From Candidatus Acidiferrum sp. (GTDB lineage: Bacteria; Vulcanimicrobiota; Vulcanimicrobiia; Vulcanimicrobiales; Vulcanimicrobiaceae), in the NCBI GenBank assembly GCA_035507095.1, contig DATJOM010000074.1:3941-67940 (forward strand): DNA of 64,000 nt. Reading direction: 5' to 3'. The notes below the pieces were generated by a model. It was not told the origin of the DNA. It ran no database searches and saw only the letters and a program-made list of their open reading frames with translations. How positions within the stretch are numbered: position 1 is the stretch's first letter; each line of letters opens with the position of its first letter. Below, in pieces: positions 1 through 64,000 of the stretch. The position numbers and the translations under genes were made by a program.

Positions 1-329
1 ACCCAAAGATCGACCTCCTCGGCCGCCGGCGCGGCCGCAAAGGCGCGCGCGACGAGGTCCATCACCTCGCGGTCGAAAGCATTGCGCGTGAGTGTCCCGT
101 GGAATTTCACGCCGTTTACACGCAAGCCAAGCACGATGTGCGTGCCATCCTGATTTGCAAGCACTTGCAAGACCTGCGCCGGCCAGGTCGTGCTGAAAAG
201 TTGTTCGCCGACCGAGGTTGCAATGTCGATGCGGTTGCCGCTCGCGCGCGAATGCGCATCGAGATCGGCCACGCTGGGCATTACGGCGAGCAATGCTACC
301 GCGAGCAGCAGATTAATAGCTTTGGGCAA
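1..329 (-). CDS. hypothetical exported protein, N-terminal part only (gene runs off the left edge of the window)
   Basis: Stop-free minus-strand frame from a TTG at 329 down to base 1 (hand translation LPKAINLLLAVALLAVMPSVADLDAHSRASGNRIDIATSVGEQLF...). Signal-peptide-like N-terminus. Absent from the ORF track because no stop lies in the window. The start overlaps the proS stop by 17 nt, so the start choice is uncertain. Confidence 0.3.
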   Translation of the reverse strand, partial: MPKAINLLLAVALLAVMPSVADLDAHSRASGNRIDIATSVGEQLFSTTWPAQVLQVLANQDGTHIVLGLRVNGVKFHGTLTRNAFDREVMDLVARAFAAAPAAEEVDLW

Positions 330-1800
330 AGTACGCTCTCACAATCGCGGGTTCGCCGCACGCGACGCAGCGCGCGCCGGCCTCGCGTGCAGGCAACGGG
401 TAGGTGTTGCGCGTCGTCGCTCCAGTCTGGGCTTTGACCTCGGCTTCGCACTCCGGACGCCCACACCAGGCAATGTCGATCATGCCGGCGCGCGCCTTGC
501 ACCGGGCGAAGAATTCCTCGCGATCGGTAACGCGGAACGTATGGCTGCGCAGAAAGTCCCTCGCCTGCTCGAAGAGCGACACCTGAATCGCATCGAGTAC
601 GGTACGCAGCGCTGCGGCAAGCTCGCCGAGCGGCACGCTCTGCTTCTGCTCCGGGTCGCCCTTCTCGCGATCGCGCCGCACGAGCACGGCGCTTGCCGCA
701 TCGACATCGCGCGGACCAATCTCGATGCGCACCGGCACGCCGCGCACGTCCCATTCGGCATACTTCCAGCCGGGCTGCTGATCGCGATCGTCGACCTTTA
801 CGCGGAAGCCTGCTTCACGCAGCGATTTCGCCGCGTCGTGGCACGCACCGACCGCGCGCTCGTCGCCCTTGCGCACGATCGGGACGAAGACCGCTTCGAT
901 CGGCGCCATCTTCGGCGGCACGCGAAGCCCGCGATCGTCGCCATGCACCATGATCATACCGCCGAGCATCCGCCACGACATGCCCCACGACGTTGTATAG
1001 GCATACTTGATCTGCTGATCCGCATCGACGAATTTGATGTCATACGCCTTGGAAAAATTCTGTCCGAGATCGTGCGACGTTCCGGATTGCAGCGCTCTGC
1101 CGTCGGGCATCAACGCCTCGATCGAATACGTTTCAACCGCACCCGGGAAACGTTCGCTCGCGCTCTTGATGCCGGCATAGACGGGAACGGCTGCAACGTT
1201 CTCCGCGAAGTCGCGATAGACGCCGAGCATCCGTTCGGTCTCCTCGCGCGCTTCTTGCGCGGTTGCGTGCGCCGTGTGACCCTCTTGCCATAAGAATTCC
1301 ATCGTGCGCAGAAACGGCCGCGTCGCCTTTTCCCAGCGCACCACGTTGGCCCACTGATTGATGAGGATCGGCAGATCGCGATACGACTCGATCCACTGCG
1401 CGTACATCACCCCGATGATCACTTCGGATGTCGGCCGGATCGCGAGCCGCTCGGTCAGCACTTCTTGACCACCCTGGGTCACCCAGGCGACCTCCGGCGC
1501 AAACCCTTCAACGTGCTCGGCTTCCTTAAGCAACAGACTCTCGGGAATCAACAACGGAAAATAGGCGTTCTCGTGACCGGTCGCCTTGAACGCAGCGTCC
1601 AGATGTTTTTGCAGATTCTCCCACAGCCCGTAGCCATAGGGGCGCAAGACGACACAGCCGCGGACGGGCGAATACGACGTTAGTTCAGCCTTTAAGCAAA
1701 CGGCCGTGTACCACGCGGAGAGGTCGGCCGCCTTGGGAGGTATTTCCTTGACGTCCTTCGACAGGGTCAGGATAACAGCGTCGGGAGCTTCCTCGGACAT
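313..1800 (-). CDS. proS: prolyl-tRNA synthetase, archaeal/eukaryote-like type
   Basis: ORF 313..1884 trimmed to the ATG at 1800 (MSEEAPDAVILTLSKD...). Class II ProRS core. No bacterial INS editing insertion is visible. C-terminal Cys-rich module (CGRPECE...CVACGEP), and the protein ends ...FAQSY. Confidence 0.9.
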   Translation of the reverse strand: MSEEAPDAVILTLSKDVKEIPPKAADLSAWYTAVCLKAELTSYSPVRGCVVLRPYGYGLWENLQKHLDAAFKATGHENAYFPLLIPESLLLKEAEHVEGFAPEVAWVTQGGQEVLTERLAIRPTSEVIIGVMYAQWIESYRDLPILINQWANVVRWEKATRPFLRTMEFLWQEGHTAHATAQEAREETERMLGVYRDFAENVAAVPVYAGIKSASERFPGAVETYSIEALMPDGRALQSGTSHDLGQNFSKAYDIKFVDADQQIKYAYTTSWGMSWRMLGGMIMVHGDDRGLRVPPKMAPIEAVFVPIVRKGDERAVGACHDAAKSLREAGFRVKVDDRDQQPGWKYAEWDVRGVPVRIEIGPRDVDAASAVLVRRDREKGDPEQKQSVPLGELAAALRTVLDAIQVSLFEQARDFLRSHTFRVTDREEFFARCKARAGMIDIAWCGRPECEAEVKAQTGATTRNTYPLPAREAGARCVACGEPAIVRAYFAQSY

Positions 1801-1835
1801 GACCGGCCCGGTTTCGCCGCGAACCCGAGGGGACC

Positions 1836-2438
1836 ATGCCCAAGCTGACCCGCATCTATACGCGCACCGGCGACGACGGCACAACCGGCCTCGTCGGCGG
1901 ACAGCGTGTCAAGAAAAACGCGCTACGCATCGAGACGTACGGAACGGTCGACGAGTGTTCGAGCGCGATCGGTATCGCGCGCAGCGCCTTGCGCCCACTG
2001 CTCGGGACGCACGCGCGAGCGGCACGGCTCGACGCATGGCTCGCGTGGACGCAAGACGCGCTCTTCAACCTCGGCTCGGATCTCGCGACGCTGCCCAAGG
2101 ATCGTTGGGAAGGCATGCCGCTCACGACGGCAGCGGACGCGGCCGCGCTCGAACGCGCAATCGATGAGGCGCAGCGCGATCTCGCGCCGCTCAGCAACTT
2201 CATTCATCCCGGCGGTTCGACGGCCGGCGCGCACCTGCACCTCGCGCGCACGATCTGCCGCCGCGCCGAACGCCTACTCCTTACGCTGCGCGAAACCGAC
2301 GACGGCGTTTCGATCGAGACACAGCGCTATTTGAACCGGCTCTCGGATGCGCTCTTTGTTTGGGCGCGCTGGATTAATGCGGACTTAAACGAGCCGGAGT
2401 ATCTTTGGGACGCATGCTCCGCTCCACCGCTGCCATAG
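1836..2438 (+). CDS. PduO-type ATP:cob(I)alamin adenosyltransferase
   Basis: N-terminus MPKLTRIYTRTGDDGTTGL, about 200 aa in length and a helical-bundle-type sequence, typical of the Cob_adeno_trans (PduO/MMAB) family. Divergent from proS with a 35-nt gap. Confidence 0.85.
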   Translation: MPKLTRIYTRTGDDGTTGLVGGQRVKKNALRIETYGTVDECSSAIGIARSALRPLLGTHARAARLDAWLAWTQDALFNLGSDLATLPKDRWEGMPLTTAADAAALERAIDEAQRDLAPLSNFIHPGGSTAGAHLHLARTICRRAERLLLTLRETDDGVSIETQRYLNRLSDALFVWARWINADLNEPEYLWDACSAPPLP

Positions 2439-3064
2439 GCGTCTGCGCAACAGCTCTGCTGGCCGCGGTAAGCGCGCACGTCGGCATTGATGTTCTCGGC
2501 GACTACCTGGTGCGAGACGACAGCTACGATCACGTCGCGCACGGTTCGCGCGTGCTTTTCACCCTATGCGCACTCGGCCTGGCTGCGTTGATCGGCCTCT
2601 ACCTCTTCTCCCACCTGTGCACCGCCGCCGCCTCGCTGCGCGAGCGGGTGCGTATGATCCGGATCCGGCGCTCGCAGATGGCCGCCGCGATCGCCTGCAT
2701 CGCGCTGCTTGCGCTCTTCTTCGTTCCGGCCATGGAGACGCTCGACGCGCTCCGCGCCGGTGCGGACGTCGACTCGCCGGCTGACGCATTCGGCGGATCG
2801 TTGTTGCTCGGCATCAGCACGACACTCGGATGCGCGCTCGCCTGGAGCGGCGCGCTGCTTGGCGTCGTGGCATGGCTCGTGCGGCATCGCGACCGTGTTG
2901 CGCGTCTGCTTTTTGAACTTTTGAACGTCGGGCGCACGCAGGTTGCCGGCGCGCACGAGCGCCTTGCCCCCGCAGCGCTGCTCGCAAGTGCCCCAGCGCG
3001 CCGCACCCGCCATCGTTCGAAACGTGGCCCGCCCGCCACGGCAACTGCACTTCTCGTTCACTAG
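2405..3064 (+). CDS. hypothetical membrane protein
   Basis: 219-aa ORF with several hydrophobic helices (AIGVCATALLAAV, LFTLCALGLAALIGLYLF, AAAIACIALLALFFV, LLLGISTTLGCALAWSGALLGVVAWLV). No family recognised. The start is uncertain because it overlaps the preceding gene's end. Confidence 0.45.
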   Translation: MGRMLRSTAAIGVCATALLAAVSAHVGIDVLGDYLVRDDSYDHVAHGSRVLFTLCALGLAALIGLYLFSHLCTAAASLRERVRMIRIRRSQMAAAIACIALLALFFVPAMETLDALRAGADVDSPADAFGGSLLLGISTTLGCALAWSGALLGVVAWLVRHRDRVARLLFELLNVGRTQVAGAHERLAPAALLASAPARRTRHRSKRGPPATATALLVH

Positions 3065-3086
3065 CAGCTGCCCAAAGGGGTATTTC

Positions 3087-5624
3087 ATGCGCCTATTCGG
3101 CGTGCGCACGATGTGCGCAGCGCTTACGTGTGCGTTTCTTGCGTGCACGCTGCCGGCTCTCGCCCTCGCGCGTTCCAGCATTGCCGGGCAAGTCGTCGAT
3201 GCCGCATCGGGTCTTGCGCTTGCCGGCGCAACCGTCCGCATCACGGGCACGACGCTGCGCACATCGACCGACGCACACGGTGCGTTTCAGTTTGGCGACG
3301 TTGCGCCGGGGACGTACCGGCTCGAGGTGCGCGCCGAGGGATATCAGCCGGCACTTTCAACCCCGATCACAGTCGGTGCACACACTCCTGTCCGCACGAC
3401 GCTTGCGATCCAGCGTGCGGCGGGCAATCTCAACGTCATCGCAGTGACCTCGACAAAACCGAGTTCAAGCCTGCAACAGTCGAGCGTCATCACCGCCACG
3501 CTCAATAGCGAAACGCTCGAGGCGATCGGCGTCGTGCGCGCCGGCGACGCGTTGCGCACGCTGCCCGGCGTGAACAACGGTATCAACGGCGACACCGCCG
3601 CACTCGGCGACGACATCAACGTGAACATCCGCGGCATCGGACAGCCCGAAACGGTCGCGGCAATCGACGGCCACCCGATCGGCTATGGCATCAAAGGCGG
3701 CTACAACTACCAACTCTCGCCGATCTTTCCATTCCGCAACATCCAGGTGCTCTACGGGTCGGGCGGCAGCAATATCCTCGGCGTCAATGCGATCGGCGGC
3801 GTCGTGAATTTTCAGACCCTCGACGCTACGCCGAACGCACACACGACGTTCACCCAAGGCTATGGCTCGTTCCAGCGTCTCGCAAGCAGCCTCACTACAA
3901 CCGGCAACGACGGCAAACTCGGCTATGCGCTGGCCTACGGTGTCGCCGGGCTCGACGGCCCGTTTCGCAACGCGTACTTCTATCAGGCCGGCGCCCAAGC
4001 CAGTTACGTCGACGACTCTTCGGTTACATCGCGTGCAGGCTTGCTCAAGTTCAATTACGCGTTCGATGCGAAAACAAGCGCGACGTTTACCGACGTCAAC
4101 AGCTCCTACTGGGAGAACAAGACCGGTAACGGCGACGGTGACTACCTCCCATACTCGACTGCGCTAGCACGCTGCGAGGCGCAGAATAATTCCGATCCCT
4201 CGCAATGCGCCGCGGCGACGACCGGATGGCAGGGCAGCGGGGCTGCATGGCAAGCGTTCAACTTCGGCTACCAGGATCTCGACGTCACGCACCGTGCCGG
4301 CGCCGGAACGATCGCACTCGACGGTTACACCACGCTCTACGACGACACGCAATATCGCCTGAATCTACCGACTCCGGCAAAAGCAAAGACCACCTACATG
4401 CGCGTACAGTCCAGCGGCACGATTCTCGACGACGACTTCGCCGGCGCGAACAACGACTTCACCGTCGGCTATTCGTATCTCAACAACGCGTACATCTACC
4501 AAACGATCTCGAGCGCGCCGAGCTACGCCGCGCCGTTCGACAATGAGATCGCCTACTTCGTGCGCGATGTCTACCAGCCGCAGCACTCGACACTGACCGC
4601 GTTCTTGAATCTGTGGACAAAGCACGCAAGCGCGACCGACTCGTCATATCTCGACCCGCGCCTCTCGCTCCTCGACCGATTGAGCGCGCGTGACGTCTTG
4701 CGCGCTGCAGTCGGCGCAACGACGACCGAACCGACGTCGGATGAGATCGACGTCCCGTTCACGCCGAGCGCGCTCGCGTTAGGCACACTGCAAGGCGCGG
4801 GCGGCGGCACGAGTTACGTTTGCGGCGGCCTCAACTCGATTGGGACCGCGCCGTCGGCCGATCTCAAACCTGAGCGCGGTGTCGACGAGGAGCTCGCGTA
4901 CGGGCACACGTGGTCCGGCGATTCGATCGCGCAACTCCAACTCTACAATGTCAACGTGTACGACAAGCTGTATTCAACGATCGCACCGCTCGGACAAACC
5001 GGAACGGCCGGCATCAATCCGAGCTACATCACGACGGCTGATTCGCTGCTGACGACGGTGTGCGGCGCCGGGAACTATTCCGTCGGTGTGACCGGTACCG
5101 TGAACGTTGGGACCTTGCAGGCGCGCGGGGGCGATCTCTCGGGACGTTGGCGCGCCGATCGCCGGTTCTACGTCGACTACGACTGGGCGTTGACGTCGAG
5201 CGTGCTCAAGAACGCGCCGCAGCAACTACTCGAGTCGAATCTCACCGACATCATCGACAGCCAAATCAAGGGCGTGCCGCTGCATACCGCGAGCATCGCG
5301 CTGGACGGCACCGTGGGCATCGTCGACACGCGGTACACGCTCTACACCGTTTCGACCAACAACACCAAAAATCTCCCGGCGTATAACTACAGCAATATTC
5401 AGGTCGGCATGCCGGTGGCGCACCTGGGCACATTCACGGTCGCGGTGTTCAACCTGTTCAACCAGTGGGCGAACATTGCTGGGCTCATCGGTGAAGGCGT
5501 TCCCGCACCGCTCAACGGCTACGCGCCGGCCAGTGCGTATACGCCATTGATCGGCACGGCAGCGACCGAACAGTTCGGCCTGCCATACCGCTCGATCTAC
5601 TTCAGCTTCGCTTTTCGGAAATGA
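3087..5624 (+). CDS. TonB-dependent receptor-like outer-membrane protein with N-terminal carboxypeptidase-regulatory-like domain
   Basis: ORF 2943..5624 trimmed to the ATG at 3087 (MRLFGVRTMCAALTCAFLACTLPALALA signal peptide). CarboxypepD_reg-like segment (GQVVDAASGLALAGATVRITG...DAHGAFQFGDVAPGTYRLEVRAEGY). Plug-like segment (LRTLPGVNN...NIRGIG), a long beta-barrel-like region and an aromatic C-terminus YFSFAFRK. Confidence 0.75.
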   Translation: MRLFGVRTMCAALTCAFLACTLPALALARSSIAGQVVDAASGLALAGATVRITGTTLRTSTDAHGAFQFGDVAPGTYRLEVRAEGYQPALSTPITVGAHTPVRTTLAIQRAAGNLNVIAVTSTKPSSSLQQSSVITATLNSETLEAIGVVRAGDALRTLPGVNNGINGDTAALGDDINVNIRGIGQPETVAAIDGHPIGYGIKGGYNYQLSPIFPFRNIQVLYGSGGSNILGVNAIGGVVNFQTLDATPNAHTTFTQGYGSFQRLASSLTTTGNDGKLGYALAYGVAGLDGPFRNAYFYQAGAQASYVDDSSVTSRAGLLKFNYAFDAKTSATFTDVNSSYWENKTGNGDGDYLPYSTALARCEAQNNSDPSQCAAATTGWQGSGAAWQAFNFGYQDLDVTHRAGAGTIALDGYTTLYDDTQYRLNLPTPAKAKTTYMRVQSSGTILDDDFAGANNDFTVGYSYLNNAYIYQTISSAPSYAAPFDNEIAYFVRDVYQPQHSTLTAFLNLWTKHASATDSSYLDPRLSLLDRLSARDVLRAAVGATTTEPTSDEIDVPFTPSALALGTLQGAGGGTSYVCGGLNSIGTAPSADLKPERGVDEELAYGHTWSGDSIAQLQLYNVNVYDKLYSTIAPLGQTGTAGINPSYITTADSLLTTVCGAGNYSVGVTGTVNVGTLQARGGDLSGRWRADRRFYVDYDWALTSSVLKNAPQQLLESNLTDIIDSQIKGVPLHTASIALDGTVGIVDTRYTLYTVSTNNTKNLPAYNYSNIQVGMPVAHLGTFTVAVFNLFNQWANIAGLIGEGVPAPLNGYAPASAYTPLIGTAATEQFGLPYRSIYFSFAFRK

Positions 5625-6150
5625 TGAGGTAGCGCAGCAGGGCGACGAGCGTGACGGCATCATCGATCCTTCCATCACGCGCCGCTCGATATGCATCGTC
5701 GATCGGAATACGAACGGGATCGATTGCTTCGACACGCTCGGGCGCGGTTGCGACCTTGCGCAAGCTGCGCGCAACGAAGAGCGAGACCGGATGTTCGACG
5801 ATCGAGGGAATTTCGTACGCGACGCCGAGCGGCATCCAATCGGTTGCGACGAGCCCAAGCTCTTCGCGCAGTTCGCGTTGCGCACAGGCGAGCGCGGTCT
5901 CGCCTTCGTCCGCACCGCCTTTGACGATCTCGAGCATCGGCGCATCGGCTGCGAATCGCGCTTGGCGTGCCAGCACGAAGGCCTCACCGTCGACGACCAA
6001 TACGCCTGAGGCGCGCCCGGTCGCGATCGCGATGTGCTCGCCCGCGGCGCCGGTGGGGTGAACGATCTCGTGGACATGTACCGCGACCCACGGGTTACGG
6101 TAGAGCTCGCGTTGCGCGAGCCGGCGGTACGGAGCGCTAGGGGGACGCAT
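5602..6150 (-). CDS. Nudix hydrolase (ADP-ribose pyrophosphatase-like)
   Basis: Nudix box GGADEGETALACAQRELREELGL. 182 aa. The 3' end overlaps the convergent receptor gene by 23 nt. Confidence 0.85.
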   Translation of the reverse strand: MRPPSAPYRRLAQRELYRNPWVAVHVHEIVHPTGAAGEHIAIATGRASGVLVVDGEAFVLARQARFAADAPMLEIVKGGADEGETALACAQRELREELGLVATDWMPLGVAYEIPSIVEHPVSLFVARSLRKVATAPERVEAIDPVRIPIDDAYRAARDGRIDDAVTLVALLRYLIISEKRS

Positions 6151-6176
6151 GGCCCCTCCTTGCGAACCTGCGCGAA

Positions 6177-7706
6177 ATGTCCTTTGTCTCCCAGCTCTTT
6201 GCGACGACCAACGTCGACAAACTTCGCGCGCTCTCGCAACAGAAAATCCTCAAACGTGCGCTGACCGCAAAAGATCTCGTCGCAATCGGTTTGGGAACGA
6301 TGATCGGCGGTGGCATCTACACCACCATCGGCACCGCGGTTGTCGGCGCGGGACCCGCCGTCATCATTTCGTATTTGCTCGCCGGCGTTACGTCGTTCTT
6401 CGCAGCCTTATGTTACGCCGAACTCGGCGCAATGGTGCCGGTCGCGGGCAGCGCGTATACCTACACATACGCTACGATGGGCAAGCTTTTCGCGTGGATC
6501 ATCGGCTTCGCGTTGCTCTTCGAATATGGGATCAGCGTTGCGCCGGTCGCGCAGCAGTTCTCCGCGGCAATTCAAGACGTCCTCAAGCCGATCGGCATCG
6601 CGCTGCCCACCTGGGCACAGCAATCGAACCTCGCGATCAACGGACCGTGGTGGCTGCCGGGAAGCTGGGATCTCGCGCACTCGCAATGTGACGTGCTCGG
6701 AGCCGTCTTTGTCATCGCGCTTGCCGTGTTGCTTTCGATCGGTATCCGTGAATCGGCGACGGCCAACAATATCTTCGTCGTGCTCAAGATCTCGGCGCTG
6801 ATCGTCTTCATCTTTGCCGGCATCACGCTCTTCCATGCCGAGCACTTCGCGCAGTTCTCGCCCTATGGATGGGGATCGCTCCGACCGTTTGGCGGCATGG
6901 CCGACTTTTCATCGACCGCACAGCCCTACGGCATCGTCGCGATCGGCGCATTCGTCTTCTTCAGTTACATCGGCTTCGACACCGCGACGACGACCGCCGA
7001 AGAGTGCAAGAAGCCGCAGTTCGATATTCCGGTGGGTGTGCTGGGCGCGCTTGCGATCGGCACGCTCCTCTACTGCGCGACGGCGATCGTCTTGATCGGC
7101 GCGGTGCCCTGGAGCAAGGTGCCGGTGAAAGACCCGCTCGTGTACGCGCTCGCGCCGTTGCACCAGCCCTGGCTTACGTGGATCATCACGATCGGCGTCC
7201 TGGCCGGCACGACCAGCGTCGCGCTAAGCTCGCTGCTCGGACAGACCCGCATCTTTTATGTGATGGCGCGCGACAAGATGCTGCCACCCTGGGTCGCGGC
7301 GATCAACCCGCGCTTCAAGACCCCGGTACGGACAACGATGCTGACCGGCGTCGCGGTCGCGATTCTGACGCTGATCGTGCCCCTCACCCAGCTGCTCAAC
7401 CTGGTCAACATCGGTACCCTCATCGCCTTCACCGTCGTCTGCGCGGGTGTGCTCTACTTCCGCCGGCGCCGGCCCGACCTGCCGCGCAGCTTCCGTGTGC
7501 CGTTTGTCCCATACTTTCCGCTCCTCGGGATCGTCTGCTCGCTCTTCCTTGCGATCTTCGGCCTCTCACGGACCACCTGGGAGTGGTTCACCGGGGCCCT
7601 CGTCGTGGGGCTCGCGTTCTTCTTCGCCTACGGATTTCGCGCGTCCAAGCCCGAGGAGGTCCAGCCCGTCGTCGAGCCCGAGGGCATTGCCGAGCAGTTT
7701 GTTTAG
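6177..7706 (+). CDS. amino acid permease (APC superfamily, cationic amino acid transporter-like)
   Basis: 509 aa with about 12-14 hydrophobic helices. N-terminal LTAKDLVAIGLGTMIGGGIYT motif typical of APC transporters. Confidence 0.9.
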   Translation: MSFVSQLFATTNVDKLRALSQQKILKRALTAKDLVAIGLGTMIGGGIYTTIGTAVVGAGPAVIISYLLAGVTSFFAALCYAELGAMVPVAGSAYTYTYATMGKLFAWIIGFALLFEYGISVAPVAQQFSAAIQDVLKPIGIALPTWAQQSNLAINGPWWLPGSWDLAHSQCDVLGAVFVIALAVLLSIGIRESATANNIFVVLKISALIVFIFAGITLFHAEHFAQFSPYGWGSLRPFGGMADFSSTAQPYGIVAIGAFVFFSYIGFDTATTTAEECKKPQFDIPVGVLGALAIGTLLYCATAIVLIGAVPWSKVPVKDPLVYALAPLHQPWLTWIITIGVLAGTTSVALSSLLGQTRIFYVMARDKMLPPWVAAINPRFKTPVRTTMLTGVAVAILTLIVPLTQLLNLVNIGTLIAFTVVCAGVLYFRRRRPDLPRSFRVPFVPYFPLLGIVCSLFLAIFGLSRTTWEWFTGALVVGLAFFFAYGFRASKPEEVQPVVEPEGIAEQFV

Positions 7707-7803
7707 GGGTCGCTTGGAAGCTGTAAACCTTGCGTAAGCATGCCACTTTTGACGCTACGAGCACGCAAGACGCGGCAAGTTTATCCGATTACTCAAATCG
7801 GGT

Positions 7804-7822
7804 GTGAATTTAATTAATTCAC
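7804..7822. promoter_or_regulatory. AT-rich palindrome GTGAATT-TAATT-AATTCAC (candidate operator) just upstream of the 7838 gene
   Basis: Perfect 7-bp inverted arms at 7804-7810 and 7816-7822 in a locally AT-rich patch of an otherwise GC-rich window. Lies 6 nt upstream of a GAGG Shine-Dalgarno. Confidence 0.3.
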
Positions 7823-7837
7823 GAAATGAGGCTGTAT

Positions 7838-8488
7838 ATGATGGCCCTGGTTTCTGCACGTCCTGCTCAGCGCTGGCTCTCGCTAGAACACCTTCGTGCC
7901 CGCGCTACCGAGCTCTATGCGGTTCTCGCATGGCTCCACGTTCCCGCGGTTGCGGCCATCGCGCTCGTCGCGCACAGCGCCTGGGTTACACCCACGGTCA
8001 CGTTGGCGGCGATTGCTCTCGTCGCTACCGCTTGCGCCCGCTACATGAAAGACGGCATCGCGCTTCGTTCTATCATGGCGCTCGCAATCACGCTTGGCCC
8101 GATCGCATTCGGCTGGGCCGGCTTCGCGACGGTCGACACCTCGCTCTACTTCTTCGCGGTGATCGCGATGCTGGTCGGCTACGTCGACTGGCGCCCGATC
8201 ATCATCTCGGCCAGCGCGGCCGCGTTCAACGCGGTGCTGCTCTCCCTCGCCGCCTCGGATATCGTCTTCCCCGCTGAAGGCATGAACAGTTTTGTGATCC
8301 AGGGCATCTGCCTGCTCGCCGAACTCATCGTGCTCATCAGCATCACGAACACGCTGCAACGGCTCTTCTCGAACGTCGATGACTTCATGGAATTCACCAT
8401 GAAGGAAACGGCGGAGGCCCTTGCCGGCGAGATGCACGAAAAAGCTCGCCTCCAAGCCGAACTCAGCAAACTCCGCGCTACCGCCTAG
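7838..8488 (+). CDS. hypothetical polytopic membrane protein with C-terminal coiled-coil tail (paralog A)
   Basis: ORF 7826..8488. The ATG at 7838 is preferred (GAGG 6 nt upstream). About 6 hydrophobic helices, then ...DDFMEFTMKETAEALAGEMHEKARLQAELSKLRATA. Both ends are shared with the next gene. Confidence 0.6.
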   Translation: MMALVSARPAQRWLSLEHLRARATELYAVLAWLHVPAVAAIALVAHSAWVTPTVTLAAIALVATACARYMKDGIALRSIMALAITLGPIAFGWAGFATVDTSLYFFAVIAMLVGYVDWRPIIISASAAAFNAVLLSLAASDIVFPAEGMNSFVIQGICLLAELIVLISITNTLQRLFSNVDDFMEFTMKETAEALAGEMHEKARLQAELSKLRATA

Positions 8489-8511
8489 CGCGCACCACCA
8501 CCCGCACATTT

Positions 8512-8549
8512 CAGGATTCAACGCAGCTTACGAGCCGTGTTGAGTCCTG
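8512..8549 (+). terminator. hairpin (11-bp stem with one G-U pair), possible terminator/attenuator between the two paralogs
   Basis: CAGGATTCAAC (8512-8522) pairs with GTTGAGTCCTG (8539-8549). Followed by AACCATTTAT, so only a weak T tract. Confidence 0.35.
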
Positions 8550-8571
8550 AACCATTTATGAGGAGAGGGTC

Positions 8572-8910
8572 GTGAGGCTCGCCGATATTCGCTCGCGTGC
8601 AACGCAGCTCTATATGTTGACCTTGTGGCTATATGTGCCGGCCGTGGCACTGATAGCGTTTACCTACGCAGCTCTAACCGCCCATCATTTTTTGCTCGGC
8701 CTAACGCTACCCACCGTCGTGTTCGCGATTTGCGTTGTTGCCGAATGCTGGGCGCTCTTGAGGATCACTACGACGACGAAGGCGCTCTTCGCGCGGGTCG
8801 ACGACGTCATCGAACGCACGACGCAAGCATCTGCCGAAGCAATCGCCATGGAGCTGGACGAAAAGGCCGCGCTTCATGCCGAGCTCAACCGTCTGAGGCG
8901 AAGCGCCTAG
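8572..8910 (+). CDS. hypothetical membrane protein (short paralog B of 7838..8488)
   Basis: GTG start preceded by GAGGAGAGGG. N-terminus RSRATQLYMLTLWLYVPAVALIAF matches RARATELYAVLAWLHVPAVAAIAL of paralog A. C-terminus AMELDEKAALHAELNRLRRSA matches AGEMHEKARLQAELSKLRATA. Confidence 0.6.
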   Translation: MRLADIRSRATQLYMLTLWLYVPAVALIAFTYAALTAHHFLLGLTLPTVVFAICVVAECWALLRITTTTKALFARVDDVIERTTQASAEAIAMELDEKAALHAELNRLRRSA

Positions 8911-8912
8911 TT

Positions 8913-9386
8913 CTATTGCGTTTGCGCGGGTTGCGCGGGTGAGGCTTCGCCGATACCGGGCGTCATCACCGCGATCCGCGCGTTGCGCGCGTCGTACGAG
9001 GCATGCACGCTAAACGCGCGCGCGATTGCGCGCAAGCCGATCATCACGCGGCCACGCACGCGGAACGGCGCGTGCTCGAGGGTGAGCGGCATCCCGTTGA
9101 CCGTTGCATGCACGTCGCCGACACGTAACCGCACCGATTGCCCACCACGCACGACGACGATATCTTGCCCTTCGATGCTCGTTTGCGCACCCAGCGCGTC
9201 CGCAAGCGTGCGCACCGGGACGTAGATGTGATTGCCCGGCGTCGCAACCGGCGGCACATCGCTCGCCACGGATTCGCCGTCGACGACCATATCGATCGGC
9301 CGCGAAAAGGCTACGAACGTCGACGCCGTCATCGCAATGGCGGCGGTGAGGACGAACATGCGCAGCGACGGCCGGCGATAGGTCAT
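8913..9386 (-). CDS. exported protein with copper amine oxidase N-terminal-like (stalk) domain
   Basis: N-terminal anchor or signal LRMFVLTAAIAMTASTFVAF. Body resembles the Cu_amine_oxidN1 fold pattern (VPVRTLADALGA...V..G....L.VGD..ATVNG.P..L...P....GRVMIGLRAIARAF). Confidence 0.55.
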   Translation of the reverse strand: MTYRRPSLRMFVLTAAIAMTASTFVAFSRPIDMVVDGESVASDVPPVATPGNHIYVPVRTLADALGAQTSIEGQDIVVVRGGQSVRLRVGDVHATVNGMPLTLEHAPFRVRGRVMIGLRAIARAFSVHASYDARNARIAVMTPGIGEASPAQPAQTQ

Positions 9387-10525
9387 GAGAGGCTCGTAAT
9401 CTCGTCGGCGTAGGCGGGATACTTCTCAGCGATCACTTTTTCTATTTCCAAGCGTAGCATGCCCAACAATTCATTTTCGGGATAGGTGCCGACCAGCTCG
9501 CCCGCCCGATAGATCGCGCCCTTGCCTTTGCCGCCGGCAACGCCCACGTCGGCCATCTTCGATTCACCCGGTCCGTTGACCACGCAGCCCATCACGGCGA
9601 CCTTGACCGGTGCGCTGTATTCCTTCGCGATCGCCTCGACGGCGCGGCCGAGTTCGAGCACCGAGATCTCGGCGCGCCCGCACGACGGACACGCGGTGAT
9701 CTCAAAGCCTTTTTCACGCAGGCCCAGCGACTTGAGGATCGACCAGCAGACCGGCACTTCTTCAATCGGATCGTCGGCGAGCGAGACGCGGATCGTGTCG
9801 CCGATGCCTTCATACAGCAAGATGCCGAGGCCGATCGACGACTTGATCGTGCCGTCGCGCAGCAAACCCGCTTCGGTGATCCCGAGGTGCAGTGCGTAGG
9901 GCGTGTTGCGCTCGCGGAGTTTCTTATCCGCGAGACGATACGCGTCGACCGTGGTGTTCACGTCGTGCGCTTTGAGCGAGATCGCAATGTCGGTATGGCC
10001 ATGCTCTTCGAGCATCTCGACGTGACGAAGCGCCGAAAGCACCATCGCTTCGGCGGTGTGGCCGAGCGTCTTCTCGAGATCAGGCGCAAGCGATCCCATG
10101 TTGACCCCGACGCGAATCGGGATGCCGCGCATTTTCGCGGCGGTGACGACTTCGGCGACCTTCTTGGGATCGCGGATGTTGCCCGGGTTCAAACGCAATT
10201 TCGCGACGCCGGCTTCGATCGCCGCCAGCGCCATCTTGTGATCGAAGTGAATGTCGGCGACGATCGGCACGGGCGAACGGTAGACGATCGACGGCAAGCC
10301 GGCGGCGTCGGGCGGATCCTTGACCGTCACGCGCACGACCTCGCAGCCTTCCATCGCGAGCGCGTAGATCTGCGTCAGCGTCGCATCGGCATCAGCCGTG
10401 TCGGTCGTCGTCATCGACTGCACCACGACCGGATTGTCGCCACCGATCCAGACGCTCTTGGCGTCGGACTTGCCGGTCTTGTTCTGCAGGAAGATCGGGT
10501 TCGATTTGCGCCGCAAGCGAATCAC
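9383..10525 (-). CDS. ispG: 4-hydroxy-3-methylbut-2-en-1-yl diphosphate synthase
   Basis: GcpE/IspG signature regions (NPVVVQSMTTTDT, the C-terminal Fe-S Cys triad ITACPSCGR...GCVVNGPGE). ORF track start is 10579 (TTG). I prefer the GTG at 10525, which gives (M)IRLRRKS... and removes the overlap with rseP. The start remains uncertain. Confidence 0.9.
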   Translation of the reverse strand: MIRLRRKSNPIFLQNKTGKSDAKSVWIGGDNPVVVQSMTTTDTADADATLTQIYALAMEGCEVVRVTVKDPPDAAGLPSIVYRSPVPIVADIHFDHKMALAAIEAGVAKLRLNPGNIRDPKKVAEVVTAAKMRGIPIRVGVNMGSLAPDLEKTLGHTAEAMVLSALRHVEMLEEHGHTDIAISLKAHDVNTTVDAYRLADKKLRERNTPYALHLGITEAGLLRDGTIKSSIGLGILLYEGIGDTIRVSLADDPIEEVPVCWSILKSLGLREKGFEITACPSCGRAEISVLELGRAVEAIAKEYSAPVKVAVMGCVVNGPGESKMADVGVAGGKGKGAIYRAGELVGTYPENELLGMLRLEIEKVIAEKYPAYADEITSLS

Positions 10526-10529
10526 GGTG

Positions 10530-11666
10530 TCAGAAGACTCCTTGCCCTGAGAAGATGCGGGCGATGTCATGGAAAGCAACCATCAGCATGAGCGCCATCA
10601 GCGCGGCGAACCCGGCGAGATGCACGAGTGCTTCTTTGTCGGGATCGACCGGTTTTCCGCGCAGCAGCTCAGCAATGATGAACGCCGCGCGTCCACCGTC
10701 GAGCGCGGGAATCGGCAGCAGATTGAAGAGGCCTAGCGCAAACGAGATCGTTGCCGCTAGCGAAAGATACGGCCCCCATCCAAAGTCTTGCACGATGCCC
10801 GCAACTTGCCCCATTCCAACGACGCCCGACACTTGTCCCGCGTATTTCGTAAAGTGCGTGAAGAGCAGGCCCAGCGACATGAACGTTGTATCCGCGATGT
10901 TCTGGTATTCGATCGCGCTGTCGCGCACCGCGACCCCGAACGGCACGCGCTCGAAAGCTTGTACCGGTGAGAAGCCGATGCACCCGAGCTTTTGACCCGG
11001 TGACGGACACGGCTTCGGTTGCGTGACGAACATGCTTTGCTGGCCGTCGCGCACGTAGGTCACTTCAATGGTCTTGCCGAGCGAGCCGTGGATCGTGTCG
11101 ACAAGTTTGCTTGCATTGGTGACGTCACGCCCATCGACACGCACGCCGACGATACGGTCGCCGGGACGCAAACCGTGCGTCGCCGCCGGATAGCCTTGCA
11201 CCACCGTGTAAACGATCGCGCGGTCGACACGATCGCTCGGCACGCCGAAGACGACCGCACCAAAAAGCAAAATGACGTAGGCAAGGATAAAGTTCATCGC
11301 CGGTCCCGCGAGGATGATCGCTAATCGCCGCCAGGGATTCTTGCCTTGGAAATTGTTCGCTGCGTCGCTCGGCGCGGCACGAAATTCGCGCTGCTGCTCG
11401 GCTTCAGAGGTCTTGTTGTCCTCGCCTTCCATCGCGCAGTAGCCGCCGATGGGCAACAGGCGCAGGGAGTATTGGGTGCCGGTGCGCGGACTCACCCACG
11501 CAAAGAGCTTCGGCCCGAAGCCGACCGCGAACTCCATCACGTGCACGCCATTACGCCGCGCCAGGATGTAGTGACCAAATTCGTGCAGCACGATCAACAG
11601 CGAGAGCATCACGAGGAACGTGATGACCTTGTCGATCGAGACGAGCGTAATCGCTGCTAACAACAC
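10530..11666 (-). CDS. rseP: RIP site-2 metalloprotease (M50, RseP-like)
   Basis: HEFGHY zinc motif in the first TM helix. Internal PDZ-like region. C-terminal NLLPIPALDGG motif. GTG start. Confidence 0.88.
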   Translation of the reverse strand: MLLAAITLVSIDKVITFLVMLSLLIVLHEFGHYILARRNGVHVMEFAVGFGPKLFAWVSPRTGTQYSLRLLPIGGYCAMEGEDNKTSEAEQQREFRAAPSDAANNFQGKNPWRRLAIILAGPAMNFILAYVILLFGAVVFGVPSDRVDRAIVYTVVQGYPAATHGLRPGDRIVGVRVDGRDVTNASKLVDTIHGSLGKTIEVTYVRDGQQSMFVTQPKPCPSPGQKLGCIGFSPVQAFERVPFGVAVRDSAIEYQNIADTTFMSLGLLFTHFTKYAGQVSGVVGMGQVAGIVQDFGWGPYLSLAATISFALGLFNLLPIPALDGGRAAFIIAELLRGKPVDPDKEALVHLAGFAALMALMLMVAFHDIARIFSGQGVF

Positions 11667-12796
11667 CTGATGTCCTCTACAAACTCCGCGGCCGCCAGGC
11701 GCGCGTCCGAATCCGCTTCCCGAATGTACGCGAGGGTTGCATCCCGGTGTGCCACCCGTCCGAGCGTGGTTTCGATGATGCGCGCGATCTCACCGAACCG
11801 CACCCTTCCTTCGACAAATGCCTTCACGGCGACTTCGTTGGCGGCCGAGAGGACCGCCGGCGCCGTCCCGCCCCGGGCGAGCGCCTGGTACGCCAGCCGC
11901 AAGCACGGAAACCGCTCGAAATCGGGCTCTTCGAAGTCATACTGTAGCGAGTCAGTCTGGGCTTTACCCCCGAGCAGGGAGAGAACCGACCCTTCGACAG
12001 GCGCAGAGGGACCGAGACGGTCGGGATAGCTCAGGGCGTAGCCAATCGGGATTTTCATGTCGGGGTGGCAGAGCTGGCCCTTGACGCTGCCGTCGGTGAA
12101 GAGCACAAAGCCGTGCGCGATCGACTGCGGGTGGACGACGATCACGACGCGCTCGCCGGGCTGACCGAACAGATGGCTTGCCTCGATCACCTCGAGCCCC
12201 TTATTCATCATCGTCGCCGAATCGATCGTATTCTTCGTGCCCATACGCCACGTCGGATGGGCGAGCGCGTGCTCGAGCGTAGCTTCGCGCATCTCGTCCG
12301 CGCTCGCAGTGCGAAACGGGCCACCGGAGGCCGTCAACACGAGCGCCGCGACGTGTGCCGGATCTTCGCCGACGAGGCACTGAAAGAGCGCGCTGTGCTC
12401 GGAATCGACCGGCAAAATGGTACTGCCACTTTGCGCGGCCGCGGCGAGCATCACCTCACCGGCGGCGACGATCAATTCTTTGTTGGCGACCGCAATGCTC
12501 GTGCCGCGCTCGATCGCGGCGAGCACGGCGTCGAAGGCGACCGCGCCATCCGTTGCTGCTAGTACGATATCCGGTCGCGACTCGATCGCGACGCGCATCA
12601 AGCCGTCCGGCCCATCGACCGCGGAGGTCGCGATCTCCGGTGTAAAGCGCGCATACTGATCGCGCAGGCGTTCGAGATTGCGGCCCGCCGCCAGACCGAC
12701 AACCTGAAAGCGATCGGGATGCGCGGCAATGACGTCGAGCGCTTGCGTGCCGATCGAACCCGTGGAACCGAGAATCGCGACGCGTTTTCGGCTCAT
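11657..12796 (-). CDS. dxr: 1-deoxy-D-xylulose 5-phosphate reductoisomerase
   Basis: ORF 11657..13399 trimmed to the ATG at 12796 (MSRKRVAILGSTGSIGTQALDVI...). Canonical Dxr N-terminus and NKG/HPxW motifs. ATGA overlap with the cdsA stop. Confidence 0.93.
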   Translation of the reverse strand: MSRKRVAILGSTGSIGTQALDVIAAHPDRFQVVGLAAGRNLERLRDQYARFTPEIATSAVDGPDGLMRVAIESRPDIVLAATDGAVAFDAVLAAIERGTSIAVANKELIVAAGEVMLAAAAQSGSTILPVDSEHSALFQCLVGEDPAHVAALVLTASGGPFRTASADEMREATLEHALAHPTWRMGTKNTIDSATMMNKGLEVIEASHLFGQPGERVVIVVHPQSIAHGFVLFTDGSVKGQLCHPDMKIPIGYALSYPDRLGPSAPVEGSVLSLLGGKAQTDSLQYDFEEPDFERFPCLRLAYQALARGGTAPAVLSAANEVAVKAFVEGRVRFGEIARIIETTLGRVAHRDATLAYIREADSDARLAAAEFVEDIRCC

Positions 12797-13638
12797 TGCG
12801 TCACCGTCAGCAATCCGATCACATGCAAGACGGCGAAGTAGGCCATACCGCCAAACAGATATGAATCGAAACGATCGAGCACGCCGCCGTGCCCTTGGAT
12901 AAGTTGCCCGGTGTCCTTGACGCCCGCATCGCGCTTGAGCGCCGACTCCGCGAGATCGCCCGCCTGCGCGGCGATCGACGTCGTCGCGCCGAGAACCATG
13001 CCTTGCCACCACAGCAGGTGCAGCTGCGGAATGTACGCCGCCGCGGCCGCGCCGGCCACGCTCACGATAAGCAACGCGCCGATCGAGCCCTCGACGGTTT
13101 TCTTCGGCGAGATCTTCGTCAGCTGGCGCCGCCCGATCAGCGAACCCACAACCATGCCGAAAATGTCCGTGAGCGCAATCAGCACGATCACGTCGTACGT
13201 CCACCAGATGCCGAGTTGCGGGACGCTGCGCAAGAATATGAAGTAGGTGAGCAATTTCCCGATATAGAGCACGGCCAGCAGCGTGTAGGCGGTGCGGGCG
13301 AAGTAGCCCTTTTCCCCGCCGTACATCCCGATCGAGAAGCTGGCGATCGTAATACCGGCAAGCAAGACGCCTTCCCATTTGTGCAGCAGGTCGAACCACG
13401 CGAGCACGATGTAGGCGACAACGCCGACCATCGCGACCTGATACTCGAGCGGTTGGCCTTTGATCTCACACAAAGCGTTGAGTTCGTAGAGCATCAAGAC
13501 GCCCAGGACGAGCACGAGCGCATCGAAGGCCCACTGATTTGCGACAAGCGTCAGCCCGACGACCGCAAGGAGCAAGCCGACGACGACCCGGCGCGTAACG
13601 CTAGTGGTCTGCGATGGGGAGATGCGTGACGCCGTCAT
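12793..13638 (-). CDS. cdsA: phosphatidate cytidylyltransferase
   Basis: Polytopic membrane protein with the C-terminal CTP_transf_1 signature (SALKRDAGVKDTGQLIQGHGGVLDRFDS). ATG at 13638 preferred; the ORF maximum is 13734. Confidence 0.85.
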   Translation of the reverse strand: MTASRISPSQTTSVTRRVVVGLLLAVVGLTLVANQWAFDALVLVLGVLMLYELNALCEIKGQPLEYQVAMVGVVAYIVLAWFDLLHKWEGVLLAGITIASFSIGMYGGEKGYFARTAYTLLAVLYIGKLLTYFIFLRSVPQLGIWWTYDVIVLIALTDIFGMVVGSLIGRRQLTKISPKKTVEGSIGALLIVSVAGAAAAAYIPQLHLLWWQGMVLGATTSIAAQAGDLAESALKRDAGVKDTGQLIQGHGGVLDRFDSYLFGGMAYFAVLHVIGLLTVTQ

Positions 13639-13746
13639 GGGCACCACGGGTGCGAATGGCGAGGCGCGAGGAGGGAGCATAGCCGTACCTCTGTGACCGA
13701 CGAGCAACGACGCCAGCGCACCGGTGCTGCCCATGACCCTTTGGGC

Positions 13747-13840
13747 TGTGCATGTTCGAGCGAACCGCTTCGTCGTTCCTCACTCGCAAAGCTCACTTTT
13801 GTCGTTCGTCACTCCTACCGGTTCATCTCGAACATGCACA
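13747..13840. repeat. perfect 14-bp inverted repeat enclosing two 14-nt direct repeats, intergenic between uppS and cdsA
   Basis: TGTGCATGTTCGAG (13747-13760) and its exact reverse complement CTCGAACATGCACA (13827-13840). Inside are GTCGTTCCTCACTC (13772-13785) and GTCGTTCGTCACTC (13801-13814), matching at 13 of 14 positions. Confidence 0.6.
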
Positions 13841-13872
13841 GCGGCATTACGTATCTCCCCATCGCAGACCAC

Positions 13873-14595
13873 TCACTCGCCGAAGCGTCGCTGACGGTGT
13901 GCAAACTCACGGACGGCCTGCGCAAGATGTTCGCCCGAGAAGTCGGGCCAATAGACGTCGCTCATGACGAGTTCCGCATACGCGGCCTGATACAGCATAA
14001 AATTCGAGAGCCGCTGTTCGCCGCCGGGGCGAATCAACAGATCGGGGTCGGGCACGCCGGCTGTATAGAGATACGACGAGATCAGCTCGTCGTCGATGCG
14101 CTCGAGCGTAAGCTCCCCGCTCTGCACGTGAGCTGCAATCGCGCGGACCGCGTGCTCCAACTCACTGCGCGAGCTGTAATTCACCGCGAGGTTCAAGATC
14201 AAGCCGGTATTGGTAGCCGTGCCGCGTTGCAAATCATCAAGCGCGTTGCGCGAGCGTTCCGGCAGGGCCTGCCAATCGCCGATCACGCGAACACGCACGT
14301 TATTGCGCTGCAACTCGGCAAGCTCGCTCTTGGCGAAATACACGCACAGATCGAAGAGAAACGCGATCTCCTGCGCATCGCGCCGCCAGTTCTCGGTGGA
14401 GAAGCCGTAGACGGTGACGATTTCGATGCCGAGATCGCGGGCAGCCTGCGTCACGCGCCGCAGCGAGATGATGCCCCGCCGGTGGCCTTCGAGCGCAGGT
14501 AAGCCGCGTTCGCGCGCCCACCGGCGGTTGCCGTCCATGATGATTGCAACATGGCGAGGCACGCGCTGCTCAATCGGCTCGATCATACGATTCAT
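13873..14595 (-). CDS. uppS: undecaprenyl (isoprenyl) diphosphate synthase
   Basis: HVAIIMDGNRRWA and FSTENW...RPGGEQRLSNF motifs of cis-prenyltransferases. Confidence 0.93.
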   Translation of the reverse strand: MNRMIEPIEQRVPRHVAIIMDGNRRWARERGLPALEGHRRGIISLRRVTQAARDLGIEIVTVYGFSTENWRRDAQEIAFLFDLCVYFAKSELAELQRNNVRVRVIGDWQALPERSRNALDDLQRGTATNTGLILNLAVNYSSRSELEHAVRAIAAHVQSGELTLERIDDELISSYLYTAGVPDPDLLIRPGGEQRLSNFMLYQAAYAELVMSDVYWPDFSGEHLAQAVREFAHRQRRFGE

Positions 14596-14769
14596 ATCCG
14601 CAGACGAGATCGATCAGATCGTCGCGCTCGATCACGCGCAAGACGCGAAGGGTTCCGACCCCGAGCGCTGGACCGACCGGTGCAAGGACCGAGAGATGCA
14701 CGCGGCGTCCGGCCAAGGCCGCGCGCGCCGCCACTTCGGGCATCAGCGTGAGATCCAAGAGATCTCCAC

Positions 14770-15324
14770 CTAAACTTCCATGATGTCTTTTTCTTTGGCC
14801 GCAACGAGCGCGTCGATCTCTTTGACAAACCTATCGGTCAGCTTCTGGAGTTGGTCCTGCATGCGCTTGTTGTCGTCTTCGGTGATAGCATGCTTCTTGA
14901 GCTGATCCTTGAGATCGTCGTGCGCCTTGTGGCGCACGTTGCGTACCGCAATCTTGCCGTCTTCGGCTTTCTTTTTTACGACCTTCACCAAGTCTTTGCG
15001 ACGCTCTTCGTTGAGCGGCGGAATCGTCAGACGAATGGTCGACCCGTCGATGTTGGGCGTAATGCCAAGATCGCTTTTTTCGATCGCTTTGCGGATGTCG
15101 CCGACGACGTTCTTGTCGAACGCTTGGATGACCAGCGTGCGCGCGTCGGGCGTACCGATCGAGGCGACTTGCTTCAACGGCACGGCCGAACCGTAGGCTT
15201 CCACGTGTAGTCGATCCAGCAGTGCCGGCGTCGCCCGGCCGGTGCGGATCGAGGCAAACTCCGAACGCGTAGCCTCCACGCATTTGGTCATCTTCGATTC
15301 GAGGTCTTTGAAGAGGTCGGACAT
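14770..15324 (-). CDS. frr: ribosome recycling factor
   Basis: ORF 14770..15345 trimmed to the ATG at 15324 (MSDLFKDLESKM...), one base after the pyrH stop. RRF sequence pattern throughout. Confidence 0.93.
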   Translation of the reverse strand: MSDLFKDLESKMTKCVEATRSEFASIRTGRATPALLDRLHVEAYGSAVPLKQVASIGTPDARTLVIQAFDKNVVGDIRKAIEKSDLGITPNIDGSTIRLTIPPLNEERRKDLVKVVKKKAEDGKIAVRNVRHKAHDDLKDQLKKHAITEDDNKRMQDQLQKLTDRFVKEIDALVAAKEKDIMEV

Positions 15325-15325
15325 G

Positions 15326-16078
15326 CTAGTTGCCTGCTCCAACAATTACGTTTGATTCGCGCTCGACGACCGTCCCGATCGGATCGCCGTAGATCACACG
15401 GCGAATATTCCCGGGAACGGACATATCGAACACGATAATCGGAAGCTTGTTGTCCATGCAAAGCGCCATCGCGGTCGAATCCATGACCTCGAGGCCGCGC
15501 TGCAGCACTTCCATGTAGTCGAGGCGCTCGAAACGCGTCGCGGTCGGATCTTTCTTCGGATCGGCGCTGTAGATGCCGTCGACCTTGGTGGCCTTGAGAA
15601 TCGCGTCGGCGCCGATCTCGACCGCGCGCAGCGCCGCAGTCGTGTCGGTCGTGAAGTACGGATTGCCGGTACCAGCCGCAAAGATCACAACGCGGCCTTT
15701 TTCCAAGTGCCGCATCGCGCGGCGACGGATGTACGGCTCGGCGATCTGGTGCATTGCGATCGCGGTCTGGACGCGCGACGGAACACCCATGCGCTCGAGC
15801 GCATCTTGCAATGCGAGCGCGTTGATCACGGTCGCGAGCATGCCCATGTAGTCGGCGGTCGCGCGATCCATGCCGGCCTCTTCGTGGACTTTGCCGCGCC
15901 AGATGTTTCCGCCGCCGACGACGACGGCTACGGAGACACCGGCGCGCGCGACGTCGGCGATTTCATCGGCCATGACGCGTGTCGTATTAACATCGACGCC
16001 GGTATCGGTTCCGGCGAACGCTTCGCCGGAGATTTTGAGAAGAACGCGGTTGTACTTGGGTCGACTATTGGGATCCAA
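15326..16078 (-). CDS. pyrH: UMP kinase
   Basis: [13 protein letters not shown]...[11 protein letters not shown]...[20 protein letters not shown], canonical PyrH. Confidence 0.95.
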
Positions 16079-16089
16079 GGGCTAGTGCC

Positions 16090-16701
16090 TCAATTTTCTC
16101 CGAGTGCGTACTTCGTGAAGCGGCGAACCTTGATTTTCTCTCCAAGCGACCCGACCGCCGCGTTGATCAGATCGTTGACCGAGAGCGAATCGTCCTTGAC
16201 GAACGGCTGGTCGAGCAGCACGTGCTCCTCGTACCACTTGTTCAACTTCCCTTCGACGATCTTCTCCGCGACCTCGGGCGGCTTGCCTGCCGGCACCGCG
16301 GCTTTGAACTCCTCACGCGCCTTGGCGACGACGTCCTCGGGGACGCTGGCCCGGTCGAGGTACTGCGGCGACATCGCCGCGATGTGCATCGCGATGTCGC
16401 GGCTGAGCTCCGAAAACTTCGGATTGCGCGCAACGAAGTCGGTCTCGCTATTGACCTCGACGAGTACGCCGATCTTGCCGCCGGCGTGGATGTAGCTGGT
16501 GACGAGCCCTTCGTTTGCCGAACGCTCGGCCTTCTTCTCGGCTTGTGCCGCGCCGCGCTCGAGCAAGAGCGCCTTCGCCTTTGCGAAGTCGCCGTTCGCT
16601 TCGATGAGCGCCTTGCGGCAGTCCATCATCGGCGCGCTGGTCTCTTCACGCAGCGCCTTGATCTCTTCGGCCTTCGGTTGGTAGGACATTGAGGTGGACA
16701 C
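16090..16701 (-). CDS. tsf: translation elongation factor Ts (short form)
   Basis: IKALREETSAPMMDCRKAL UBA-like N-terminus. GTG start preceded by AAGGAGA. Confidence 0.92.
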   Translation of the reverse strand: MSTSMSYQPKAEEIKALREETSAPMMDCRKALIEANGDFAKAKALLLERGAAQAEKKAERSANEGLVTSYIHAGGKIGVLVEVNSETDFVARNPKFSELSRDIAMHIAAMSPQYLDRASVPEDVVAKAREEFKAAVPAGKPPEVAEKIVEGKLNKWYEEHVLLDQPFVKDDSLSVNDLINAAVGSLGEKIKVRRFTKYALGEN

Positions 16702-16710
16702 CAGTTCTCC

Positions 16711-17496
16711 TTACAGCGCGGCTTCGACTTCGGCCATGGTCAGCGGAGCTTCGTCTTCCACGCTCTCCGCATACGGTTGCGCGTACGCGTTTTCCGCATC
16801 GTAAGCGCTCTCGTTCTCGGTCTTCCCCTCGATGATTGCGTCGGCGATCTTGCTCACCATCAGCTTGACCGCACGAATCGCATCGTCATTGCCGGGAATC
16901 GGATAGTCGATCTCGTCGGGATCACAGTTCGTGTCGATCACCGCGATGATCGGGATCTTGAGCTTGCGCGCCTCGAGAACGGCGATCCGCTCTTTCTTCG
17001 GGTCGACGATAAAGACCGCATCCGGGAGACGGTGCATGTCTTTGATACCGCCGAGGAAACGCTCGAGCTTGGCCATCTCGTCTTGGAGCTGCGCGACTTC
17101 TTTCTTGGGCAGGCGATCGAAGTCGCCTTGCATCTTCATACCCTCGAGCTCGCGCAGACGCGCGATGCGCTTCTGGATGGTCGAAAAGTTGGTGAGCGTA
17201 CCGCCCAGCCAGCGCTGATTGATGAAATAGGTGCCCGCGCGTTCGGCCTCTTCGCGCACGACGTCCTGCGCTTGCTTCTTGGTGCCGACGAAGAGGATGA
17301 CTTTCTTTTCACGGGCCATCTGTTTGACGGCCTCGTAGGTCTCACGCAGCTTCTGCACGGTGAGCGCGAGGTCGATGATGTAAATGCCGTTGCGCTCCTG
17401 GAAGATGAAAGGCTTCATCTTGGGGTTCCAGCGACGGGTCTGATGCCCGAAGTGGACGCCTGCCTCGAGGAGTTCGCGCATGGTAACTACAGACAC
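16711..17496 (-). CDS. rpsB: 30S ribosomal protein S2
   Basis: ORF 16711..17634 trimmed to the GTG at 17496, giving (M)[26 protein letters not shown], with GGAGA upstream. Confidence 0.95.
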
Positions 17497-17700
17497 AAGG
17501 TTTCTCCTTCTGGCCTCGGTTCGCGTGCCGTCATGGCGGTGCGATCCGTGTCGAGAGGCCATATACCACCAGCCGTCCGTGGCGGGCGTAGTAAAGTAGC
17601 GCCGCCCATACGGACAGCCGTCCGAGTATACCATGGCCCCGGGGGCGGGTCCAGCGGGCGAAGGGTCTTCACCGCTAAGGCTCTCGGGCGAAGATACCGA

Positions 17701-18717
17701 ATGTCAAAAACGATGCGGTGGTTAGTTACCGGCGGCCTCGGTTTCATCGGCTCGAATTTCGTCCGCCTCGCCCTCACCGAGCGGGCCGGCCTCGAAATCG
17801 TCAACCTCGATGCGATGACCTACGCCGGCAACCCGGCCAACTTGCGCGATGTCCAGACCGACAAGCGGTACCGCTTCGTCCATGGCGATATCTGCGATCC
17901 TCGCGCCGTGCGCGCGGCAATCGGCGAGGGCGTGGACGCCATCGTGAACTTCGCCGCCGAGACGCACGTCGATCGTTCGATCCTCGACCCCGAGCAGTTC
18001 TTGCGCACCGACATTCTCGGCACGCACGTCTTGCTCGAAGCGGTGCGCGAACGTTCGATCCCGCGTTACCTGCAAGTGTCAACCGACGAAGTCTACGGCG
18101 ACGTCGCCGAAGGTGAATCGACCGAGAACGACGCGCTGCAACCGCGCAGCCCGTATTCCGCGAGCAAGGCCGGCGGCGATCTCCAGGTGCTCGCCTATTG
18201 GACGACGTTCGGCACACCGGTGCTCATTACGCGCGGTAGCAATACGTACGGACCGTATCAATATCCCGAGAAGCTGATCCCCCTCTTCATCACCAACCTC
18301 ATCGACGACCAGCAGGTCCCGGTCTACGGCGATGGTCTGCAAGTGCGCGATTGGTTGCACGTCGAGGATCACGCGCGCGGGATCATGCACGTGCTCGAAC
18401 ACGGTGAGACCGGCAACATCTATAATGTCGGCGGCGGCAACCCGCATACGAACCTCGAGATTACGCGCCGTCTGGTTGGCGGTTGCGGTCGCGCGATGGA
18501 TACGCACGTGCGTCATGTGGCCGACCGTGAAGGGCACGACCGGCGCTACGCCGTGTCATGCGAGAAGGCCAACGCGATCGGGTGGACGCCGCGCGTCGGC
18601 TTCGAGCAGGGGTTGCGCGACACGATAGCGTGGTATCAAAAGCATGAAGACTGGTGGCGACCGCTCAAGTCCGGCGAATTTTTGGATTATTATAAAAGAC
18701 AGTATGCGCATAGATGA
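17701..18717 (+). CDS. rfbB: dTDP-glucose 4,6-dehydratase
   Basis: Real gene is the 3' part of the 646-aa ORF 16777..18717. ATG at 17701 ([22 protein letters not shown]). YSASKAGGD catalytic motif. Typical RmlB length. Confidence 0.92.
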
Positions 18718-18880
18718 GTAGTGCCGTCGACGTGGTCCCGATACCAAGTAACATGACGACCCTGACGTTCAATGGGCGCGCCCCAGGGGAACCTTTCGCT
18801 TACCAAGTTGTGTCGCGCGCCATGGTTTGGGGGCCCCACGAAGTGGGGGGCGCTGAGCCTCGGGCGGAGCGCCTTTCCAA

Positions 18881-19624
18881 ATGAAAGGCGTTATATTAGC
18901 GGGCGGCCTTGGGTCGCGGCTTCGGCCACTAACGAAAGTTACGAACAAACATCTCTTGCCGATCTACGACAAGCCGATGATCTACTATCCGATCGAGACG
19001 CTGTGCAGGGCCGGCATCAAAGACATCATGATCGTTACCGGCGGAAACTCGGCCGGCGACTTCCTGCGCTTGCTCGGGAACGGCAGAGACTTCGGCCTCA
19101 AGGATATCTACTACACGTATCAAGAGGGCGAGGGCGGCATCGCCGACGCGCTCAAGCTGTGCGAGCACTTTGCCGAAGGCCAGCGCATCGTCGTGATCCT
19201 GGGTGACAACATCATTCAAGACGACATCGGACCCTACGTACGCAAGTTTGAAGCACAAGATTCGGGAGCGCGCATCCTATTAAAGGAAGTCGACGATCCC
19301 GAGCGCTTCGGCTGCCCCGAACTCGACGGCGACCGGATCGTGCGCATTGAGGAGAAGCCTACCTCGCCCAAGAGCCGTTACGCCGTAACCGGCATCTACA
19401 TGTATGACCGGCGCGTTTTCGATCTCTGCAAGCGCCTCAAGCCTTCGGCGCGTGGCGAGCTCGAGATCACCGACGTCAACAATGCGTATATCAAGGAAGG
19501 CGATCTTTACTACGACGTGCTCGACGGCTGGTGGACCGACGCGGGACAGTTCGAGAGTCTCTACCGCGCCGCGCAACTCGTCGCGGAGAGCAAACTCTCG
19601 TTAGTCCCCGACGACCGCGTATGA
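18881..19624 (+). CDS. sugar-1-phosphate nucleotidyltransferase, short-form glucose-1-phosphate thymidylyltransferase-like
   Basis: MKGVILAGGLGSRLRPLT...NKHLLPIYDKPMIYYPIE... NTP_transferase fold. 247 aa (short RmlA-like form). Confidence 0.8.
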   Translation: MKGVILAGGLGSRLRPLTKVTNKHLLPIYDKPMIYYPIETLCRAGIKDIMIVTGGNSAGDFLRLLGNGRDFGLKDIYYTYQEGEGGIADALKLCEHFAEGQRIVVILGDNIIQDDIGPYVRKFEAQDSGARILLKEVDDPERFGCPELDGDRIVRIEEKPTSPKSRYAVTGIYMYDRRVFDLCKRLKPSARGELEITDVNNAYIKEGDLYYDVLDGWWTDAGQFESLYRAAQLVAESKLSLVPDDRV

Positions 19625-20401
19625 GATACGCGGTTCGAAAGGGAAACGCCGGAGGCGCCAACCCTGCAGCGAACCGCTTTTCTCCAATAGCGCAATCGTC
19701 TCGCCCGGGAACGTCTCTTCGTTGAGCTCGTCGAACACGACGACACCCCCCTTGGGCACGCGCGGCAAAAAACGCTCGAGCGCGATTCGCGTCGGTTCGT
19801 ACACGTCAAAATCCAAGTAGAGCAGACTAATGACGACGTGCGGATGCTCCTCGAGGAACCGCGCGCTCGTTTCGGCAAAATCGCCACGAACCAGCTTTAC
19901 TTTCGGGAAGTGGTTGAGCAAACGGTTCTGGTCGTAGAGATCGATCCAATTCAGCAAATCGGCGTGCGAATCGGGAGCAGCGAAGCCGCCGGGCTTTAAG
20001 TGGCCCGACTTGCGCTGCGTTCCGCGCAGATCTTGCTCCGACACCGACGTGAACCCGGTCCACGTATCGAATCCAAAGAGACGGCGCTGAAAGTTGTAGG
20101 GTTCGAGAATCGCGCTCAGTTGCGCGAATCCCATGAGGCCGCCACCCTGCAGCACGCCACACTCAACGATCGATCCCTGCACATCCTGGACGAGCTTGAA
20201 GAGTTCGTAGCGGGTTAGAAAGCGCGCAAGCGTTTGCCGCGGAACGTATTTGGCGAAATTCTCGAGCTTCTCGACATTCGAGCCCGGCGCGCTCTCGAAA
20301 GCCTCCTCGATGCGCATCCGCCACGTCACATCGCCGGGGGCTTGCGTTCCGGGATCGTGACTGTTCGCGGCCGGGTCGAGGGCGCCGTTTGCAGGACGCA
20401 C
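19601..20401 (-). CDS. TylF/MycF-type SAM-dependent sugar O-methyltransferase
   Basis: GSIVECGVLQGGGLMGF and LYLDFDVYEPTRIALERFLPRVPKGGVVVFDE resemble the macrocin-O-methyltransferase (TylF) family pattern. The 3' end overlaps the convergent rfbA-like gene by 24 nt. Confidence 0.72.
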   Translation of the reverse strand: MRPANGALDPAANSHDPGTQAPGDVTWRMRIEEAFESAPGSNVEKLENFAKYVPRQTLARFLTRYELFKLVQDVQGSIVECGVLQGGGLMGFAQLSAILEPYNFQRRLFGFDTWTGFTSVSEQDLRGTQRKSGHLKPGGFAAPDSHADLLNWIDLYDQNRLLNHFPKVKLVRGDFAETSARFLEEHPHVVISLLYLDFDVYEPTRIALERFLPRVPKGGVVVFDELNEETFPGETIALLEKSGSLQGWRLRRFPFEPRISYAVVGD

Positions 20402-20404
20402 GCG

Positions 20405-21292
20405 CTACGCTCCCGCCGCGGCCAAGACGCGTTCGCGCACGTCGTCCGGGATGGGTGAAAAATCTCGCGCCGAGATAAAATCGACGATCGTCGAACCCGT
20501 CGATGCGCTATCGATGTTCGGTGCACCGCGTTCGGCACGTACGTCGTCCAAGTTGACCGTGCGAAAGTCGATCGAAAACCGCGTCGCGTTCGTCGTGTTC
20601 GGAGCGGTCGCGTGCAACTGCGCGGACGAGAAGGCGACCATCGTTCCGGCGCTGGTCACAAAGCGTAAGCCTTCGCCTCGCAACGAGGCTTTCGGCACCG
20701 GATGGTTGCGCGTGTCCTTCGAGATTTGGCTCGTCGCCGCCGTCCGTCCGTTGTTTTGCCAGTCGGTGTAGTCGAACGAGGCCGATGAGTTCTCGAGCGG
20801 CACGTCCCAGTGTTCGGGGTGAAACACGAGCGCCTGGTCCGGTTGCAGCGCGTACACGGGGAACCACCAGTTGATTTGCTCGCTCGGCGCAGCGTACCAC
20901 GTGTCGCGGTGCGGCTTGTATGCGTAGCCAACACCCGAGGTGAGATAGCCCTGTGCGCTCACGACACGTAGACGCGGTACATCGAAGTAGGTCAGCTCGA
21001 TGTCGCAGCCGTGCTCCTCGAGCAGTGCGCGCATGAGTTCCTTCGTACGCAGGTCATTCGTGAAGCGCGACTTCAAGGGGCCCGCGATCTCGACGAACTG
21101 TTCGACCGCCATATCGTGCTGTGCGCTTTGTGGATTGCGCCCACCAAAGGCATCATCGATCAAGGCGATCGCATGTTCGCGAAGCGCCTTGATGGCAGGC
21201 GTCTCGGCAAAAAGGTAGATCCCACCGGCGAAGATTCGCTCGCGGCGGCCGGCGTCGGACGTGCTCCCGTTCAGAAAAATATCGGTCTGCAT
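20405..21292 (-). CDS. hypothetical protein, possible Fe(II)/2-oxoglutarate-dependent oxygenase (PhyH-like)
   Basis: Ordered motif pattern KPHRDTW (HxD) ... SSAQLHATAP (distal His) ... TRFSIDFR (RxS) at spacing compatible with a DSBH oxygenase. Pattern-level only. Confidence 0.4.
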   Translation of the reverse strand: MQTDIFLNGSTSDAGRRERIFAGGIYLFAETPAIKALREHAIALIDDAFGGRNPQSAQHDMAVEQFVEIAGPLKSRFTNDLRTKELMRALLEEHGCDIELTYFDVPRLRVVSAQGYLTSGVGYAYKPHRDTWYAAPSEQINWWFPVYALQPDQALVFHPEHWDVPLENSSASFDYTDWQNNGRTAATSQISKDTRNHPVPKASLRGEGLRFVTSAGTMVAFSSAQLHATAPNTTNATRFSIDFRTVNLDDVRAERGAPNIDSASTGSTIVDFISARDFSPIPDDVRERVLAAAGA

Positions 21293-21331
21293 ACCACCAG
21301 GTTATCGACCGGCCCAGAAGGCCGGTTTAGA

Positions 21332-22102
21332 CTAGCCGATACGCTGCAGCCAGGCCCCCGGCCATTGCGTGACACCGGACCTCAGTCCGGCGCTCTCGTC
21401 GAACGCCCAGGGCGGTTGACCCTCCGTGAACTCCGGGTGGGTGGCAAGAAAATCGCGGGCGGCTTCGTACGGGTTGTCGTGCAGCCAACCGTGCCCGGCG
21501 CGTGGAGAGTCGGCAACGTCGCGCATAATGCCGTCGGTCGCGACGATGTACGATCCCGGCGACACAAACGAGGCATAGGCTTCAAGTTCGGCGAGCACGT
21601 GCTTGCGCGTGTGGTTCGAATCGAGGAACACAATAGCCGTTTCGCCGGCGCGCATCAAAGCCCGAACTTTATCGAGCGTCGGCGCGGCAACCGAGTCACC
21701 CTCGATTAGCTCGATGCGCTTCTTGAGCTCGTGCGCTTCGAGCGCGGCACGGTTGTGCGGTCGAATCTCGACGTCGACACCGATCACTCGTCCGTGCCCC
21801 ATGGCCTCAAAGATGCTCGCGTAATAGACCAACGAACCGCCGTGCGCGATGCCCGTTTCGATCACGACATCAGGGCGCAAACGATAGAGCACCTCTTGCA
21901 CGCGAAACATATCGTCGGGCAACTGAATAATCGGGCGACCGAACCACGTGAACGTATAGAGGTATTTCGTCTCCCACGCACAGCGCATCCACAGTGACGA
22001 AAGGATCTCAAAAGCTTCAGGCGAGTCAAAGGCAAGCGTGCGTGACGCTCCGCCCTCCTCTATGACAACCTGTCGTAGGTTCGTGTCGATGGTAATTGCC
22101 AC
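21332..22102 (-). CDS. CmcI-family (cephalosporin hydroxylase-like) methyltransferase, rhamnosyl O-methyltransferase-like
   Basis: ORF 21332..22660 trimmed to the GTG at 22102, two bases after the upstream stop. Core FTWFGRPIIQLPDDMFRVQEVLYRLRPDVVIETGIAHGGSLVYYA...VFLDSNHTRKHVLAELEAY is typical of the CmcI family. Confidence 0.72.
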   Translation of the reverse strand: MAITIDTNLRQVVIEEGGASRTLAFDSPEAFEILSSLWMRCAWETKYLYTFTWFGRPIIQLPDDMFRVQEVLYRLRPDVVIETGIAHGGSLVYYASIFEAMGHGRVIGVDVEIRPHNRAALEAHELKKRIELIEGDSVAAPTLDKVRALMRAGETAIVFLDSNHTRKHVLAELEAYASFVSPGSYIVATDGIMRDVADSPRAGHGWLHDNPYEAARDFLATHPEFTEGQPPWAFDESAGLRSGVTQWPGAWLQRIG

Positions 22103-22104
22103 GG

Positions 22105-23274
22105 TTACACCGTTACCAACTGCGCGGAGCTTCCTATCTCCTTCAGCATTGCGGCACATTCGGTCAGGTAGTTCGGATTCATCACGTAGATGCGCTCCAG
22201 CTCCATCGCGGCAACTGCGGCCGGCGGGACGATGCGATGCGCGGAGCCGGCGATGAAACAGCCTTGCTTGTTCGGGTTGATATCGACGAGCGCCGCGATA
22301 AGGTTCCTGTTCGGGTCGACGAGATTCGCCATCGTTACGCCCTTCGCCGCCGCACCCCAAAGCGCGACGCGTCCCGCCATCGTGGAGATTTCCGCGTGCA
22401 GCTTCGCGCGACGTTCCGCTTCCTGGGCAGCGAAGACGCTGAGCCGATTGCGCAGTCCCGTATCGCGATCCCGGCGGAACGACTGCCCCGGCGCGTCGCT
22501 TGCGTGACCCTCGACCCAGAGAAATTGATCGCGCCAGATCGTGCGCACGCCGTCGACCGCCAGACCCGAACCCTCGAAAAGCGCGCGCATCGAACGGGCG
22601 CTCCAATAGTTGCAGTGTTCGTAGAAAATGTCCCAGAAGGCGGATTGTTCGAGGATCCAATCGATGCTCGGCGTTTCGAGGAAGAATCGCACCGCCGGCA
22701 TATCCTCGACCGCGCCAACGATCGAAGTGAGAAACGCACGCGGGTCGGGGATATGCTCGATCACGTGGCGGCTGAGCAGCGCGTCAGCATGCAAGTGCTT
22801 AACGGCCGGTCCAAACATCATCTGTTCGATCACGAGCCGGCCGCCGAGCGTTTCGCGCGGACCGGTATAGCTCGGATCGAAGCCGTAGCCGGTGACGCGG
22901 CTCCCAGCGCTGCTCACGAGTTGCCCGAGAAACTCACCTTTGCCGCATCCGACTTCGATGACCCTCGCGTCACGCAGACCACACGTATCGAGCATATAGG
23001 CGACGAGTTCGCCAATATATTTTGCATAGGTAGGCGAGGTCAACTGTGCATTGTCATAACGCTCGTCATACATCACGGCGGCCTCGTCGAACGCCCCGTT
23101 GAACACGAAGTCGCATTCCGCGCAGTGCACGAGCTCGATATCGCGCATCGCGATCGTGGCTGCGTCACGCTCATTCGAGAAGACGATATTTTGGTTGACC
23201 GGCACGCTCCGCCGTTCGAACACAACGGCGATGTCGACGGAATCGCACACGGGGCAGCGCTCGCGACTCGTCAC
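22105..23274 (-). CDS. SAM-dependent methyltransferase of the NDP-hexose C-methyltransferase (TylCIII-like) architecture
   Basis: N-terminal Zn-ribbon CPVCDS...HCAECDF. SAM motif VIEVGCGKGEF. C-terminal Rossmann-like VALWGAAAKGVTMANLV, typical of the C-methyltransferase C-terminal domain. Confidence 0.7.
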   Translation of the reverse strand: MTSRERCPVCDSVDIAVVFERRSVPVNQNIVFSNERDAATIAMRDIELVHCAECDFVFNGAFDEAAVMYDERYDNAQLTSPTYAKYIGELVAYMLDTCGLRDARVIEVGCGKGEFLGQLVSSAGSRVTGYGFDPSYTGPRETLGGRLVIEQMMFGPAVKHLHADALLSRHVIEHIPDPRAFLTSIVGAVEDMPAVRFFLETPSIDWILEQSAFWDIFYEHCNYWSARSMRALFEGSGLAVDGVRTIWRDQFLWVEGHASDAPGQSFRRDRDTGLRNRLSVFAAQEAERRAKLHAEISTMAGRVALWGAAAKGVTMANLVDPNRNLIAALVDINPNKQGCFIAGSAHRIVPPAAVAAMELERIYVMNPNYLTECAAMLKEIGSSAQLVTV

Positions 23275-24137
23275 ACGCCCTCACCCAAGAGGGATCGACG
23301 AAGCTGCGCGATGCCGGCGGGCAACTCGACGTCCGGCGCCCATCCGAGCTTGGAAAGGCGCGCTATGTCACCCACCACGTCGGGTTCGCGTTCGTTCATA
23401 CTGATGGTATCGGCAGGCGCGAGGAGGGCGCCCGCGAGCGACGCGACGTCGCGCAGGGCCGTCCCGGCGCCGCTTGCGACGTTGTATGCGCCGGGCGCTT
23501 CGAGGGCGGCCAGAAGCGCGAGGGCGCGCGCCGCATCATCGACGTGCACGAAATCGAGCCGCCGCTCCGGCTCGCGCAGCCGTGCCGGTTCGCCGTCGAT
23601 GCCGCTTCGAACCAGCGATGTCACCAATTTGTCGGGATCCTCGCCCGGGCCGTACACGAAGAACATGCGCGCCCAGGTAAAGCAGGCGCCATAGTGTTCG
23701 CAGGCAGCCGTGAGGTCGGACCAAAGCGCGGCTTTGGCCAAGCCGTACGCGGTTCGGGGACGAATCGCGGTGCGGTCTTCCACGAGCGTGCTGCCGTCCC
23801 AGTCGTATTCCGCGCACGTGCCCACGCCCAAAATAGCCTTGCCGCCCGTCACCAGAAACCGCTCGGCCAAGCTACTGCTGGCCACATGCCATGCTTGGTT
23901 GGCGGGGTCGCTCCAAAAGACGCCGTGTTCGGTCGTCCATGCCAAGAGCGCCAAATGCGTCGGAGCAATCGTCTCGAGCACGTCGCGCATACGGCGCGCA
24001 TCGAAGATGTCGCCCACAATCGTGTCGTTGGCCTCGGACCGCGAAAGGCAAAAAATCTCGTCGCCGCTACCGCGAAGTTGCTTGACGAAGCGCTTTCCGA
24101 TGAAGCCGGTTCCTCCCGCGACCAACCACCTTCGCAT
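23271..24137 (-). CDS. NAD(P)-dependent sugar epimerase/reductase (SDR, likely 4-ketoreductase)
   Basis: ORF 23271..24377 trimmed to the ATG at 24137 (MRRWLVAGGTGFIGKRFVKQL). YGLAKAA catalytic YxxxK. ATGA overlap with the next gene. Confidence 0.75.
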   Translation of the reverse strand: MRRWLVAGGTGFIGKRFVKQLRGSGDEIFCLSRSEANDTIVGDIFDARRMRDVLETIAPTHLALLAWTTEHGVFWSDPANQAWHVASSSLAERFLVTGGKAILGVGTCAEYDWDGSTLVEDRTAIRPRTAYGLAKAALWSDLTAACEHYGACFTWARMFFVYGPGEDPDKLVTSLVRSGIDGEPARLREPERRLDFVHVDDAARALALLAALEAPGAYNVASGAGTALRDVASLAGALLAPADTISMNEREPDVVGDIARLSKLGWAPDVELPAGIAQLRRSLLGEGV

Positions 24138-24139
24138 GA

Positions 24140-24733
24140 TTAGGGGTCGGGAAGTTCCGTTGCGTCGAGATACGGCAGGGTTTTGTCGCGCGGCGAAATC
24201 GACGTCACCGGCAACGGCCACGGAATCGCGAGCCGCGGATCGGCCCAATTGATGCCGCGCGCGGCCGATGGCGCGTACGGCGCTGAAATCATATATGCAA
24301 CGACTACGTGCGATTCCAATGTTTGATAGCCATGTGCGCAGCCCGGCGGAATATAGAGCGCCCGGTATGCTTCCCAATCGAGCGTGAAAGCCTCCCAGGC
24401 ACCGAAGGTCGCGCTCGAGCGACGCAGGTCGACGACGACGTCGTAGACGCTACCGTACGTGCATCGAACGATTTTCGCCTCGGGGGGATACCCGATTTGA
24501 TAGTGCAGACCGCGTAGCGTTCCGGCTAACGTGTTCGTCGCAATGCTGTGCTCCGGAAAATCTGCAATCAGACCGGCCTCTCGAAATAGCGCGCCGTCGT
24601 AGGTGCGCGCGAACGCGCCGCGATCGTCCGCGACCGGTTCCGACTCGACGATCGTAACCCCGGCGATGCGGGTGGCCGTAAGAATCAAAAGATCTCCAGC
24701 GCGGGCATCGCGCACACGAAGCGACCGCGCCAC
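24140..24733 (-). CDS. NDP-4-keto-6-deoxyhexose 3,5-epimerase (RmlC-like cupin)
   Basis: DDRGAFARTY...LRGLHYQ...AKIVRCTYGSVYDVVVDLR pattern of dTDP-4-dehydrorhamnose 3,5-epimerases. The start may lie downstream of 24733, because the ORF overlaps the upstream gene by 49 nt. Confidence 0.8.
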   Translation of the reverse strand: MARSLRVRDARAGDLLILTATRIAGVTIVESEPVADDRGAFARTYDGALFREAGLIADFPEHSIATNTLAGTLRGLHYQIGYPPEAKIVRCTYGSVYDVVVDLRRSSATFGAWEAFTLDWEAYRALYIPPGCAHGYQTLESHVVVAYMISAPYAPSAARGINWADPRLAIPWPLPVTSISPRDKTLPYLDATELPDP

Positions 24734-25914
24734 GAGCGCACGTTTGCGTTCTGCGCCACGATTTCATCGCGAATGTTCCATGGAAGAATCATCACAAAGT
24801 CGGGCTTGGCTTGGCCGAGGTACTCGGGACCGTAGACGGGGATGCGCGATCCAGGTAAGAGCGTACGCTGCTTCTCAGGATTGCGGTCGACGGTAAACGG
24901 CATCATGTCGGTACGAATCCCGCAATAATTGAGCAAGGTGTTGCCCTTGGCCGGCGCGCCGTATCCGGCGATCGTTTTTCTCTCGCCCGCCGCGCGCAGA
25001 AAGAATGCAAGGACCTCGCGCTTCTTGGCACGCACGCGCTCTTCGAACGACCGATAGATGTCCGGCTGATGCAAGCCGCGTTCGCGTTCTAGCGTGCGTA
25101 GCATCGCGACCGCGGGCAACTCCTCGCGCGCATCCGCCTCACGAACGATCCAATAGCGTAGCGAGCCCCCGTGCGTGGCCAGGCGATCGACGTCCCACAG
25201 GCGCAAGCCGTGCCGTCGCAGCACGTCTTCCATCGTTAGTAACGAGAAATACGAGAAATGCTCGTGATAGATCGTATCGAATTGCACGCCGTCGATGAGC
25301 GCGAGCAGATGCGGGATCTCGACCGTAATCGTGCCCTGGGGAGCCATCAGCGCTTCGAGCCCATCGATGAAATCGTGAAGGTCCGGCACATGCGCGATAA
25401 CGTTATTCGCTGCGACGAGCGCAGCCGCGCCGCGCGAATCCCGGATGCGCCGCCCGGTCTGGGCTCCCAAAAACGCTACTTCAGTCGGCACGCCCCGCTC
25501 CCGCGCAATCGCGGCCACGTTCGCGGCCGGCTCCACGCCATACGCCGTGAAGCCGCGCTCCACGAAGTATTGCAGCAGGTAGCCGTCGTTGCTCGCCGCC
25601 TCGGCAACGATGGCATCGGCCCGCAACGCCAGTCGTTCGATCGCACGATCGACATAGGCTCGGGAATGCGCGAGCCATGAGTCCGAGAACGAAGAAAGAT
25701 ACGCATAGTGCGAAAAGATATGCTCCGGCGGCTCGAATGCCGGCAATTGCACGAGGAAGCACACGTCGCAAACGCGTGGGTGGAGCGGATAGAACGGTTC
25801 CATCTCGCCCGCGCGATCCAATGGTATGTACGAGTTGGAAAGTGGCGAGACGCCCAGATCGACGAACGTTGTGGAAACCGGGGCGTCACAATTGCGGCAG
25901 CGAAAGTCGCTCAT
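24685..25914 (-). CDS. NDP-hexose C-methyltransferase (TylCIII-like)
   Basis: ORF trimmed to the ATG at 25914 (MSDFRCRNCDAPVSTTFVDLGVSPLSNSY... Zn-binding N-domain). SAM domain, and a C-terminal AGYGAPAKGNTLLNYCG domain. ATGA overlap with the rfbG stop. Confidence 0.8.
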   Translation of the reverse strand: MSDFRCRNCDAPVSTTFVDLGVSPLSNSYIPLDRAGEMEPFYPLHPRVCDVCFLVQLPAFEPPEHIFSHYAYLSSFSDSWLAHSRAYVDRAIERLALRADAIVAEAASNDGYLLQYFVERGFTAYGVEPAANVAAIARERGVPTEVAFLGAQTGRRIRDSRGAAALVAANNVIAHVPDLHDFIDGLEALMAPQGTITVEIPHLLALIDGVQFDTIYHEHFSYFSLLTMEDVLRRHGLRLWDVDRLATHGGSLRYWIVREADAREELPAVAMLRTLERERGLHQPDIYRSFEERVRAKKREVLAFFLRAAGERKTIAGYGAPAKGNTLLNYCGIRTDMMPFTVDRNPEKQRTLLPGSRIPVYGPEYLGQAKPDFVMILPWNIRDEIVAQNANVRSWRGRFVCAMPALEIF

Positions 25915-26981
25915 TGCTGCAAATATTCGCCGATCTGTGCGAGCGTCGTAGCGCGAACGTCGCCACCGGATAGCTGCGCTTTGTACCACACGGAAGTCCA
26001 CGCTACCGTCATATCGAGATCCAATTTCCCGCGCCATCCCAGAAGCTCATGCGCCTTGGTCGAGTCGAGGCGCAGTTGCGCAGCCTCATGCGGTCGTTCG
26101 TCGCCGTCGACCTCGATGCGCGCGGGCTTGCCGAGTCCTTCGAAGATCGCTGTGGCCAATTCTCGCACCGTGACGTGCGCCGAGCCGTCCGGACCGAAGT
26201 TCCACGCTCCACTGTCGCCGCGGTCGAGCGACATCGCGAGCATGAGGTACCCCACGAGCGGTTCGAGCACGTGCTGCCACGGCCGAACGGCGTTTGGAAA
26301 GCGCAATACGAGCGGCCGACCTGCCGCAACCGAGCGGATGATATCGGGCACTAAGCGATCGCTGGACCAATCGCCGCCGCCAATCACGTTCCCGGCGCGA
26401 GCGCTCGCGATACGCAGCTCAGAGGAGCCGTAGGACGCAGCATACGCATGCGTGACGAGTTCGGCCGCCGCCTTGCTACTACTATATGGGTCCTCGCCGC
26501 CGAGCGGCTCGTCTTCGCGGTAGCCCCAGATCCATTCACGGTTGCGGTAACACTTGTCGCTGGTAACGACAACGACGCCACGAACGCTTGGGGTCGAACG
26601 CGCAGCCTCGAGCAGGTGGGCCGTGCCGAGCACGTTCGTCGCGAAGGTCTCCACCGGCCGTTCGTAGCCGGCCCGAACCAGCGATTGCGCGGCAAGGTGA
26701 AAAATATATTCCGGCTTGACGCTTGCGATCCAACCTGCGACCGCGCTCTCGTCGCGAATGTCGTTGATGCGCGATTCGACGTCCGCGCTTAGATCAAGCA
26801 GGTCGTGGAGATTCGGTTGTGTAGGCGGAACCAACGCATACCCGCTAACCCGGGCTCCAAGATGCAACAGCAGCTCGCAAAGCCAGGCCCCTTTGAAGCC
26901 GGTGTGTCCGGTCACGAGAACGCGGCGGCCTTTCCAATACCCGGGAAGGTCCGCGCCGCGATTGGGACGATAGGATGGCAT
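25911..26981 (-). CDS. rfbG: CDP-glucose 4,6-dehydratase
   Basis: ORF trimmed to the ATG at 26981 (MPSYRPNRGADLPGYWKGRRVLVTGHTGFKGAWL...). YSSSKAAAE catalytic motif. Confidence 0.88.
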   Translation of the reverse strand: MPSYRPNRGADLPGYWKGRRVLVTGHTGFKGAWLCELLLHLGARVSGYALVPPTQPNLHDLLDLSADVESRINDIRDESAVAGWIASVKPEYIFHLAAQSLVRAGYERPVETFATNVLGTAHLLEAARSTPSVRGVVVVTSDKCYRNREWIWGYREDEPLGGEDPYSSSKAAAELVTHAYAASYGSSELRIASARAGNVIGGGDWSSDRLVPDIIRSVAAGRPLVLRFPNAVRPWQHVLEPLVGYLMLAMSLDRGDSGAWNFGPDGSAHVTVRELATAIFEGLGKPARIEVDGDERPHEAAQLRLDSTKAHELLGWRGKLDLDMTVAWTSVWYKAQLSGGDVRATTLAQIGEYLQQ

Positions 26982-26982
26982 T

Positions 26983-27753
26983 ATGCAGGCCGTGATTCTA
27001 GCCGGAGGCCTCGGTACCCGCATCTCCGAGGAAACGCACCTTCGCCCGAAACCGATGATCGAAATCGGTGGCGAACCCATTTTGTGGCATTTGATGAAGC
27101 TGTATTCGCACTACGGAATCAACGATTTCATCATCTGCCTCGGATACAAGGGCTACTTCATCAAAGAGTATTTCCATAACTACGCCCTTCACATGTCCGA
27201 TGTCACCATCGATCTGCGAGATAGTTCACTGACGGTCCACGAATCGACCGCGGAACCCTGGCGCATCACACTCGTCGATACCGGCGCCGAAACGCTGACG
27301 GGTGGCCGCCTTCGGCGTGTGCGCTCGTATCTGCAAGATGGTCCGTTTTGTTTTACGTACGGCGACGGCTTGAGCGATGTGAACATCGCCGAGCTGGTTG
27401 CGTACCATCGCAGCCAACGCCGCCTCGCAACGCTGACCGCGGTGCAACCACCGGGACGTTTCGGCGCAATCGTCCTTAACGCGGGCCGCGTCACGTCATT
27501 CCGGGAGAAGGCCGACGCCAGCGACGCCTGGATCAATGGCGGTTTCTTTGTGCTCGAGCCCGGCGTGATCGACTACATCCAGGGTGACGACACCGCGTGG
27601 GAAGCCCAGCCGCTCGAACGGCTGGCTGCCGAGGATCAACTCTCGGCATTTCAGCATCGCGGCTTCTGGCATCCGCTCGATACGCTGCGAGACAAAACGA
27701 TACTCGAGGCGCTTTGGGCAAGCGGCTCGCCGCCCTGGCGCCCCTCCGACTAG
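26983..27753 (+). CDS. rfbF: glucose-1-phosphate cytidylyltransferase
   Basis: MQAVILAGGLGTRISEETHLRPKPMIEIGGEPILWHLMKLYSHYGINDFIICLGYKGY, canonical RfbF. Its start codon is back-to-back with divergent rfbG (1-nt spacer). Confidence 0.92.
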   Translation: MQAVILAGGLGTRISEETHLRPKPMIEIGGEPILWHLMKLYSHYGINDFIICLGYKGYFIKEYFHNYALHMSDVTIDLRDSSLTVHESTAEPWRITLVDTGAETLTGGRLRRVRSYLQDGPFCFTYGDGLSDVNIAELVAYHRSQRRLATLTAVQPPGRFGAIVLNAGRVTSFREKADASDAWINGGFFVLEPGVIDYIQGDDTAWEAQPLERLAAEDQLSAFQHRGFWHPLDTLRDKTILEALWASGSPPWRPSD

Positions 27754-27769
27754 TGCCGATATATCAAGG

Positions 27770-30667
27770 GTGACCTCGCCGCACGCTGCGCCGATAGACG
27801 GCGTCAGCATCCTGATTACCTCGTACAACTACGCAAGCTATCTCCCGCGGGCGATCGCGAGCGCGCGCGCGCAAGAGGCCCCCAATCTCGAGATCGTCAT
27901 CGTCGACAATGCGTCGACCGACGCATCGTGGGATATAATTCAAGCTTCCGCAGCCGAAGACGCGCGAATCCGGCCGTTTCGTAACGATACGAACGTCGGC
28001 CCGCTCGGCAACCATATGCGCGCCGCCGAGCACGCCCGTCACGAGCGCCTCTTGTATCTGGCCGCCGACGACGTCTTCTTCCCCGGACATCTCACGACGT
28101 TGCTCGGCGCGCACGCGGCGCAACCCGACATCGATTATTTCTTCACGTCCTATGTAAAGATCGATGATGACGACCGGTTTCTCGCGTTCTTTGGCCATAC
28201 CGGGCACTTGCGGGCACCGTACGCAGGCGGTCGAAACGAATTCGCCGATCTGCTGACCTACGATTGCTACGCGTGCTTTCCCACGACGCTCTGCCGGCGT
28301 AGCGATCTCCTCGCGCATCCTTTCGGTGACGAGATCCTCGCAGCCGACCTTGACTACTATCTGCGCCTTGCATCCGAAGGCAAGCGCTTTGGTTTCATCA
28401 ATCGCGCGGGCATGGCGATCCGTCTCCACGAGAATGAGCTCTCCGGACACGAGCGTTACGTGACAACCGGGCGGCAACTCACCGATCATGTGCTGCTTCT
28501 CGAACGGCACCTCGTTCCCAGCAACAACCACCTCATCGCAGGGCGCGAAGACGGCATCCTTCGGCTGCTCAAAGCAAAGATCGACAATCTCGTCGCCTAT
28601 CCAGCGCGCTTTAACGAGCTTGCCGCGGACCTCGCACCGCGGATCAAAGTGATTGAAGAACGGCTTCTCGCTTCACGCGCGCGCACGCATCGCGGTGCGC
28701 TTTCCAATCCAACGGTCAGCGTCGTCCTGTTGTGCGACGACGACGTCCAGGCTTGCGTCGCGGCCGCACAGGCGCTGGCCGCGCAGGATTACGAACGCAA
28801 AGAGATCATCGCGGTCCATCGCGGTCACGTCGACACATCGAAGCTACTCGCGGGCGCGCTGCGCCACGTAAGCGCGAACATCATGGTCCAAGGTCCGGCC
28901 TATTCACAAGCCGTCTCGTGGAACGACGCGCTGCGGCTCTGTAACGGTGAGGTCGTCGTCTACGCGGATCGCTTGACGTCGTGGCAACCCGGCCACCTTC
29001 GGCGCCTTGCGGGACATTTCGAAAAAAACGACATTGACGTTGTGTTGGTCCGTGGGGACGCGCTGTTCACGCGCGGCGGCCTCGATGCAATACGTTTCGA
29101 CCACTTCTACGGCGGTGCGTTCGCCGAGGACGCCGCCGTCGGCGAAGGCGTTCCACTTGCAACCGTGGCACACCGTCGTTCGCTCGTCGACGAGGTCGGA
29201 GGGATTGAAGAACAGCTCCCAATGCTCGCAGAGTTCGATTTCGTCGCGCGTCTGGTTACCGGTCGCAAGATCGGCGTTGATACCGAGCTGACCGTCACGC
29301 TTCGCAAACCGCTCGAAACGCCGCATCCCGCGATTGCGAATCCGAATGCGTACCTTTCGGCACTACAGCAGCTCTTTAAGGCGAGGCAAATCGCCGGACC
29401 GATCGGCGAGCGACGCGCGCTGCACCTGCGGCGCGTGCAAGCGTCGCTCCAAGCCTTCGTTGCGAACAAGACGAACGACGCGGCGACCGCGTTCTTGCGC
29501 ACGGCGCGCGGTCTGGTCGAGCCGGCAACCCGGCACGAAGGTGACCGGCCGCGCATCCTCGTCATCGATGACCTCGTACCATACGACGAACTCGGGCGGG
29601 GGTATCCGCGGGCGCGCAAGCTGCTCGAGAGCCTGCGCGACGGCGGCTACGACGTGCTCTTCTATCCGCTGGTTACGCCAAAAGATACACCGCCACTCGA
29701 CTATGGCATCCCGGGCATCGAACCACTCTACGGCCGGGGCCCGGAGCTGCTCGCACTTACGCTCGCCGAGCTCTTGCCCACGCTCGACGCGCTGTGGGTC
29801 AGCCGCCCGCATAATATGAAGTCGGTGCTCGAATCGCTTGCGTCGCTGGGCATCACCGAGCGTCGCTGGGGCTTCATCTACGATGCCGAGGCGATCTATG
29901 TCGAGCGTCACGCCGTGCAGGCAGAACTCGCCGGCAGACCGATACCGAAAACCGAGTACGAAGCATATCTCACCGAAGAGCTGCGCCTCACCGACGCATG
30001 CGACGCTGTCTCCGTCGTCTCCGCAGCCGATCGCGCGACGTTCGGGCAACGCTTTAAGGGACCGATCGAGACGATCTCGTTTTCAAACGCGGCTGCGCCG
30101 ACGAACGCGCCCTTCGCGCAGCGCGACGGCGCGCTCTTCGTCGGTGCCGTCGAACCGGGCAGTCCGAACGAGGATTCCCTGCTGTGGTATTGCGAGCACG
30201 TTGCGCCGCGTGTCGCGGCGACGCTCGGCTCGCCCGTGCGACACGCCGGCGTCATGGCCTCCGAGCGCGTGCGCGCCTATTCGCCCGAACGCGTCACACT
30301 TCTCGGTCTCGTGCCCGACCTGCGACCCGTCTACGAGCGCGCGCGCATCTTCATCGCGCCGACGCGTTTCGCTGCGGGACTTCCGCAAAAAGTGTACGAG
30401 GCGGCGGCGCACGGCGTCCCCGTGATCGTCACGCCGCTGCTCGCTCGCCAACTCGGCTGGAAAGACGGCGAGGAGTTACTCGTTGCGGAGACACCCGACC
30501 AGTGGGTCGCGGCGATCGAGCGGCTTTATACCGACGCAGCGTTGTGGCAGCGGTTGCGCGAGCGGGCGCTCGAAGCCGTGCGCCGCAGCGTCGCACCCGA
30601 TGCGTTTTCGGCAAGCGTCCTTCGCGTCGTCAGCGAAGCGCTTTCGGCCAGAAAGGCCTCAGCCTAG
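27770..30667 (+). CDS. three-domain glycosyltransferase (GT2 - GT2-like - GT4/GT1-like)
   Basis: ORF 27584..30667 trimmed to the GTG at 27770. Domain 1: VSILITSYNYASYLPRAIASARAQ...IVIVDNASTD...AADD. Domain 2: VSVVLLCDDDVQACVAAAQALAAQDY...IIAV. C-terminal RILVIDD...GLPQKVYEAAAHGVPVIVT is a GT4-type segment. Confidence 0.8.
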   Translation: MTSPHAAPIDGVSILITSYNYASYLPRAIASARAQEAPNLEIVIVDNASTDASWDIIQASAAEDARIRPFRNDTNVGPLGNHMRAAEHARHERLLYLAADDVFFPGHLTTLLGAHAAQPDIDYFFTSYVKIDDDDRFLAFFGHTGHLRAPYAGGRNEFADLLTYDCYACFPTTLCRRSDLLAHPFGDEILAADLDYYLRLASEGKRFGFINRAGMAIRLHENELSGHERYVTTGRQLTDHVLLLERHLVPSNNHLIAGREDGILRLLKAKIDNLVAYPARFNELAADLAPRIKVIEERLLASRARTHRGALSNPTVSVVLLCDDDVQACVAAAQALAAQDYERKEIIAVHRGHVDTSKLLAGALRHVSANIMVQGPAYSQAVSWNDALRLCNGEVVVYADRLTSWQPGHLRRLAGHFEKNDIDVVLVRGDALFTRGGLDAIRFDHFYGGAFAEDAAVGEGVPLATVAHRRSLVDEVGGIEEQLPMLAEFDFVARLVTGRKIGVDTELTVTLRKPLETPHPAIANPNAYLSALQQLFKARQIAGPIGERRALHLRRVQASLQAFVANKTNDAATAFLRTARGLVEPATRHEGDRPRILVIDDLVPYDELGRGYPRARKLLESLRDGGYDVLFYPLVTPKDTPPLDYGIPGIEPLYGRGPELLALTLAELLPTLDALWVSRPHNMKSVLESLASLGITERRWGFIYDAEAIYVERHAVQAELAGRPIPKTEYEAYLTEELRLTDACDAVSVVSAADRATFGQRFKGPIETISFSNAAAPTNAPFAQRDGALFVGAVEPGSPNEDSLLWYCEHVAPRVAATLGSPVRHAGVMASERVRAYSPERVTLLGLVPDLRPVYERARIFIAPTRFAAGLPQKVYEAAAHGVPVIVTPLLARQLGWKDGEELLVAETPDQWVAAIERLYTDAALWQRLRERALEAVRRSVAPDAFSASVLRVVSEALSARKASA

Positions 30668-30672
30668 CACCC

Positions 30673-31686
30673 GTGCGGACCTGTATCGTTCACATCGGCA
30701 CGCATAAGACCGGAACGACCTCGCTCCAGGTGTTCATGGCGCAGAATCGCACGACATTAGCGTCCGCCGGCCTGTACTTGCCCGACGCCGGCCGGCCTGC
30801 GCAAATCCCGATTGGGAATCATCAGTTGGCCTGGGATCTCCTCATGCGGGGCGAGAGCAAGGATCTGCCGTTGCTGACCGATGAGTTACGGAAGAACACG
30901 ATCGAGGGCGCCCTGATTACATCCGAAGATTTCGATCGTCTTCACGTCCGCCCCGAGACGATCGAACGTCTTGCCGAGGCGATCCGGTCCGCGGGTTACG
31001 TGCCGAAAGTCGTGGTCTATTTTCGACCGCAAGCCGGTTATGCAGAGTCCATTTACGTCGAGATGATCAAGCACGGCCACGTTCATCCGCTCGCAAACTT
31101 CCTCGAGCCTAGCATCTCGAACGGAATGTACCGACAGGGCGACTCACCGGTCGTCATGGATTTTTTGTATACGCGAATTCTCGAGCCCTGGGTTCGAGTG
31201 TTCGGGAAAGAACATGTAATCGTCCGAGCCTACGATCCCGCACGCGCGAGCGAGCACATCTTCCAGGATTTCTTCAACGTGCTCATGCAGGCCGTTCCCG
31301 GCTTCGGCCGCAAGCCCTTAGAGCTCGCAGTCAGTCAACCGCGCGCAAACGACAGCCTGACATTCGGTGCCTTGCTCGACACAGCGTTTGCGAAGCTATT
31401 CCCCCATGGCCGTCCGGAAGCCGAGCCGCGCGGACTACTGCGTTCCAAGCTTCCAGACTTTCCGGCCGATCTTTTAAATGCGCGCTACGCGCTCTTCTCG
31501 CGCGATGAGACGCTCAAGCTGCTCGCAGCGCTGGGTCCCGACAATGCGGTCATCGAGCGAGAGTACGGCGCACATATCGGCTTTCAAAACGAGCGCGATA
31601 TTGCTCCGCAAGACGATCCTGTCTGGCGAAAAGCAACGGTAGAACGCGCGATCTTCGATCAATTCCTTGCGCTCTGGACGTCCTAG
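30673..31686 (+). CDS. putative PAPS-dependent sulfotransferase
   Basis: ORF 30184..31686 trimmed to the GTG at 30673, 6 nt after the GT stop. (M)RTCIVHIGTHKTGTTSLQ resembles the 5'-PSB loop, and VVVYFRPQAGYAES sits in the 3'-PB position. About 337 aa. Confidence 0.62.
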   Translation: MRTCIVHIGTHKTGTTSLQVFMAQNRTTLASAGLYLPDAGRPAQIPIGNHQLAWDLLMRGESKDLPLLTDELRKNTIEGALITSEDFDRLHVRPETIERLAEAIRSAGYVPKVVVYFRPQAGYAESIYVEMIKHGHVHPLANFLEPSISNGMYRQGDSPVVMDFLYTRILEPWVRVFGKEHVIVRAYDPARASEHIFQDFFNVLMQAVPGFGRKPLELAVSQPRANDSLTFGALLDTAFAKLFPHGRPEAEPRGLLRSKLPDFPADLLNARYALFSRDETLKLLAALGPDNAVIEREYGAHIGFQNERDIAPQDDPVWRKATVERAIFDQFLALWTS

Positions 31687-32444
31687 AAAAATAGACGGAC
31701 GCCCACGATCACCAATATCAGCGAAAGCCCGACGCGAAAGGCACGTTCGGGGAGGCGCTTCGCAAGCGGCGTCCCGACGAGCACGCCCGGAATCGAACCT
31801 GCAAGCAGCAGCCCCGCGAGCCGCACGTTTACATCGCCCAGTTTGAAGTGACCGATAATCGCCGGCACGAGCAAGACCACGGCAAAGGCCACATCGGTAC
31901 CGACCAGCGTGCGTAGCTGAGCTTGCGAGAGCACGAGCAAGAGCAGCGGCAGGGTCAGTGACCCGCTGCCGATCGAAGTGATACTGACCAGCGTCCCGAC
32001 CACGAAGCCCGTGACCACGAGCGGCACGTGCGGCAGCGCCTGCGGCGGCGCGTCTTTGTCGGCCGCGATCGATTTCGTGAACGCGACCGCGGCAGCGGCA
32101 ACGAGCAAGGCGACGCCGAGCGCGATACGTAGCACGTGATTTACCGTGCCGAGCGGGAGATGCGCATGCAGCCATCCGGTGATCAAGACGCCAACGATCG
32201 CGCCGGGTACGCCACCCAGCGAGAGAAAGAGCAGCGCACCGTAATGCACGGTTTGCGCGCGCATGTGCGTAAGGAATGCAACGATCTTCGTGCCGAGGCT
32301 AAAGAGCAGGTCCGAACCGATCGCGGTGCTCGCGTTGTAGCCGAGAAACAAAACGATGAGCGGCGTCGTAAGCGAGCCGGCTCCGACGCCCGAATATGAG
32401 ATGCACAAGCCGACGATGAACCCGACGAGAATCGTCTGAATCAT
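31683..32444 (-). CDS. TSUP (TauE/SafE) family anion permease
   Basis: 253 aa and about 8 hydrophobic helices, with the two-repeat pattern typical of the TauE/SafE family. 4-nt overlap with the cysNC stop. Confidence 0.78.
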   Translation of the reverse strand: MIQTILVGFIVGLCISYSGVGAGSLTTPLIVLFLGYNASTAIGSDLLFSLGTKIVAFLTHMRAQTVHYGALLFLSLGGVPGAIVGVLITGWLHAHLPLGTVNHVLRIALGVALLVAAAAVAFTKSIAADKDAPPQALPHVPLVVTGFVVGTLVSITSIGSGSLTLPLLLLVLSQAQLRTLVGTDVAFAVVLLVPAIIGHFKLGDVNVRLAGLLLAGSIPGVLVGTPLAKRLPERAFRVGLSLILVIVGVRLFF

Positions 32445-34273
32445 CGCGTCCTCACGTGCGATTCGATGTACTCTAACAACAACGCTGCGGACTCCTCGAT
32501 ACGATGGGTCGCCGTATCAACGATCAGTTCAGGACGTTCGGGCACTTCGTACGGCGAGGAAACGCCCGTGAAATGCGCGAGTTCGCCGCGCCGCGCACGT
32601 CCGTAGTGGCCCTTGACGTCTCGGCCTTCCGCCGTGACCAGATCGCACGAGACGTAAATCTCATGAAAGCCGTTCGGATAGGCGGAGCGCGCGAGTTCGC
32701 GATCGGCGGCGAACGGCGAGATCAGCGCGCAGATAACGATCATGCCGGCATCGGCAAAAACGCCGGCGACGGCCGCGGTGCGCCGCACGTTCTCCGAGCG
32801 ATCCTCGTCGCTGAACCCGAGATCGACGTTCAGCGACGTGCGCAGCGTATCGCCGTCAAGCACGTAGACTTGGCGACCGCGTTCGAAGAGCATGCGTTGC
32901 GCGGCCATCGCGACCGTAGATTTGCCCGCGCTCGGCAATCCGGTGAGCCAAAACACGCCGCCGGCGTGGCCGTTGCGAACCGTGCGCTCCACCCGCTCGA
33001 CCGACGACGTCATCGCAACGACGTTGGTTGCGCCCTCGCCACGTGCATGACCGAGCACCGCGTCGATGCGACCGCCGGCTACTATTGCACCGCCGCGCAG
33101 CAGCACAAAACGGCCGAGGCTCGACTCGGAAAGATGCGGGTCACCGGCGATCAGCTCGCGTGAGACCAACGACACCACGCCGACGTCGCCGCTGCACAGC
33201 TCTTCCGCTTCGCGCGGTTCGAGCGTGTCCGGATCGATCATCTCCTCGATCTTCTGCAGTGTCACCGGGATCTCGCGCGTACCCAAGCGCATGCGCAGTG
33301 CTTCGCCCGAGCCGACGGGATCGCGGCCGAGCCAGACAACCGTCGTTTGCACGACGTGGCCGAGCTCGGGCGCGTCCGTCGCGCGGCTGCCCACGGCACC
33401 GCGGTCGACAAACACTCGCGCGTCGAGTTCGACCGCGACCGACGATCCCGCCGACGCACGTTCGACTTCGCGCGGCCACTGGTGGACGGTGACGACGCGC
33501 GCGCCGGTCTGCAGGGGCCAAAAGGTAAGAAACTCGCCGCGCTCGAGCGTGCCGCTTTCAACCCGACCCGCGATCAGACGTTTGCCGTCGCGCCGATAGA
33601 CGTCTTGCACGACGAAGCGCAGGGGACCGTCCTGGCGCACGTCGGTGCGCTCGAGCGTTCCGAGCGCCTCGAGCAAGGTCGGCCCGCGCCACCATGCCGT
33701 CAGCGGACCGGGCTTCACGATGCCGTCGCCGCTGCGCGCCGCCACCGGCACGATCGCGCGCGCGTGCATCCCGAGCTGTTCGAGAAACGCGCGCACCTCG
33801 CTCGCACGCTGCTCGTAGGCAGCCTGCGGGTCTTTGGCGAGATCGAGCTTGTTGATTGCCACGAGTACGTTGGCAAACCCGAACCAACGCAAGAAGAGCG
33901 CTTGCCGCCGCGTTTGCAACGTGATGCCTTCGTCGGCGGCGACGACCATTATCGCAGCGTCGACTTCGGATGCGCCGCTGAGCAGATTGCGAATGAGCTC
34001 GCGATGGCCGGGCGCGTCGACAAAAACGAACTCGGCGTCGGGCGTGCGCACCCAGATGCGCGTGAGATCCAGCGTGATCGCCTGATCGCGTTCCAATTGG
34101 AATGCGTCGAGTAGAAACGAGTACTCGATCGGAACGCCGCGCTTGGCACTGGAGCTTTCGAGCTCTTCGAGTTTTGCCGGCGTCACAAGTCCGAGATCGA
34201 CGAGGAGGCGGCCGAGGATCGTGGACTTGCCGGCATCCACGTCGCCGACCATTACAATGCGAACGTTCTTCAC
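32441..34273 (-). CDS. cysNC: bifunctional sulfate adenylyltransferase subunit 1 / adenylylsulfate kinase (CysN-CysC fusion, NodQ-like)
   Basis: N-terminal GTPase (GDVDAGKSTILGRLL, DAPGH, NKLD). C-terminal APS kinase P-loop (FWLTGLPSAGKSTVA). 610 aa. Confidence 0.92.
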   Translation of the reverse strand: MKNVRIVMVGDVDAGKSTILGRLLVDLGLVTPAKLEELESSSAKRGVPIEYSFLLDAFQLERDQAITLDLTRIWVRTPDAEFVFVDAPGHRELIRNLLSGASEVDAAIMVVAADEGITLQTRRQALFLRWFGFANVLVAINKLDLAKDPQAAYEQRASEVRAFLEQLGMHARAIVPVAARSGDGIVKPGPLTAWWRGPTLLEALGTLERTDVRQDGPLRFVVQDVYRRDGKRLIAGRVESGTLERGEFLTFWPLQTGARVVTVHQWPREVERASAGSSVAVELDARVFVDRGAVGSRATDAPELGHVVQTTVVWLGRDPVGSGEALRMRLGTREIPVTLQKIEEMIDPDTLEPREAEELCSGDVGVVSLVSRELIAGDPHLSESSLGRFVLLRGGAIVAGGRIDAVLGHARGEGATNVVAMTSSVERVERTVRNGHAGGVFWLTGLPSAGKSTVAMAAQRMLFERGRQVYVLDGDTLRTSLNVDLGFSDEDRSENVRRTAAVAGVFADAGMIVICALISPFAADRELARSAYPNGFHEIYVSCDLVTAEGRDVKGHYGRARRGELAHFTGVSSPYEVPERPELIVDTATHRIEESAALLLEYIESHVRTR

Positions 34274-35073
34274 ATGTACCCCGTGGTGCGCAAACGTTCG
34301 AACGCGTCTTCGCTCTCGTTGTCCATGGCACGGCCGGCGCGTTCCGGTTCGCGCGTCACTTCCAACTCAGCGATGATCTTCTCGAGCGTGTCGGCATTGC
34401 TCGCAATCGGAAACGTGATGTTGCTTTCCCCGAGCGAGCGAAAGCGCTTCCCCGCCTTCGCAAGATACAGCGGAACGTATGGAATCTGCTCGCGCAACGT
34501 GTAGCGCCAGATGTCCAGCTCGGTCCAATGCAAGAGCGGATGGATTCGCACGTGTGCGCCATCCGGCACGTCGTATGCATAGTAATCCCACAGTTCGGGC
34601 GGTTGTCCGCGCGGATCCCACGAACCGTCGGCGTTGCGCGGGCTGAAGATCCGCTCTTTCGCGCGAATCGCCTGTTCGTCGCGCCGAATGCCGAGAATGA
34701 TACCGCGATAGCCTTCACGCGCGAGCAGCGCGCGCAAACCCGCCGTCTTGCGCGCGGCGTGACGCGCTGCCGGCGGCAAGGTTTGATCGACACTGCTCTC
34801 CGGCGGACATAGTTCATTTGCGACCGGGAGATTCCACTGCGTAACCAAGCGGTCGCGGAACGCGTAGACCTCCTCGAACTCCATGCCCGTGTCGAGCAGC
34901 ACGACCGGAAACGGCACCTCGCCGAGGAAGGCCTTACGGACCATCCACAACAGTGCGGTCGAGTCTTTGCCGATCGACCACAGCATCGCAAGCGGTGAGA
35001 CGCACGAGAAGGCTTCACGCAGGATGAAGATCGTGCGTGCTTCGAGTTCGTCGAGGTAGTCGAGGCGGGACAT
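34270..35073 (-). CDS. cysD: sulfate adenylyltransferase subunit 2 (NodP-like)
   Basis: PAPS_reduct-fold CysD pattern (SIGKDSTALLWMVRKAF...; C-terminal ...DNESEDAFERLRTTGYM). 4-nt overlap with the cysNC start. Confidence 0.92.
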   Translation of the reverse strand: MSRLDYLDELEARTIFILREAFSCVSPLAMLWSIGKDSTALLWMVRKAFLGEVPFPVVLLDTGMEFEEVYAFRDRLVTQWNLPVANELCPPESSVDQTLPPAARHAARKTAGLRALLAREGYRGIILGIRRDEQAIRAKERIFSPRNADGSWDPRGQPPELWDYYAYDVPDGAHVRIHPLLHWTELDIWRYTLREQIPYVPLYLAKAGKRFRSLGESNITFPIASNADTLEKIIAELEVTREPERAGRAMDNESEDAFERLRTTGYM

Positions 35074-35170
35074 CGGTCCTAACTCTCGACCTTGGCTTTG
35101 TAAGGTCCTCGTTTGTTAGAGCGAGTACACAATGACTTTGCGCTTGCGGGTCTAACCTATCGGTGGCGTT

Positions 35171-36109
35171 ATGTCACGGTACTTCGAGTTTTTCGGCCTC
35201 GAACGCGACCCGTTCTTGGATACGGCCGACCCGTTTTTCTATTGCGAGTTCGGCGCGTTGCGTAAGGCGAAGGAGCGGCTTTACGCCTCGGTCGACGCGT
35301 CGCGCGGCCTCACCGTGATTTTGGGTGACCCAGGCACCGGAAAGACCAGCCTCTCGGGCGCGCTCGAGCAGGAGCTCCTTGCCGACGACCGGGTCGTGCT
35401 CGCGAAGATTCTCGATCCCGCGTTCGCGACCGAGATCGAGTTTCTGATCGCTATCGGGCGCGTCTTCGGCCTCGCGCTGCCGCCGCGATCGAGCGCCGCC
35501 CTCAAGAATGCGCTCAAGAACTTCTTCTTCGAGACGGCGATCCTCGAGAAGCGCAACCTCGTGCTGACGATCGACGAAGCGCAGAACCTCAGTGACGAGA
35601 ACCTCGAAGCACTGCGCTTGCTCTTGAACTATCACGTGCCGCAGCGAAAGCTGCTCAATATCTTGCTCTTTGGGCAGAGCGAGCTAGCCGACCGCATCCG
35701 CGCCAAGGGGAACCTCGAAGATCGCGTCGATGGGTGGATTCGGCTCGCCCGGCTCGATCCGGGAATGGCCTCGGCGGTGCTCGATTTCCGCCTTTCCAAG
35801 GCGGGCTTGCTGCCCGAGCGCCAACTCTTCACGCCGGACGCGCGCACCCAGCTGGTCGACGCCGCAGACGGCCTGCCGCGCCGGCTCACGATGCTGGCGC
35901 ACGCCGCGATGCAAGAAGCGGCTGACCGCGCGAGCACCCTGGTCAACGAAGATCACGTCCGCTCGGCGATGCTGGCGCGCGGCATCGCGCCGCACGCGCC
36001 CGCGTCCCCCGTACGGACCGAGAACGGGGTCGTCGAAGCCGGCGAGGCCATTGCGACGCAGCCGGCGCGTGGGCTCCTTGGCCGCCTCTTTGCACGCCGC
36101 TCGTCATGA
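35171..36109 (+). CDS. ExeA/MshM-like AAA+ ATPase
   Basis: N-terminal FFGLERDPF motif. Walker A GDPGTGKTS and Walker B LVLTIDEAQNL. Overall layout of ExeA-type (AAA_22) secretion/EPS-associated ATPases. Confidence 0.75.
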   Translation: MSRYFEFFGLERDPFLDTADPFFYCEFGALRKAKERLYASVDASRGLTVILGDPGTGKTSLSGALEQELLADDRVVLAKILDPAFATEIEFLIAIGRVFGLALPPRSSAALKNALKNFFFETAILEKRNLVLTIDEAQNLSDENLEALRLLLNYHVPQRKLLNILLFGQSELADRIRAKGNLEDRVDGWIRLARLDPGMASAVLDFRLSKAGLLPERQLFTPDARTQLVDAADGLPRRLTMLAHAAMQEAADRASTLVNEDHVRSAMLARGIAPHAPASPVRTENGVVEAGEAIATQPARGLLGRLFARRSS

Positions 36110-37545
36110 ATCGCGAGCCGGACTTTGAGTCCAGCGCCGACATGCGACTGCTCGAGCTGCAACGCTCGTCGCTCGGGCTCGTGGCGCCGGAGCGCGCGGC
36201 GTGGGAATCTCGCTACGCCGTAGACTCCACCCCCGGTGTCGACGTCACGCTGGAAACGCCGGCCCCGAGCAGCGCGGTGCTCGCGGTAACGCTGACGGCA
36301 ACCCCGCCGGGGGACGTGATCCCCGGCACGGTCATTACGTACGCGCTGAGCCTGGTGAACGACGGAGCCGCGGCGGCGACCGCGGTGGTCGCGGCGGTGC
36401 CGCTCCCTGCCGGCGTCTCATACCGGCTCGGCTCGCTGCAAATCGACGGCAGGCCAGCCGACGACAGCAGTGCCGATCGCCTCTTCGCAAGCGGGTTCGA
36501 GCTGCGCACCGTGGCCCCGGGAAGTCGCGCGACGCTGCTCTGGAAAGTCGGCGTCCGGATGGGCACCAAGCCCCTGATCGTCATTCCGCAGGTGCGCGCG
36601 CGCGCGACCGCGATCATCGGTGGCGGCCCGGTGGTCGTCGAACGCAAGGGCGCAACCGGCGCCTTCGCCGGAGAACTCGCCGCAGCCGATCGCGTCATGT
36701 TTGAGCCGCAACCCTTGATTCCGGTCGAGATCCCGGCTGATGAGCTCCCCATCTACGAACTCGACGCCGAAGAGCAAATCGTCTACGAGGCCGCCGATGC
36801 AGCGCTGTCCAGCGCCGCCCCGCCACCCGAACCGCTCGCCGAGCCGGAACCGCAGATCATCCCCGAACCGGCAACGGAGCCGGCACCGCCGCGCGAGGCC
36901 GTCGTCCTGTACGGCGCGCTCGAGCGTCCTACACTCGCCTTCTTCGAGCGCGTTTTCAATGGGTCGAAAGATCCGACGATCTTACAGCATTGCATCTTTG
37001 CAAGCGCGCTGGCGTGCGCCGTTGACGTCGACGGCACCGACGCCGTCGGCTTGCGGGCGCACCTCTCGGCGCAGTCGCAGATTCTTCATCGCGCCTCTTT
37101 GCATGAAAAGCTCGGCAAGAAAGAGCCGATCAGCGAGTACGCCGGCCAGTTGCTCGCCAAGATCGACGCGATCGCGCCGGTCCCGGTGCATCCCGTCGCG
37201 CAATTTAGCACGGATCGTCTGGTGCTCGCGAACGAACTTCACGAGCCCGCACTCGTGGTCGTGCGCAAGATCGCCGAAGAACGGGAGCGTTGGGACTTCA
37301 TCAAAGCGCGTCAACTCACGCTCGCGTTGCAGGCACAGCGCGTCGTGCTGGCGGACGACGCAAAGGCTGCCAACATCGACAACGCACTTCGGGCCTACGC
37401 ACAACACGCGATGACGGTCTTACAGAAGCTCTTCGTGCGCTTGCGACTGGATAAAACCACGGGCGTGCTCTTCCAGACCGAGCCGTCGCTCGATAACGCC
37501 GCGCGCGCGCTGCTCGCCGCGTGCGCCGCCGCAATGCCGAGTTGA
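36106..37545 (+). CDS. hypothetical protein: DUF11-like beta domain, proline/glutamate-rich linker, helical C-terminal domain
   Basis: ATGA overlap with the upstream gene. LTATPPGDVIPGTVITYALSLVNDGAAAATAVVAAVPLPAGVSYRLGSLQIDG resembles the conserved-repeat (DUF11) fold pattern. Linker PPPEPLAEPEPQIIPEPATEPAPP. No signal peptide seen. Confidence 0.55.
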   Translation: MNREPDFESSADMRLLELQRSSLGLVAPERAAWESRYAVDSTPGVDVTLETPAPSSAVLAVTLTATPPGDVIPGTVITYALSLVNDGAAAATAVVAAVPLPAGVSYRLGSLQIDGRPADDSSADRLFASGFELRTVAPGSRATLLWKVGVRMGTKPLIVIPQVRARATAIIGGGPVVVERKGATGAFAGELAAADRVMFEPQPLIPVEIPADELPIYELDAEEQIVYEAADAALSSAAPPPEPLAEPEPQIIPEPATEPAPPREAVVLYGALERPTLAFFERVFNGSKDPTILQHCIFASALACAVDVDGTDAVGLRAHLSAQSQILHRASLHEKLGKKEPISEYAGQLLAKIDAIAPVPVHPVAQFSTDRLVLANELHEPALVVVRKIAEERERWDFIKARQLTLALQAQRVVLADDAKAANIDNALRAYAQHAMTVLQKLFVRLRLDKTTGVLFQTEPSLDNAARALLAACAAAMPS

Positions 37546-38309
37546 AACTCCTTCTCGGCATTCCCAGCGCCGGTGCACCCGCCGCCCCATTTCTCGAGAG
37601 CCTCGCAAAGCTCGAACTCCCGCCGTCGGCCGAGCAATTCACGCGCTGCGTGATCACCGGTAACTATGTGCCGGCGCAACGCGATCTCATCGTTGAACGC
37701 GCGCTCGAATCGAGCGCCGACATCCTCATCATGTGTGACGACGATATGGTGTTACCGCCGCATGCGGTCACCCGGCTCTGCGCAACGCTCGAAGCAAACC
37801 CGCGAGCTGCAATCGCCGGCGCGCTCTACTATTCGCGCGATGGCTTCCGGCCTATGGTCGTCGATAAGTGGAACGAGCACGACACGCGGACAGCCATCAT
37901 CCCCGCCTTCGATCGCGAGCCGGTGGCCGTCGACGGTGTCGGCTTCGGATGCGTCGCCTTGCGGGTTAGCGCGTTACGCGAATTGATGCCACCGTACTTC
38001 GCAGCGCACATCTTCGTGGAACGCGAAGCCGGCCGCGTTCGGGTATGCGACGAGGACTATCTGTTTTGCGCGAGAGTGCGGCGAGCGAGATGGTCGGTCG
38101 TGCTCGACCCAAACGTTCGCTGCGGGCACTACAACCGCCAGCTCCAGCGCACGATGCCGGATGTATGGGAAGGACCTGAAGTTACCGCGCAGGCGCGCAT
38201 CGCCGCGCTCGTTGACGGACGCCCGACGCTGATTCCGGAACAAGACGTCCGGGAAAGCACGGCGGAATCGCAGGTTCAGGCCGATTTGCGGTACATCATC
38301 GTACCGTAG
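37521..38309 (+). CDS. GT-A (family 2-like) glycosyltransferase-like protein
   Basis: ILIMCDDDMVLPP (DxD-type) and VCDEDYLFCARVRRARWSVVLDPNVRCGH (GT2 ED..L/F.C.R motif). Alternative TTG start at 37542 forms a TTGA overlap with the upstream stop. Confidence 0.55.
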   Translation: MRRRNAELKLLLGIPSAGAPAAPFLESLAKLELPPSAEQFTRCVITGNYVPAQRDLIVERALESSADILIMCDDDMVLPPHAVTRLCATLEANPRAAIAGALYYSRDGFRPMVVDKWNEHDTRTAIIPAFDREPVAVDGVGFGCVALRVSALRELMPPYFAAHIFVEREAGRVRVCDEDYLFCARVRRARWSVVLDPNVRCGHYNRQLQRTMPDVWEGPEVTAQARIAALVDGRPTLIPEQDVRESTAESQVQADLRYIIVP

Positions 38310-38315
38310 AAAAGT

Positions 38316-38693
38316 TCAGCGAGCGTCGTTGAGGATTGCGCCGTTCTGCTGGCGCCTGCCGATAACCGACCGCGCATACGCTTTCCAGCGCGAAATTAAC
38401 TGCAAGCGGCCACCCGACTCATCTTGAAAGCGCTGCAAGCGCTTGAGCTGCCATTCGCGGTACTCAAGAATGCGGCGCACACGCGTGGCGATCTCGTTGT
38501 CGAATTCGGCCGTCCGCTCGGCCTGCGCTGCCTCCCATGCGTTCATCACCGCATGACGTGCACGGCCCATGTCGGAGAGCAGGTGTTCGAAGGCCGTCCA
38601 GTCGCGTCGATCGATCAAGGGACCAAGCTCGCGACACTGGACCTCGAGTTCGGTAACGCCGGTTCGAACGTCTTCGAGTGCCGACCTAGCCAA
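38316..38693 (-). CDS. hypothetical helical protein in the FliT position downstream of fliS
   Basis: 125 aa, helical and charged sequence. 8-nt overlap with the fliS stop. Assignment by position only. Confidence 0.4.
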   Translation of the reverse strand: MARSALEDVRTGVTELEVQCRELGPLIDRRDWTAFEHLLSDMGRARHAVMNAWEAAQAERTAEFDNEIATRVRRILEYREWQLKRLQRFQDESGGRLQLISRWKAYARSVIGRRQQNGAILNDAR

Positions 38694-39144
38694 CGGCCGC
38701 GAATGTCGACGTCATACCGTCGCCTCCAGCAAGCCCCGTCTGTCCTCGCTTTTGCGCCTTGAACTGCGTCACGGCGACGTTCCAGGTGTCGCGGTATTCG
38801 CGCGCGTACCCGAGGATGCGCTCGACCCGCGTCGGGTCTTTGCGCATGTTCGCCATCACCAACTCGCGATGCCAGAAGCCATACACGCGCAGCAGATTCT
38901 CCGAGAGCTCGCCGCCAATTTCCATGTTCAGTGAGCTCATCAACACGGTGCAAGCACGCTGCCCACGTAACAGCGCCTTGTGGATGCCTTCGATGTCGTC
39001 GCGCTCGTTCACCAGTTTCTCGTGCGCCTGTTGCGTCGCAATTATCAGGACATCGAAGATCTTCACGATGAGATCCTCGGGCGCCGCAGTGAGAATCGAC
39101 GTCTCGAGATAGGTCTGCTGCTCGTTGTTCTTCCGCGTCGCCAT
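38686..39144 (-). CDS. fliS: flagellin-specific export chaperone FliS
   Basis: YLETSILTAAPEDLIVKIFDVLI...GELSENLLRVYGFWHRELVMAN, typical FliS four-helix pattern. Confidence 0.9.
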   Translation of the reverse strand: MATRKNNEQQTYLETSILTAAPEDLIVKIFDVLIIATQQAHEKLVNERDDIEGIHKALLRGQRACTVLMSSLNMEIGGELSENLLRVYGFWHRELVMANMRKDPTRVERILGYAREYRDTWNVAVTQFKAQKRGQTGLAGGDGMTSTFAAVG

Positions 39145-39146
39145 TA

Positions 39147-41147
39147 CTAGCTGCCCGATCCCGACGTGCTACTGGTAGTCGAGAATCCGAAGACCGACGC
39201 GAGTTCTTGCTGTTCGGCTTGAAGGCCCGCGATCGCGGTTTCACTCGCGACGAATCCCGTGCGCAGCGAGTTCGCCTGCGCGTTAGCTGCATCGGTAATC
39301 TGCGTCACCTGCTGCTGCAGGTTTGTAATCGTATCGTTGTTGCCGTTCTCGTCGTTCTGTATTAGCGAGACCGACGGTACCGTACCGACCGGACCCGCGT
39401 TGAGCAAGGTGGGTGCTCCGGTCACGGTTGCCAGGTACGAGCCCAACTGCGTGGTCAAGCTATTCGCGCCGACGAGTAATGCTTGCACGGCGCTCGGGTT
39501 CGCCTGCAGCGCCGCGAGGAATGAGTTCACATCGAGCGGCGCGAGCAGCCCGCTCGTTCCGTCAATGGTTTGCTGCTGCACGGGTGAATTGCCCGGGCCC
39601 TGATCGTCGATGCTCGTCGCTTCAACCGTCGCAAAGGAACTATTGAGCAACAAGCCGGCCTGCGAGAGGGAATTGTAGGTTGGGTTGTTGCCGAGGAATC
39701 CACCGACGATGTCTTCGAGTTGCGGAATAATCGTCGAGACCGACGGGTCGCCCCACAACACGCCGCCCGGTACCGACTGCGCGATCGAATTCGTGCCGGG
39801 TTGAATCGCGAGCACGATCGGCGGAGCCGTCGCATTGTTGATCTCGTTGACCGCGGCATTATAGACCGAGACGAAGTTTTGCACCGCCGACACCAGCAAC
39901 GAATTGTTCTGCGTCACATTCAACGTGAACGGCGTCGTGGTATTCCCGGAGATTGAAAGCGAAATGCCGGGGATCGCATTGGTAACCGTGTTCGAGTTAT
40001 TGTAGTAGGTGCTCGACGAGCCGTCAGGATTCTCGACCGTGATCGCCGACTGCTGACCAACCGTCGTCGTGGCGCCGCTCGCCGCCGTCAATCCGGCCGC
40101 GGCCAAGAAATTGCTCGTGTCGCCGGACGCGCCGAGCACGATGCTCTGCGGTCCGGAGTTCGTATTGGTCAACTCGATCTGCCCGGTGATCGCATTGAAG
40201 ACCGCGGTCACGCCGGCGGAGCTACTGTTGATCTCGTTCAGAATGTCGTTGAGATTCTGACCGCTGGTGACCTGAATCTTCACGCCGTTGATCGTGAAGG
40301 TTCCGGCCGTCACCGGCGTTACGAAGCCCGCGTCGTTGGTCGAGTTGAAGTCGGCATCCGGGTTGATGCCACCGACGTCCGCGGTGCCTTCGATGAACCC
40401 GCCGCTGCCGCTGTTAATCAACTGCGCGTTGCTCAACTGGAACACGCTCAGCAAATTGCCCTGGTCTTGCACGCTGCCGAGCGAGATCTGCTGATCGCTC
40501 GACGTGAATTCGACCTTGCCGTTCACCAGCGTCGCCAAGAACCCCGCGTCGGCTTGCGAGTCGACCTGTGAGGTAATGTTGTTCAGGATTTGGTTGAGCG
40601 ATTGCCCGTCGACGTTGTATGAGATCGACACGCCGTCAACCGTGACCGACCCGTCGCCATTCGTTCCGTTCGAGGGAACCACGCTCGCGTAAGAGTATGC
40701 GAGCGGTACGGTGTTCGACGCCTGACCGGCATACGGACCGCTCGTGAGCGTGTCGGTGATCGAATGGCCCGCGGTCGCGCTCGAAAGAATCGACGTGTTC
40801 GTGGCGGCCTTCACGCTCTCGATCGTGTACAGTCCCGGCGTTGCGCTCACGCCGGGAACGCCGGAAGCCGAAAGCGCCGAGCTGCTCGACGTCGCTTGAT
40901 ACGTGTCGAAGAGGTCGGGGTTCGAAAGATTCCCGAGCGCGTTCTGCACGCTGCTCAGCAAGTTGCTGATCTTGATCAGCTCGGCGTTTGCGTTGTTTAG
41001 CGTCGCGATCTGCGCGTTGAGCTGCGTCGTCGGCGCGAGGCTCAGCTGCGTCAGCTTTTCGATGATGGAATTATAGTCGATGCCCGAGACGATCCCCGGG
41101 AACGAGATCGGCGCAGCGTTGGTGCCGAGAGTACCGCCAGTTGACAC
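39147..41147 (-). CDS. fliD: flagellar filament cap protein (hook-associated protein 2)
   Basis: N-terminal ISFPGIVSGIDYNSIIEKLTQLSLAPTTQLNAQI and a C-terminal FliD_C-type coiled coil (...LRTGFVASETAIAGLQAEQQ). 666 aa. Confidence 0.9.
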   Translation of the reverse strand: MSTGGTLGTNAAPISFPGIVSGIDYNSIIEKLTQLSLAPTTQLNAQIATLNNANAELIKISNLLSSVQNALGNLSNPDLFDTYQATSSSSALSASGVPGVSATPGLYTIESVKAATNTSILSSATAGHSITDTLTSGPYAGQASNTVPLAYSYASVVPSNGTNGDGSVTVDGVSISYNVDGQSLNQILNNITSQVDSQADAGFLATLVNGKVEFTSSDQQISLGSVQDQGNLLSVFQLSNAQLINSGSGGFIEGTADVGGINPDADFNSTNDAGFVTPVTAGTFTINGVKIQVTSGQNLNDILNEINSSSAGVTAVFNAITGQIELTNTNSGPQSIVLGASGDTSNFLAAAGLTAASGATTTVGQQSAITVENPDGSSSTYYNNSNTVTNAIPGISLSISGNTTTPFTLNVTQNNSLLVSAVQNFVSVYNAAVNEINNATAPPIVLAIQPGTNSIAQSVPGGVLWGDPSVSTIIPQLEDIVGGFLGNNPTYNSLSQAGLLLNSSFATVEATSIDDQGPGNSPVQQQTIDGTSGLLAPLDVNSFLAALQANPSAVQALLVGANSLTTQLGSYLATVTGAPTLLNAGPVGTVPSVSLIQNDENGNNDTITNLQQQVTQITDAANAQANSLRTGFVASETAIAGLQAEQQELASVFGFSTTSSTSGSGS

Positions 41148-41155
41148 GGTGTTGG

Positions 41156-41551
41156 CTACGCTTTCTTGTCGAGAGTGACGCCGTCGATCTGATCGAAGAA
41201 TTCGGCCAAACCAATGAGCTCTTGCGGGGGAAATTGTGCGACCTCTTCACCTGTCTCCGGATTGGTGAAGACGGTCACGACGAGTTGGAGTTCGCTGACG
41301 TACTTGTAGGAAATCGCGAGCTGCGGCGAAGTAGCCGACGATCCGGACGTGCTTCCGACGTTGTAGAGTTTGGCAACCACCGATGCAATCGTCGAGGATT
41401 CGCCGGCTTGATGGGGAGGCGGTGCAGCGGCAGAGGAACTAGAAGAGGTCGCCGGCGCCTGTTGCGCTGCAGCAACCTCCGTTGTTTGGGGTGTTTGCGG
41501 CACCCCTTCGCCTTGACCGGTACCAGCCGCGGCGACGGTCTGAACGTCCAT
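41156..41551 (-). CDS. flaG: flagellar protein FlaG
   Basis: C-terminal LQLVVTVFTNPETGEEVAQFPPQELIGLAEFF matches the FlaG family pattern. Sits immediately upstream of fliD. Confidence 0.8.
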   Translation of the reverse strand: MDVQTVAAAGTGQGEGVPQTPQTTEVAAAQQAPATSSSSSAAAPPPHQAGESSTIASVVAKLYNVGSTSGSSATSPQLAISYKYVSELQLVVTVFTNPETGEEVAQFPPQELIGLAEFFDQIDGVTLDKKA

Positions 41552-41579
41552 GTTTACAATCCTTCTCCCGCTTCTTCCG

Positions 41580-41607
41580 TTTTCGACCTACACGGCCGCC
41601 TATTTTA
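41580..41607 (-). promoter_or_regulatory. sigma-28 (FliA/SigD)-like promoter candidate for flaG-fliD-fliS
   Basis: Minus strand TAAA-N16-GTCGAAAA (6 of 8 to GCCGATAA). Same 16-nt spacing as the fliC candidate. The leader then has three GGA motifs (cGGAagaagcgGGAgaaGGAtt) before the ATG. Confidence 0.4.
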
Positions 41608-43578
41608 GGCCCGGACCCCGGCCGCCTCGGCATAGGCGCCCAAAACCGTTTGGAGCGCCCGCAGCGGGTCGGCAATTTCGGCCGTCCGCTCGGCGATCTG
41701 GTGCCCGATCGCGGGGGCCCGCATCCAGGCCTGGCGCAGTGCCGTTGTCGCGCTTTCGAGCGAGGCAGGGTCAACCCCGCCCATAGCCTCCGGCCACAGC
41801 TGCGCGTAGGGCAGCGTCCGCGACATCACCGGGGGCACGCCGTGCGCCGCGGCGCGCGCCGCCCGCGAGGCGCCGTGGCCGGCCCAGGAAAGGTCGGCGT
41901 AGACCCGTGCACCCGCGTAGAACGCTGCCAGCTGCTCTGCCGTGAGCGCGTCTTCGGGAAGACAGACGAATTGGCTGCCCCCGATGCCAAGCAGCGCGTA
42001 ATAGTAATCAACCTCGACAACGGTCCCGACAAGGACGGCGGGCAGGCCGGCGGCCGCCAACGCGCGGGCTGCCAGAAACTGATTCCCGCGTGGATCGATG
42101 ATGCCATGGAGCAGGACGTATTCGTCGAGTCCGCTGATCGCGCCGATTGGATCGGTGGCCACCGGGCTCGCCGGTACACACGGGACCACACGCGACGCAC
42201 CGGTGAATGTGAAGAGCGCGCGAACGCGCGTTTCCTCTTCCGTGCTTGCGAAAATCACCGCGCGCGCCTGTTCCAGCAGGCGGCTTACCGCGCTCCGATC
42301 GTACGCCGGCGTCCCGCGCTCGTGTCCACCGCCCACGAGCAGCCGCCGCGCGATCAATCCGCGTTCGATTGACGCTTGCGCCATGTCATCGCGAACGCCG
42401 GTGAGCATCGTGCGAATCGCGCTCGAGCCCCAGAGTGCCTCGTGATCGAAATCATCCAAGAGCGGTGTGCTGACGACCGGCACGGCAAGGCGCTTCGCTT
42501 CTTCCAGCACAGGGCCGAATTGATGGGCGTGGCGATGGCCGAAGACGTGTATCAGATCGAAGCTCTCGGCCCGCGCTGCGGACGCGACACTGAGCTTCGC
42601 GTTGAAACCCTGTACGCAAAGCGCGTTGACCAGGTCGCGTGCCTGATCGACGTCGGCATCGGGCACGGTGAGTCCGTTGTCGCGGATCACGACGAGAATG
42701 TGGCCTTCCGAACCGCCGATGACCGGAGCGCCCACGAGGCGATTCGCGCGCAGGATCGGCTCACGCGATCGAACGCCGAAGCGGCGGATCTCGGGGCCGT
42801 CCTGCAGATCGAACGAACAGGCTACCGATGCAAAGAGTGGACGTGCGACGCCGACGGTTCGCGCGCTTTCACCGTTGTCATCCAAACTCAGCGAGGCTGC
42901 CGCGTCGGCACTGTGCGCGGGCGCGATCGAAACGTCGAACGCCGCGCGTGGCAGATCGCCGTACACCCCCAGGCCATACCAGGCGCGTGCGTGCTCGTTA
43001 CGTGCCGGAGTGCCAAGATCGGCATGCACGCTTGCCGCGATCCCAGCCAGCAATGACGCGCCGAGTCCGCCGTCAGCCGATCGGATTCCAACGCGCCGTC
43101 CCTTGGCAAAGCGCTGCGCGTAGACGTACGGTGCGGCGTCCGCCAGCACAACATCGACCGGTGCCGCACACAGGAAGCGCGACGCACGCGCCGCGGCAAA
43201 CGTTTCGCGCGCCTGCACGCTCTCGGTGAAGTAGCCGATTCGCTCCTCGATGATCCCACCGAGCAGCGCGTGCGAAAGGAGCCAGGGCTCAACGCGTTCC
43301 TCGATTTCAGGCAAGGTCTGTTCTTCGAGCGGCAGCCACGATGGCCAGATCAGCGGGCTCGATTCGCGAACGCTGATCATCGTGGGATCGATTTGTACGA
43401 AGGGAAGGAGCACGATCTCGCCGTCACGCTGAAATACGAGATCCATCCAGCCCTGTGGCCAATTGCAATACGACGGCTGCAGCCGCGCCGCGAGCAAATA
43501 CGGCGCACCGACGACGCGCGCAAATCGTCCAGGCTCGCTGAACGGCGCATAGCGCCCCATCTGCGAATGGCGTCTCAT
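41605..43578 (-). CDS. GT4/GT1-like glycosyltransferase with large N-terminal domain of unknown function
   Basis: ORF 41605..43677 trimmed to the ATG at 43578 (ATGA overlap with the upstream stop). C-terminal half shows a GT-B pattern (HVFGHRHAH..., ...AARAAAHGVPPVMS). Confidence 0.62.
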   Translation of the reverse strand: MRRHSQMGRYAPFSEPGRFARVVGAPYLLAARLQPSYCNWPQGWMDLVFQRDGEIVLLPFVQIDPTMISVRESSPLIWPSWLPLEEQTLPEIEERVEPWLLSHALLGGIIEERIGYFTESVQARETFAAARASRFLCAAPVDVVLADAAPYVYAQRFAKGRRVGIRSADGGLGASLLAGIAASVHADLGTPARNEHARAWYGLGVYGDLPRAAFDVSIAPAHSADAAASLSLDDNGESARTVGVARPLFASVACSFDLQDGPEIRRFGVRSREPILRANRLVGAPVIGGSEGHILVVIRDNGLTVPDADVDQARDLVNALCVQGFNAKLSVASAARAESFDLIHVFGHRHAHQFGPVLEEAKRLAVPVVSTPLLDDFDHEALWGSSAIRTMLTGVRDDMAQASIERGLIARRLLVGGGHERGTPAYDRSAVSRLLEQARAVIFASTEEETRVRALFTFTGASRVVPCVPASPVATDPIGAISGLDEYVLLHGIIDPRGNQFLAARALAAAGLPAVLVGTVVEVDYYYALLGIGGSQFVCLPEDALTAEQLAAFYAGARVYADLSWAGHGASRAARAAAHGVPPVMSRTLPYAQLWPEAMGGVDPASLESATTALRQAWMRAPAIGHQIAERTAEIADPLRALQTVLGAYAEAAGVRA

Positions 43579-46172
43579 TTCGCCGTGACTCCGAGCGCGC
43601 GTCGTAGCGCACTGGGGCTTCGATCGCGCAGCGTGCGCACGTCGATCCAACGCCGATCGCTCTGCTGCGCCATCCATGCCTGCTCGCTATCGTAATCGGT
43701 GATGTCGATGTCGGCACACTGCGCAGGCGCGATCTCCGCCTTCTCGAGAATGCGCTCGACGCGACCACCGATCGTCATCGCGTCCGGTTCGCCGAACGCA
43801 GCGATCGCGAGCGCGACGCGATCATCCAGTTTGAACGCAACGGCGAAGCGGCGCACGAACTGCGCCACTTCCGTCCACTCTGCCTCGTTACGGACGGCTA
43901 CCGCGAAGACCGCGCGCGCGTCTCCCAACGGGTCGGCCGGCGCGACCTCGACGGTTACGGCCTGCGACTCGCGGACAACCGGCAGCGGATGGTAATGTTC
44001 GGCCGTCTTGAACCCGCGCGCATGTGCCTGGTCGGCGCTGTAGCCCGCTGCGGGAAGCGATCCCGAAAATCCCCATTTCTTCGCAAAGCGTTCCCAATTC
44101 GCGTTCATCGTGGCCGAATAGTCGACGTTGTTTGCCACAAACGACCGGCTGCCGAAATGATGGATGAAGACATCGTTGCAGACGTAGATCAAATAGCCCG
44201 CAGCGCGCACGCGCATGCAGTAGTCATCGTCCTCGAAGTTCCCGATCGCGTAGCCTTCGTCGAGGCCTCCAATTTGCTCGAGTACCTCGCGGCTGATGCA
44301 CCAGCAGAATCCGATCGCCCGATCGGTGACGTAGCCGTTCCCCGCGTACGCGCGACGCCGTTCAAGTGCGAATGCTTGCATCTCGTTTTCGTCGCGATAA
44401 CCGGCTTCGGGCAACTGTTGATCGCCCGCTACCAAGTTGCTCCGCGGCGCGGAGATACCGAGGCCGGGGATACGTCGAAACGCATCGACCAGACTGTCGG
44501 CCCAACCCGGCGTTACTATGACGTCATTGTTCAAGAGGATGACGTACTTCCCGAGCGCGTGCGCGATCCCGTCGTTGTTGCCTCCGGCAAATCCGCGGTT
44601 CGTTTTGTTGTAGATAATCCGCACGTGCGGATCGTCGATCGTTGCCAACGCCTTAAGCGTCTCGGGCCCCGAACCGTTATCGACGACGATGACCTCGTAG
44701 GGCTCGGCGGTGTGCTGCCGGATCGACTCGAGCGCCTTCATCGTAAACTCGGGCGCGTTCCAGCTCAACGTGACGATCGAGAGCAGACCGCGCTCGAATG
44801 CCGGCCGGGAACGCAGGACGCGCTCGATCGCTTCGGGTGAACGATCGAGGACCTCGGGAAACGTGCTTGGCGCCAACCGCGCGAGCGAATGCGCAGCCAC
44901 GGTTCCGCGACCGAGCTGCAGCCCGCGCGTGAGGAAATCGACCGTGGCAGCGTCGAGCGAAGAGAAGTCGCCGAGCCTGAGATGTTGAGGGAACATGCGC
45001 AGGCGTAAGAGGACGCAACGCGCATCGCTGGTTGCCATCGGCTCGTGCGTCCCGCGCCGTACGCCGTCGGCGAAGGTTGCAGCCGCGCCATTTGTCGGCG
45101 CGGTAGAACGCGCGAGCAATTCGTCGAGCCAGCCTTCTCCGAGCTGCGTGTCTGCACGGACGAAGGCCACGAAGCGTTCGCCGCGCAGGTCCATGAGTTC
45201 GCGCGCACGCTCGACGGCGTCATTTGCGCTGCACCAGACGATTGCACCGACCGGCGAGCGATTGGCGCGAATGGCTTGCTCGAAGGTGGCGCGATCGAAG
45301 TCCGCGGGAACGCCATGGACGAGCACGTCGATCGGCAAGGTTTTCAAGAGCCCGAGCATCTCGCCGCCATTTCCCGAGCGACGCACGCTTTCGTAAACAC
45401 CGGCGTCGACAAATCGCCGCGCCGCATCAAACTCTACCTTGTTGTGCCAACGATCACCGAGTCGCTGCAGGTTCGGTTGCATGCGACGAAAGCGCTGCGT
45501 GCCGGACTGCGATTCGAAGTGAATCAGCGAGGCAGCGGGTTCGTAGAGCACCCGGAGCCCACGTTCGCGCACCTTCAGGCAAAAATCGACGTCCTCGTTG
45601 CCGTTCCAATAGCCTTCGTCGAGACCGCCTAATTCGAGGTACAGTTCGCGCGGCGTCGCAAGGCACGCCCCCGTTACAACTTGATAATCGCGCGCGACCT
45701 GCGCATCCTTACACGCGTCGTCGAGCTCGCTGTACCAGAAGTGAAATGGCTGCATCCCGATTGCGCTGTACGGCCACCAACGTATTGCCACGCCCGCGTG
45801 CTGAATTGCGCGATTTGGAAAGAGCAGCTTCGCCCCGACGATGCCGATACTCGGGTCCTCGAATCGACGCATGACCGGCGCGAGCCATTGACTGATGGGT
45901 TCGGTATCGTTATTGAGCAAGACGAGGATGCGGCCACGCGCCGCGCGCGCCCCCTGATTGTTCGCGCCCGCGAACCCGAGATTCGTCTCATTACGAATCG
46001 CGCGGATCCACGGAAATTGTGCGAGAACCTCTTGCGTGTGGTCGGTCGACGCGTTGTCGATTACGATCACTTCACCTTCACCGGCACCCTCGAGCGACGG
46101 GCGAAGCTTGCTCAGACAATTTCGCGTCAGGTCCGCCTTGTTGAAGACGGGAATGATGATCGAGTAGTCCAC
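43575..46172 (-). CDS. tandem GT2 glycosyltransferase (two family-2 catalytic domains)
   Basis: Domain 1: YSIIIPVFNKADLTRNCL...VIVIDNASTDHT...NLGFAGANNQGA...LLNNDTEP. Domain 2: LSIVTLSWNAPEFTMKAL...VIVVDNGSGPET...NRGFAGGNNDGI...LLNNDVIV. Confidence 0.85.
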   Translation of the reverse strand: MDYSIIIPVFNKADLTRNCLSKLRPSLEGAGEGEVIVIDNASTDHTQEVLAQFPWIRAIRNETNLGFAGANNQGARAARGRILVLLNNDTEPISQWLAPVMRRFEDPSIGIVGAKLLFPNRAIQHAGVAIRWWPYSAIGMQPFHFWYSELDDACKDAQVARDYQVVTGACLATPRELYLELGGLDEGYWNGNEDVDFCLKVRERGLRVLYEPAASLIHFESQSGTQRFRRMQPNLQRLGDRWHNKVEFDAARRFVDAGVYESVRRSGNGGEMLGLLKTLPIDVLVHGVPADFDRATFEQAIRANRSPVGAIVWCSANDAVERARELMDLRGERFVAFVRADTQLGEGWLDELLARSTAPTNGAAATFADGVRRGTHEPMATSDARCVLLRLRMFPQHLRLGDFSSLDAATVDFLTRGLQLGRGTVAAHSLARLAPSTFPEVLDRSPEAIERVLRSRPAFERGLLSIVTLSWNAPEFTMKALESIRQHTAEPYEVIVVDNGSGPETLKALATIDDPHVRIIYNKTNRGFAGGNNDGIAHALGKYVILLNNDVIVTPGWADSLVDAFRRIPGLGISAPRSNLVAGDQQLPEAGYRDENEMQAFALERRRAYAGNGYVTDRAIGFCWCISREVLEQIGGLDEGYAIGNFEDDDYCMRVRAAGYLIYVCNDVFIHHFGSRSFVANNVDYSATMNANWERFAKKWGFSGSLPAAGYSADQAHARGFKTAEHYHPLPVVRESQAVTVEVAPADPLGDARAVFAVAVRNEAEWTEVAQFVRRFAVAFKLDDRVALAIAAFGEPDAMTIGGRVERILEKAEIAPAQCADIDITDYDSEQAWMAQQSDRRWIDVRTLRDRSPSALRRALGVTAK

Positions 46173-46180
46173 CGGATGGG

Positions 46181-48046
46181 CTACTTCAACACGGCATCGG
46201 CAACGGCTGCCGCGTCGGCGAACCGTTCGTGACGAAGGTAGTAGAGCGAGAGCGCGACGGACGAGCGCACCGGATCGATTTCGCGGGCGCGAAGTAGTGA
46301 CGCCTCAACGCCGGCCGGCGAGGCCAAGAGTTCGAGCGCACCGGCACGCGTCATTAACATATCGAAATCGCTCGGATTGAGCGCAAGCGCCGTTTCGGTT
46401 GCTGCGAAGGCCGCCTCGGCCCGTTTCTGGTCGAGCAGCCGATGCGCTCGGTCCTTCCATCCCTCGAACGTCTGCGGTTCCTGACCGGCACGGAGTGCAT
46501 CGGCTTCACGCGCGCGCCCTTGCGCTTGTAAGAACCGCTCGAGCTGTTCCGCGGCCGCCGTGGAATCCGGATCGCATTCAACGGCAAGACGCAAAAAGTG
46601 TTCTTCCTTCCCGAAGCCGTAGCGTTCCGAGACGCCGGCCGCGCTAACCAGCAATTCGCAAGCCTCAGGTGGCTTCAGCCGTGGATACCACTTCTCCACG
46701 ATCTCGAGGGCTTCGACTGCACGTTTCATGCGCAGTAAGAAATTCACGAAGTGCAGCATCGCATGCGCGCTTTCGTGCGTGTCGAGCACGAGCTTATACG
46801 CATCGTGCGCTTCCGCGAAGCGTTTGAGTCGCTCGAGCGCCTTTGCCCGATTGATCATCAGGGGTTCGACGGTCGGCGCGTTTTTCAACCCTTTTTCGAA
46901 CCACTCGAGCGCCTTACCGTCATCGCCCTCGAGTGAGTAGCTCGAGCCCATCTCCGAATACGCCTTCCATACGTACACCTGGTCGTCAACGATGAACTGG
47001 TTTGCGGCGAACGCACCATCGTCGATCGCCTCGGCGAACGCTTTTCGAGCCTCCTCGTAGCGCGCTTGCGCGATCAACGTCTTGCCCAGCATCATGTGCG
47101 CGTTCGCGTAGTGCGCGCTCCGTCTGAGAGATTGGCGCGCCATTTCTTCACCCTTTACGGGATCCTTGAAATGGTCGCAATAGAGATCGCCAAGCAATGC
47201 GAGCCCGTTGGGCATAAATGCACGCGGCGTGTCTCCGACGAGCTCATACATCTTCAGGAGCGAACTCAGCGCCAGTTCGTAATCTTTGTTGAGGTAGGCC
47301 GTCGTGCCTAGGTTGTACCAGTGGTATGCATTCTCGGAATCCTTTTGCGTCGCGGCGAGCAAGATCTCGAGATTGCGTTGCCCTTTGTTGCGTTCTTCGA
47401 CGACCGAATTCACATATCCATGATGAATCAGCGTGATCGAGCTTCCCACGGCATCGACACTGGTCGCGGTCCCATCGAGGGCCGGATATTCGTGGATCGG
47501 TCCAAAGAATCGGATCCGATCGCTATTCGGGAAAATCCGAATGACGTGGTGTGACACGTCACCCGATCCGCGATAGTCGTCGGTCCGGTTAACGATGCGC
47601 GTGTAGAATGCATCGATGTATGCGGGCACATTCTTGAGCGCGAGCAGGGAGGGACGCGAGTCCTCGGTCAGTTCCTCGTCGGCGTCAATGAACAAGATCC
47701 ACCGCTTCGTTGCGGCTTCGATCGATTTGTTACGCGACCACGAGAAATCGTTGCGCCATGGATCCTCGATCACGGTTGCACCGTACGAGCGCGCGATCTC
47801 GATCGTGCGGTCGGTGGAACCCGTGTCGCAGACGATGACCTCGTCGACGTAATCGCGCACGCTGTTCAAGCACTGCGGCAAGAACTTCTCTTCGTTCTTG
47901 ACGATCATGCACAGGCTCACGCCGGCCGGCTTCTGCGGATACCCGGGTGGAGGCGGCTTAAGCGCCGGCAAGTGAGCGCTTCCTTGCTGCGCGGGCTGCA
48001 GCAGCGCCTGCGGCTTCGAACGCTTGGCACGGACGTGGATCGGCAT
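46181..48046 (-). CDS. GT2 glycosyltransferase fused to TPR repeats (GmaR-like architecture; putative flagellin glycosyltransferase)
   Basis: VSLCMIVKNEEKFLPQCLNSV...VIVCDTGSTDRT...FIDADEEL GT2 domain, followed by about 400 aa of TPR-like repeats. Immediately downstream of fliC. Confidence 0.82.
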   Translation of the reverse strand: MPIHVRAKRSKPQALLQPAQQGSAHLPALKPPPPGYPQKPAGVSLCMIVKNEEKFLPQCLNSVRDYVDEVIVCDTGSTDRTIEIARSYGATVIEDPWRNDFSWSRNKSIEAATKRWILFIDADEELTEDSRPSLLALKNVPAYIDAFYTRIVNRTDDYRGSGDVSHHVIRIFPNSDRIRFFGPIHEYPALDGTATSVDAVGSSITLIHHGYVNSVVEERNKGQRNLEILLAATQKDSENAYHWYNLGTTAYLNKDYELALSSLLKMYELVGDTPRAFMPNGLALLGDLYCDHFKDPVKGEEMARQSLRRSAHYANAHMMLGKTLIAQARYEEARKAFAEAIDDGAFAANQFIVDDQVYVWKAYSEMGSSYSLEGDDGKALEWFEKGLKNAPTVEPLMINRAKALERLKRFAEAHDAYKLVLDTHESAHAMLHFVNFLLRMKRAVEALEIVEKWYPRLKPPEACELLVSAAGVSERYGFGKEEHFLRLAVECDPDSTAAAEQLERFLQAQGRAREADALRAGQEPQTFEGWKDRAHRLLDQKRAEAAFAATETALALNPSDFDMLMTRAGALELLASPAGVEASLLRAREIDPVRSSVALSLYYLRHERFADAAAVADAVLK

Positions 48047-48072
48047 CCTAGTGGTTATCGGCAGAATGCAAC

Positions 48073-48096
48073 GAGGGCCCGCCGGAGCGGGCCCTC
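48073..48096 (-). terminator. GC-rich perfect hairpin downstream of fliC (probable terminator/attenuator)
   Basis: GAGGGCCCGC-CGGA-GCGGGCCCTC (10-bp stem), about 50 nt after the fliC stop. The U tract is poor (GTTGCATTCT), so termination efficiency is uncertain. Confidence 0.5.
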
Positions 48097-48143
48097 GAGG
48101 AACGGTCGTTGGGAGACGGCCTTTTGGCCGCCCACGAGACCAA

Positions 48144-49418
48144 TTAACGGAACAGCGTGAGAACCGATTGCGCGTTCGCGTTCGACTGCGCCAAGACGGA
48201 CGTACCGACTTGGACGAGCAGTTGCAGCTTCGTGAACTCGGTCGTCGCTTGACCCACGTTGAGGTCGGCGATGTTCGATTCCGAGGCTTGCAGGTTCACC
48301 GCGGCCGTGTCGTCGTTCTGCTGGTCGATACCGAGCCGGACTACGACTGCACCAAGGTTGGCTTGCTGCGTGGTCAACGTCTGCAGCGCGATGTCGATCT
48401 GGCCGATCGCATCTTCCGCCGCAAGCGACGGGTTCTGCGCCGAGCTGACGGCGAGGTTGATGTTCGAGATGCGCAGCGTGTTCGTGTTGGTCGCTGCGAT
48501 ACCGAGCTGAATCACATCGCCTTCGTCCGCGCCCGATTGGAAGTTGAACGCCGGGGCGGTTGCGAAGTTCGACGGACCGACGTACTGCGAGATCTTGACG
48601 TACGCGCTCTGCCCGACGTCGCCGAGGGTCGGCGTGCTGAAGAACAGCGTAACGCCGTCGTTCGCGCCGGCACCGGCCGTACCGAGCACGAACTTGCCGG
48701 TCGTACCAAGCGAGATGAACGTGGTCGAGACCGTAGCCGTCGAGCTGATGAATTGCGTGACTTTCAGCTCCGGGGTCGCCGTGGTCGGGTTCGCCGTGTT
48801 GGCGATAACCTGCACTTCGACCGTTTCATCGGCAGTATTCGCCGACGTGTAGAAGCTGTTGTTCGCAACGCCGACGCTGGCGATCAGGAAGCCCGTCGAC
48901 GAGCCAATCGATTGCGCGCCGCTCGAGAGCAGCGCCGCGTTCGCCGTGATCGTGTAATATGCTTCCGCGCCGCCTTGGTCGCCCTGGTGGCTTCCGTTGA
49001 GGAGCGCCTGTCCGTTGAAGTTCGTGTTCTGCGCGATGCGATTGACTTCGAGCAGAAGCTGCGAAACTTCGGTTTGCAGGTTCACGCGATCGCTGGTCGA
49101 GTTGACGTCCGACGCTGCTTCGACCGCAAGGGTGCGGATGCGTTGCAGAATGTCGGTCTGTTGGGTCAACGCGCCGAGCGCGACCTGCGCGGCGTTATTA
49201 GCGTTCTGCACGTTTTGTGACGCTTGATTGAACGCTTCGTACTGCGAGGTAAGGTTGGTTGCAATAGCGTTGCCCGACGGATCATCCGCTGCGGTGTTAA
49301 TGCGCAGACCGGATGAAAGCTGGGTAACGACGTTCTGCAGTTGCTTTTGATTGTTGTCGAGGTTCAGCTGAACAGCATTCGACAGCAAGTTTGTGGCAAT
49401 GCTCAGGCCTGTAGCCAT
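48144..49418 (-). CDS. fliC: flagellin
   Basis: Conserved D0/D1 termini (MATGLSIATNLLSNAVQLNLDNNQKQLQNVVTQLSSGLRINTAADDPSG... and ...TTEFTKLQLLVQVGTSVLAQSNANAQSVLTLFR). Ser/Thr/Ala-rich variable centre. Confidence 0.96.
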   Translation of the reverse strand: MATGLSIATNLLSNAVQLNLDNNQKQLQNVVTQLSSGLRINTAADDPSGNAIATNLTSQYEAFNQASQNVQNANNAAQVALGALTQQTDILQRIRTLAVEAASDVNSTSDRVNLQTEVSQLLLEVNRIAQNTNFNGQALLNGSHQGDQGGAEAYYTITANAALLSSGAQSIGSSTGFLIASVGVANNSFYTSANTADETVEVQVIANTANPTTATPELKVTQFISSTATVSTTFISLGTTGKFVLGTAGAGANDGVTLFFSTPTLGDVGQSAYVKISQYVGPSNFATAPAFNFQSGADEGDVIQLGIAATNTNTLRISNINLAVSSAQNPSLAAEDAIGQIDIALQTLTTQQANLGAVVVRLGIDQQNDDTAAVNLQASESNIADLNVGQATTEFTKLQLLVQVGTSVLAQSNANAQSVLTLFR

Positions 49419-49488
49419 TTTTCCTCCATGATGTGGTGCTCAGAGGCACCGATACGCTAGCCTATGGGGGAAGATTTCCTTTCTCCCC
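49419..49488 (-). promoter_or_regulatory. fliC 5' leader with two candidate CsrA binding sites
   Basis: Minus strand hairpin GGGGA-gaaaGGAaatct-TCCCC (49466-49488) presents GGA in its loop. The Shine-Dalgarno AUGGAGGAAAA-AUG (GGAGG at 49423-49427) supplies a second GGA. Confidence 0.5.
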
Positions 49489-49498
49489 TACGTCCAAG

Positions 49499-49525
49499 TA
49501 TCGGCCCCACTTTTACCGGACTTTA
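49499..49525 (-). promoter_or_regulatory. sigma-28 (FliA/SigD)-type promoter of fliC
   Basis: Minus strand TAAA (49525-49522) - N16 - GCCGATA(C) (49505-49499), close to the consensus TAAA-N15-GCCGATAA. Lies between the csrA stop and fliC. Confidence 0.6.
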
Positions 49526-49545
49526 GCCGGAGCCGGGCCGAGGGT

Positions 49546-49782
49546 TTACTTGCGCGGCTTCAGGGTGGCCTTTTCGGCCTTGCCGGCAGCGGCGGGGGCG
49601 GCCCCCAGCGCCTCCTGGTTGGCGCGGCGGATCTCTTCGTAGACCTCGGACCGGTGAACCGGCACGGCGCGCGGAGCTTCAATCCCGAGCTTCACTTGGT
49701 CGCGATCGACCGCGACGATCACAATGCGAACGTCGTCACCAATCATAATCGATTGATTGATCTTACGGCTTAGAACCAGCAT
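49546..49782 (-). CDS. csrA: carbon storage regulator CsrA (FliW-partner type with C-terminal extension)
   Basis: [51 protein letters not shown], plus an approximately 25-aa tail. AAGGAGG Shine-Dalgarno. Confidence 0.95.
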
Positions 49783-49826
49783 CTGCGAAGGCCCTCCTTG
49801 GCGATTAGAACGGCCCTTCGGCAGGG

Positions 49827-50303
49827 TTAAGCGCTCTTACTGCTCGCCGGTACCTTGGACGGGCGTTTGCGCGGGATCGGTTCGCGCGACGAGTAGCTCG
49901 AGCCGTCGAGCATGATCTGACGTGCCTTCTTGGTACGCAGATTGATAACGACCGGAGCCATGAGGTTGATCGTCATCTCCTCCGCGTTCGGGGTCACAAC
50001 CACGACGCAGAGCGTGGCAAAATCACCGGCCTCGCGGATCTCAAGTGACGTGAACGCATAGGCTGGAAGCTTCGGATCGTAGTCTTCGAAGACCAGCCAC
50101 GGATCGATCGATGGAAGGGCGACGGAGTGATCGTCGAGGCTCTGCAGCCACACGAAGCTGGGATGGCTCTCCAGATTGAGCGGAAGCCAGTTACGCAGCG
50201 AAGGAAAACCCGGGAGGCCCCATGGGAACTCCACGACTTCGCTCGGTGTGAACGAGCACGAGCCAAAGCGGGGGAGTTCGACGGTGATCGCTGTTTCTTC
50301 CAT
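49827..50303 (-). CDS. fliW: flagellar assembly factor FliW
   Basis: [17 protein letters not shown]...[11 protein letters not shown]...ALPSIDPW pattern. ATG at 50303 preferred (GGAG 6 nt upstream); the ORF maximum is 50324. Confidence 0.9.
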
Positions 50304-50326
50304 ATATGACTCCGCTAGCTGCATGA

Positions 50327-51652
50327 CTATCCGTTACCGAGGTAGTCAAAGAGATCGTTCTGCTCGAGCCGCGTGGTCGTCTGGTACGCCGCCTCCAGGG
50401 CGGTCTGGCTCAAGCTGAATTGGCTGGTTACCTTAGCAATATCGGTATCTTCCAGGTTCGATTGCACTTGGGTGTCGGTTTCCCCGCGTGTAGCTTCGGT
50501 TGAGGAGAGCGAGGACACCGTCTGGACCGTGGCCCCGATCTGGCCCGCGGCGTTGAGGGTGACGGTCAGGCTGTTGTCGATATCGCCGAGCTGGGTCGAG
50601 AGGTTGTTTACCACGTCCCCGGTCGACGCCAAGAGAAAGGCGCTGGTAAAGTTGCTGGTCGCGAGCATCGACGGCGCCTTTGCGTCGCTGACGTAGAACG
50701 ACTGGTTGGCCACGTCGTTGAGCTGCAGACGCTGCGTCTGATAGTTGAAGCTCGCGACGATCCCGGTCGTATTGGTCGAGCCGTTGATCGACGCGATGAC
50801 GTTCTGCATCGTCGTACCGGTGCTGAAGACGAAGGTCGTTCCCGCCGACGGTGTGAGCGACGAGAACAGCGTAAACGCGACGTTGCCGTTGCCGGTCGAA
50901 GCCAGCGGGACGCTGAGGATCGGCGGCGCGGTCCCTTCGAGTTGGCCGATCGTGGTCGCCGCGGTGATCGCCTGATCCGAGACGTTGACCTGCGAACTGC
51001 TCTCATCGGTCGTCTGACCGTTGTCCAGCGTGTCACGCAGCCGAATCAGCATGTCGAAAACGCTTGGCGAGCCGTTCGAGGCGTCCAGATTAAAGGCTTG
51101 CTGCAGGGTAACGTTCGTCGGCACGAGTTGCCCGTCGGGAAGTTCCTCGTTCTGCTGCACGATGTTGTTCGCAGCGGTCACCGCGGTCGGCGGGTTGCCG
51201 ACGGCCTGGACCAGGCTCGAACCCGGCGGGGCCGCCGTCCCCGAGAAGACGAACTTGCCATCGTACTGCGTGTTGGCCAAACCGATGGCTTGCGCCAGCA
51301 ATTGATTGACCTGTTGCCCGATCTGGGCGCGCTGCGCGGAGGTAATCGCGTCGCTGGCACCCTCGATTGCGAGGTTGCGCGCACTCTGCAAAATACTGGT
51401 CAGACTCGAGAGCGCGCTGTCGCTCGTCGAGAGCAGGTCATTCAGTCCGGTCAGGTTGCTGCTGACCTGGGTGGTAACCGCGGAGTCGTTGCGCACCTCG
51501 ATGTCCTGTGCGATGATCGTCGGATCGTCCGAGGGCTCGTTGAGCGAGATGCCGGTCGAAAGCTCTTGGCCTTGCAGCTGGTATTGCGACTCGATGTTCT
51601 CGATCGCGAGCGTCTGCTCCGAGTAGATCGTGGAAGTTGCGATGCGCATCAT
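50327..51652 (-). CDS. flgL: flagellar hook-associated protein 3
   Basis: Flagellin-like N-terminus (MRIATSTIYSEQTLAIENIESQYQLQGQELSTG) and C-terminus. Position after flgK. Confidence 0.85.
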   Translation of the reverse strand: MMRIATSTIYSEQTLAIENIESQYQLQGQELSTGISLNEPSDDPTIIAQDIEVRNDSAVTTQVSSNLTGLNDLLSTSDSALSSLTSILQSARNLAIEGASDAITSAQRAQIGQQVNQLLAQAIGLANTQYDGKFVFSGTAAPPGSSLVQAVGNPPTAVTAANNIVQQNEELPDGQLVPTNVTLQQAFNLDASNGSPSVFDMLIRLRDTLDNGQTTDESSSQVNVSDQAITAATTIGQLEGTAPPILSVPLASTGNGNVAFTLFSSLTPSAGTTFVFSTGTTMQNVIASINGSTNTTGIVASFNYQTQRLQLNDVANQSFYVSDAKAPSMLATSNFTSAFLLASTGDVVNNLSTQLGDIDNSLTVTLNAAGQIGATVQTVSSLSSTEATRGETDTQVQSNLEDTDIAKVTSQFSLSQTALEAAYQTTTRLEQNDLFDYLGNG

Positions 51653-51673
51653 GGCTAGTTAACCTGCCCCTCC

Positions 51674-53890
51674 TTAGGCTCCGACACCTAGACCGGTGAC
51701 GATCGTGTCAAGTAATTGACTGAGTGTCGAGATGGTCTTTGCTGCGGCTTGATATGCCGTTTGGTATTTGATCAGGTCCTGCGTTTGTTCGTCGATATTG
51801 ATGCCGGCGATGCTCTGGCGCTCCTGATCGATCGTCGACGCGAGATTGGTCTGCGTCGTAGTTCCGGTCGTCGCCGTCTGTGTATCGAGCCCGACTTGCG
51901 TCGAGAGTTGCCCGTACTGCTGCACCAGCGTCTGGGTCTGCGCCGACGTAATCGTAAAATTCGCTGCGTGCGCCTTTTGCACGGTAAAGGTGATCGACTC
52001 TTGGCCGGTTGCAGGATTGAAGCTCACCGACGAAACCGTAACGTTCTCTTGCGCGTTGAGCGAGGTCTCGCCACCCACTTGCGCGTCGAGCGTGAGCTGC
52101 TGGCCGGCTTGAATGTTATTGACGCCCTGCGGAAGCGCGACCGTGACGGTCGAGCCTGCGCCGACGGCACCAAGACCGCTGAGCGTTTCGAGCGCCGGGA
52201 AGCCGACGTTACTCTGAAAGAGACTGGTCAGCGAGTTTGCAACACCGTTGTCGTCTTCGCCGTAGTCGTTGGTCCCATCTTGCAGCTGATTGTTGATGTT
52301 GCCCGCACCGAGCGCACCGAGAATCGACGTACCCGGGGTTGCGGGATTATACAGACTATCGGTGATTGTGAACGAGGCGGTCTGCGCGTTGCCCTGCTGC
52401 GCACCACGCAGCGCCAGGCTCTCGTTCGACGGATCGCGCGCGAAGACGATCTGCTGCGAGGTGGAATCGTACGATGCGGTCACACCCGATCCAAGGGCGT
52501 TAAACGTCGAAACGAAATCCTGGACGTTATCGGCCGAGATCACGCCTGCGGCCGGCGGACTCGCCGGCGGGTTCGACGAGTAGTCGAACGTCTGGTTTAC
52601 GCCGTCGACGTTGATCGTCAGCGTTGCACCTGCCGCGAAACCGGCGACAGGCACCGGGTTTGCGAGCGCGCCGTTACCGATGAGCGGTGCCGAGGTATCG
52701 ACGGTATTATTGGCCGAGTTCATCGGCACGATCCCGGTCGTCGTACTGGTATTCGCCTCGGTATTGATGAGCACGACCGGCAATTCCGCCGCGTCCGAGA
52801 TGCCGCACTTAATGTTTCCGGCCGAGATCGGAAGGTTCGCGTTGATCGGTTGGAAGAGTGCCGTTCCCGCCTCGGCGTTCGAGTCATAACCCGACTGCGT
52901 TACGCGGTTGACTTCATTTGCGAGCGTCGAGGCGAACTGGTCGAGCTGCGTGCCGTAGCTGGTGAGTTTGTTGTTGTAGAGATCTTGCAGCGCGGCGAGC
53001 TGCCCGCTGCCGAGCGGTATGCCCGCCGCATTCGACGCTTGCGGCGGATTGGTGGCGAAATACACGTTGAAACTCGGCGCGCCGTTCGACGACGTGCCGA
53101 TCACCGGAGCCGCGAGATGGTAAGCGACGGTATCATTGACCAGCGCCTGTCCGTTAACCATGATCAGCGCCGAGCCGTCGGGCTGGATCGAGGTTTGCGT
53201 CGAGATGTACTGCGAGAGTTGATCGATGTCGTAATCGCGCTCGTCCTCGAATGTGTTGGGGTTGTCCCCGACCGCCGTCGACGAGCGAATTTGCCCGTTG
53301 AGCGACGCGATTTGATCGAGGAGCCCGTTGACGGTCTGCACGATCGTCGCACCCTGCGAGACGGTCTGACTCTCTGCGTTCTGAATCGCCTGCGATGAGT
53401 TGCCGAGTGACTGCGCCAGCGCTTGCGCCGACGTCAATACGCCGGCCGCCGCTGATGCCGTGTTGCCCGAGGCCGGGGCGTTGACGAGCTGCGTGACCGC
53501 GGTCTGGAAATTGCTGTATGCCGTGCTCACGCCGTCGTCCGGATCGCCCAGCTGCGACTCCACGCTATCGAGGATCTGCTGTTCGGTCGAGTAGTAGTTT
53601 TGCGACGAACTCGCGCCGCGGAAGAGCTCGTCATACGACTGCACGTTGACGCGCTGAATCTGCGAAACGATCACACCTTCGCCGGCGGTTCCCGGCACGT
53701 GCGTTGCGGTGAATGGCGAACCGACGATCGGCGGTGCCTCGGTGAGGACAGCCTGCTGCTGCGTCGCGCCGGGCGTGTCGACGTTCGCGATGTTGTCACC
53801 GGTCACGTTCTCAGCCACTGAGAAGGATTGCAGTGACGTCGACATCAGGTCGAGCCCGAAGAACGTGCTTTGCGGAAAGAAGCTGCTCAT
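51674..53890 (-). CDS. flgK: flagellar hook-associated protein 1
   Basis: N-terminal FGLDLMSTSLQSFSVAENVTGDNIANVDTPG rod/hook motif. C-terminal ...GINIDEQTQDLIKYQTAYQAAAKTIS. Confidence 0.9.
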   Translation of the reverse strand: MSSFFPQSTFFGLDLMSTSLQSFSVAENVTGDNIANVDTPGATQQQAVLTEAPPIVGSPFTATHVPGTAGEGVIVSQIQRVNVQSYDELFRGASSSQNYYSTEQQILDSVESQLGDPDDGVSTAYSNFQTAVTQLVNAPASGNTASAAAGVLTSAQALAQSLGNSSQAIQNAESQTVSQGATIVQTVNGLLDQIASLNGQIRSSTAVGDNPNTFEDERDYDIDQLSQYISTQTSIQPDGSALIMVNGQALVNDTVAYHLAAPVIGTSSNGAPSFNVYFATNPPQASNAAGIPLGSGQLAALQDLYNNKLTSYGTQLDQFASTLANEVNRVTQSGYDSNAEAGTALFQPINANLPISAGNIKCGISDAAELPVVLINTEANTSTTTGIVPMNSANNTVDTSAPLIGNGALANPVPVAGFAAGATLTINVDGVNQTFDYSSNPPASPPAAGVISADNVQDFVSTFNALGSGVTASYDSTSQQIVFARDPSNESLALRGAQQGNAQTASFTITDSLYNPATPGTSILGALGAGNINNQLQDGTNDYGEDDNGVANSLTSLFQSNVGFPALETLSGLGAVGAGSTVTVALPQGVNNIQAGQQLTLDAQVGGETSLNAQENVTVSSVSFNPATGQESITFTVQKAHAANFTITSAQTQTLVQQYGQLSTQVGLDTQTATTGTTTQTNLASTIDQERQSIAGINIDEQTQDLIKYQTAYQAAAKTISTLSQLLDTIVTGLGVGA

Positions 53891-54366
53891 GCTTTGCTGC
53901 TCACCAGCACGCTGTTGGTCGGCGGCGGCACGAATCCGCGACGCTTATACGTACCCGGGGTGTCGGTTGCGGCCTTTTGAAGCGCCGACGTGATCTTGAC
54001 CAATCGTTGCATCCCTGCTTGGATTAGCGCTTTATTGTTGTTATTGGTGATCTTCAACCCGATCGAGGTCGTGGTAAGCTCGACCAAACGCTGATTGAGC
54101 GTTGGCCAGAGTTGGCGTGGGGCGTACAGACACACTTGACGCAGCGTCAACGCGCCGAACCCGCGGATCTGCATCCCGCGACGCTTGCCCGAGGCCGAAT
54201 GATATGCGCGGCGCGCCGAGTCGAGCCCGCGCTCACACTCGAGGATCTCGCTCGCATCGCTCTTGACGAGCGCCTTGGTCAAGAGAAGGGCCGCCTCGTG
54301 CGTGCGCTTGAGCAATTGCGCTTCCTCGCGCAGGGCGCCGGCAAAAGTCTCCCATGAATCGCTCAC
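53887..54366 (-). CDS. flgN: FlgN-like flagellar chaperone
   Basis: 159-aa helical protein directly upstream of and overlapping flgK, the conserved FlgN position. Weak sequence-pattern support. Confidence 0.55.
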   Translation of the reverse strand: MSDSWETFAGALREEAQLLKRTHEAALLLTKALVKSDASEILECERGLDSARRAYHSASGKRRGMQIRGFGALTLRQVCLYAPRQLWPTLNQRLVELTTTSIGLKITNNNNKALIQAGMQRLVKITSALQKAATDTPGTYKRRGFVPPPTNSVLVSSKA

Positions 54367-54731
54367 GGTTCCATCCTCTTATCGACGTCGACCTTCGCTT
54401 CGTGGCTCGCGTCGCTCAGCACTTGATTGCGCATCTGATTCTCGAGCTGCGATGCCAGGCCGAACGACCCGTCCTTCGCGATCGCCTGCGAGCGCTCGTC
54501 GTTGAGCATGCTCTGCCACGTCTGTTCCGCGGAGTTATCGCCGCCGAAGAGCGACTGTTGCGGAACGGTGTCCTGCATCGCATTCATGAGCATCTCGAGG
54601 AACACGCCTTCGAACTGCGTCGCGACGGTGTGCAGCTTCGCAAGCGCGGCTTTCTGGTCGGCAGTGAGATTCTGCGACGCGTTGGCTTGCGCATTGGCCT
54701 GCGGATTGCTTCCGACGGGATCGGTTGCCAC
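54363..54731 (-). CDS. flgJ: rod-binding protein (FlgJ N-terminal domain only, no muramidase domain)
   Basis: ORF 54363..55010 trimmed to the GTG at 54731 (shares one base with the flgI TAG stop). LHTVATQFEGVFLEMLMNAMQ...GGDNSAEQTWQSMLNDERSQAIAK matches the Rod-binding pattern. Confidence 0.75.
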   Translation of the reverse strand: MATDPVGSNPQANAQANASQNLTADQKAALAKLHTVATQFEGVFLEMLMNAMQDTVPQQSLFGGDNSAEQTWQSMLNDERSQAIAKDGSFGLASQLENQMRNQVLSDASHEAKVDVDKRMEP

Positions 54732-55885
54732 TAGATGATCTCCAGGTCGGCCTGCAGCGAACCCGCAGTGCGAAGGGCTTGGACAATTGCGATCAAGTCG
54801 CGCGGCGAGACGCCGAGCGCATTGAGCGCGCGGACCACCGACGCCAGCGTGGTCGCGCCCGCGACGAAGGTGAGCTGGTGGCCCTTCTCCGCCGTGTTTA
54901 CGGTCGTGTTCTGTTGCAGCGCGGTGCGGCCGGTCGCAAACGCGTTCGGCTGTACGACCTGATTGGTGGTCGTGATCTCGATCGTGAGGTCGCCGGATGC
55001 GATCGCGCACGGCGCGAGGCGAATGTCGCCGCCCATGACCACCGTGCCGGTACGCTCGTTCATCACGACCTTGGCGAGCTCGTCCTGGTTGAAGCTCAGA
55101 TCGGACGCGTCGGCGAGAAATTGCACGGTGTTATTCGCGTACTGCGAGGGGAGCTGGATGTGCACGGTCTCGGCATCAAGCGCGGTCGCCGTACGCGCCC
55201 CGAAGTGCGCGTTGAGCAGCGCGGCGAGATTCGCTGCCGTCCGATAATCCGGCGTGGTAAGCACGTAGTTAAAACCGCTCGGCGAATTCTGCAACGGCGT
55301 GATCATATCGCGCGCGATCACCGCTCCGTTGGGGATACGGCCGGCGCCCGTGAAGTTTTTGTTGACGGTTGAACCGCCGAAGCCGGCGACGAAGCCGCCG
55401 ACGGACATTGGGCCCTGCGCCGTCGCGTACACGAGGTTATTCGCCGCGCGCAACTCGGTGAGGACCAGCGTTCCGCCTTGCAAGCTAGTTGCATCGCCCA
55501 TCGCCGAAACGTCGACGTCGACGTTATCGCCCGAGTGCGCGAACGGCGGCAGCGTTGCGGTGACCATTACAGCGGCGACGTCGCGCGTACGCACGTCTTG
55601 CTGCGTAACGGTCAAGCCGAAGGTCTGGAGGATGTTCTGAATCGTTTGGCTCGTGAAAATGACCGAGGTCGAGTCGCCGGTGCCTTGCAAACCGACGACG
55701 ACCCCGTAACCCACCAGCTGGTTGCCGGTGACCCCTTGCACGTGCGCGATGTCTTTTACGAGCACCGGCCGGCCGAAGCTCTGACCGTACTGTTGCGCGA
55801 GCGCGCTCGAACTCGCGCACGCAAACGCGAGGAGCAGCGCGATGAATGAGCGAGCGAATGCGCCAGGGCGCGCTAAAATAGCCAA
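54731..55885 (-). CDS. flgI: flagellar P-ring protein
   Basis: Signal peptide, then VKDIAHVQGVTGNQLVGYGVVVGLQGTGDS. C-terminal ...IVQALRTAGSLQADLEII. Confidence 0.95.
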   Translation of the reverse strand: MAILARPGAFARSFIALLLAFACASSSALAQQYGQSFGRPVLVKDIAHVQGVTGNQLVGYGVVVGLQGTGDSTSVIFTSQTIQNILQTFGLTVTQQDVRTRDVAAVMVTATLPPFAHSGDNVDVDVSAMGDATSLQGGTLVLTELRAANNLVYATAQGPMSVGGFVAGFGGSTVNKNFTGAGRIPNGAVIARDMITPLQNSPSGFNYVLTTPDYRTAANLAALLNAHFGARTATALDAETVHIQLPSQYANNTVQFLADASDLSFNQDELAKVVMNERTGTVVMGGDIRLAPCAIASGDLTIEITTTNQVVQPNAFATGRTALQQNTTVNTAEKGHQLTFVAGATTLASVVRALNALGVSPRDLIAIVQALRTAGSLQADLEII

Positions 55886-56469
55886 CTGATGATCCTCGCT
55901 AGCAACCCTTTGTTCTTCTGATCGTCGCCTTTGAACGAGGCTTGGACGTTCGCCACGTGCGAGGCGAGCACCGTATCCGTAAAGTCGATATCCTCGGGCC
56001 GAATCGTGCCGGTGATGTGCAACGTCTGCTGCCGGCCGTTGACCGACAAACCTTGATCGCCGGTGATCTCGAGCGCGCCACTCGGCAACACGCCGGTTAC
56101 CGTCGCCATCATGGTCGAGGTGAATGAATCAGCGCCACCTGCCGACTGCGCCACGCTGGCCGCGGTCTGTCCCGAAACGCTGTTGTTCAGGCGCACCAGC
56201 GGCAAGTTGAAGATACCGGTACCATTGCCGCCGCTGGCAGATGCCGACTTCGCACTCGAGTAGTTGTTGGTGTGCGAATTGGCATCGGCGATGTCGAACT
56301 GGACGTAGACGAGATCGCCGATCTGGCCCGCACGGTGATCGGCCATCAAGCGCAAGGGATGTCCCGGCGCGGCCGGTGGCGGCGCCGCCTGATAGAGTGA
56401 GTCGGCCGACGCGGCTACCGGCGCAACGAGCGCCACAAGTGCGAACGCGGCAAGCAGAATGCGCATCAT
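55873..56469 (-). CDS. flgH: flagellar L-ring protein
   Basis: LMADHRAGQIGDLVYVQF...LEITGDQGLSVNGRQQTLHITGTIRPEDI pattern. Signal peptide but no cysteine anywhere in the protein. Confidence 0.9.
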   Translation of the reverse strand: MMRILLAAFALVALVAPVAASADSLYQAAPPPAAPGHPLRLMADHRAGQIGDLVYVQFDIADANSHTNNYSSAKSASASGGNGTGIFNLPLVRLNNSVSGQTAASVAQSAGGADSFTSTMMATVTGVLPSGALEITGDQGLSVNGRQQTLHITGTIRPEDIDFTDTVLASHVANVQASFKGDDQKNKGLLARIISWLF

Positions 56470-57179
56470 TGTGTCTCCCCCGACAGGTTCACTTCCACGC
56501 GATCCGGACCGACCACGGTGCCGGTGAGCACCTTGCTGGTTTGCGGATTATAAACGCTGACTTCGTCGCCCAGTCCACCGCTGCTCCGGGCCACGACATC
56601 GGTTGCGATACGCACGCCGTTGCTGTCAACGATCAAGCTGACCGTATTCCCGGCCTTGACGATTTGATCGACGCGCGTGTCTTCGATCGTTACCGGCGTG
56701 CCGGCGCGCACCGCCGCGACGACGCGCCGGCCGACGAGTACGTCGGTCCCGTTGGTGCGTTCACCGGTATAGACCATACGCGCCATCTTGAGATCACTCG
56801 CGCTGAGCACCGCGCCCGGCACGAGATCGTGCGTCGCAACCGCGGTCCGCACGTAGCGCTGGACACGGTAGCCGACGAAGATCTGGCGCAGGAACTTGCC
56901 GTCCAGATCGACTTGAATCGGCACGTTAACGTAGGTGGGCGTCACGATCGCGCTTTGCGCAACCAGTTCGACGTGTCCGGCCGGCACGATTTGGTCCGGA
57001 ACCGGATAGGCCTGCACGAGCTGCGCGTCGCCGCTGAGCCGCACGGCCTTGCCGATTGGCGTCGCGAGCGCTTCGAAGCTGCTGCCCTTGACGGTCTGCG
57101 TCATCGCGGCGCACACGATCCCCGGCACGCACGCGAGGGCGAGCGCGAGAGTGGCGGCGGCGAGCGGCAGACGCTTCAT
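56466..57179 (-). CDS. flgA: flagellar P-ring assembly chaperone FlgA
   Basis: Signal peptide. C-terminal SAF/ChapFlgA region (VKAGNTVSLIVDSNGVRIATDVVARSSGGLGDEVSVYNPQTSKVLTGTV). Confidence 0.82.
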   Translation of the reverse strand: MKRLPLAAATLALALACVPGIVCAAMTQTVKGSSFEALATPIGKAVRLSGDAQLVQAYPVPDQIVPAGHVELVAQSAIVTPTYVNVPIQVDLDGKFLRQIFVGYRVQRYVRTAVATHDLVPGAVLSASDLKMARMVYTGERTNGTDVLVGRRVVAAVRAGTPVTIEDTRVDQIVKAGNTVSLIVDSNGVRIATDVVARSSGGLGDEVSVYNPQTSKVLTGTVVGPDRVEVNLSGETQ

Positions 57180-57190
57180 CGATCAGTATC

Positions 57191-57982
57191 CTATTGGAAC
57201 GGCGACATCGCGATAGCGGTTTGCAGCATGTTGTCGGCCGCGCCGATCGCCTTCGAATTGGCCTCGTACGCGCGCTGCGACACGATCATGTTCACCATCT
57301 CGTTGACGACCGAGACATTGGAATTTTCTAGGTAGCCGCCCTCGAGAATGCCGGCGCCGTTGAGACCCGGTGTCGTCACGATCGGCGGACCACTCGCGCC
57401 CGTTTCGACCAACAGGTTCTGACCCGTCGGCGAAAGACCGGCGTTGTTCACGAAGCGCGCGAGCTGCAGTTGCCCGAGCGTCTGCGGCTGCACGCTACCC
57501 GGAACCTGTGCGGTGACCGAACCATCGCTAGCGATGTTCACCGAGATCGCGTTTTGCGGAATCGTGATCTGCGGCTGCACGAAGTAGCCCTCGGCCGTGA
57601 CGATCGAACCGTTCGCATCTTCTTTGAACGAGCCGTCGCGCGTGTACGCCGTCGTGCCGTCGGGAAGCGTGACCTGGAAGAAGCCGTCACCTTCGATTGC
57701 AACGTCGAGGTTGTTGCCGGTTTGCACGAGCGAGCCTTGCGTGAAGACTTTCTCGGAGTCCGACACGTTGACGCCCAAACCGACCTGTTGGCCAACCGGC
57801 ACGACCGACGCGCCGATCGGTGCGCCCGGAACCGACAGGCTCTGGTACACCAAGTCTTGGAAGCGCGCCTGATTGCTCTTGAAGCCCTGCGTATCGACGT
57901 TCGCGAGGTTGTTGGAAATCGTGTCCATGTTGTACTGCTGGGCCACCATGCCGGTTGCTGCAGTGAAGAGTGCTCGCATCAT
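57191..57982 (-). CDS. flgG: flagellar distal rod protein
   Basis: MMRALFTAATGMVAQQYNMDTISNNLANVDTQGFK... and C-terminal LENSNVSVVNEMVNMIVSQRAYEANSK. Confidence 0.93.
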   Translation of the reverse strand: MMRALFTAATGMVAQQYNMDTISNNLANVDTQGFKSNQARFQDLVYQSLSVPGAPIGASVVPVGQQVGLGVNVSDSEKVFTQGSLVQTGNNLDVAIEGDGFFQVTLPDGTTAYTRDGSFKEDANGSIVTAEGYFVQPQITIPQNAISVNIASDGSVTAQVPGSVQPQTLGQLQLARFVNNAGLSPTGQNLLVETGASGPPIVTTPGLNGAGILEGGYLENSNVSVVNEMVNMIVSQRAYEANSKAIGAADNMLQTAIAMSPFQ

Positions 57983-58003
57983 ATGGGTTTGCTCAGCTCC
58001 TCG

Positions 58004-58834
58004 CTATTGCGTCTTGCCGACCATTGCGATGGCCGTGTTGGTTGCGTCATCTTGGGTCTTGACGGATTTTTCGTTTGCGTCGAACCAGCGCTCGGCCGTG
58101 ATCAAATCGACCATGGATTTCACGACGTTGGCATTGCTCGTTTCGAGATAGCCTTGTTGCACCGTCGCGGCCGTCGTCGGGGTCGGTCCCGCTGCGTTGC
58201 CGCTGATCGCGTAATTGTTCGTGCCTTCGGGGCGCAGATTCAGGAGGCTGTTGAACTGCGTCAACTGCAGCTGGCCGACCGCGATCGCCTGATTGCCCGC
58301 AGTCGCGCTAGCCGAATTCTGATAAATTGTGCCGTCGGCTTGAATCGTGACGGTGCCGCCGGTCGGTTGCAATTGAATCGCCTGGCCCTGCGTGTTCAGC
58401 ACGAGGTTGCCGTCGTGCGTGCGCAAGAAGCCTTGGCCGTCTTCGGCGAATTCACCGTCGCGCGTGTAGCGAATGCCGTTTTGCGTCTGAATCGTGAAGA
58501 ACGCATTCGGGCTGTTGGTGATTGCAACGTCAAGCGGATTACCGGTGCTTTGCAGCGAGCCTTGGTCGAAACTCGTCGGCGTATCATAGACCTGCACGCC
58601 CGTGCCGAGCAGCCCGACCTCTTGCGAGACCGGCTTGCCTTTCAGCGAACCGTCCGGGGCTTTGCCCGGATCGGTTTGAATGCGGTAGACGTCGAGCGAC
58701 GGCGTGGACTCAATCTGGAGCAGCGTCTGTTTGAAGCCGCTCGTGTTCACATTAGCGAGATTGCTCGCAATGTTGTCCGCCATACTCTCCGCTACGAGCG
58801 CTCCGCTCGCAGACGTGTAGAGGCCACGTACCAA
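58004..58834 (-). CDS. flgF: flagellar proximal rod protein
   Basis: TTG at 58834 preferred (GGAGG 9 nt upstream), giving (M)VRGLYTSASGALVAESMADNIASNLANVNTSGFK. C-terminal LETSNANVVKSMVDLITAERWFDANEK. Confidence 0.85.
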   Translation of the reverse strand: MVRGLYTSASGALVAESMADNIASNLANVNTSGFKQTLLQIESTPSLDVYRIQTDPGKAPDGSLKGKPVSQEVGLLGTGVQVYDTPTSFDQGSLQSTGNPLDVAITNSPNAFFTIQTQNGIRYTRDGEFAEDGQGFLRTHDGNLVLNTQGQAIQLQPTGGTVTIQADGTIYQNSASATAGNQAIAVGQLQLTQFNSLLNLRPEGTNNYAISGNAAGPTPTTAATVQQGYLETSNANVVKSMVDLITAERWFDANEKSVKTQDDATNTAIAMVGKTQ

Positions 58835-58993
58835 AAGAAAAAACCTCCGCACGAACGGTTCCGGTTCCCCGGTTGCGCGAGACCGTCAATCAGTCGGGTC
58901 CCACTCGGCCTTCCACCCTTCGTGCGAGGTAGTCCAGGCCGCGAGCACCAGCAATCTCCTGGTACTCAGTCAAAGTGTCGGCTGAACTGGGGG

Positions 58994-59195
58994 AAAATTT
59001 AAGGGCCCGAGCTTGACCCGGCCCCTATTGCTCCATGCCGTGTCGGGCCGTTCGTCGCGCAACCTCCTGTCGCGCTCCTACTGACGCTGCGCTCGCGCCA
59101 CCAGGTGGAGGTTGACCTCCTGTCAATGGCGCTCGCGTCAGAGTCCCCTCCACAGCACGAAGCAACAAGGGCCGCTGTTGCGGCCCTTAAATTTT
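58994..59195. repeat. 202-nt structured intergenic element bracketed by perfect 14-bp inverted repeats (candidate sRNA, leader structure or MITE-like element)
   Basis: AAAATTTAAGGGCC (58994-59007) and GGCCCTTAAATTTT (59182-59195) are exact reverse complements. A strong hairpin AAGGGCCGC-TGTT-GCGGCCCTT lies at 59167-59188 next to a T/A run, just after the fliE stop. Internal inverted repeat CTGACGC (59081) / GCGTCAG (59135) encloses GGAGG-TTGA-CCTCC. On the minus strand there are three AGGAG and two TGGAG motifs. Confidence 0.55.
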
Positions 59196-59215
59196 TCTGG
59201 GGTAGATGGGATCGG

Positions 59216-59563
59216 TTAGAACTGCATCTGCGAGATTTCGGTGTAGGCGGACATGATCTTATTCCGCACCGAGAGGGTCATCTGCATGGCGAGGCCGGCC
59301 TCTTCAACCGCCTTGACGGTGCCCTCGAGATCGTGGCTCTTGCCCGTCGCGTAGTCCTCCGACTGCTGCTGTGCCTCGGTCATCTGATTGTTGACGTTGT
59401 TGAGCATCCCCGAAAGCGTGTCCTTAAAGGACGCGCCGCCGACGGCACCGGTGGCATCCTCGGGCAGCGGCTCAGCCTTCGGCCCTTGCGGGCTGATGTC
59501 GGGAGCGAACGTTCCCGGCGAGACCTTGCTCATCGCGTCGCCGTAGTTGCTGTTGATATCCAT
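59216..59563 (-). CDS. fliE: flagellar hook-basal body complex protein FliE
   Basis: 115 aa. C-terminal HDLEGTVKAVEEAGLAMQMTLSVRNKIMSAYTEISQMQF is typical of FliE. Confidence 0.88.
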   Translation of the reverse strand: MDINSNYGDAMSKVSPGTFAPDISPQGPKAEPLPEDATGAVGGASFKDTLSGMLNNVNNQMTEAQQQSEDYATGKSHDLEGTVKAVEEAGLAMQMTLSVRNKIMSAYTEISQMQF

Positions 59564-59575
59564 CTACTTCTTTCG

Positions 59576-60067
59576 TCAGCTCTTGAGGATCGAGAGGGAC
59601 GAGGCGCCCATATTCTGCGAGGCGGTGATCGCCGCGACGTTGGCCTGATAGGCGCGCGAGGCGGCCATCAGGTCGACCATTTCCTTGACGATCTCCACGT
59701 TGGGATAGTGGACGTACCCACGCGCGTCGGCCTCGGGGTTCGTCGGATCGAACTGCAAACGGTCCGGGCTCTGATCGTTCTCGATGCCGAGTACCTGCAC
59801 GCCTTCGACCTGCGCCGGATTGGAGTTCTGCGGATCGAACGGGTCGGGAGGCGCAAACGGGTCGTCGTCGCCCGAGGCTCCGACTTGGTCGGACCCCGAC
59901 GGCGCAGCCGCCTTTTGCGCAAAAATCACGAGCTGCCGCTTAAAAGCACCGCCCTGCGGCGTACGCGTCGTATTCGCGTTTGCAATATTGTTTGCAATAA
60001 CGTCCATCGCGAGGCGCTCGGCCGAGAGCCCCGACGCGCTGACCTCGACTGAATCGTAATAGCTCAT
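59576..60067 (-). CDS. flgC: flagellar basal-body rod protein FlgC
   Basis: VSASGLSAERLAMDVIANNIANANTTRTP... and YPNVEIVKEMVDLMAASRAYQANV. Confidence 0.93.
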   Translation of the reverse strand: MSYYDSVEVSASGLSAERLAMDVIANNIANANTTRTPQGGAFKRQLVIFAQKAAAPSGSDQVGASGDDDPFAPPDPFDPQNSNPAQVEGVQVLGIENDQSPDRLQFDPTNPEADARGYVHYPNVEIVKEMVDLMAASRAYQANVAAITASQNMGASSLSILKS

Positions 60068-60501
60068 TAGGTCGGCTGCTCCGTAGCCGCTTCGCGGAAG
60101 AATTTGTACTGCTCTTGCAAGAGCTGCGAGACCGTCTGCTGGTAGCTCGTGTTGTCCGAGAGCAGCGCCATCTGCTGATCGATGTCCACGTTAGACTGAT
60201 CCACGCGCATCGTGGTCGTGTCATCGACGATCGCCTTGGGATCGTAGGGCACCGGGGTGGCCGCGTCGAGCGCGAACTGCCGATCGTCATCGGTCGTCAA
60301 TGGGAGCGCGTCGGGATCTGCCGGCTCGCCCAGACTCGCCTGCAGCGCCGAACGGAAATCGACCGAGGACGTCTTGAAGCCCGGAGTGTTGACATTTGCG
60401 ATGTTGTTGGCGATTTGATCGTGTTCGAGCTTCGCGCCCTTGATCGCGTCGCCCATGACCGTCGTCGCTTCCCCGAGCGGAAGTATGCTGAAATCAGCCA
60501 T
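60067..60501 (-). CDS. flgB: flagellar basal-body rod protein FlgB
   Basis: ATG at 60501 (MADFSILPLGE...HDQIANNIANVNTPGFK); the ORF maximum is a TTG at 60507. The stop shares a base with the flgC start. Confidence 0.9.
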   Translation of the reverse strand: MADFSILPLGEATTVMGDAIKGAKLEHDQIANNIANVNTPGFKTSSVDFRSALQASLGEPADPDALPLTTDDDRQFALDAATPVPYDPKAIVDDTTTMRVDQSNVDIDQQMALLSDNTSYQQTVSQLLQEQYKFFREAATEQPT

Positions 60502-60511
60502 CTCCAAAGCG

Positions 60512-60538
60512 TTATCGGCCTACGGCAGTCAGGTCTTA
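60512..60538 (-). promoter_or_regulatory. sigma-28-like promoter candidate immediately upstream of flgB
   Basis: Minus strand TAAG (60538-60535) - N15 - GCCGATAA (60519-60512). The -10 is a perfect 8 of 8 consensus match. It sits in the 40-nt gap between the ABC exporter stop and flgB, which would give a very short leader. Confidence 0.4.
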
Positions 60539-60547
60539 AGGCGCTTG

Positions 60548-62308
60548 CTAAGCTGTAAATTGCGCGGCGTGAAGCCGGGCGTAGGCACCGTTGCGCGCGA
60601 GCAGCGCGTCGTGCGTGCCGGCTTCCGCCACGCGGCCGGCCTCAATATAGAGGATCGTGCTCGCGCGCCGGATCGTCGAGAGGCGGTGGGCGATGATCAG
60701 GGTCGTCCTGCCCGGCAAGAGCCGGTCGAGGGCCGATTCGATCAGCGCCTCCGAGTGACGGTCGAGCGCGCTCGTCGCCTCATCTAGAATCAAGATGCGC
60801 GGATCGCGCACGATCGCACGCGCAATCGCGATCCGCTGACGCTCACCGCCCGAGAGCCGGTAGCCGCGCTCACCGACTTCGGTAGCGTAACCTTCGGGCA
60901 GGGCTTGAATAAACTCGTCGGCATTTGCTTCGATCGCCGCTGCGCGAACCTCCGCATCGCTCGCGTCGAGCCGGCCGTAGCGGATGTTCTCGGTCACCGA
61001 TGCACGAAAGAGCTGCGGATCTTGCGGCACGATCGCAATTTGCGCGCGGAGGTCGGCAAGCCGGACGCCCGCGATGTCGATACCGTCGATCAAGACGGCG
61101 CCGCGCTGGGGCCGATAGAACCGCGGAATGAGATTCACAAGCGTGGTTTTCCCCGCGCCCGACGGACCGACCAATGCGACGATCTCGCCCGCATCGATCG
61201 TCGCCGTCACATCGGCGAGCGCCGGCACTTCTTCGGCATCGTACGCGAACCACACGCGATCGAACTCGACGCGCCCCTCAATGCGCGGCATCGGAGAAGG
61301 GCTGGCGACGGCCTCTTCTTCCACCGGCAGGTCGAGCAATTCGAACGCGCGGCCGGTTGAGACCAATGCCTTGCTCAGGTCGCCGAAGAATGCCGCCATG
61401 CGATTCATCGGATTGACGAGGTTGACGACGAGCAGCCAGTAGGTCCAGAGGAGCCCTTGGTTCAGCCGCCCGACCAGCACCTCGCGTACGGAAAGCCAGA
61501 TGATCACGATGACGCCGCAGGTGAGAATCGACGAAATCACGACCGGCTGCATGTAGACGAACTGATTGACTTTCATGAAGGCGCCGAAATAATCGTCATT
61601 CCGATTTCGAAAGCGCTTCGATTCAAAATCTTCGCGCCCGAAGGCCTTGACGATCCGTTGGGCCGAGAGAATCTCGGTCAACGTCGCCGAGAGATTTGCG
61701 ATACGCGATTGCGAGCGCTGCATGCTCGACGCAATCAACTTCTGAAACCTCGAGACGGCAATCGACATCAGCGGCGCAATCACGATGAGTATCAGCGTGA
61801 GCAGCCAGTCGATGTAGATCATCGCAAAGAACGAGCCCAAGAACGTGAGGAGCGCGTTGATCAACTGCGGCAGCGATACGCTCACCGCGTCGCTCATTAC
61901 TTGCAAATCGCTATTGAAGCGCGCGATCAGTTCGCCCGGGCGCCAGCGGTCGAAGACCTGCAGCGGCAAGCGTAGGAGCCGCTCGTACAGTCCCTGGCGC
62001 AGCTTGGCGAGGAAGCGTTGCCCGGAGAGCGTTGTGAGGTAGTTCGTCCCGTAGGTCGCCAGATTGGAGAGTACGAGCGAGACGTACGTTGCTCCAAGCG
62101 CGACGTAGAGCGCTTGCAGATCGGGCTTCTGGTGGTGGGTCGCCGGATCGACGACCTTGTTGATGATGACGCCGAACGCCCATGGGCCGACGAGCAAGAG
62201 CAGGCTGTTGACCGCGCCGAGCGCGATCGCCAGGAGCAAGCGCGGGTAGTAGGGACGGCCTTCGCGCGCCAGCCGCGCAACCGTGGAACGCGTGGAACCT
62301 TGCGTCAT
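60548..62308 (-). CDS. ABC exporter, fused permease/ATPase (MsbA-like)
   Basis: ORF trimmed to the ATG at 62308. Six-helix TMD, then Walker A GPSGAGKTT, signature LSGGERQR and Walker B ILILDEATSALD. Confidence 0.9.
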   Translation of the reverse strand: MTQGSTRSTVARLAREGRPYYPRLLLAIALGAVNSLLLLVGPWAFGVIINKVVDPATHHQKPDLQALYVALGATYVSLVLSNLATYGTNYLTTLSGQRFLAKLRQGLYERLLRLPLQVFDRWRPGELIARFNSDLQVMSDAVSVSLPQLINALLTFLGSFFAMIYIDWLLTLILIVIAPLMSIAVSRFQKLIASSMQRSQSRIANLSATLTEILSAQRIVKAFGREDFESKRFRNRNDDYFGAFMKVNQFVYMQPVVISSILTCGVIVIIWLSVREVLVGRLNQGLLWTYWLLVVNLVNPMNRMAAFFGDLSKALVSTGRAFELLDLPVEEEAVASPSPMPRIEGRVEFDRVWFAYDAEEVPALADVTATIDAGEIVALVGPSGAGKTTLVNLIPRFYRPQRGAVLIDGIDIAGVRLADLRAQIAIVPQDPQLFRASVTENIRYGRLDASDAEVRAAAIEANADEFIQALPEGYATEVGERGYRLSGGERQRIAIARAIVRDPRILILDEATSALDRHSEALIESALDRLLPGRTTLIIAHRLSTIRRASTILYIEAGRVAEAGTHDALLARNGAYARLHAAQFTA

Positions 62309-62400
62309 CGCAAATTCCCTTGCCGCCCGCCGAGGATGAAACCTGCCCCCGTACCCGACGGTAGTCGAAGGGTGTAGGATTGGAGCGAGACGCAACAACT

Positions 62401-62961
62401 ATGGACTGCTATTTTCACTCGAATGTTCCATCGATCGCGCCGTGCGCGCACTGTGGCAAGGCGATTTGCGCAACCTGCCGTGACGAGCAGGGCGGCTGCC
62501 CGAGCTGCCGGCTGGGACAAAAAATCGAAGCGACCGTCGGCGAGCGAAAGCAAATCCACGGCCAAGTTCCACCCCGCCCGAGCGCTCCGCCCATGCCGCC
62601 ACCGCGCGCTACGGTGACGACGATCTCCGACGACCCGGTCGAATCGCGCGCACTCGCGGCGCTCGGTTATCCGCTCTGGCCGCTCGCGCTCTTGGCGCTG
62701 CTCGACTCAAAGAAATCGAGTTACATCAAGCGCCAAGCCCTGCAAGCGCTCGGGTTCAACGTCGGCTTCGCGGCTTTTTGGGGGTTGCTCGAATTGACGA
62801 CGTTCATTCCGGTGCTCAACTGGTCGTCGTACGTGGTACTGGCTGCAATGGTGCCGCTCTTTATCCTCTCGAGCGTGATCTTCGGCATCAAAGCTTGGCA
62901 CGGCGAACCCGTGCGCGTGCCGGTTATTAGCGACTGGCTCGACGAAAAGATGCCCGCATAG
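62401..62961 (+). CDS. B-box zinc-finger / DUF4870-like membrane protein
   Basis: ATG at 62401 (MDCYFHSNVPSIAPCAHCGKAICATCR...CPSCR). Pro-rich linker, then membrane helices with a YPLWPLALLALL...KRQALQALGFNV pattern. Confidence 0.6.
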   Translation: MDCYFHSNVPSIAPCAHCGKAICATCRDEQGGCPSCRLGQKIEATVGERKQIHGQVPPRPSAPPMPPPRATVTTISDDPVESRALAALGYPLWPLALLALLDSKKSSYIKRQALQALGFNVGFAAFWGLLELTTFIPVLNWSSYVVLAAMVPLFILSSVIFGIKAWHGEPVRVPVISDWLDEKMPA

Positions 62962-62968
62962 CGGCTCC

Positions 62969-64000
62969 TCAATCAGAACGAATCAGCGCTCTATGAAGAT
63001 ACGCCTTGTATTTTTCTAGGAATTTTCGGGCTTCGCGCTCGTGATCGACGACCGGGCGTGGATAGGCGTCGCCGGCAAAAAGCGGCAGTGTGAGTTGAGC
63101 CTCGTCGCGTCCGCCGCTCCATGCGCTCATCGGTAGCTGCGCGAGCTGGGGAATCCAACGTCTGACATAGGCGCCGTTTGGATCGAAGCGGCGCCGCTGC
63201 TTTTCCGGGTTGTAAATGCGCGGGTACTGGGCCATGTCGGCGCCGACGCCTGCAATCCACTGCCAATTCCCGCTTGCAAGCACGGGATCGTCTTCAATCA
63301 GCCAGCGGTCCCACTCGTCACGTCCGATACGCCAGTCGACCCCCAGATCGAAGCAGAGAAACGACGCGACGACGGCTCGCACGTGCGGATGCATCCAACC
63401 GGTTTCGTGCAATTGCCGCACGCCCGCATCGACCAGCGGAAAGCCGGTCTTGCCGCCGATCCATTTGTCGAGCGCGGGATTCGTACGCGCAAACGGAAAG
63501 CCGCGCATCTTCACCTGCAGTGCCTCGTCATCGATCGGCCCATAGAAATGGCCAAGCTGCAAGAAGAAGTCGCGCATCGCAAGCGAGCGCAGAAACAATC
63601 GCAGCGAAATGCGCTCCTCGCTGAGCAAAAATGGATCTTCTAGTCGCGTAAGCGTTGCGCGCAGCACGGTGCGCGCGGCGATCGCGCCAAACGAGAGGTG
63701 TGCCGCGAGGTGTGAAGTGCGGTCGTCGCTCGGAACGTTCATTGCGACGGCATACTGCACGGCGTCGCCGTAAAGGAATCGCTCGAGCAACGCCGCCGCT
63801 ACCGCCGGCCCGGCTTCGACGGCGCGGTCGCTCGCGCCGAATTCGTGCGGCACCGGCAGCGGTTCGCTCTGCAAGTCACTCGGCGCAAAGCGCACGAGTA
63901 ACGGTGCGTCGTAGGACGAAGGGCGCAACGCACGCCACACGTCGTAATACGGTGCAAATGCGCGATACCCGTCGCCGCCGCTCGGGCGCGCTGCAGCGGT
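62969..64000 (-). CDS. deoxyribodipyrimidine photolyase/cryptochrome family protein (C-terminal FAD-binding part; N-terminus beyond the window)
   Basis: GKTGFPLVDAGVRQLHETGWMHPHVRAVVASFL...DWRIGRDEW...ASGNWQWIAGVGADMAQYPRIYNPEKQ. The frame stays open to base 64000. The M at 63940 in the ORF track is an internal GTG. Confidence 0.85.
   Translation of the reverse strand, partial: TAAARPSGGDGYRAFAPYYDVWRALRPSSYDAPLLVRFAPSDLQSEPLPVPHEFGASDRAVEAGPAVAAALLERFLYGDAVQYAVAMNVPSDDRTSHLAAHLSFGAIAARTVLRATLTRLEDPFLLSEERISLRLFLRSLAMRDFFLQLGHFYGPIDDEALQVKMRGFPFARTNPALDKWIGGKTGFPLVDAGVRQLHETGWMHPHVRAVVASFLCFDLGVDWRIGRDEWDRWLIEDDPVLASGNWQWIAGVGADMAQYPRIYNPEKQRRRFDPNGAYVRRWIPQLAQLPMSAWSGGRDEAQLTLPLFAGDAYPRPVVDHEREARKFLEKYKAYLHRALIRSD

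Follow-up and report, generated by a model that had tools for sequence, protein, structure and literature searches.

The analysed window is a stretch of 64,000 nt from an uncultured soil bacterium of the phylum Eremiobacterota, whose sole cultured member is without flagellin (PMC9758169). Its minus strand carries, in this order, fliC for flagellin (48144..49418; 424 aa; Pfam Flagellin_N at E 1e-34 and Flagellin_C at E 6e-13), a gene for a GT2-TPR protein (46181..48046; 621 aa), a gene for a tandem-GT2 protein (43575..46172; 865 aa), an open reading frame of an undescribed family, henceforth called ORF3 (41605..43578; 657 aa), flaG (41156..41551; 131 aa), the filament cap gene fliD (39147..41147; 666 aa; Pfam FliD_N and FliD_C), and fliS for the flagellin export chaperone (38686..39144; 152 aa; Pfam FliS at E 4e-25). 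The Pfam match of FlaG (E 2e-4) was just under the cutoff, and the position of the gene is kept in relatives. Upstream of this block are flgK, flgL, fliW (49827..50324, minus strand; Pfam FliW), and csrA (49546..49782, minus strand; read from the translation and the CsrA annotation in syntenic loci). The ring proteins FlgH and FlgI are encoded in the window as well, by which the host appears to have an outer membrane. The first-pass annotation had placed three genes between fliC with its hairpin and flaG-fliD, the last two joined by an ATGA overlap; all coordinates and sizes were borne out, as was the overlap (cgaaATGAgac), in which the ATG of ORF3 sits on the TGA of the tandem-GT2 gene. The tandem-GT2 gene itself begins with GTG 9 nt past the GT2-TPR stop, and the ATG at 48046 was taken as the GT2-TPR start because the in-frame N-terminus is conserved.

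Two hairpins are located 3' of the fliC stop codon, the strong one (48072..48097, minus strand) being GC-rich and a terminator or attenuator; the 100-nt spacer between fliC and the GT2-TPR gene has a folding energy of -48.6 kcal/mol (z = -3.6). In the clade of the source organism this hairpin has a poor T-run, its 24-nt core is identical across 8 loci, and a compensatory change is found in locus L013, while distant lineages have other hairpins after fliC, with T-runs. Upstream of fliC, pattern matching yielded a sigma-28 (FliA/SigD)-type site, TAAA-N16-GCCGATA (49499..49525, minus strand), as the single match in the window at a chance expectation of 0.1, and this site may act as the fliC promoter. 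A clade-conserved GCCGATAA box (48055..48062, minus strand), resembling a sigma-28 -10 element, lies 8 nt 5' of the GT2-TPR ATG, and its promoter function is uncertain because it has no matching -35 element. As a search for a promoter of the three cassette genes gave no convincing candidate and a strong conserved hairpin follows fliC, co-regulation of fliC and the glycosyltransferase genes is only assumed. Cassette expression would probably track late flagellar transcription, either from the sigma-28-type fliC promoter by read-through of the weak fliC hairpin or from the internal box, and flagellin translation would be governed by the FliW-CsrA pair.

The first cassette protein matched Pfam Glycos_transf_2 (E 1e-24) and several TPR families. 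Its earlier description as GmaR-like is right at the sequence level: the best PDB sequence match of its catalytic domain was Listeria GmaR (E 1.4e-30), a flagellin O-GlcNAc transferase proven by experiment (PMC9638930), with which it has the CDTGSTD and DADE motifs in common and, estimated by eye from the printed alignment, about 45-50% identity across this domain. The next PDB matches were SunS-type peptide glycosyltransferases and the Glyco_trans_2-like chain 7msk, and the NCBIfam SunS family scored 100 bits, under the family cutoff; none of the three cassette proteins matched an NCBIfam model at its curated cutoff. GT2 plus TPR serves in the literature as a hallmark of flagellin glycosyltransferases (PMC13317340), and the protein is presumed to be an initiating flagellin O-glycosyltransferase of the GmaR/SunS type.

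The tandem-GT2 label also holds for the 865-aa protein, which contains two Glycos_transf_2 stretches (Pfam, E 1e-50) corresponding to GT-A domains at residues ~1-230 and ~460-690. Both are intact, with the catalytic motifs DNAS39/NND89/EDVD196 retained in the first and DNGS498/NND550/EDDD650 in the second. PDB matches of this protein were chondroitin synthase and ppGalNAc-transferases, and its second domain resembles the rhamnosyltransferase family TIGR01556 (82 bits, under cutoff). Both domains are presumed to be elongating transferases.

ORF3 had been read as a GT4-like protein with a large unknown N-terminal domain. The GT4 likeness stood at the level of fold and family profile and failed in direct sequence searches: neither NCBIfam nor PDB sequences were matched, and Pfam, including its GT4 models, gave zero matches even at E<=10, whereas an AlphaFold2 model (pLDDT 87) had GT4 enzymes as its top Foldseek matches (including sucrose-phosphate synthase, MshA, BshA, and PimA; E 4e-12 to 1e-8, residues ~290-657) and the family profile reached true Glycos_transf_1 proteins (E 1e-28 to 1e-33). 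The C-terminal part (~290-657) is a GT4-derived GT-B domain, and the N-terminal part (~1-275), earlier called unknown, comprises a beta-rich module and a weak, degenerate methyltransferase-like Rossmann fold. Residue conservation, counted over 136 family members, revealed that the GT4 hallmarks are gone in essentially all of them. Both glutamates of the EX7E motif have given way to other residues (G, P, or S at position 567; R at position 575 in 103/136), the Gly-Gly loop has become D-A-D (D309 in 133/136), and the lysine of the phosphate-binding RK motif is now G, C, or S. The substitutes at and near these positions are nearly invariant across the family (D309, D311, H344, D397, H491, R572, and R575). 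ORF3 can thus not be counted as a normal glycosyltransferase, and the earlier tally of at least four catalytic domains shrinks to three with canonical motifs, one in the GT2-TPR and two in the tandem-GT2 protein. The cassette would comprise these three domains plus ORF3, be it as a partner without catalytic function or as an enzyme of a non-canonical kind. The least certain of our proposals is that ORF3 descends from a methyltransferase-like/GT4 fusion in which the nucleotide-sugar-binding residues were swapped for another conserved set.

For the role of ORF3, the reading we favour, at roughly even odds, is a protein without catalysis of its own that serves the tandem GT2 or the glycosylated flagellin as partner or specificity factor. 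Somewhat behind stands an enzyme that would attach a terminal substituent by non-canonical chemistry; the conserved rebuilt pocket also fits a real enzyme activity of another kind. A fourth glycosyltransferase of the normal type ranks last in likelihood among the three. Were all four domains active, with ORF3 a working GT4-type enzyme adding a fourth sugar, the flagellin glycan would therefore be a tetrasaccharide or longer; the confident GT-B fold with GT4 enzymes as best matches, the reach of the family profile, the residues in common with GT4 relatives (R497, D341/H344, and G580), and the strong constraint on the cleft residues are in its favour, but the lost EX7E, Gly-Gly, and RK residues and the silent Pfam GT4 models make it unlikely.

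The synteny comparison with relatives that had been suggested at first pass showed the fliC-GT2-TPR-tandem GT2-ORF3-flaG-fliD-fliS order to recur in about 30 relatives' loci, with ORF3 identity falling from 80% to 24-28%, so the arrangement is not due to chance. In ~28 of the ~30 loci the tandem-GT2/ORF3 pair is strictly flanked by the GmaR-type gene on one side and flaG-fliD on the other, all of them sharing one strand with tiny gaps; the cassette lies within the late flagellar operon phylum-wide. The 4-nt overlap of the pair is also present in L004, L030, L031, and L033. In L029 and L031 the pair is relocated as a unit, yet within ~6 kb of fliD-fliS, and adjoins the conserved operon that also neighbours the locus in the window, whose products are a GT2-like protein and a PEP-CTERM-type ATPase homologue; in L031 the GT2-TPR gene is directly upstream of flaG-fliD. 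L033, the most divergent locus, has an amino-acid permease gene instead of flaG after the pair, and L032, the likely ancestor type, sits in a non-flagellar glycosyltransferase cluster.

Nearby deoxyhexose, methyl, and sulfate genes had been put forward as donor source. A candidate sugar-donor cluster (17700..30667; Pfam) contains nucleotide-sugar genes (RmlB-like, RmlA, an RmlC-like epimerase, a reductase/epimerase, and a second nucleotidyltransferase plus dehydratase), methyltransferase genes (TylF-type and CmcI-type O-methyltransferases and two sugar C-methyltransferases), and a gene for a 1027-aa GT2+GT1 protein. The deoxyhexose and methyl part received some comparative support, as nucleotidyltransferase, 4,6-dehydratase, C-methyltransferase, and 3,5-epimerase genes follow directly after fliS in the distant relative L030; from proximity together with L030 and L031, we infer a link of the cluster to flagellin. 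The sulfate part did not fare as well: most relatives have cysD, cysNC, and tauE close by, no sulfotransferase was found, and the link from sulfate to flagellin is one of position only. As stated at first pass, Maf, pseudaminic, legionaminic, or other nonulosonic-acid genes were absent from the ~65 larger ORFs scanned in the window.

The GmaR match and the phylum-wide position within the late flagellar operon support the initial idea of a glycosylation island, and we consider it probable that the three-gene cassette O-glycosylates flagellin, building a short sugar chain on the filament protein. Flagellin would be glycosylated in the cytoplasm ahead of export. By homology, the TPR repeats of the first enzyme would bind FliC, the presumed acceptor, and its catalytic domain would draw on a nucleotide sugar to place the first sugar on Ser/Thr in the surface-exposed centre (24% Ser+Thr in residues 146-335, by composition). 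Further sugars would be added by both domains of the tandem-GT2 protein, probably (methylated) 6-deoxyhexoses whose synthesis would fall to the rml and C-methyl-sugar genes at a distance of 15-30 kb; the least certain step would be that of ORF3, which is always encoded right after the tandem GT2, with its translation coupled to that of the latter. The donor sugars and acceptor sites proposed here are guesses.

That the tandem GT2 and ORF3, or perhaps all three proteins, make an envelope or extracellular polysaccharide, with flagellin not a substrate, seems improbable to us. The tandem GT2 does resemble chondroitin synthase, EpsD, TuaG, and rhamnosyltransferases, and the PEP-CTERM-type operon nearby, which the pair adjoins in L029 and L031, the missing flagellar genes after the pair in L033, and the setting of L032 point the same way; however, the Pfam matches, to which this statement is confined, include no membrane, polymerase, flippase, or polyprenyl-phosphate-transferase family, nearly all loci keep the pair in flagellar position, and soluble multi-domain GT2 elongators of a flagellin glycan are established in C. 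difficile (PMC5207246). A chiefly regulatory GT2-TPR protein, which would capture a flagellar repressor through its helical C-terminal half and glycosylate only as a secondary role, has a GmaR-like architecture behind it (GT domain, TPR, and more helices; 621 versus 637 aa; PMC9638930) but is very hard to credit with the enzyme motifs intact and the GmaR similarity confined to the catalytic domain, as no solved GmaR chain spanning TPR, linker, and antirepressor is among its PDB sequence matches at E<=1e-3.

The probable flagellin glycosylation cassette is a system of a known kind whose third gene is of an undescribed family with a rebuilt sugar-transfer site. Its nearest parallel, the C. difficile type B locus (CDR20291_0241-0243; GT1, GT2, and GT3), likewise has three glycosyltransferase genes directly after fliC, which RT-PCR across the junctions showed to be co-transcribed with each other and with downstream modification genes; the glycan consists of GlcNAc, two methylated rhamnoses, and one further sugar, the first enzyme initiating and the second adding the two (methylated) rhamnoses, with distant rml genes (PMC5207246). 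Here, too, the second enzyme has two domains, rml and O-methyltransferase genes are nearby, and the cassette includes a methyltransferase-like domain. In contrast to C. difficile, where all three enzymes are PF00535/GT2, the third protein here is a GT4-derived GT-B protein without Pfam match and with a rebuilt site, the methyltransferase-like domain is on the third protein instead of the second and is degenerate, and the cassette, from another phylum with an apparent outer membrane, is known from genes and not from glycan structure.

With Listeria monocytogenes GmaR, the first protein shares an N-terminal GT2 domain, a conserved DxD, TPRs after the catalytic domain, and a similar length; unlike GmaR, it has no similarity to the linker/anti-repressor domain detectable among PDB sequence matches. 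GmaR attaches a single GlcNAc. To our knowledge, it has no partner elongating enzymes, and an insertion between fliC and fliD like the one here is not seen for its gene. A second role of GmaR is that of MogR anti-repressor (PMC9638930). Geobacillus and Clostridium islands also combine glycosyltransferase and sugar-pathway genes in the flagellin region, with GT2+TPR taken as the flagellin-specific transferase (PMC5109656, PMC13317340). These islands vary from strain to strain, were acquired horizontally, and often use Maf and pseudaminic acid, whereas the cassette here is vertically conserved phylum-wide without Maf/NulO genes.

A non-catalytic accessory protein encoded beside the enzyme, needed to engage the protein substrate, is found in GtfB-GtfA (serine-rich adhesins) and GlfM-Maf-2 (flagellin). 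GtfB adopts a GT-B fold in which catalytic residues are missing. ORF3 is comparable as a GT-B protein without catalytic hallmarks that is translationally coupled to a transferase, a likeness not based on sequence, and differs in that its partner is a GT-A and not a GT-B enzyme. GlfM, Maf-2, and flagellin are described as a ternary complex (cited in PMC13317340; bioRxiv 10.1101/2023.12.03.569772). Because its polar pocket is strongly conserved, ORF3 may still be an enzyme.

The flagellar genes of the window, which has a G+C content of 60–65% and also encodes L- and P-ring proteins, include a run arranged on the minus strand in the order flgK, flgL, fliW, csrA, fliC, three long genes, flaG, fliD, and fliS. 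The fliC gene (49418–48144) specifies a flagellin of 424 aa that carries both a Flagellin_N and a Flagellin_C domain and has 24% Ser and Thr in its central third. This gene is followed by genes for a GT2-TPR protein (48046–46181, 621 aa), a tandem-GT2 protein (46172–43575, 865 aa, with a GTG start 9 nt past the preceding stop codon), and a third protein, henceforth called ORF3 (43578–41605, 657 aa), whose gene is joined to the tandem-GT2 gene by an ATGA overlap. Sizes, coordinates, and the ATGA junction agree exactly with those in the first-pass annotation, in which the three genes were described as a flagellin glycosylation island with at least four glycosyltransferase catalytic domains. In the 53-nt gap between ORF3 and flaG, a good ribosome-binding site is present and no terminator was predicted. 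The island genes are inserted in the flagellin region on the same strand as fliC and fliD, and this arrangement is kept in relatives. The GT2-TPR gene likely starts at the ATG at 48046, since two relatives share its N-terminal 40 residues (MPIHVR...LKPPPPGY.QKPAGVSLCMIV) in the same frame. The later start chosen by gene callers in relatives, 42–46 codons downstream, was rejected, as the upstream ATG is conserved and the downstream codon is GTC in one relative.

Two further features of the locus concern neighbouring genes. A 78-aa csrA (49546–49782, minus strand) separates fliW from fliC, and GGA motifs occur in the fliC 5′ leader (49419–49498), one of them inside the ribosome-binding site; the gene position and these motifs would fit the FliW-CsrA-flagellin partner-switch known in Bacillus subtilis. 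Directly 3′ of fliS, a 125-aa ORF (38316–38693, minus strand) without a family match occupies a slot that is filled in relatives by an ORF of 111–128 aa, and it may encode a FliT-like or another flagellar accessory protein.

A single sigma-28 consensus-type site (TAAA-N16-GCCGATA), 80–107 nt upstream of the fliC ATG, was found in the whole window, against 0.1 expected by chance; a scan for sigma-70 promoters returned fewer sites than expected at random, none of them of use within the island. Downstream of fliC lies a strong GC-rich hairpin (48072–48097, minus strand), and a strong GC hairpin is present at this place in all lineages. The 24-nt core of the window hairpin is identical in eight loci whose coding regions share only 62–91% identity, and in one further locus (L013) a G-C pair is replaced by A-T in a compensatory change. 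The hairpins 3′ of fliC in distant lineages are unrelated and have proper T-runs, whereas the T-run of the window clade is poor. A GCCGATAA box (48055–48062, minus strand), conserved in the clade, follows the hairpin 8 nt before the GT2-TPR ATG and has no −35 TAAA. The island may be transcribed by partial read-through from the fliC promoter or from an internal sigma-28-type start at the GCCGATAA box, and both are possible.

Homologues of ORF3 were found only in metagenomes and MAGs, the named ones being assigned to Candidatus Aquilonibacter or Eremiobacteraeota. A locus scan over one genome per GTDB species, using an alignment of the closer ORF3 relatives, yielded 24 loci, all from Eremiobacterota/Vulcanimicrobiota and including Candidatus Velthaea at 28% identity. 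The sole cultured Eremiobacterota strain is without flagellin (PMC9758169). Three MAGs labelled Candidatus Acidiferrales, Candidatus Acidoferrum, and Alphaproteobacteria (loci L006, L015, and L018) show full synteny and an ORF3 identity of 60–70%, and their contigs were probably mis-binned in public records. Searches of the window proteins against 31 fetched loci by tblastn recovered the order flgL, fliW, (csrA), fliC, GT2-TPR, tandem GT2, ORF3, flaG, fliD, and fliS in nearly all of them. ORF3 directly follows the tandem-GT2 gene in every informative locus, often with the identical 4-nt overlap, and is the fastest-evolving member of the cassette (identities in L024: fliC 61%, GT2-TPR 48%, tandem GT2 54%, ORF3 39%). 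In two divergent loci (L029 and L031), the tandem-GT2/ORF3 pair is relocated as a unit beyond a neighbouring operon, and in L031 the GT2-TPR gene lies immediately upstream of flaG-fliD. Such a move of the pair, with the GT2-TPR gene kept by flaG-fliD, would be expected if the GT2-TPR gene encoded a flagellin-specific initiator and the other two genes a separable elongation module. There is a single locus (L033) in which the pair precedes no flagellar genes. Homology and synteny together uphold the reading of the cassette as a flagellin glycosylation island, which we consider likely.

Two loci stood out by their composition. Locus L028 (CAWFYV010000005.1) is a mosaic in its identity to the window, with 82–88% from flgL through GT2-TPR, 67% for the tandem GT2, 38% for ORF3, and 57% for fliD, which suggests a recombination breakpoint within the island or a chimeric assembly. 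In L030 (regions 2664–5377 and 16830–20544), two tandem flagellin genes precede the GT2-TPR gene, sugar genes come right after the fliS region, and the homologue of the tandem GT2 gives a faint GT2 signal only.

The GT2-TPR protein has a single GT2 domain (residues 44–162, Pfam PF00535, E 1e-24) followed C-terminally by TPR repeats at residues ~220–580 (Pfam TPR_2 at E 2e-19, TPR_1, TPR_16, and others). A PDB sequence search with the protein ranked the Listeria GmaR catalytic domain (E 1.4e-30) first among solved structures, ahead of the peptide S-glycosyltransferase SunS (E 6e-25) and the Glyco_trans_2-like chain 7msk; the NCBIfam SunS family scored 100 bits, which is under the cutoff. The nucleotide-binding motif CDTGSTD (residue 73) and the DxD motif, here DADE (residue 121), are kept. 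With a GT-A domain carrying its motifs and C-terminal TPR repeats, the protein can be assigned as a putative GmaR/SunS-type GT2. The GmaR-like architecture named in the first-pass annotation stands for the catalytic domain and the TPRs and fails for the anti-repressor part: at E ≤ 1e-3 the PDB search returned only the 204-aa catalytic-domain chain of GmaR and no TPR or anti-repressor chain. GmaR sensu stricto, i.e., the bifunctional anti-repressor, was rejected, since similarity does not reach the linker and anti-repressor part (GmaR residues ~400–637). Flagellin O-GlcNAc transferase activity is proven for GmaR, whose TPR region has been proposed to recognise flagellin (PMC9638930); in Clostridium islands, the combination of GT2 and TPR serves as the mark by which flagellin glycosyltransferases are recognised (PMC13317340). 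Gene position, directly after fliC in ~28 of ~30 loci, marks the GT2-TPR protein as the putative enzyme transferring a sugar to flagellin Ser/Thr.

The tandem-GT2 protein contains two complete GT-A domains, both of which keep the motifs DNxS, NND, and ED(V/D)D (residues 39/87/193 and 498/548/647) and resemble chondroitin synthase, polypeptide GalNAc-transferases, EpsD, and rhamnosyltransferases. Among the Pfam families matched, none comprises membrane-embedded or polyprenyl-phosphate-dependent enzymes. Outside the GT-A domains, ~220 residues between them and ~170 at the C-terminus are without assignment. By eye, part of the interdomain linker (residues ~285–440; segment FVAFVRADTQLGEGWLDELL) resembles a third, degenerate GT-A core.

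ORF3 matched no glycosyltransferase family in Pfam even at E ≤ 10 and no NCBIfam model, and PDB sequence searches with the single query and with a profile gave nothing significant. In an AlphaFold2 model based on 21 homologues (pLDDT 87, pTM 0.88), residues ~290–657 adopt a GT-B two-Rossmann fold, the best Foldseek neighbours of which are GT4 enzymes (among them sucrose-phosphate synthase 6kih at E 4e-12, MshA, BshA, and PimA; E 4e-12 to 1e-8). A search of the ORF3 profile against 1.8 billion cluster representatives returned 142 proteins at E ≤ 1e-30; a length of 640–680 aa and an end-to-end alignment were seen for the majority of the best 150 matches listed. The family is therefore much larger than the initial search implied, and more than 100 of its sequence clusters are without database annotation. 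Since the profile also reaches multi-domain proteins carrying Pfam Glycos_transf_1 (E 1e-28 to 1e-33), the GT-B domain of ORF3 is truly derived from GT4.

The possibility that ORF3 is a canonical GT4 was judged by the residues expected at the nucleotide-sugar site. The GT4 relatives on the ORF3 profile read PSWxE(G/L)xPLxxxEAAxxG, GG(D/P), and PRKNQ at the respective positions. Across the 136 aligned members of the ORF3 family, the first Glu of EX7E is replaced by G (68), P (30), or S (16) and the second by R (103 members); the Gly-Gly loop after beta-1 has become D-A-D, with D309 present in 133 and D311 in 123 members; and the RK phosphate-binding pair keeps its Arg, with the Lys changed to G, C, or S. 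Near-invariant positions are R299, D309, D311, D341, H344, D397, H491, R572, and G580. ORF3 was thus rejected as a canonical GT4 by sequence. The earlier label “GT4-like” is borne out by the modelled fold and the profile link and not by family sequence models or these three hallmarks, and the count of four catalytic domains was corrected to three canonical domains and one remodelled GT-B domain.

Residues 1–290 of ORF3 were modelled separately (pLDDT 87), and the top Foldseek matches were nearly all class I methyltransferases, though weak (best E 2e-3, TM 0.28–0.41), and included RumA-like proteins with an N-terminal beta domain. A working methyltransferase is unsupported, because motif I, expected as GxGxG, is a degenerate SADGGLG in the window and is not kept across the family. 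D187, at the acidic position expected after beta-2, is present in 87 of 136 members. Three tandem ~690-aa paralogues with the ORF3 architecture and retained Pfam GT4 signatures are encoded on a 6.2-kb contig (L032), on which no flagellar genes were found, and in the distant homologue P0184 from this contig methyltransferase motif I (VLDLNPGAG) is intact and EX7E is partly kept. Paralogues of this type probably represent the ancestral, enzymatically ordinary form of the family.

Our reading is that ORF3 would not be a standard glycosyltransferase and may instead act as a pseudoenzyme partner or as an enzyme whose chemistry has changed. More specifically, and only tentatively, ORF3 could define a new family, i.e., a GT4-derived GT-B protein in which a conserved Asp/His/Arg pocket replaces the nucleotide-sugar site, widespread in Eremiobacterota, to which all named loci belong, and always encoded right behind the tandem GT2 of the flagellin locus, with translational coupling to it. 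It would then either modify the flagellin glycan by a new reaction, for instance the addition of a non-sugar or non-nucleotide-activated group, or act as an obligatory pseudoenzyme presenting flagellin to the elongating transferase. Non-catalytic accessory factors are already known for protein glycosyltransferases, GtfB for GtfA being one. GlfM appears in the same role for Maf-2 in a citation within PMC13317340.

With regard to donor sugars, the region 17.7–30.7 kb encodes, according to Pfam, an RmlB-like protein, RmlA, two Methyltransf_14-type sugar C-methyltransferases (24685–26037 and 22105–23274), an RmlC-like epimerase, a reductase, and a second nucleotidyltransferase and dehydratase pair. 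It also contains a TylF-type O-methyltransferase (19601–20401), a CmcI-type (rhamnosyl) O-methyltransferase (21332–22660) fused to a ~230-aa N-terminal extension without assignment, a 295-aa protein in which a 2OG-Fe(II) oxygenase signature is faintly visible (20405–21292), and a 1027-aa GT2+GT1 protein. The amount of methyl chemistry in the sugar cluster (21332–27753) is unusually high. The 1027-aa ORF (27584–31686, plus strand) consists of two GT2 stretches and a C-terminal GT1/GT4 domain and resembles, below the cutoff, a PEP-CTERM-system glycosyltransferase; an ORF of ~340–500 aa (approximate bounds) overlapping or following it gave no family match. The deoxyhexose and C-/O-methyl cluster lies 14–30 kb from the island, with cysD, cysNC, and tauE, which come after the sugar cluster, and another operon in between. 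In L030, a set of nucleotidyltransferase, dehydratase, C-methyltransferase, and (3,5-)epimerase genes directly follows fliS, and in L031 a C-methyltransferase and a nucleotidyltransferase are encoded just past ORF3. These placements lend modest support to methylated or C-branched 6-deoxyhexoses as the putative flagellin sugars. Of the donor source initially proposed, the deoxyhexose and methyl part is retained as a candidate on this basis. Sulfation of the glycan was rejected: cys genes are adjacent in most relatives, yet no sulfotransferase was found, so that the sulfate idea has position alone in its favour. As already noted in the first-pass annotation, Maf and nonulosonic-acid (Pse/Leg/Neu) genes are absent among the window ORFs scanned with Pfam.

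A three-gene operon (35171–38309, plus strand) converges on fliS and is found beside it in almost all related loci. Its products are an ATPase of the AAA_22 type that is similar to TIGR03015, the ATPase of the PEP-CTERM system (124 bits, below cutoff), a protein of 479 aa containing a DUF11-type repeat, and a weakly GT2-like protein of 262 aa. The operon may belong to the same surface-glycan system or constitute a secretion or EPS module unrelated to it.

Glycosylation of flagellin has been examined closely in a small number of pathogens and Firmicutes and influences filament assembly, motility, surface properties, and immune recognition. The kind of system is already known, and what makes the present case notable is chiefly the uncharacterised ORF3 family and the uncultured phylum. 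Judged from gene content, the cassette would represent multi-enzyme flagellin glycosylation without sialic acid, fixed across an almost uncultured soil/peat phylum, and it provides functional context for a protein family now labelled “hypothetical”. ORF3 offers a clean natural case of a glycosyltransferase fold being repurposed, and as its partner enzyme and likely substrate are obvious, the family can easily be tested by heterologous reconstitution. If the new-family reading is true, ORF3 would be a new component class of bacterial protein O-glycosylation, whether enzyme or pseudoenzyme. The closest functional parallel to the cassette is C. difficile type B, where three glycosyltransferases encoded after fliC add GlcNAc, two methylated rhamnoses, and one more sugar. 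In that species the rml genes are distant, and co-transcription links the glycosyltransferase genes to one another and to modification genes further downstream (PMC5207246). The third component is a GT2 in that system, whereas in the window it is the remodelled GT-B protein. In contrast to the islands of Geobacillus and Clostridium, which are strain-variable and horizontally acquired (PMC5109656, PMC13317340), the window cassette is conserved vertically and phylum-wide, and this fixation suggests a structural role for the glycan in the phylum.
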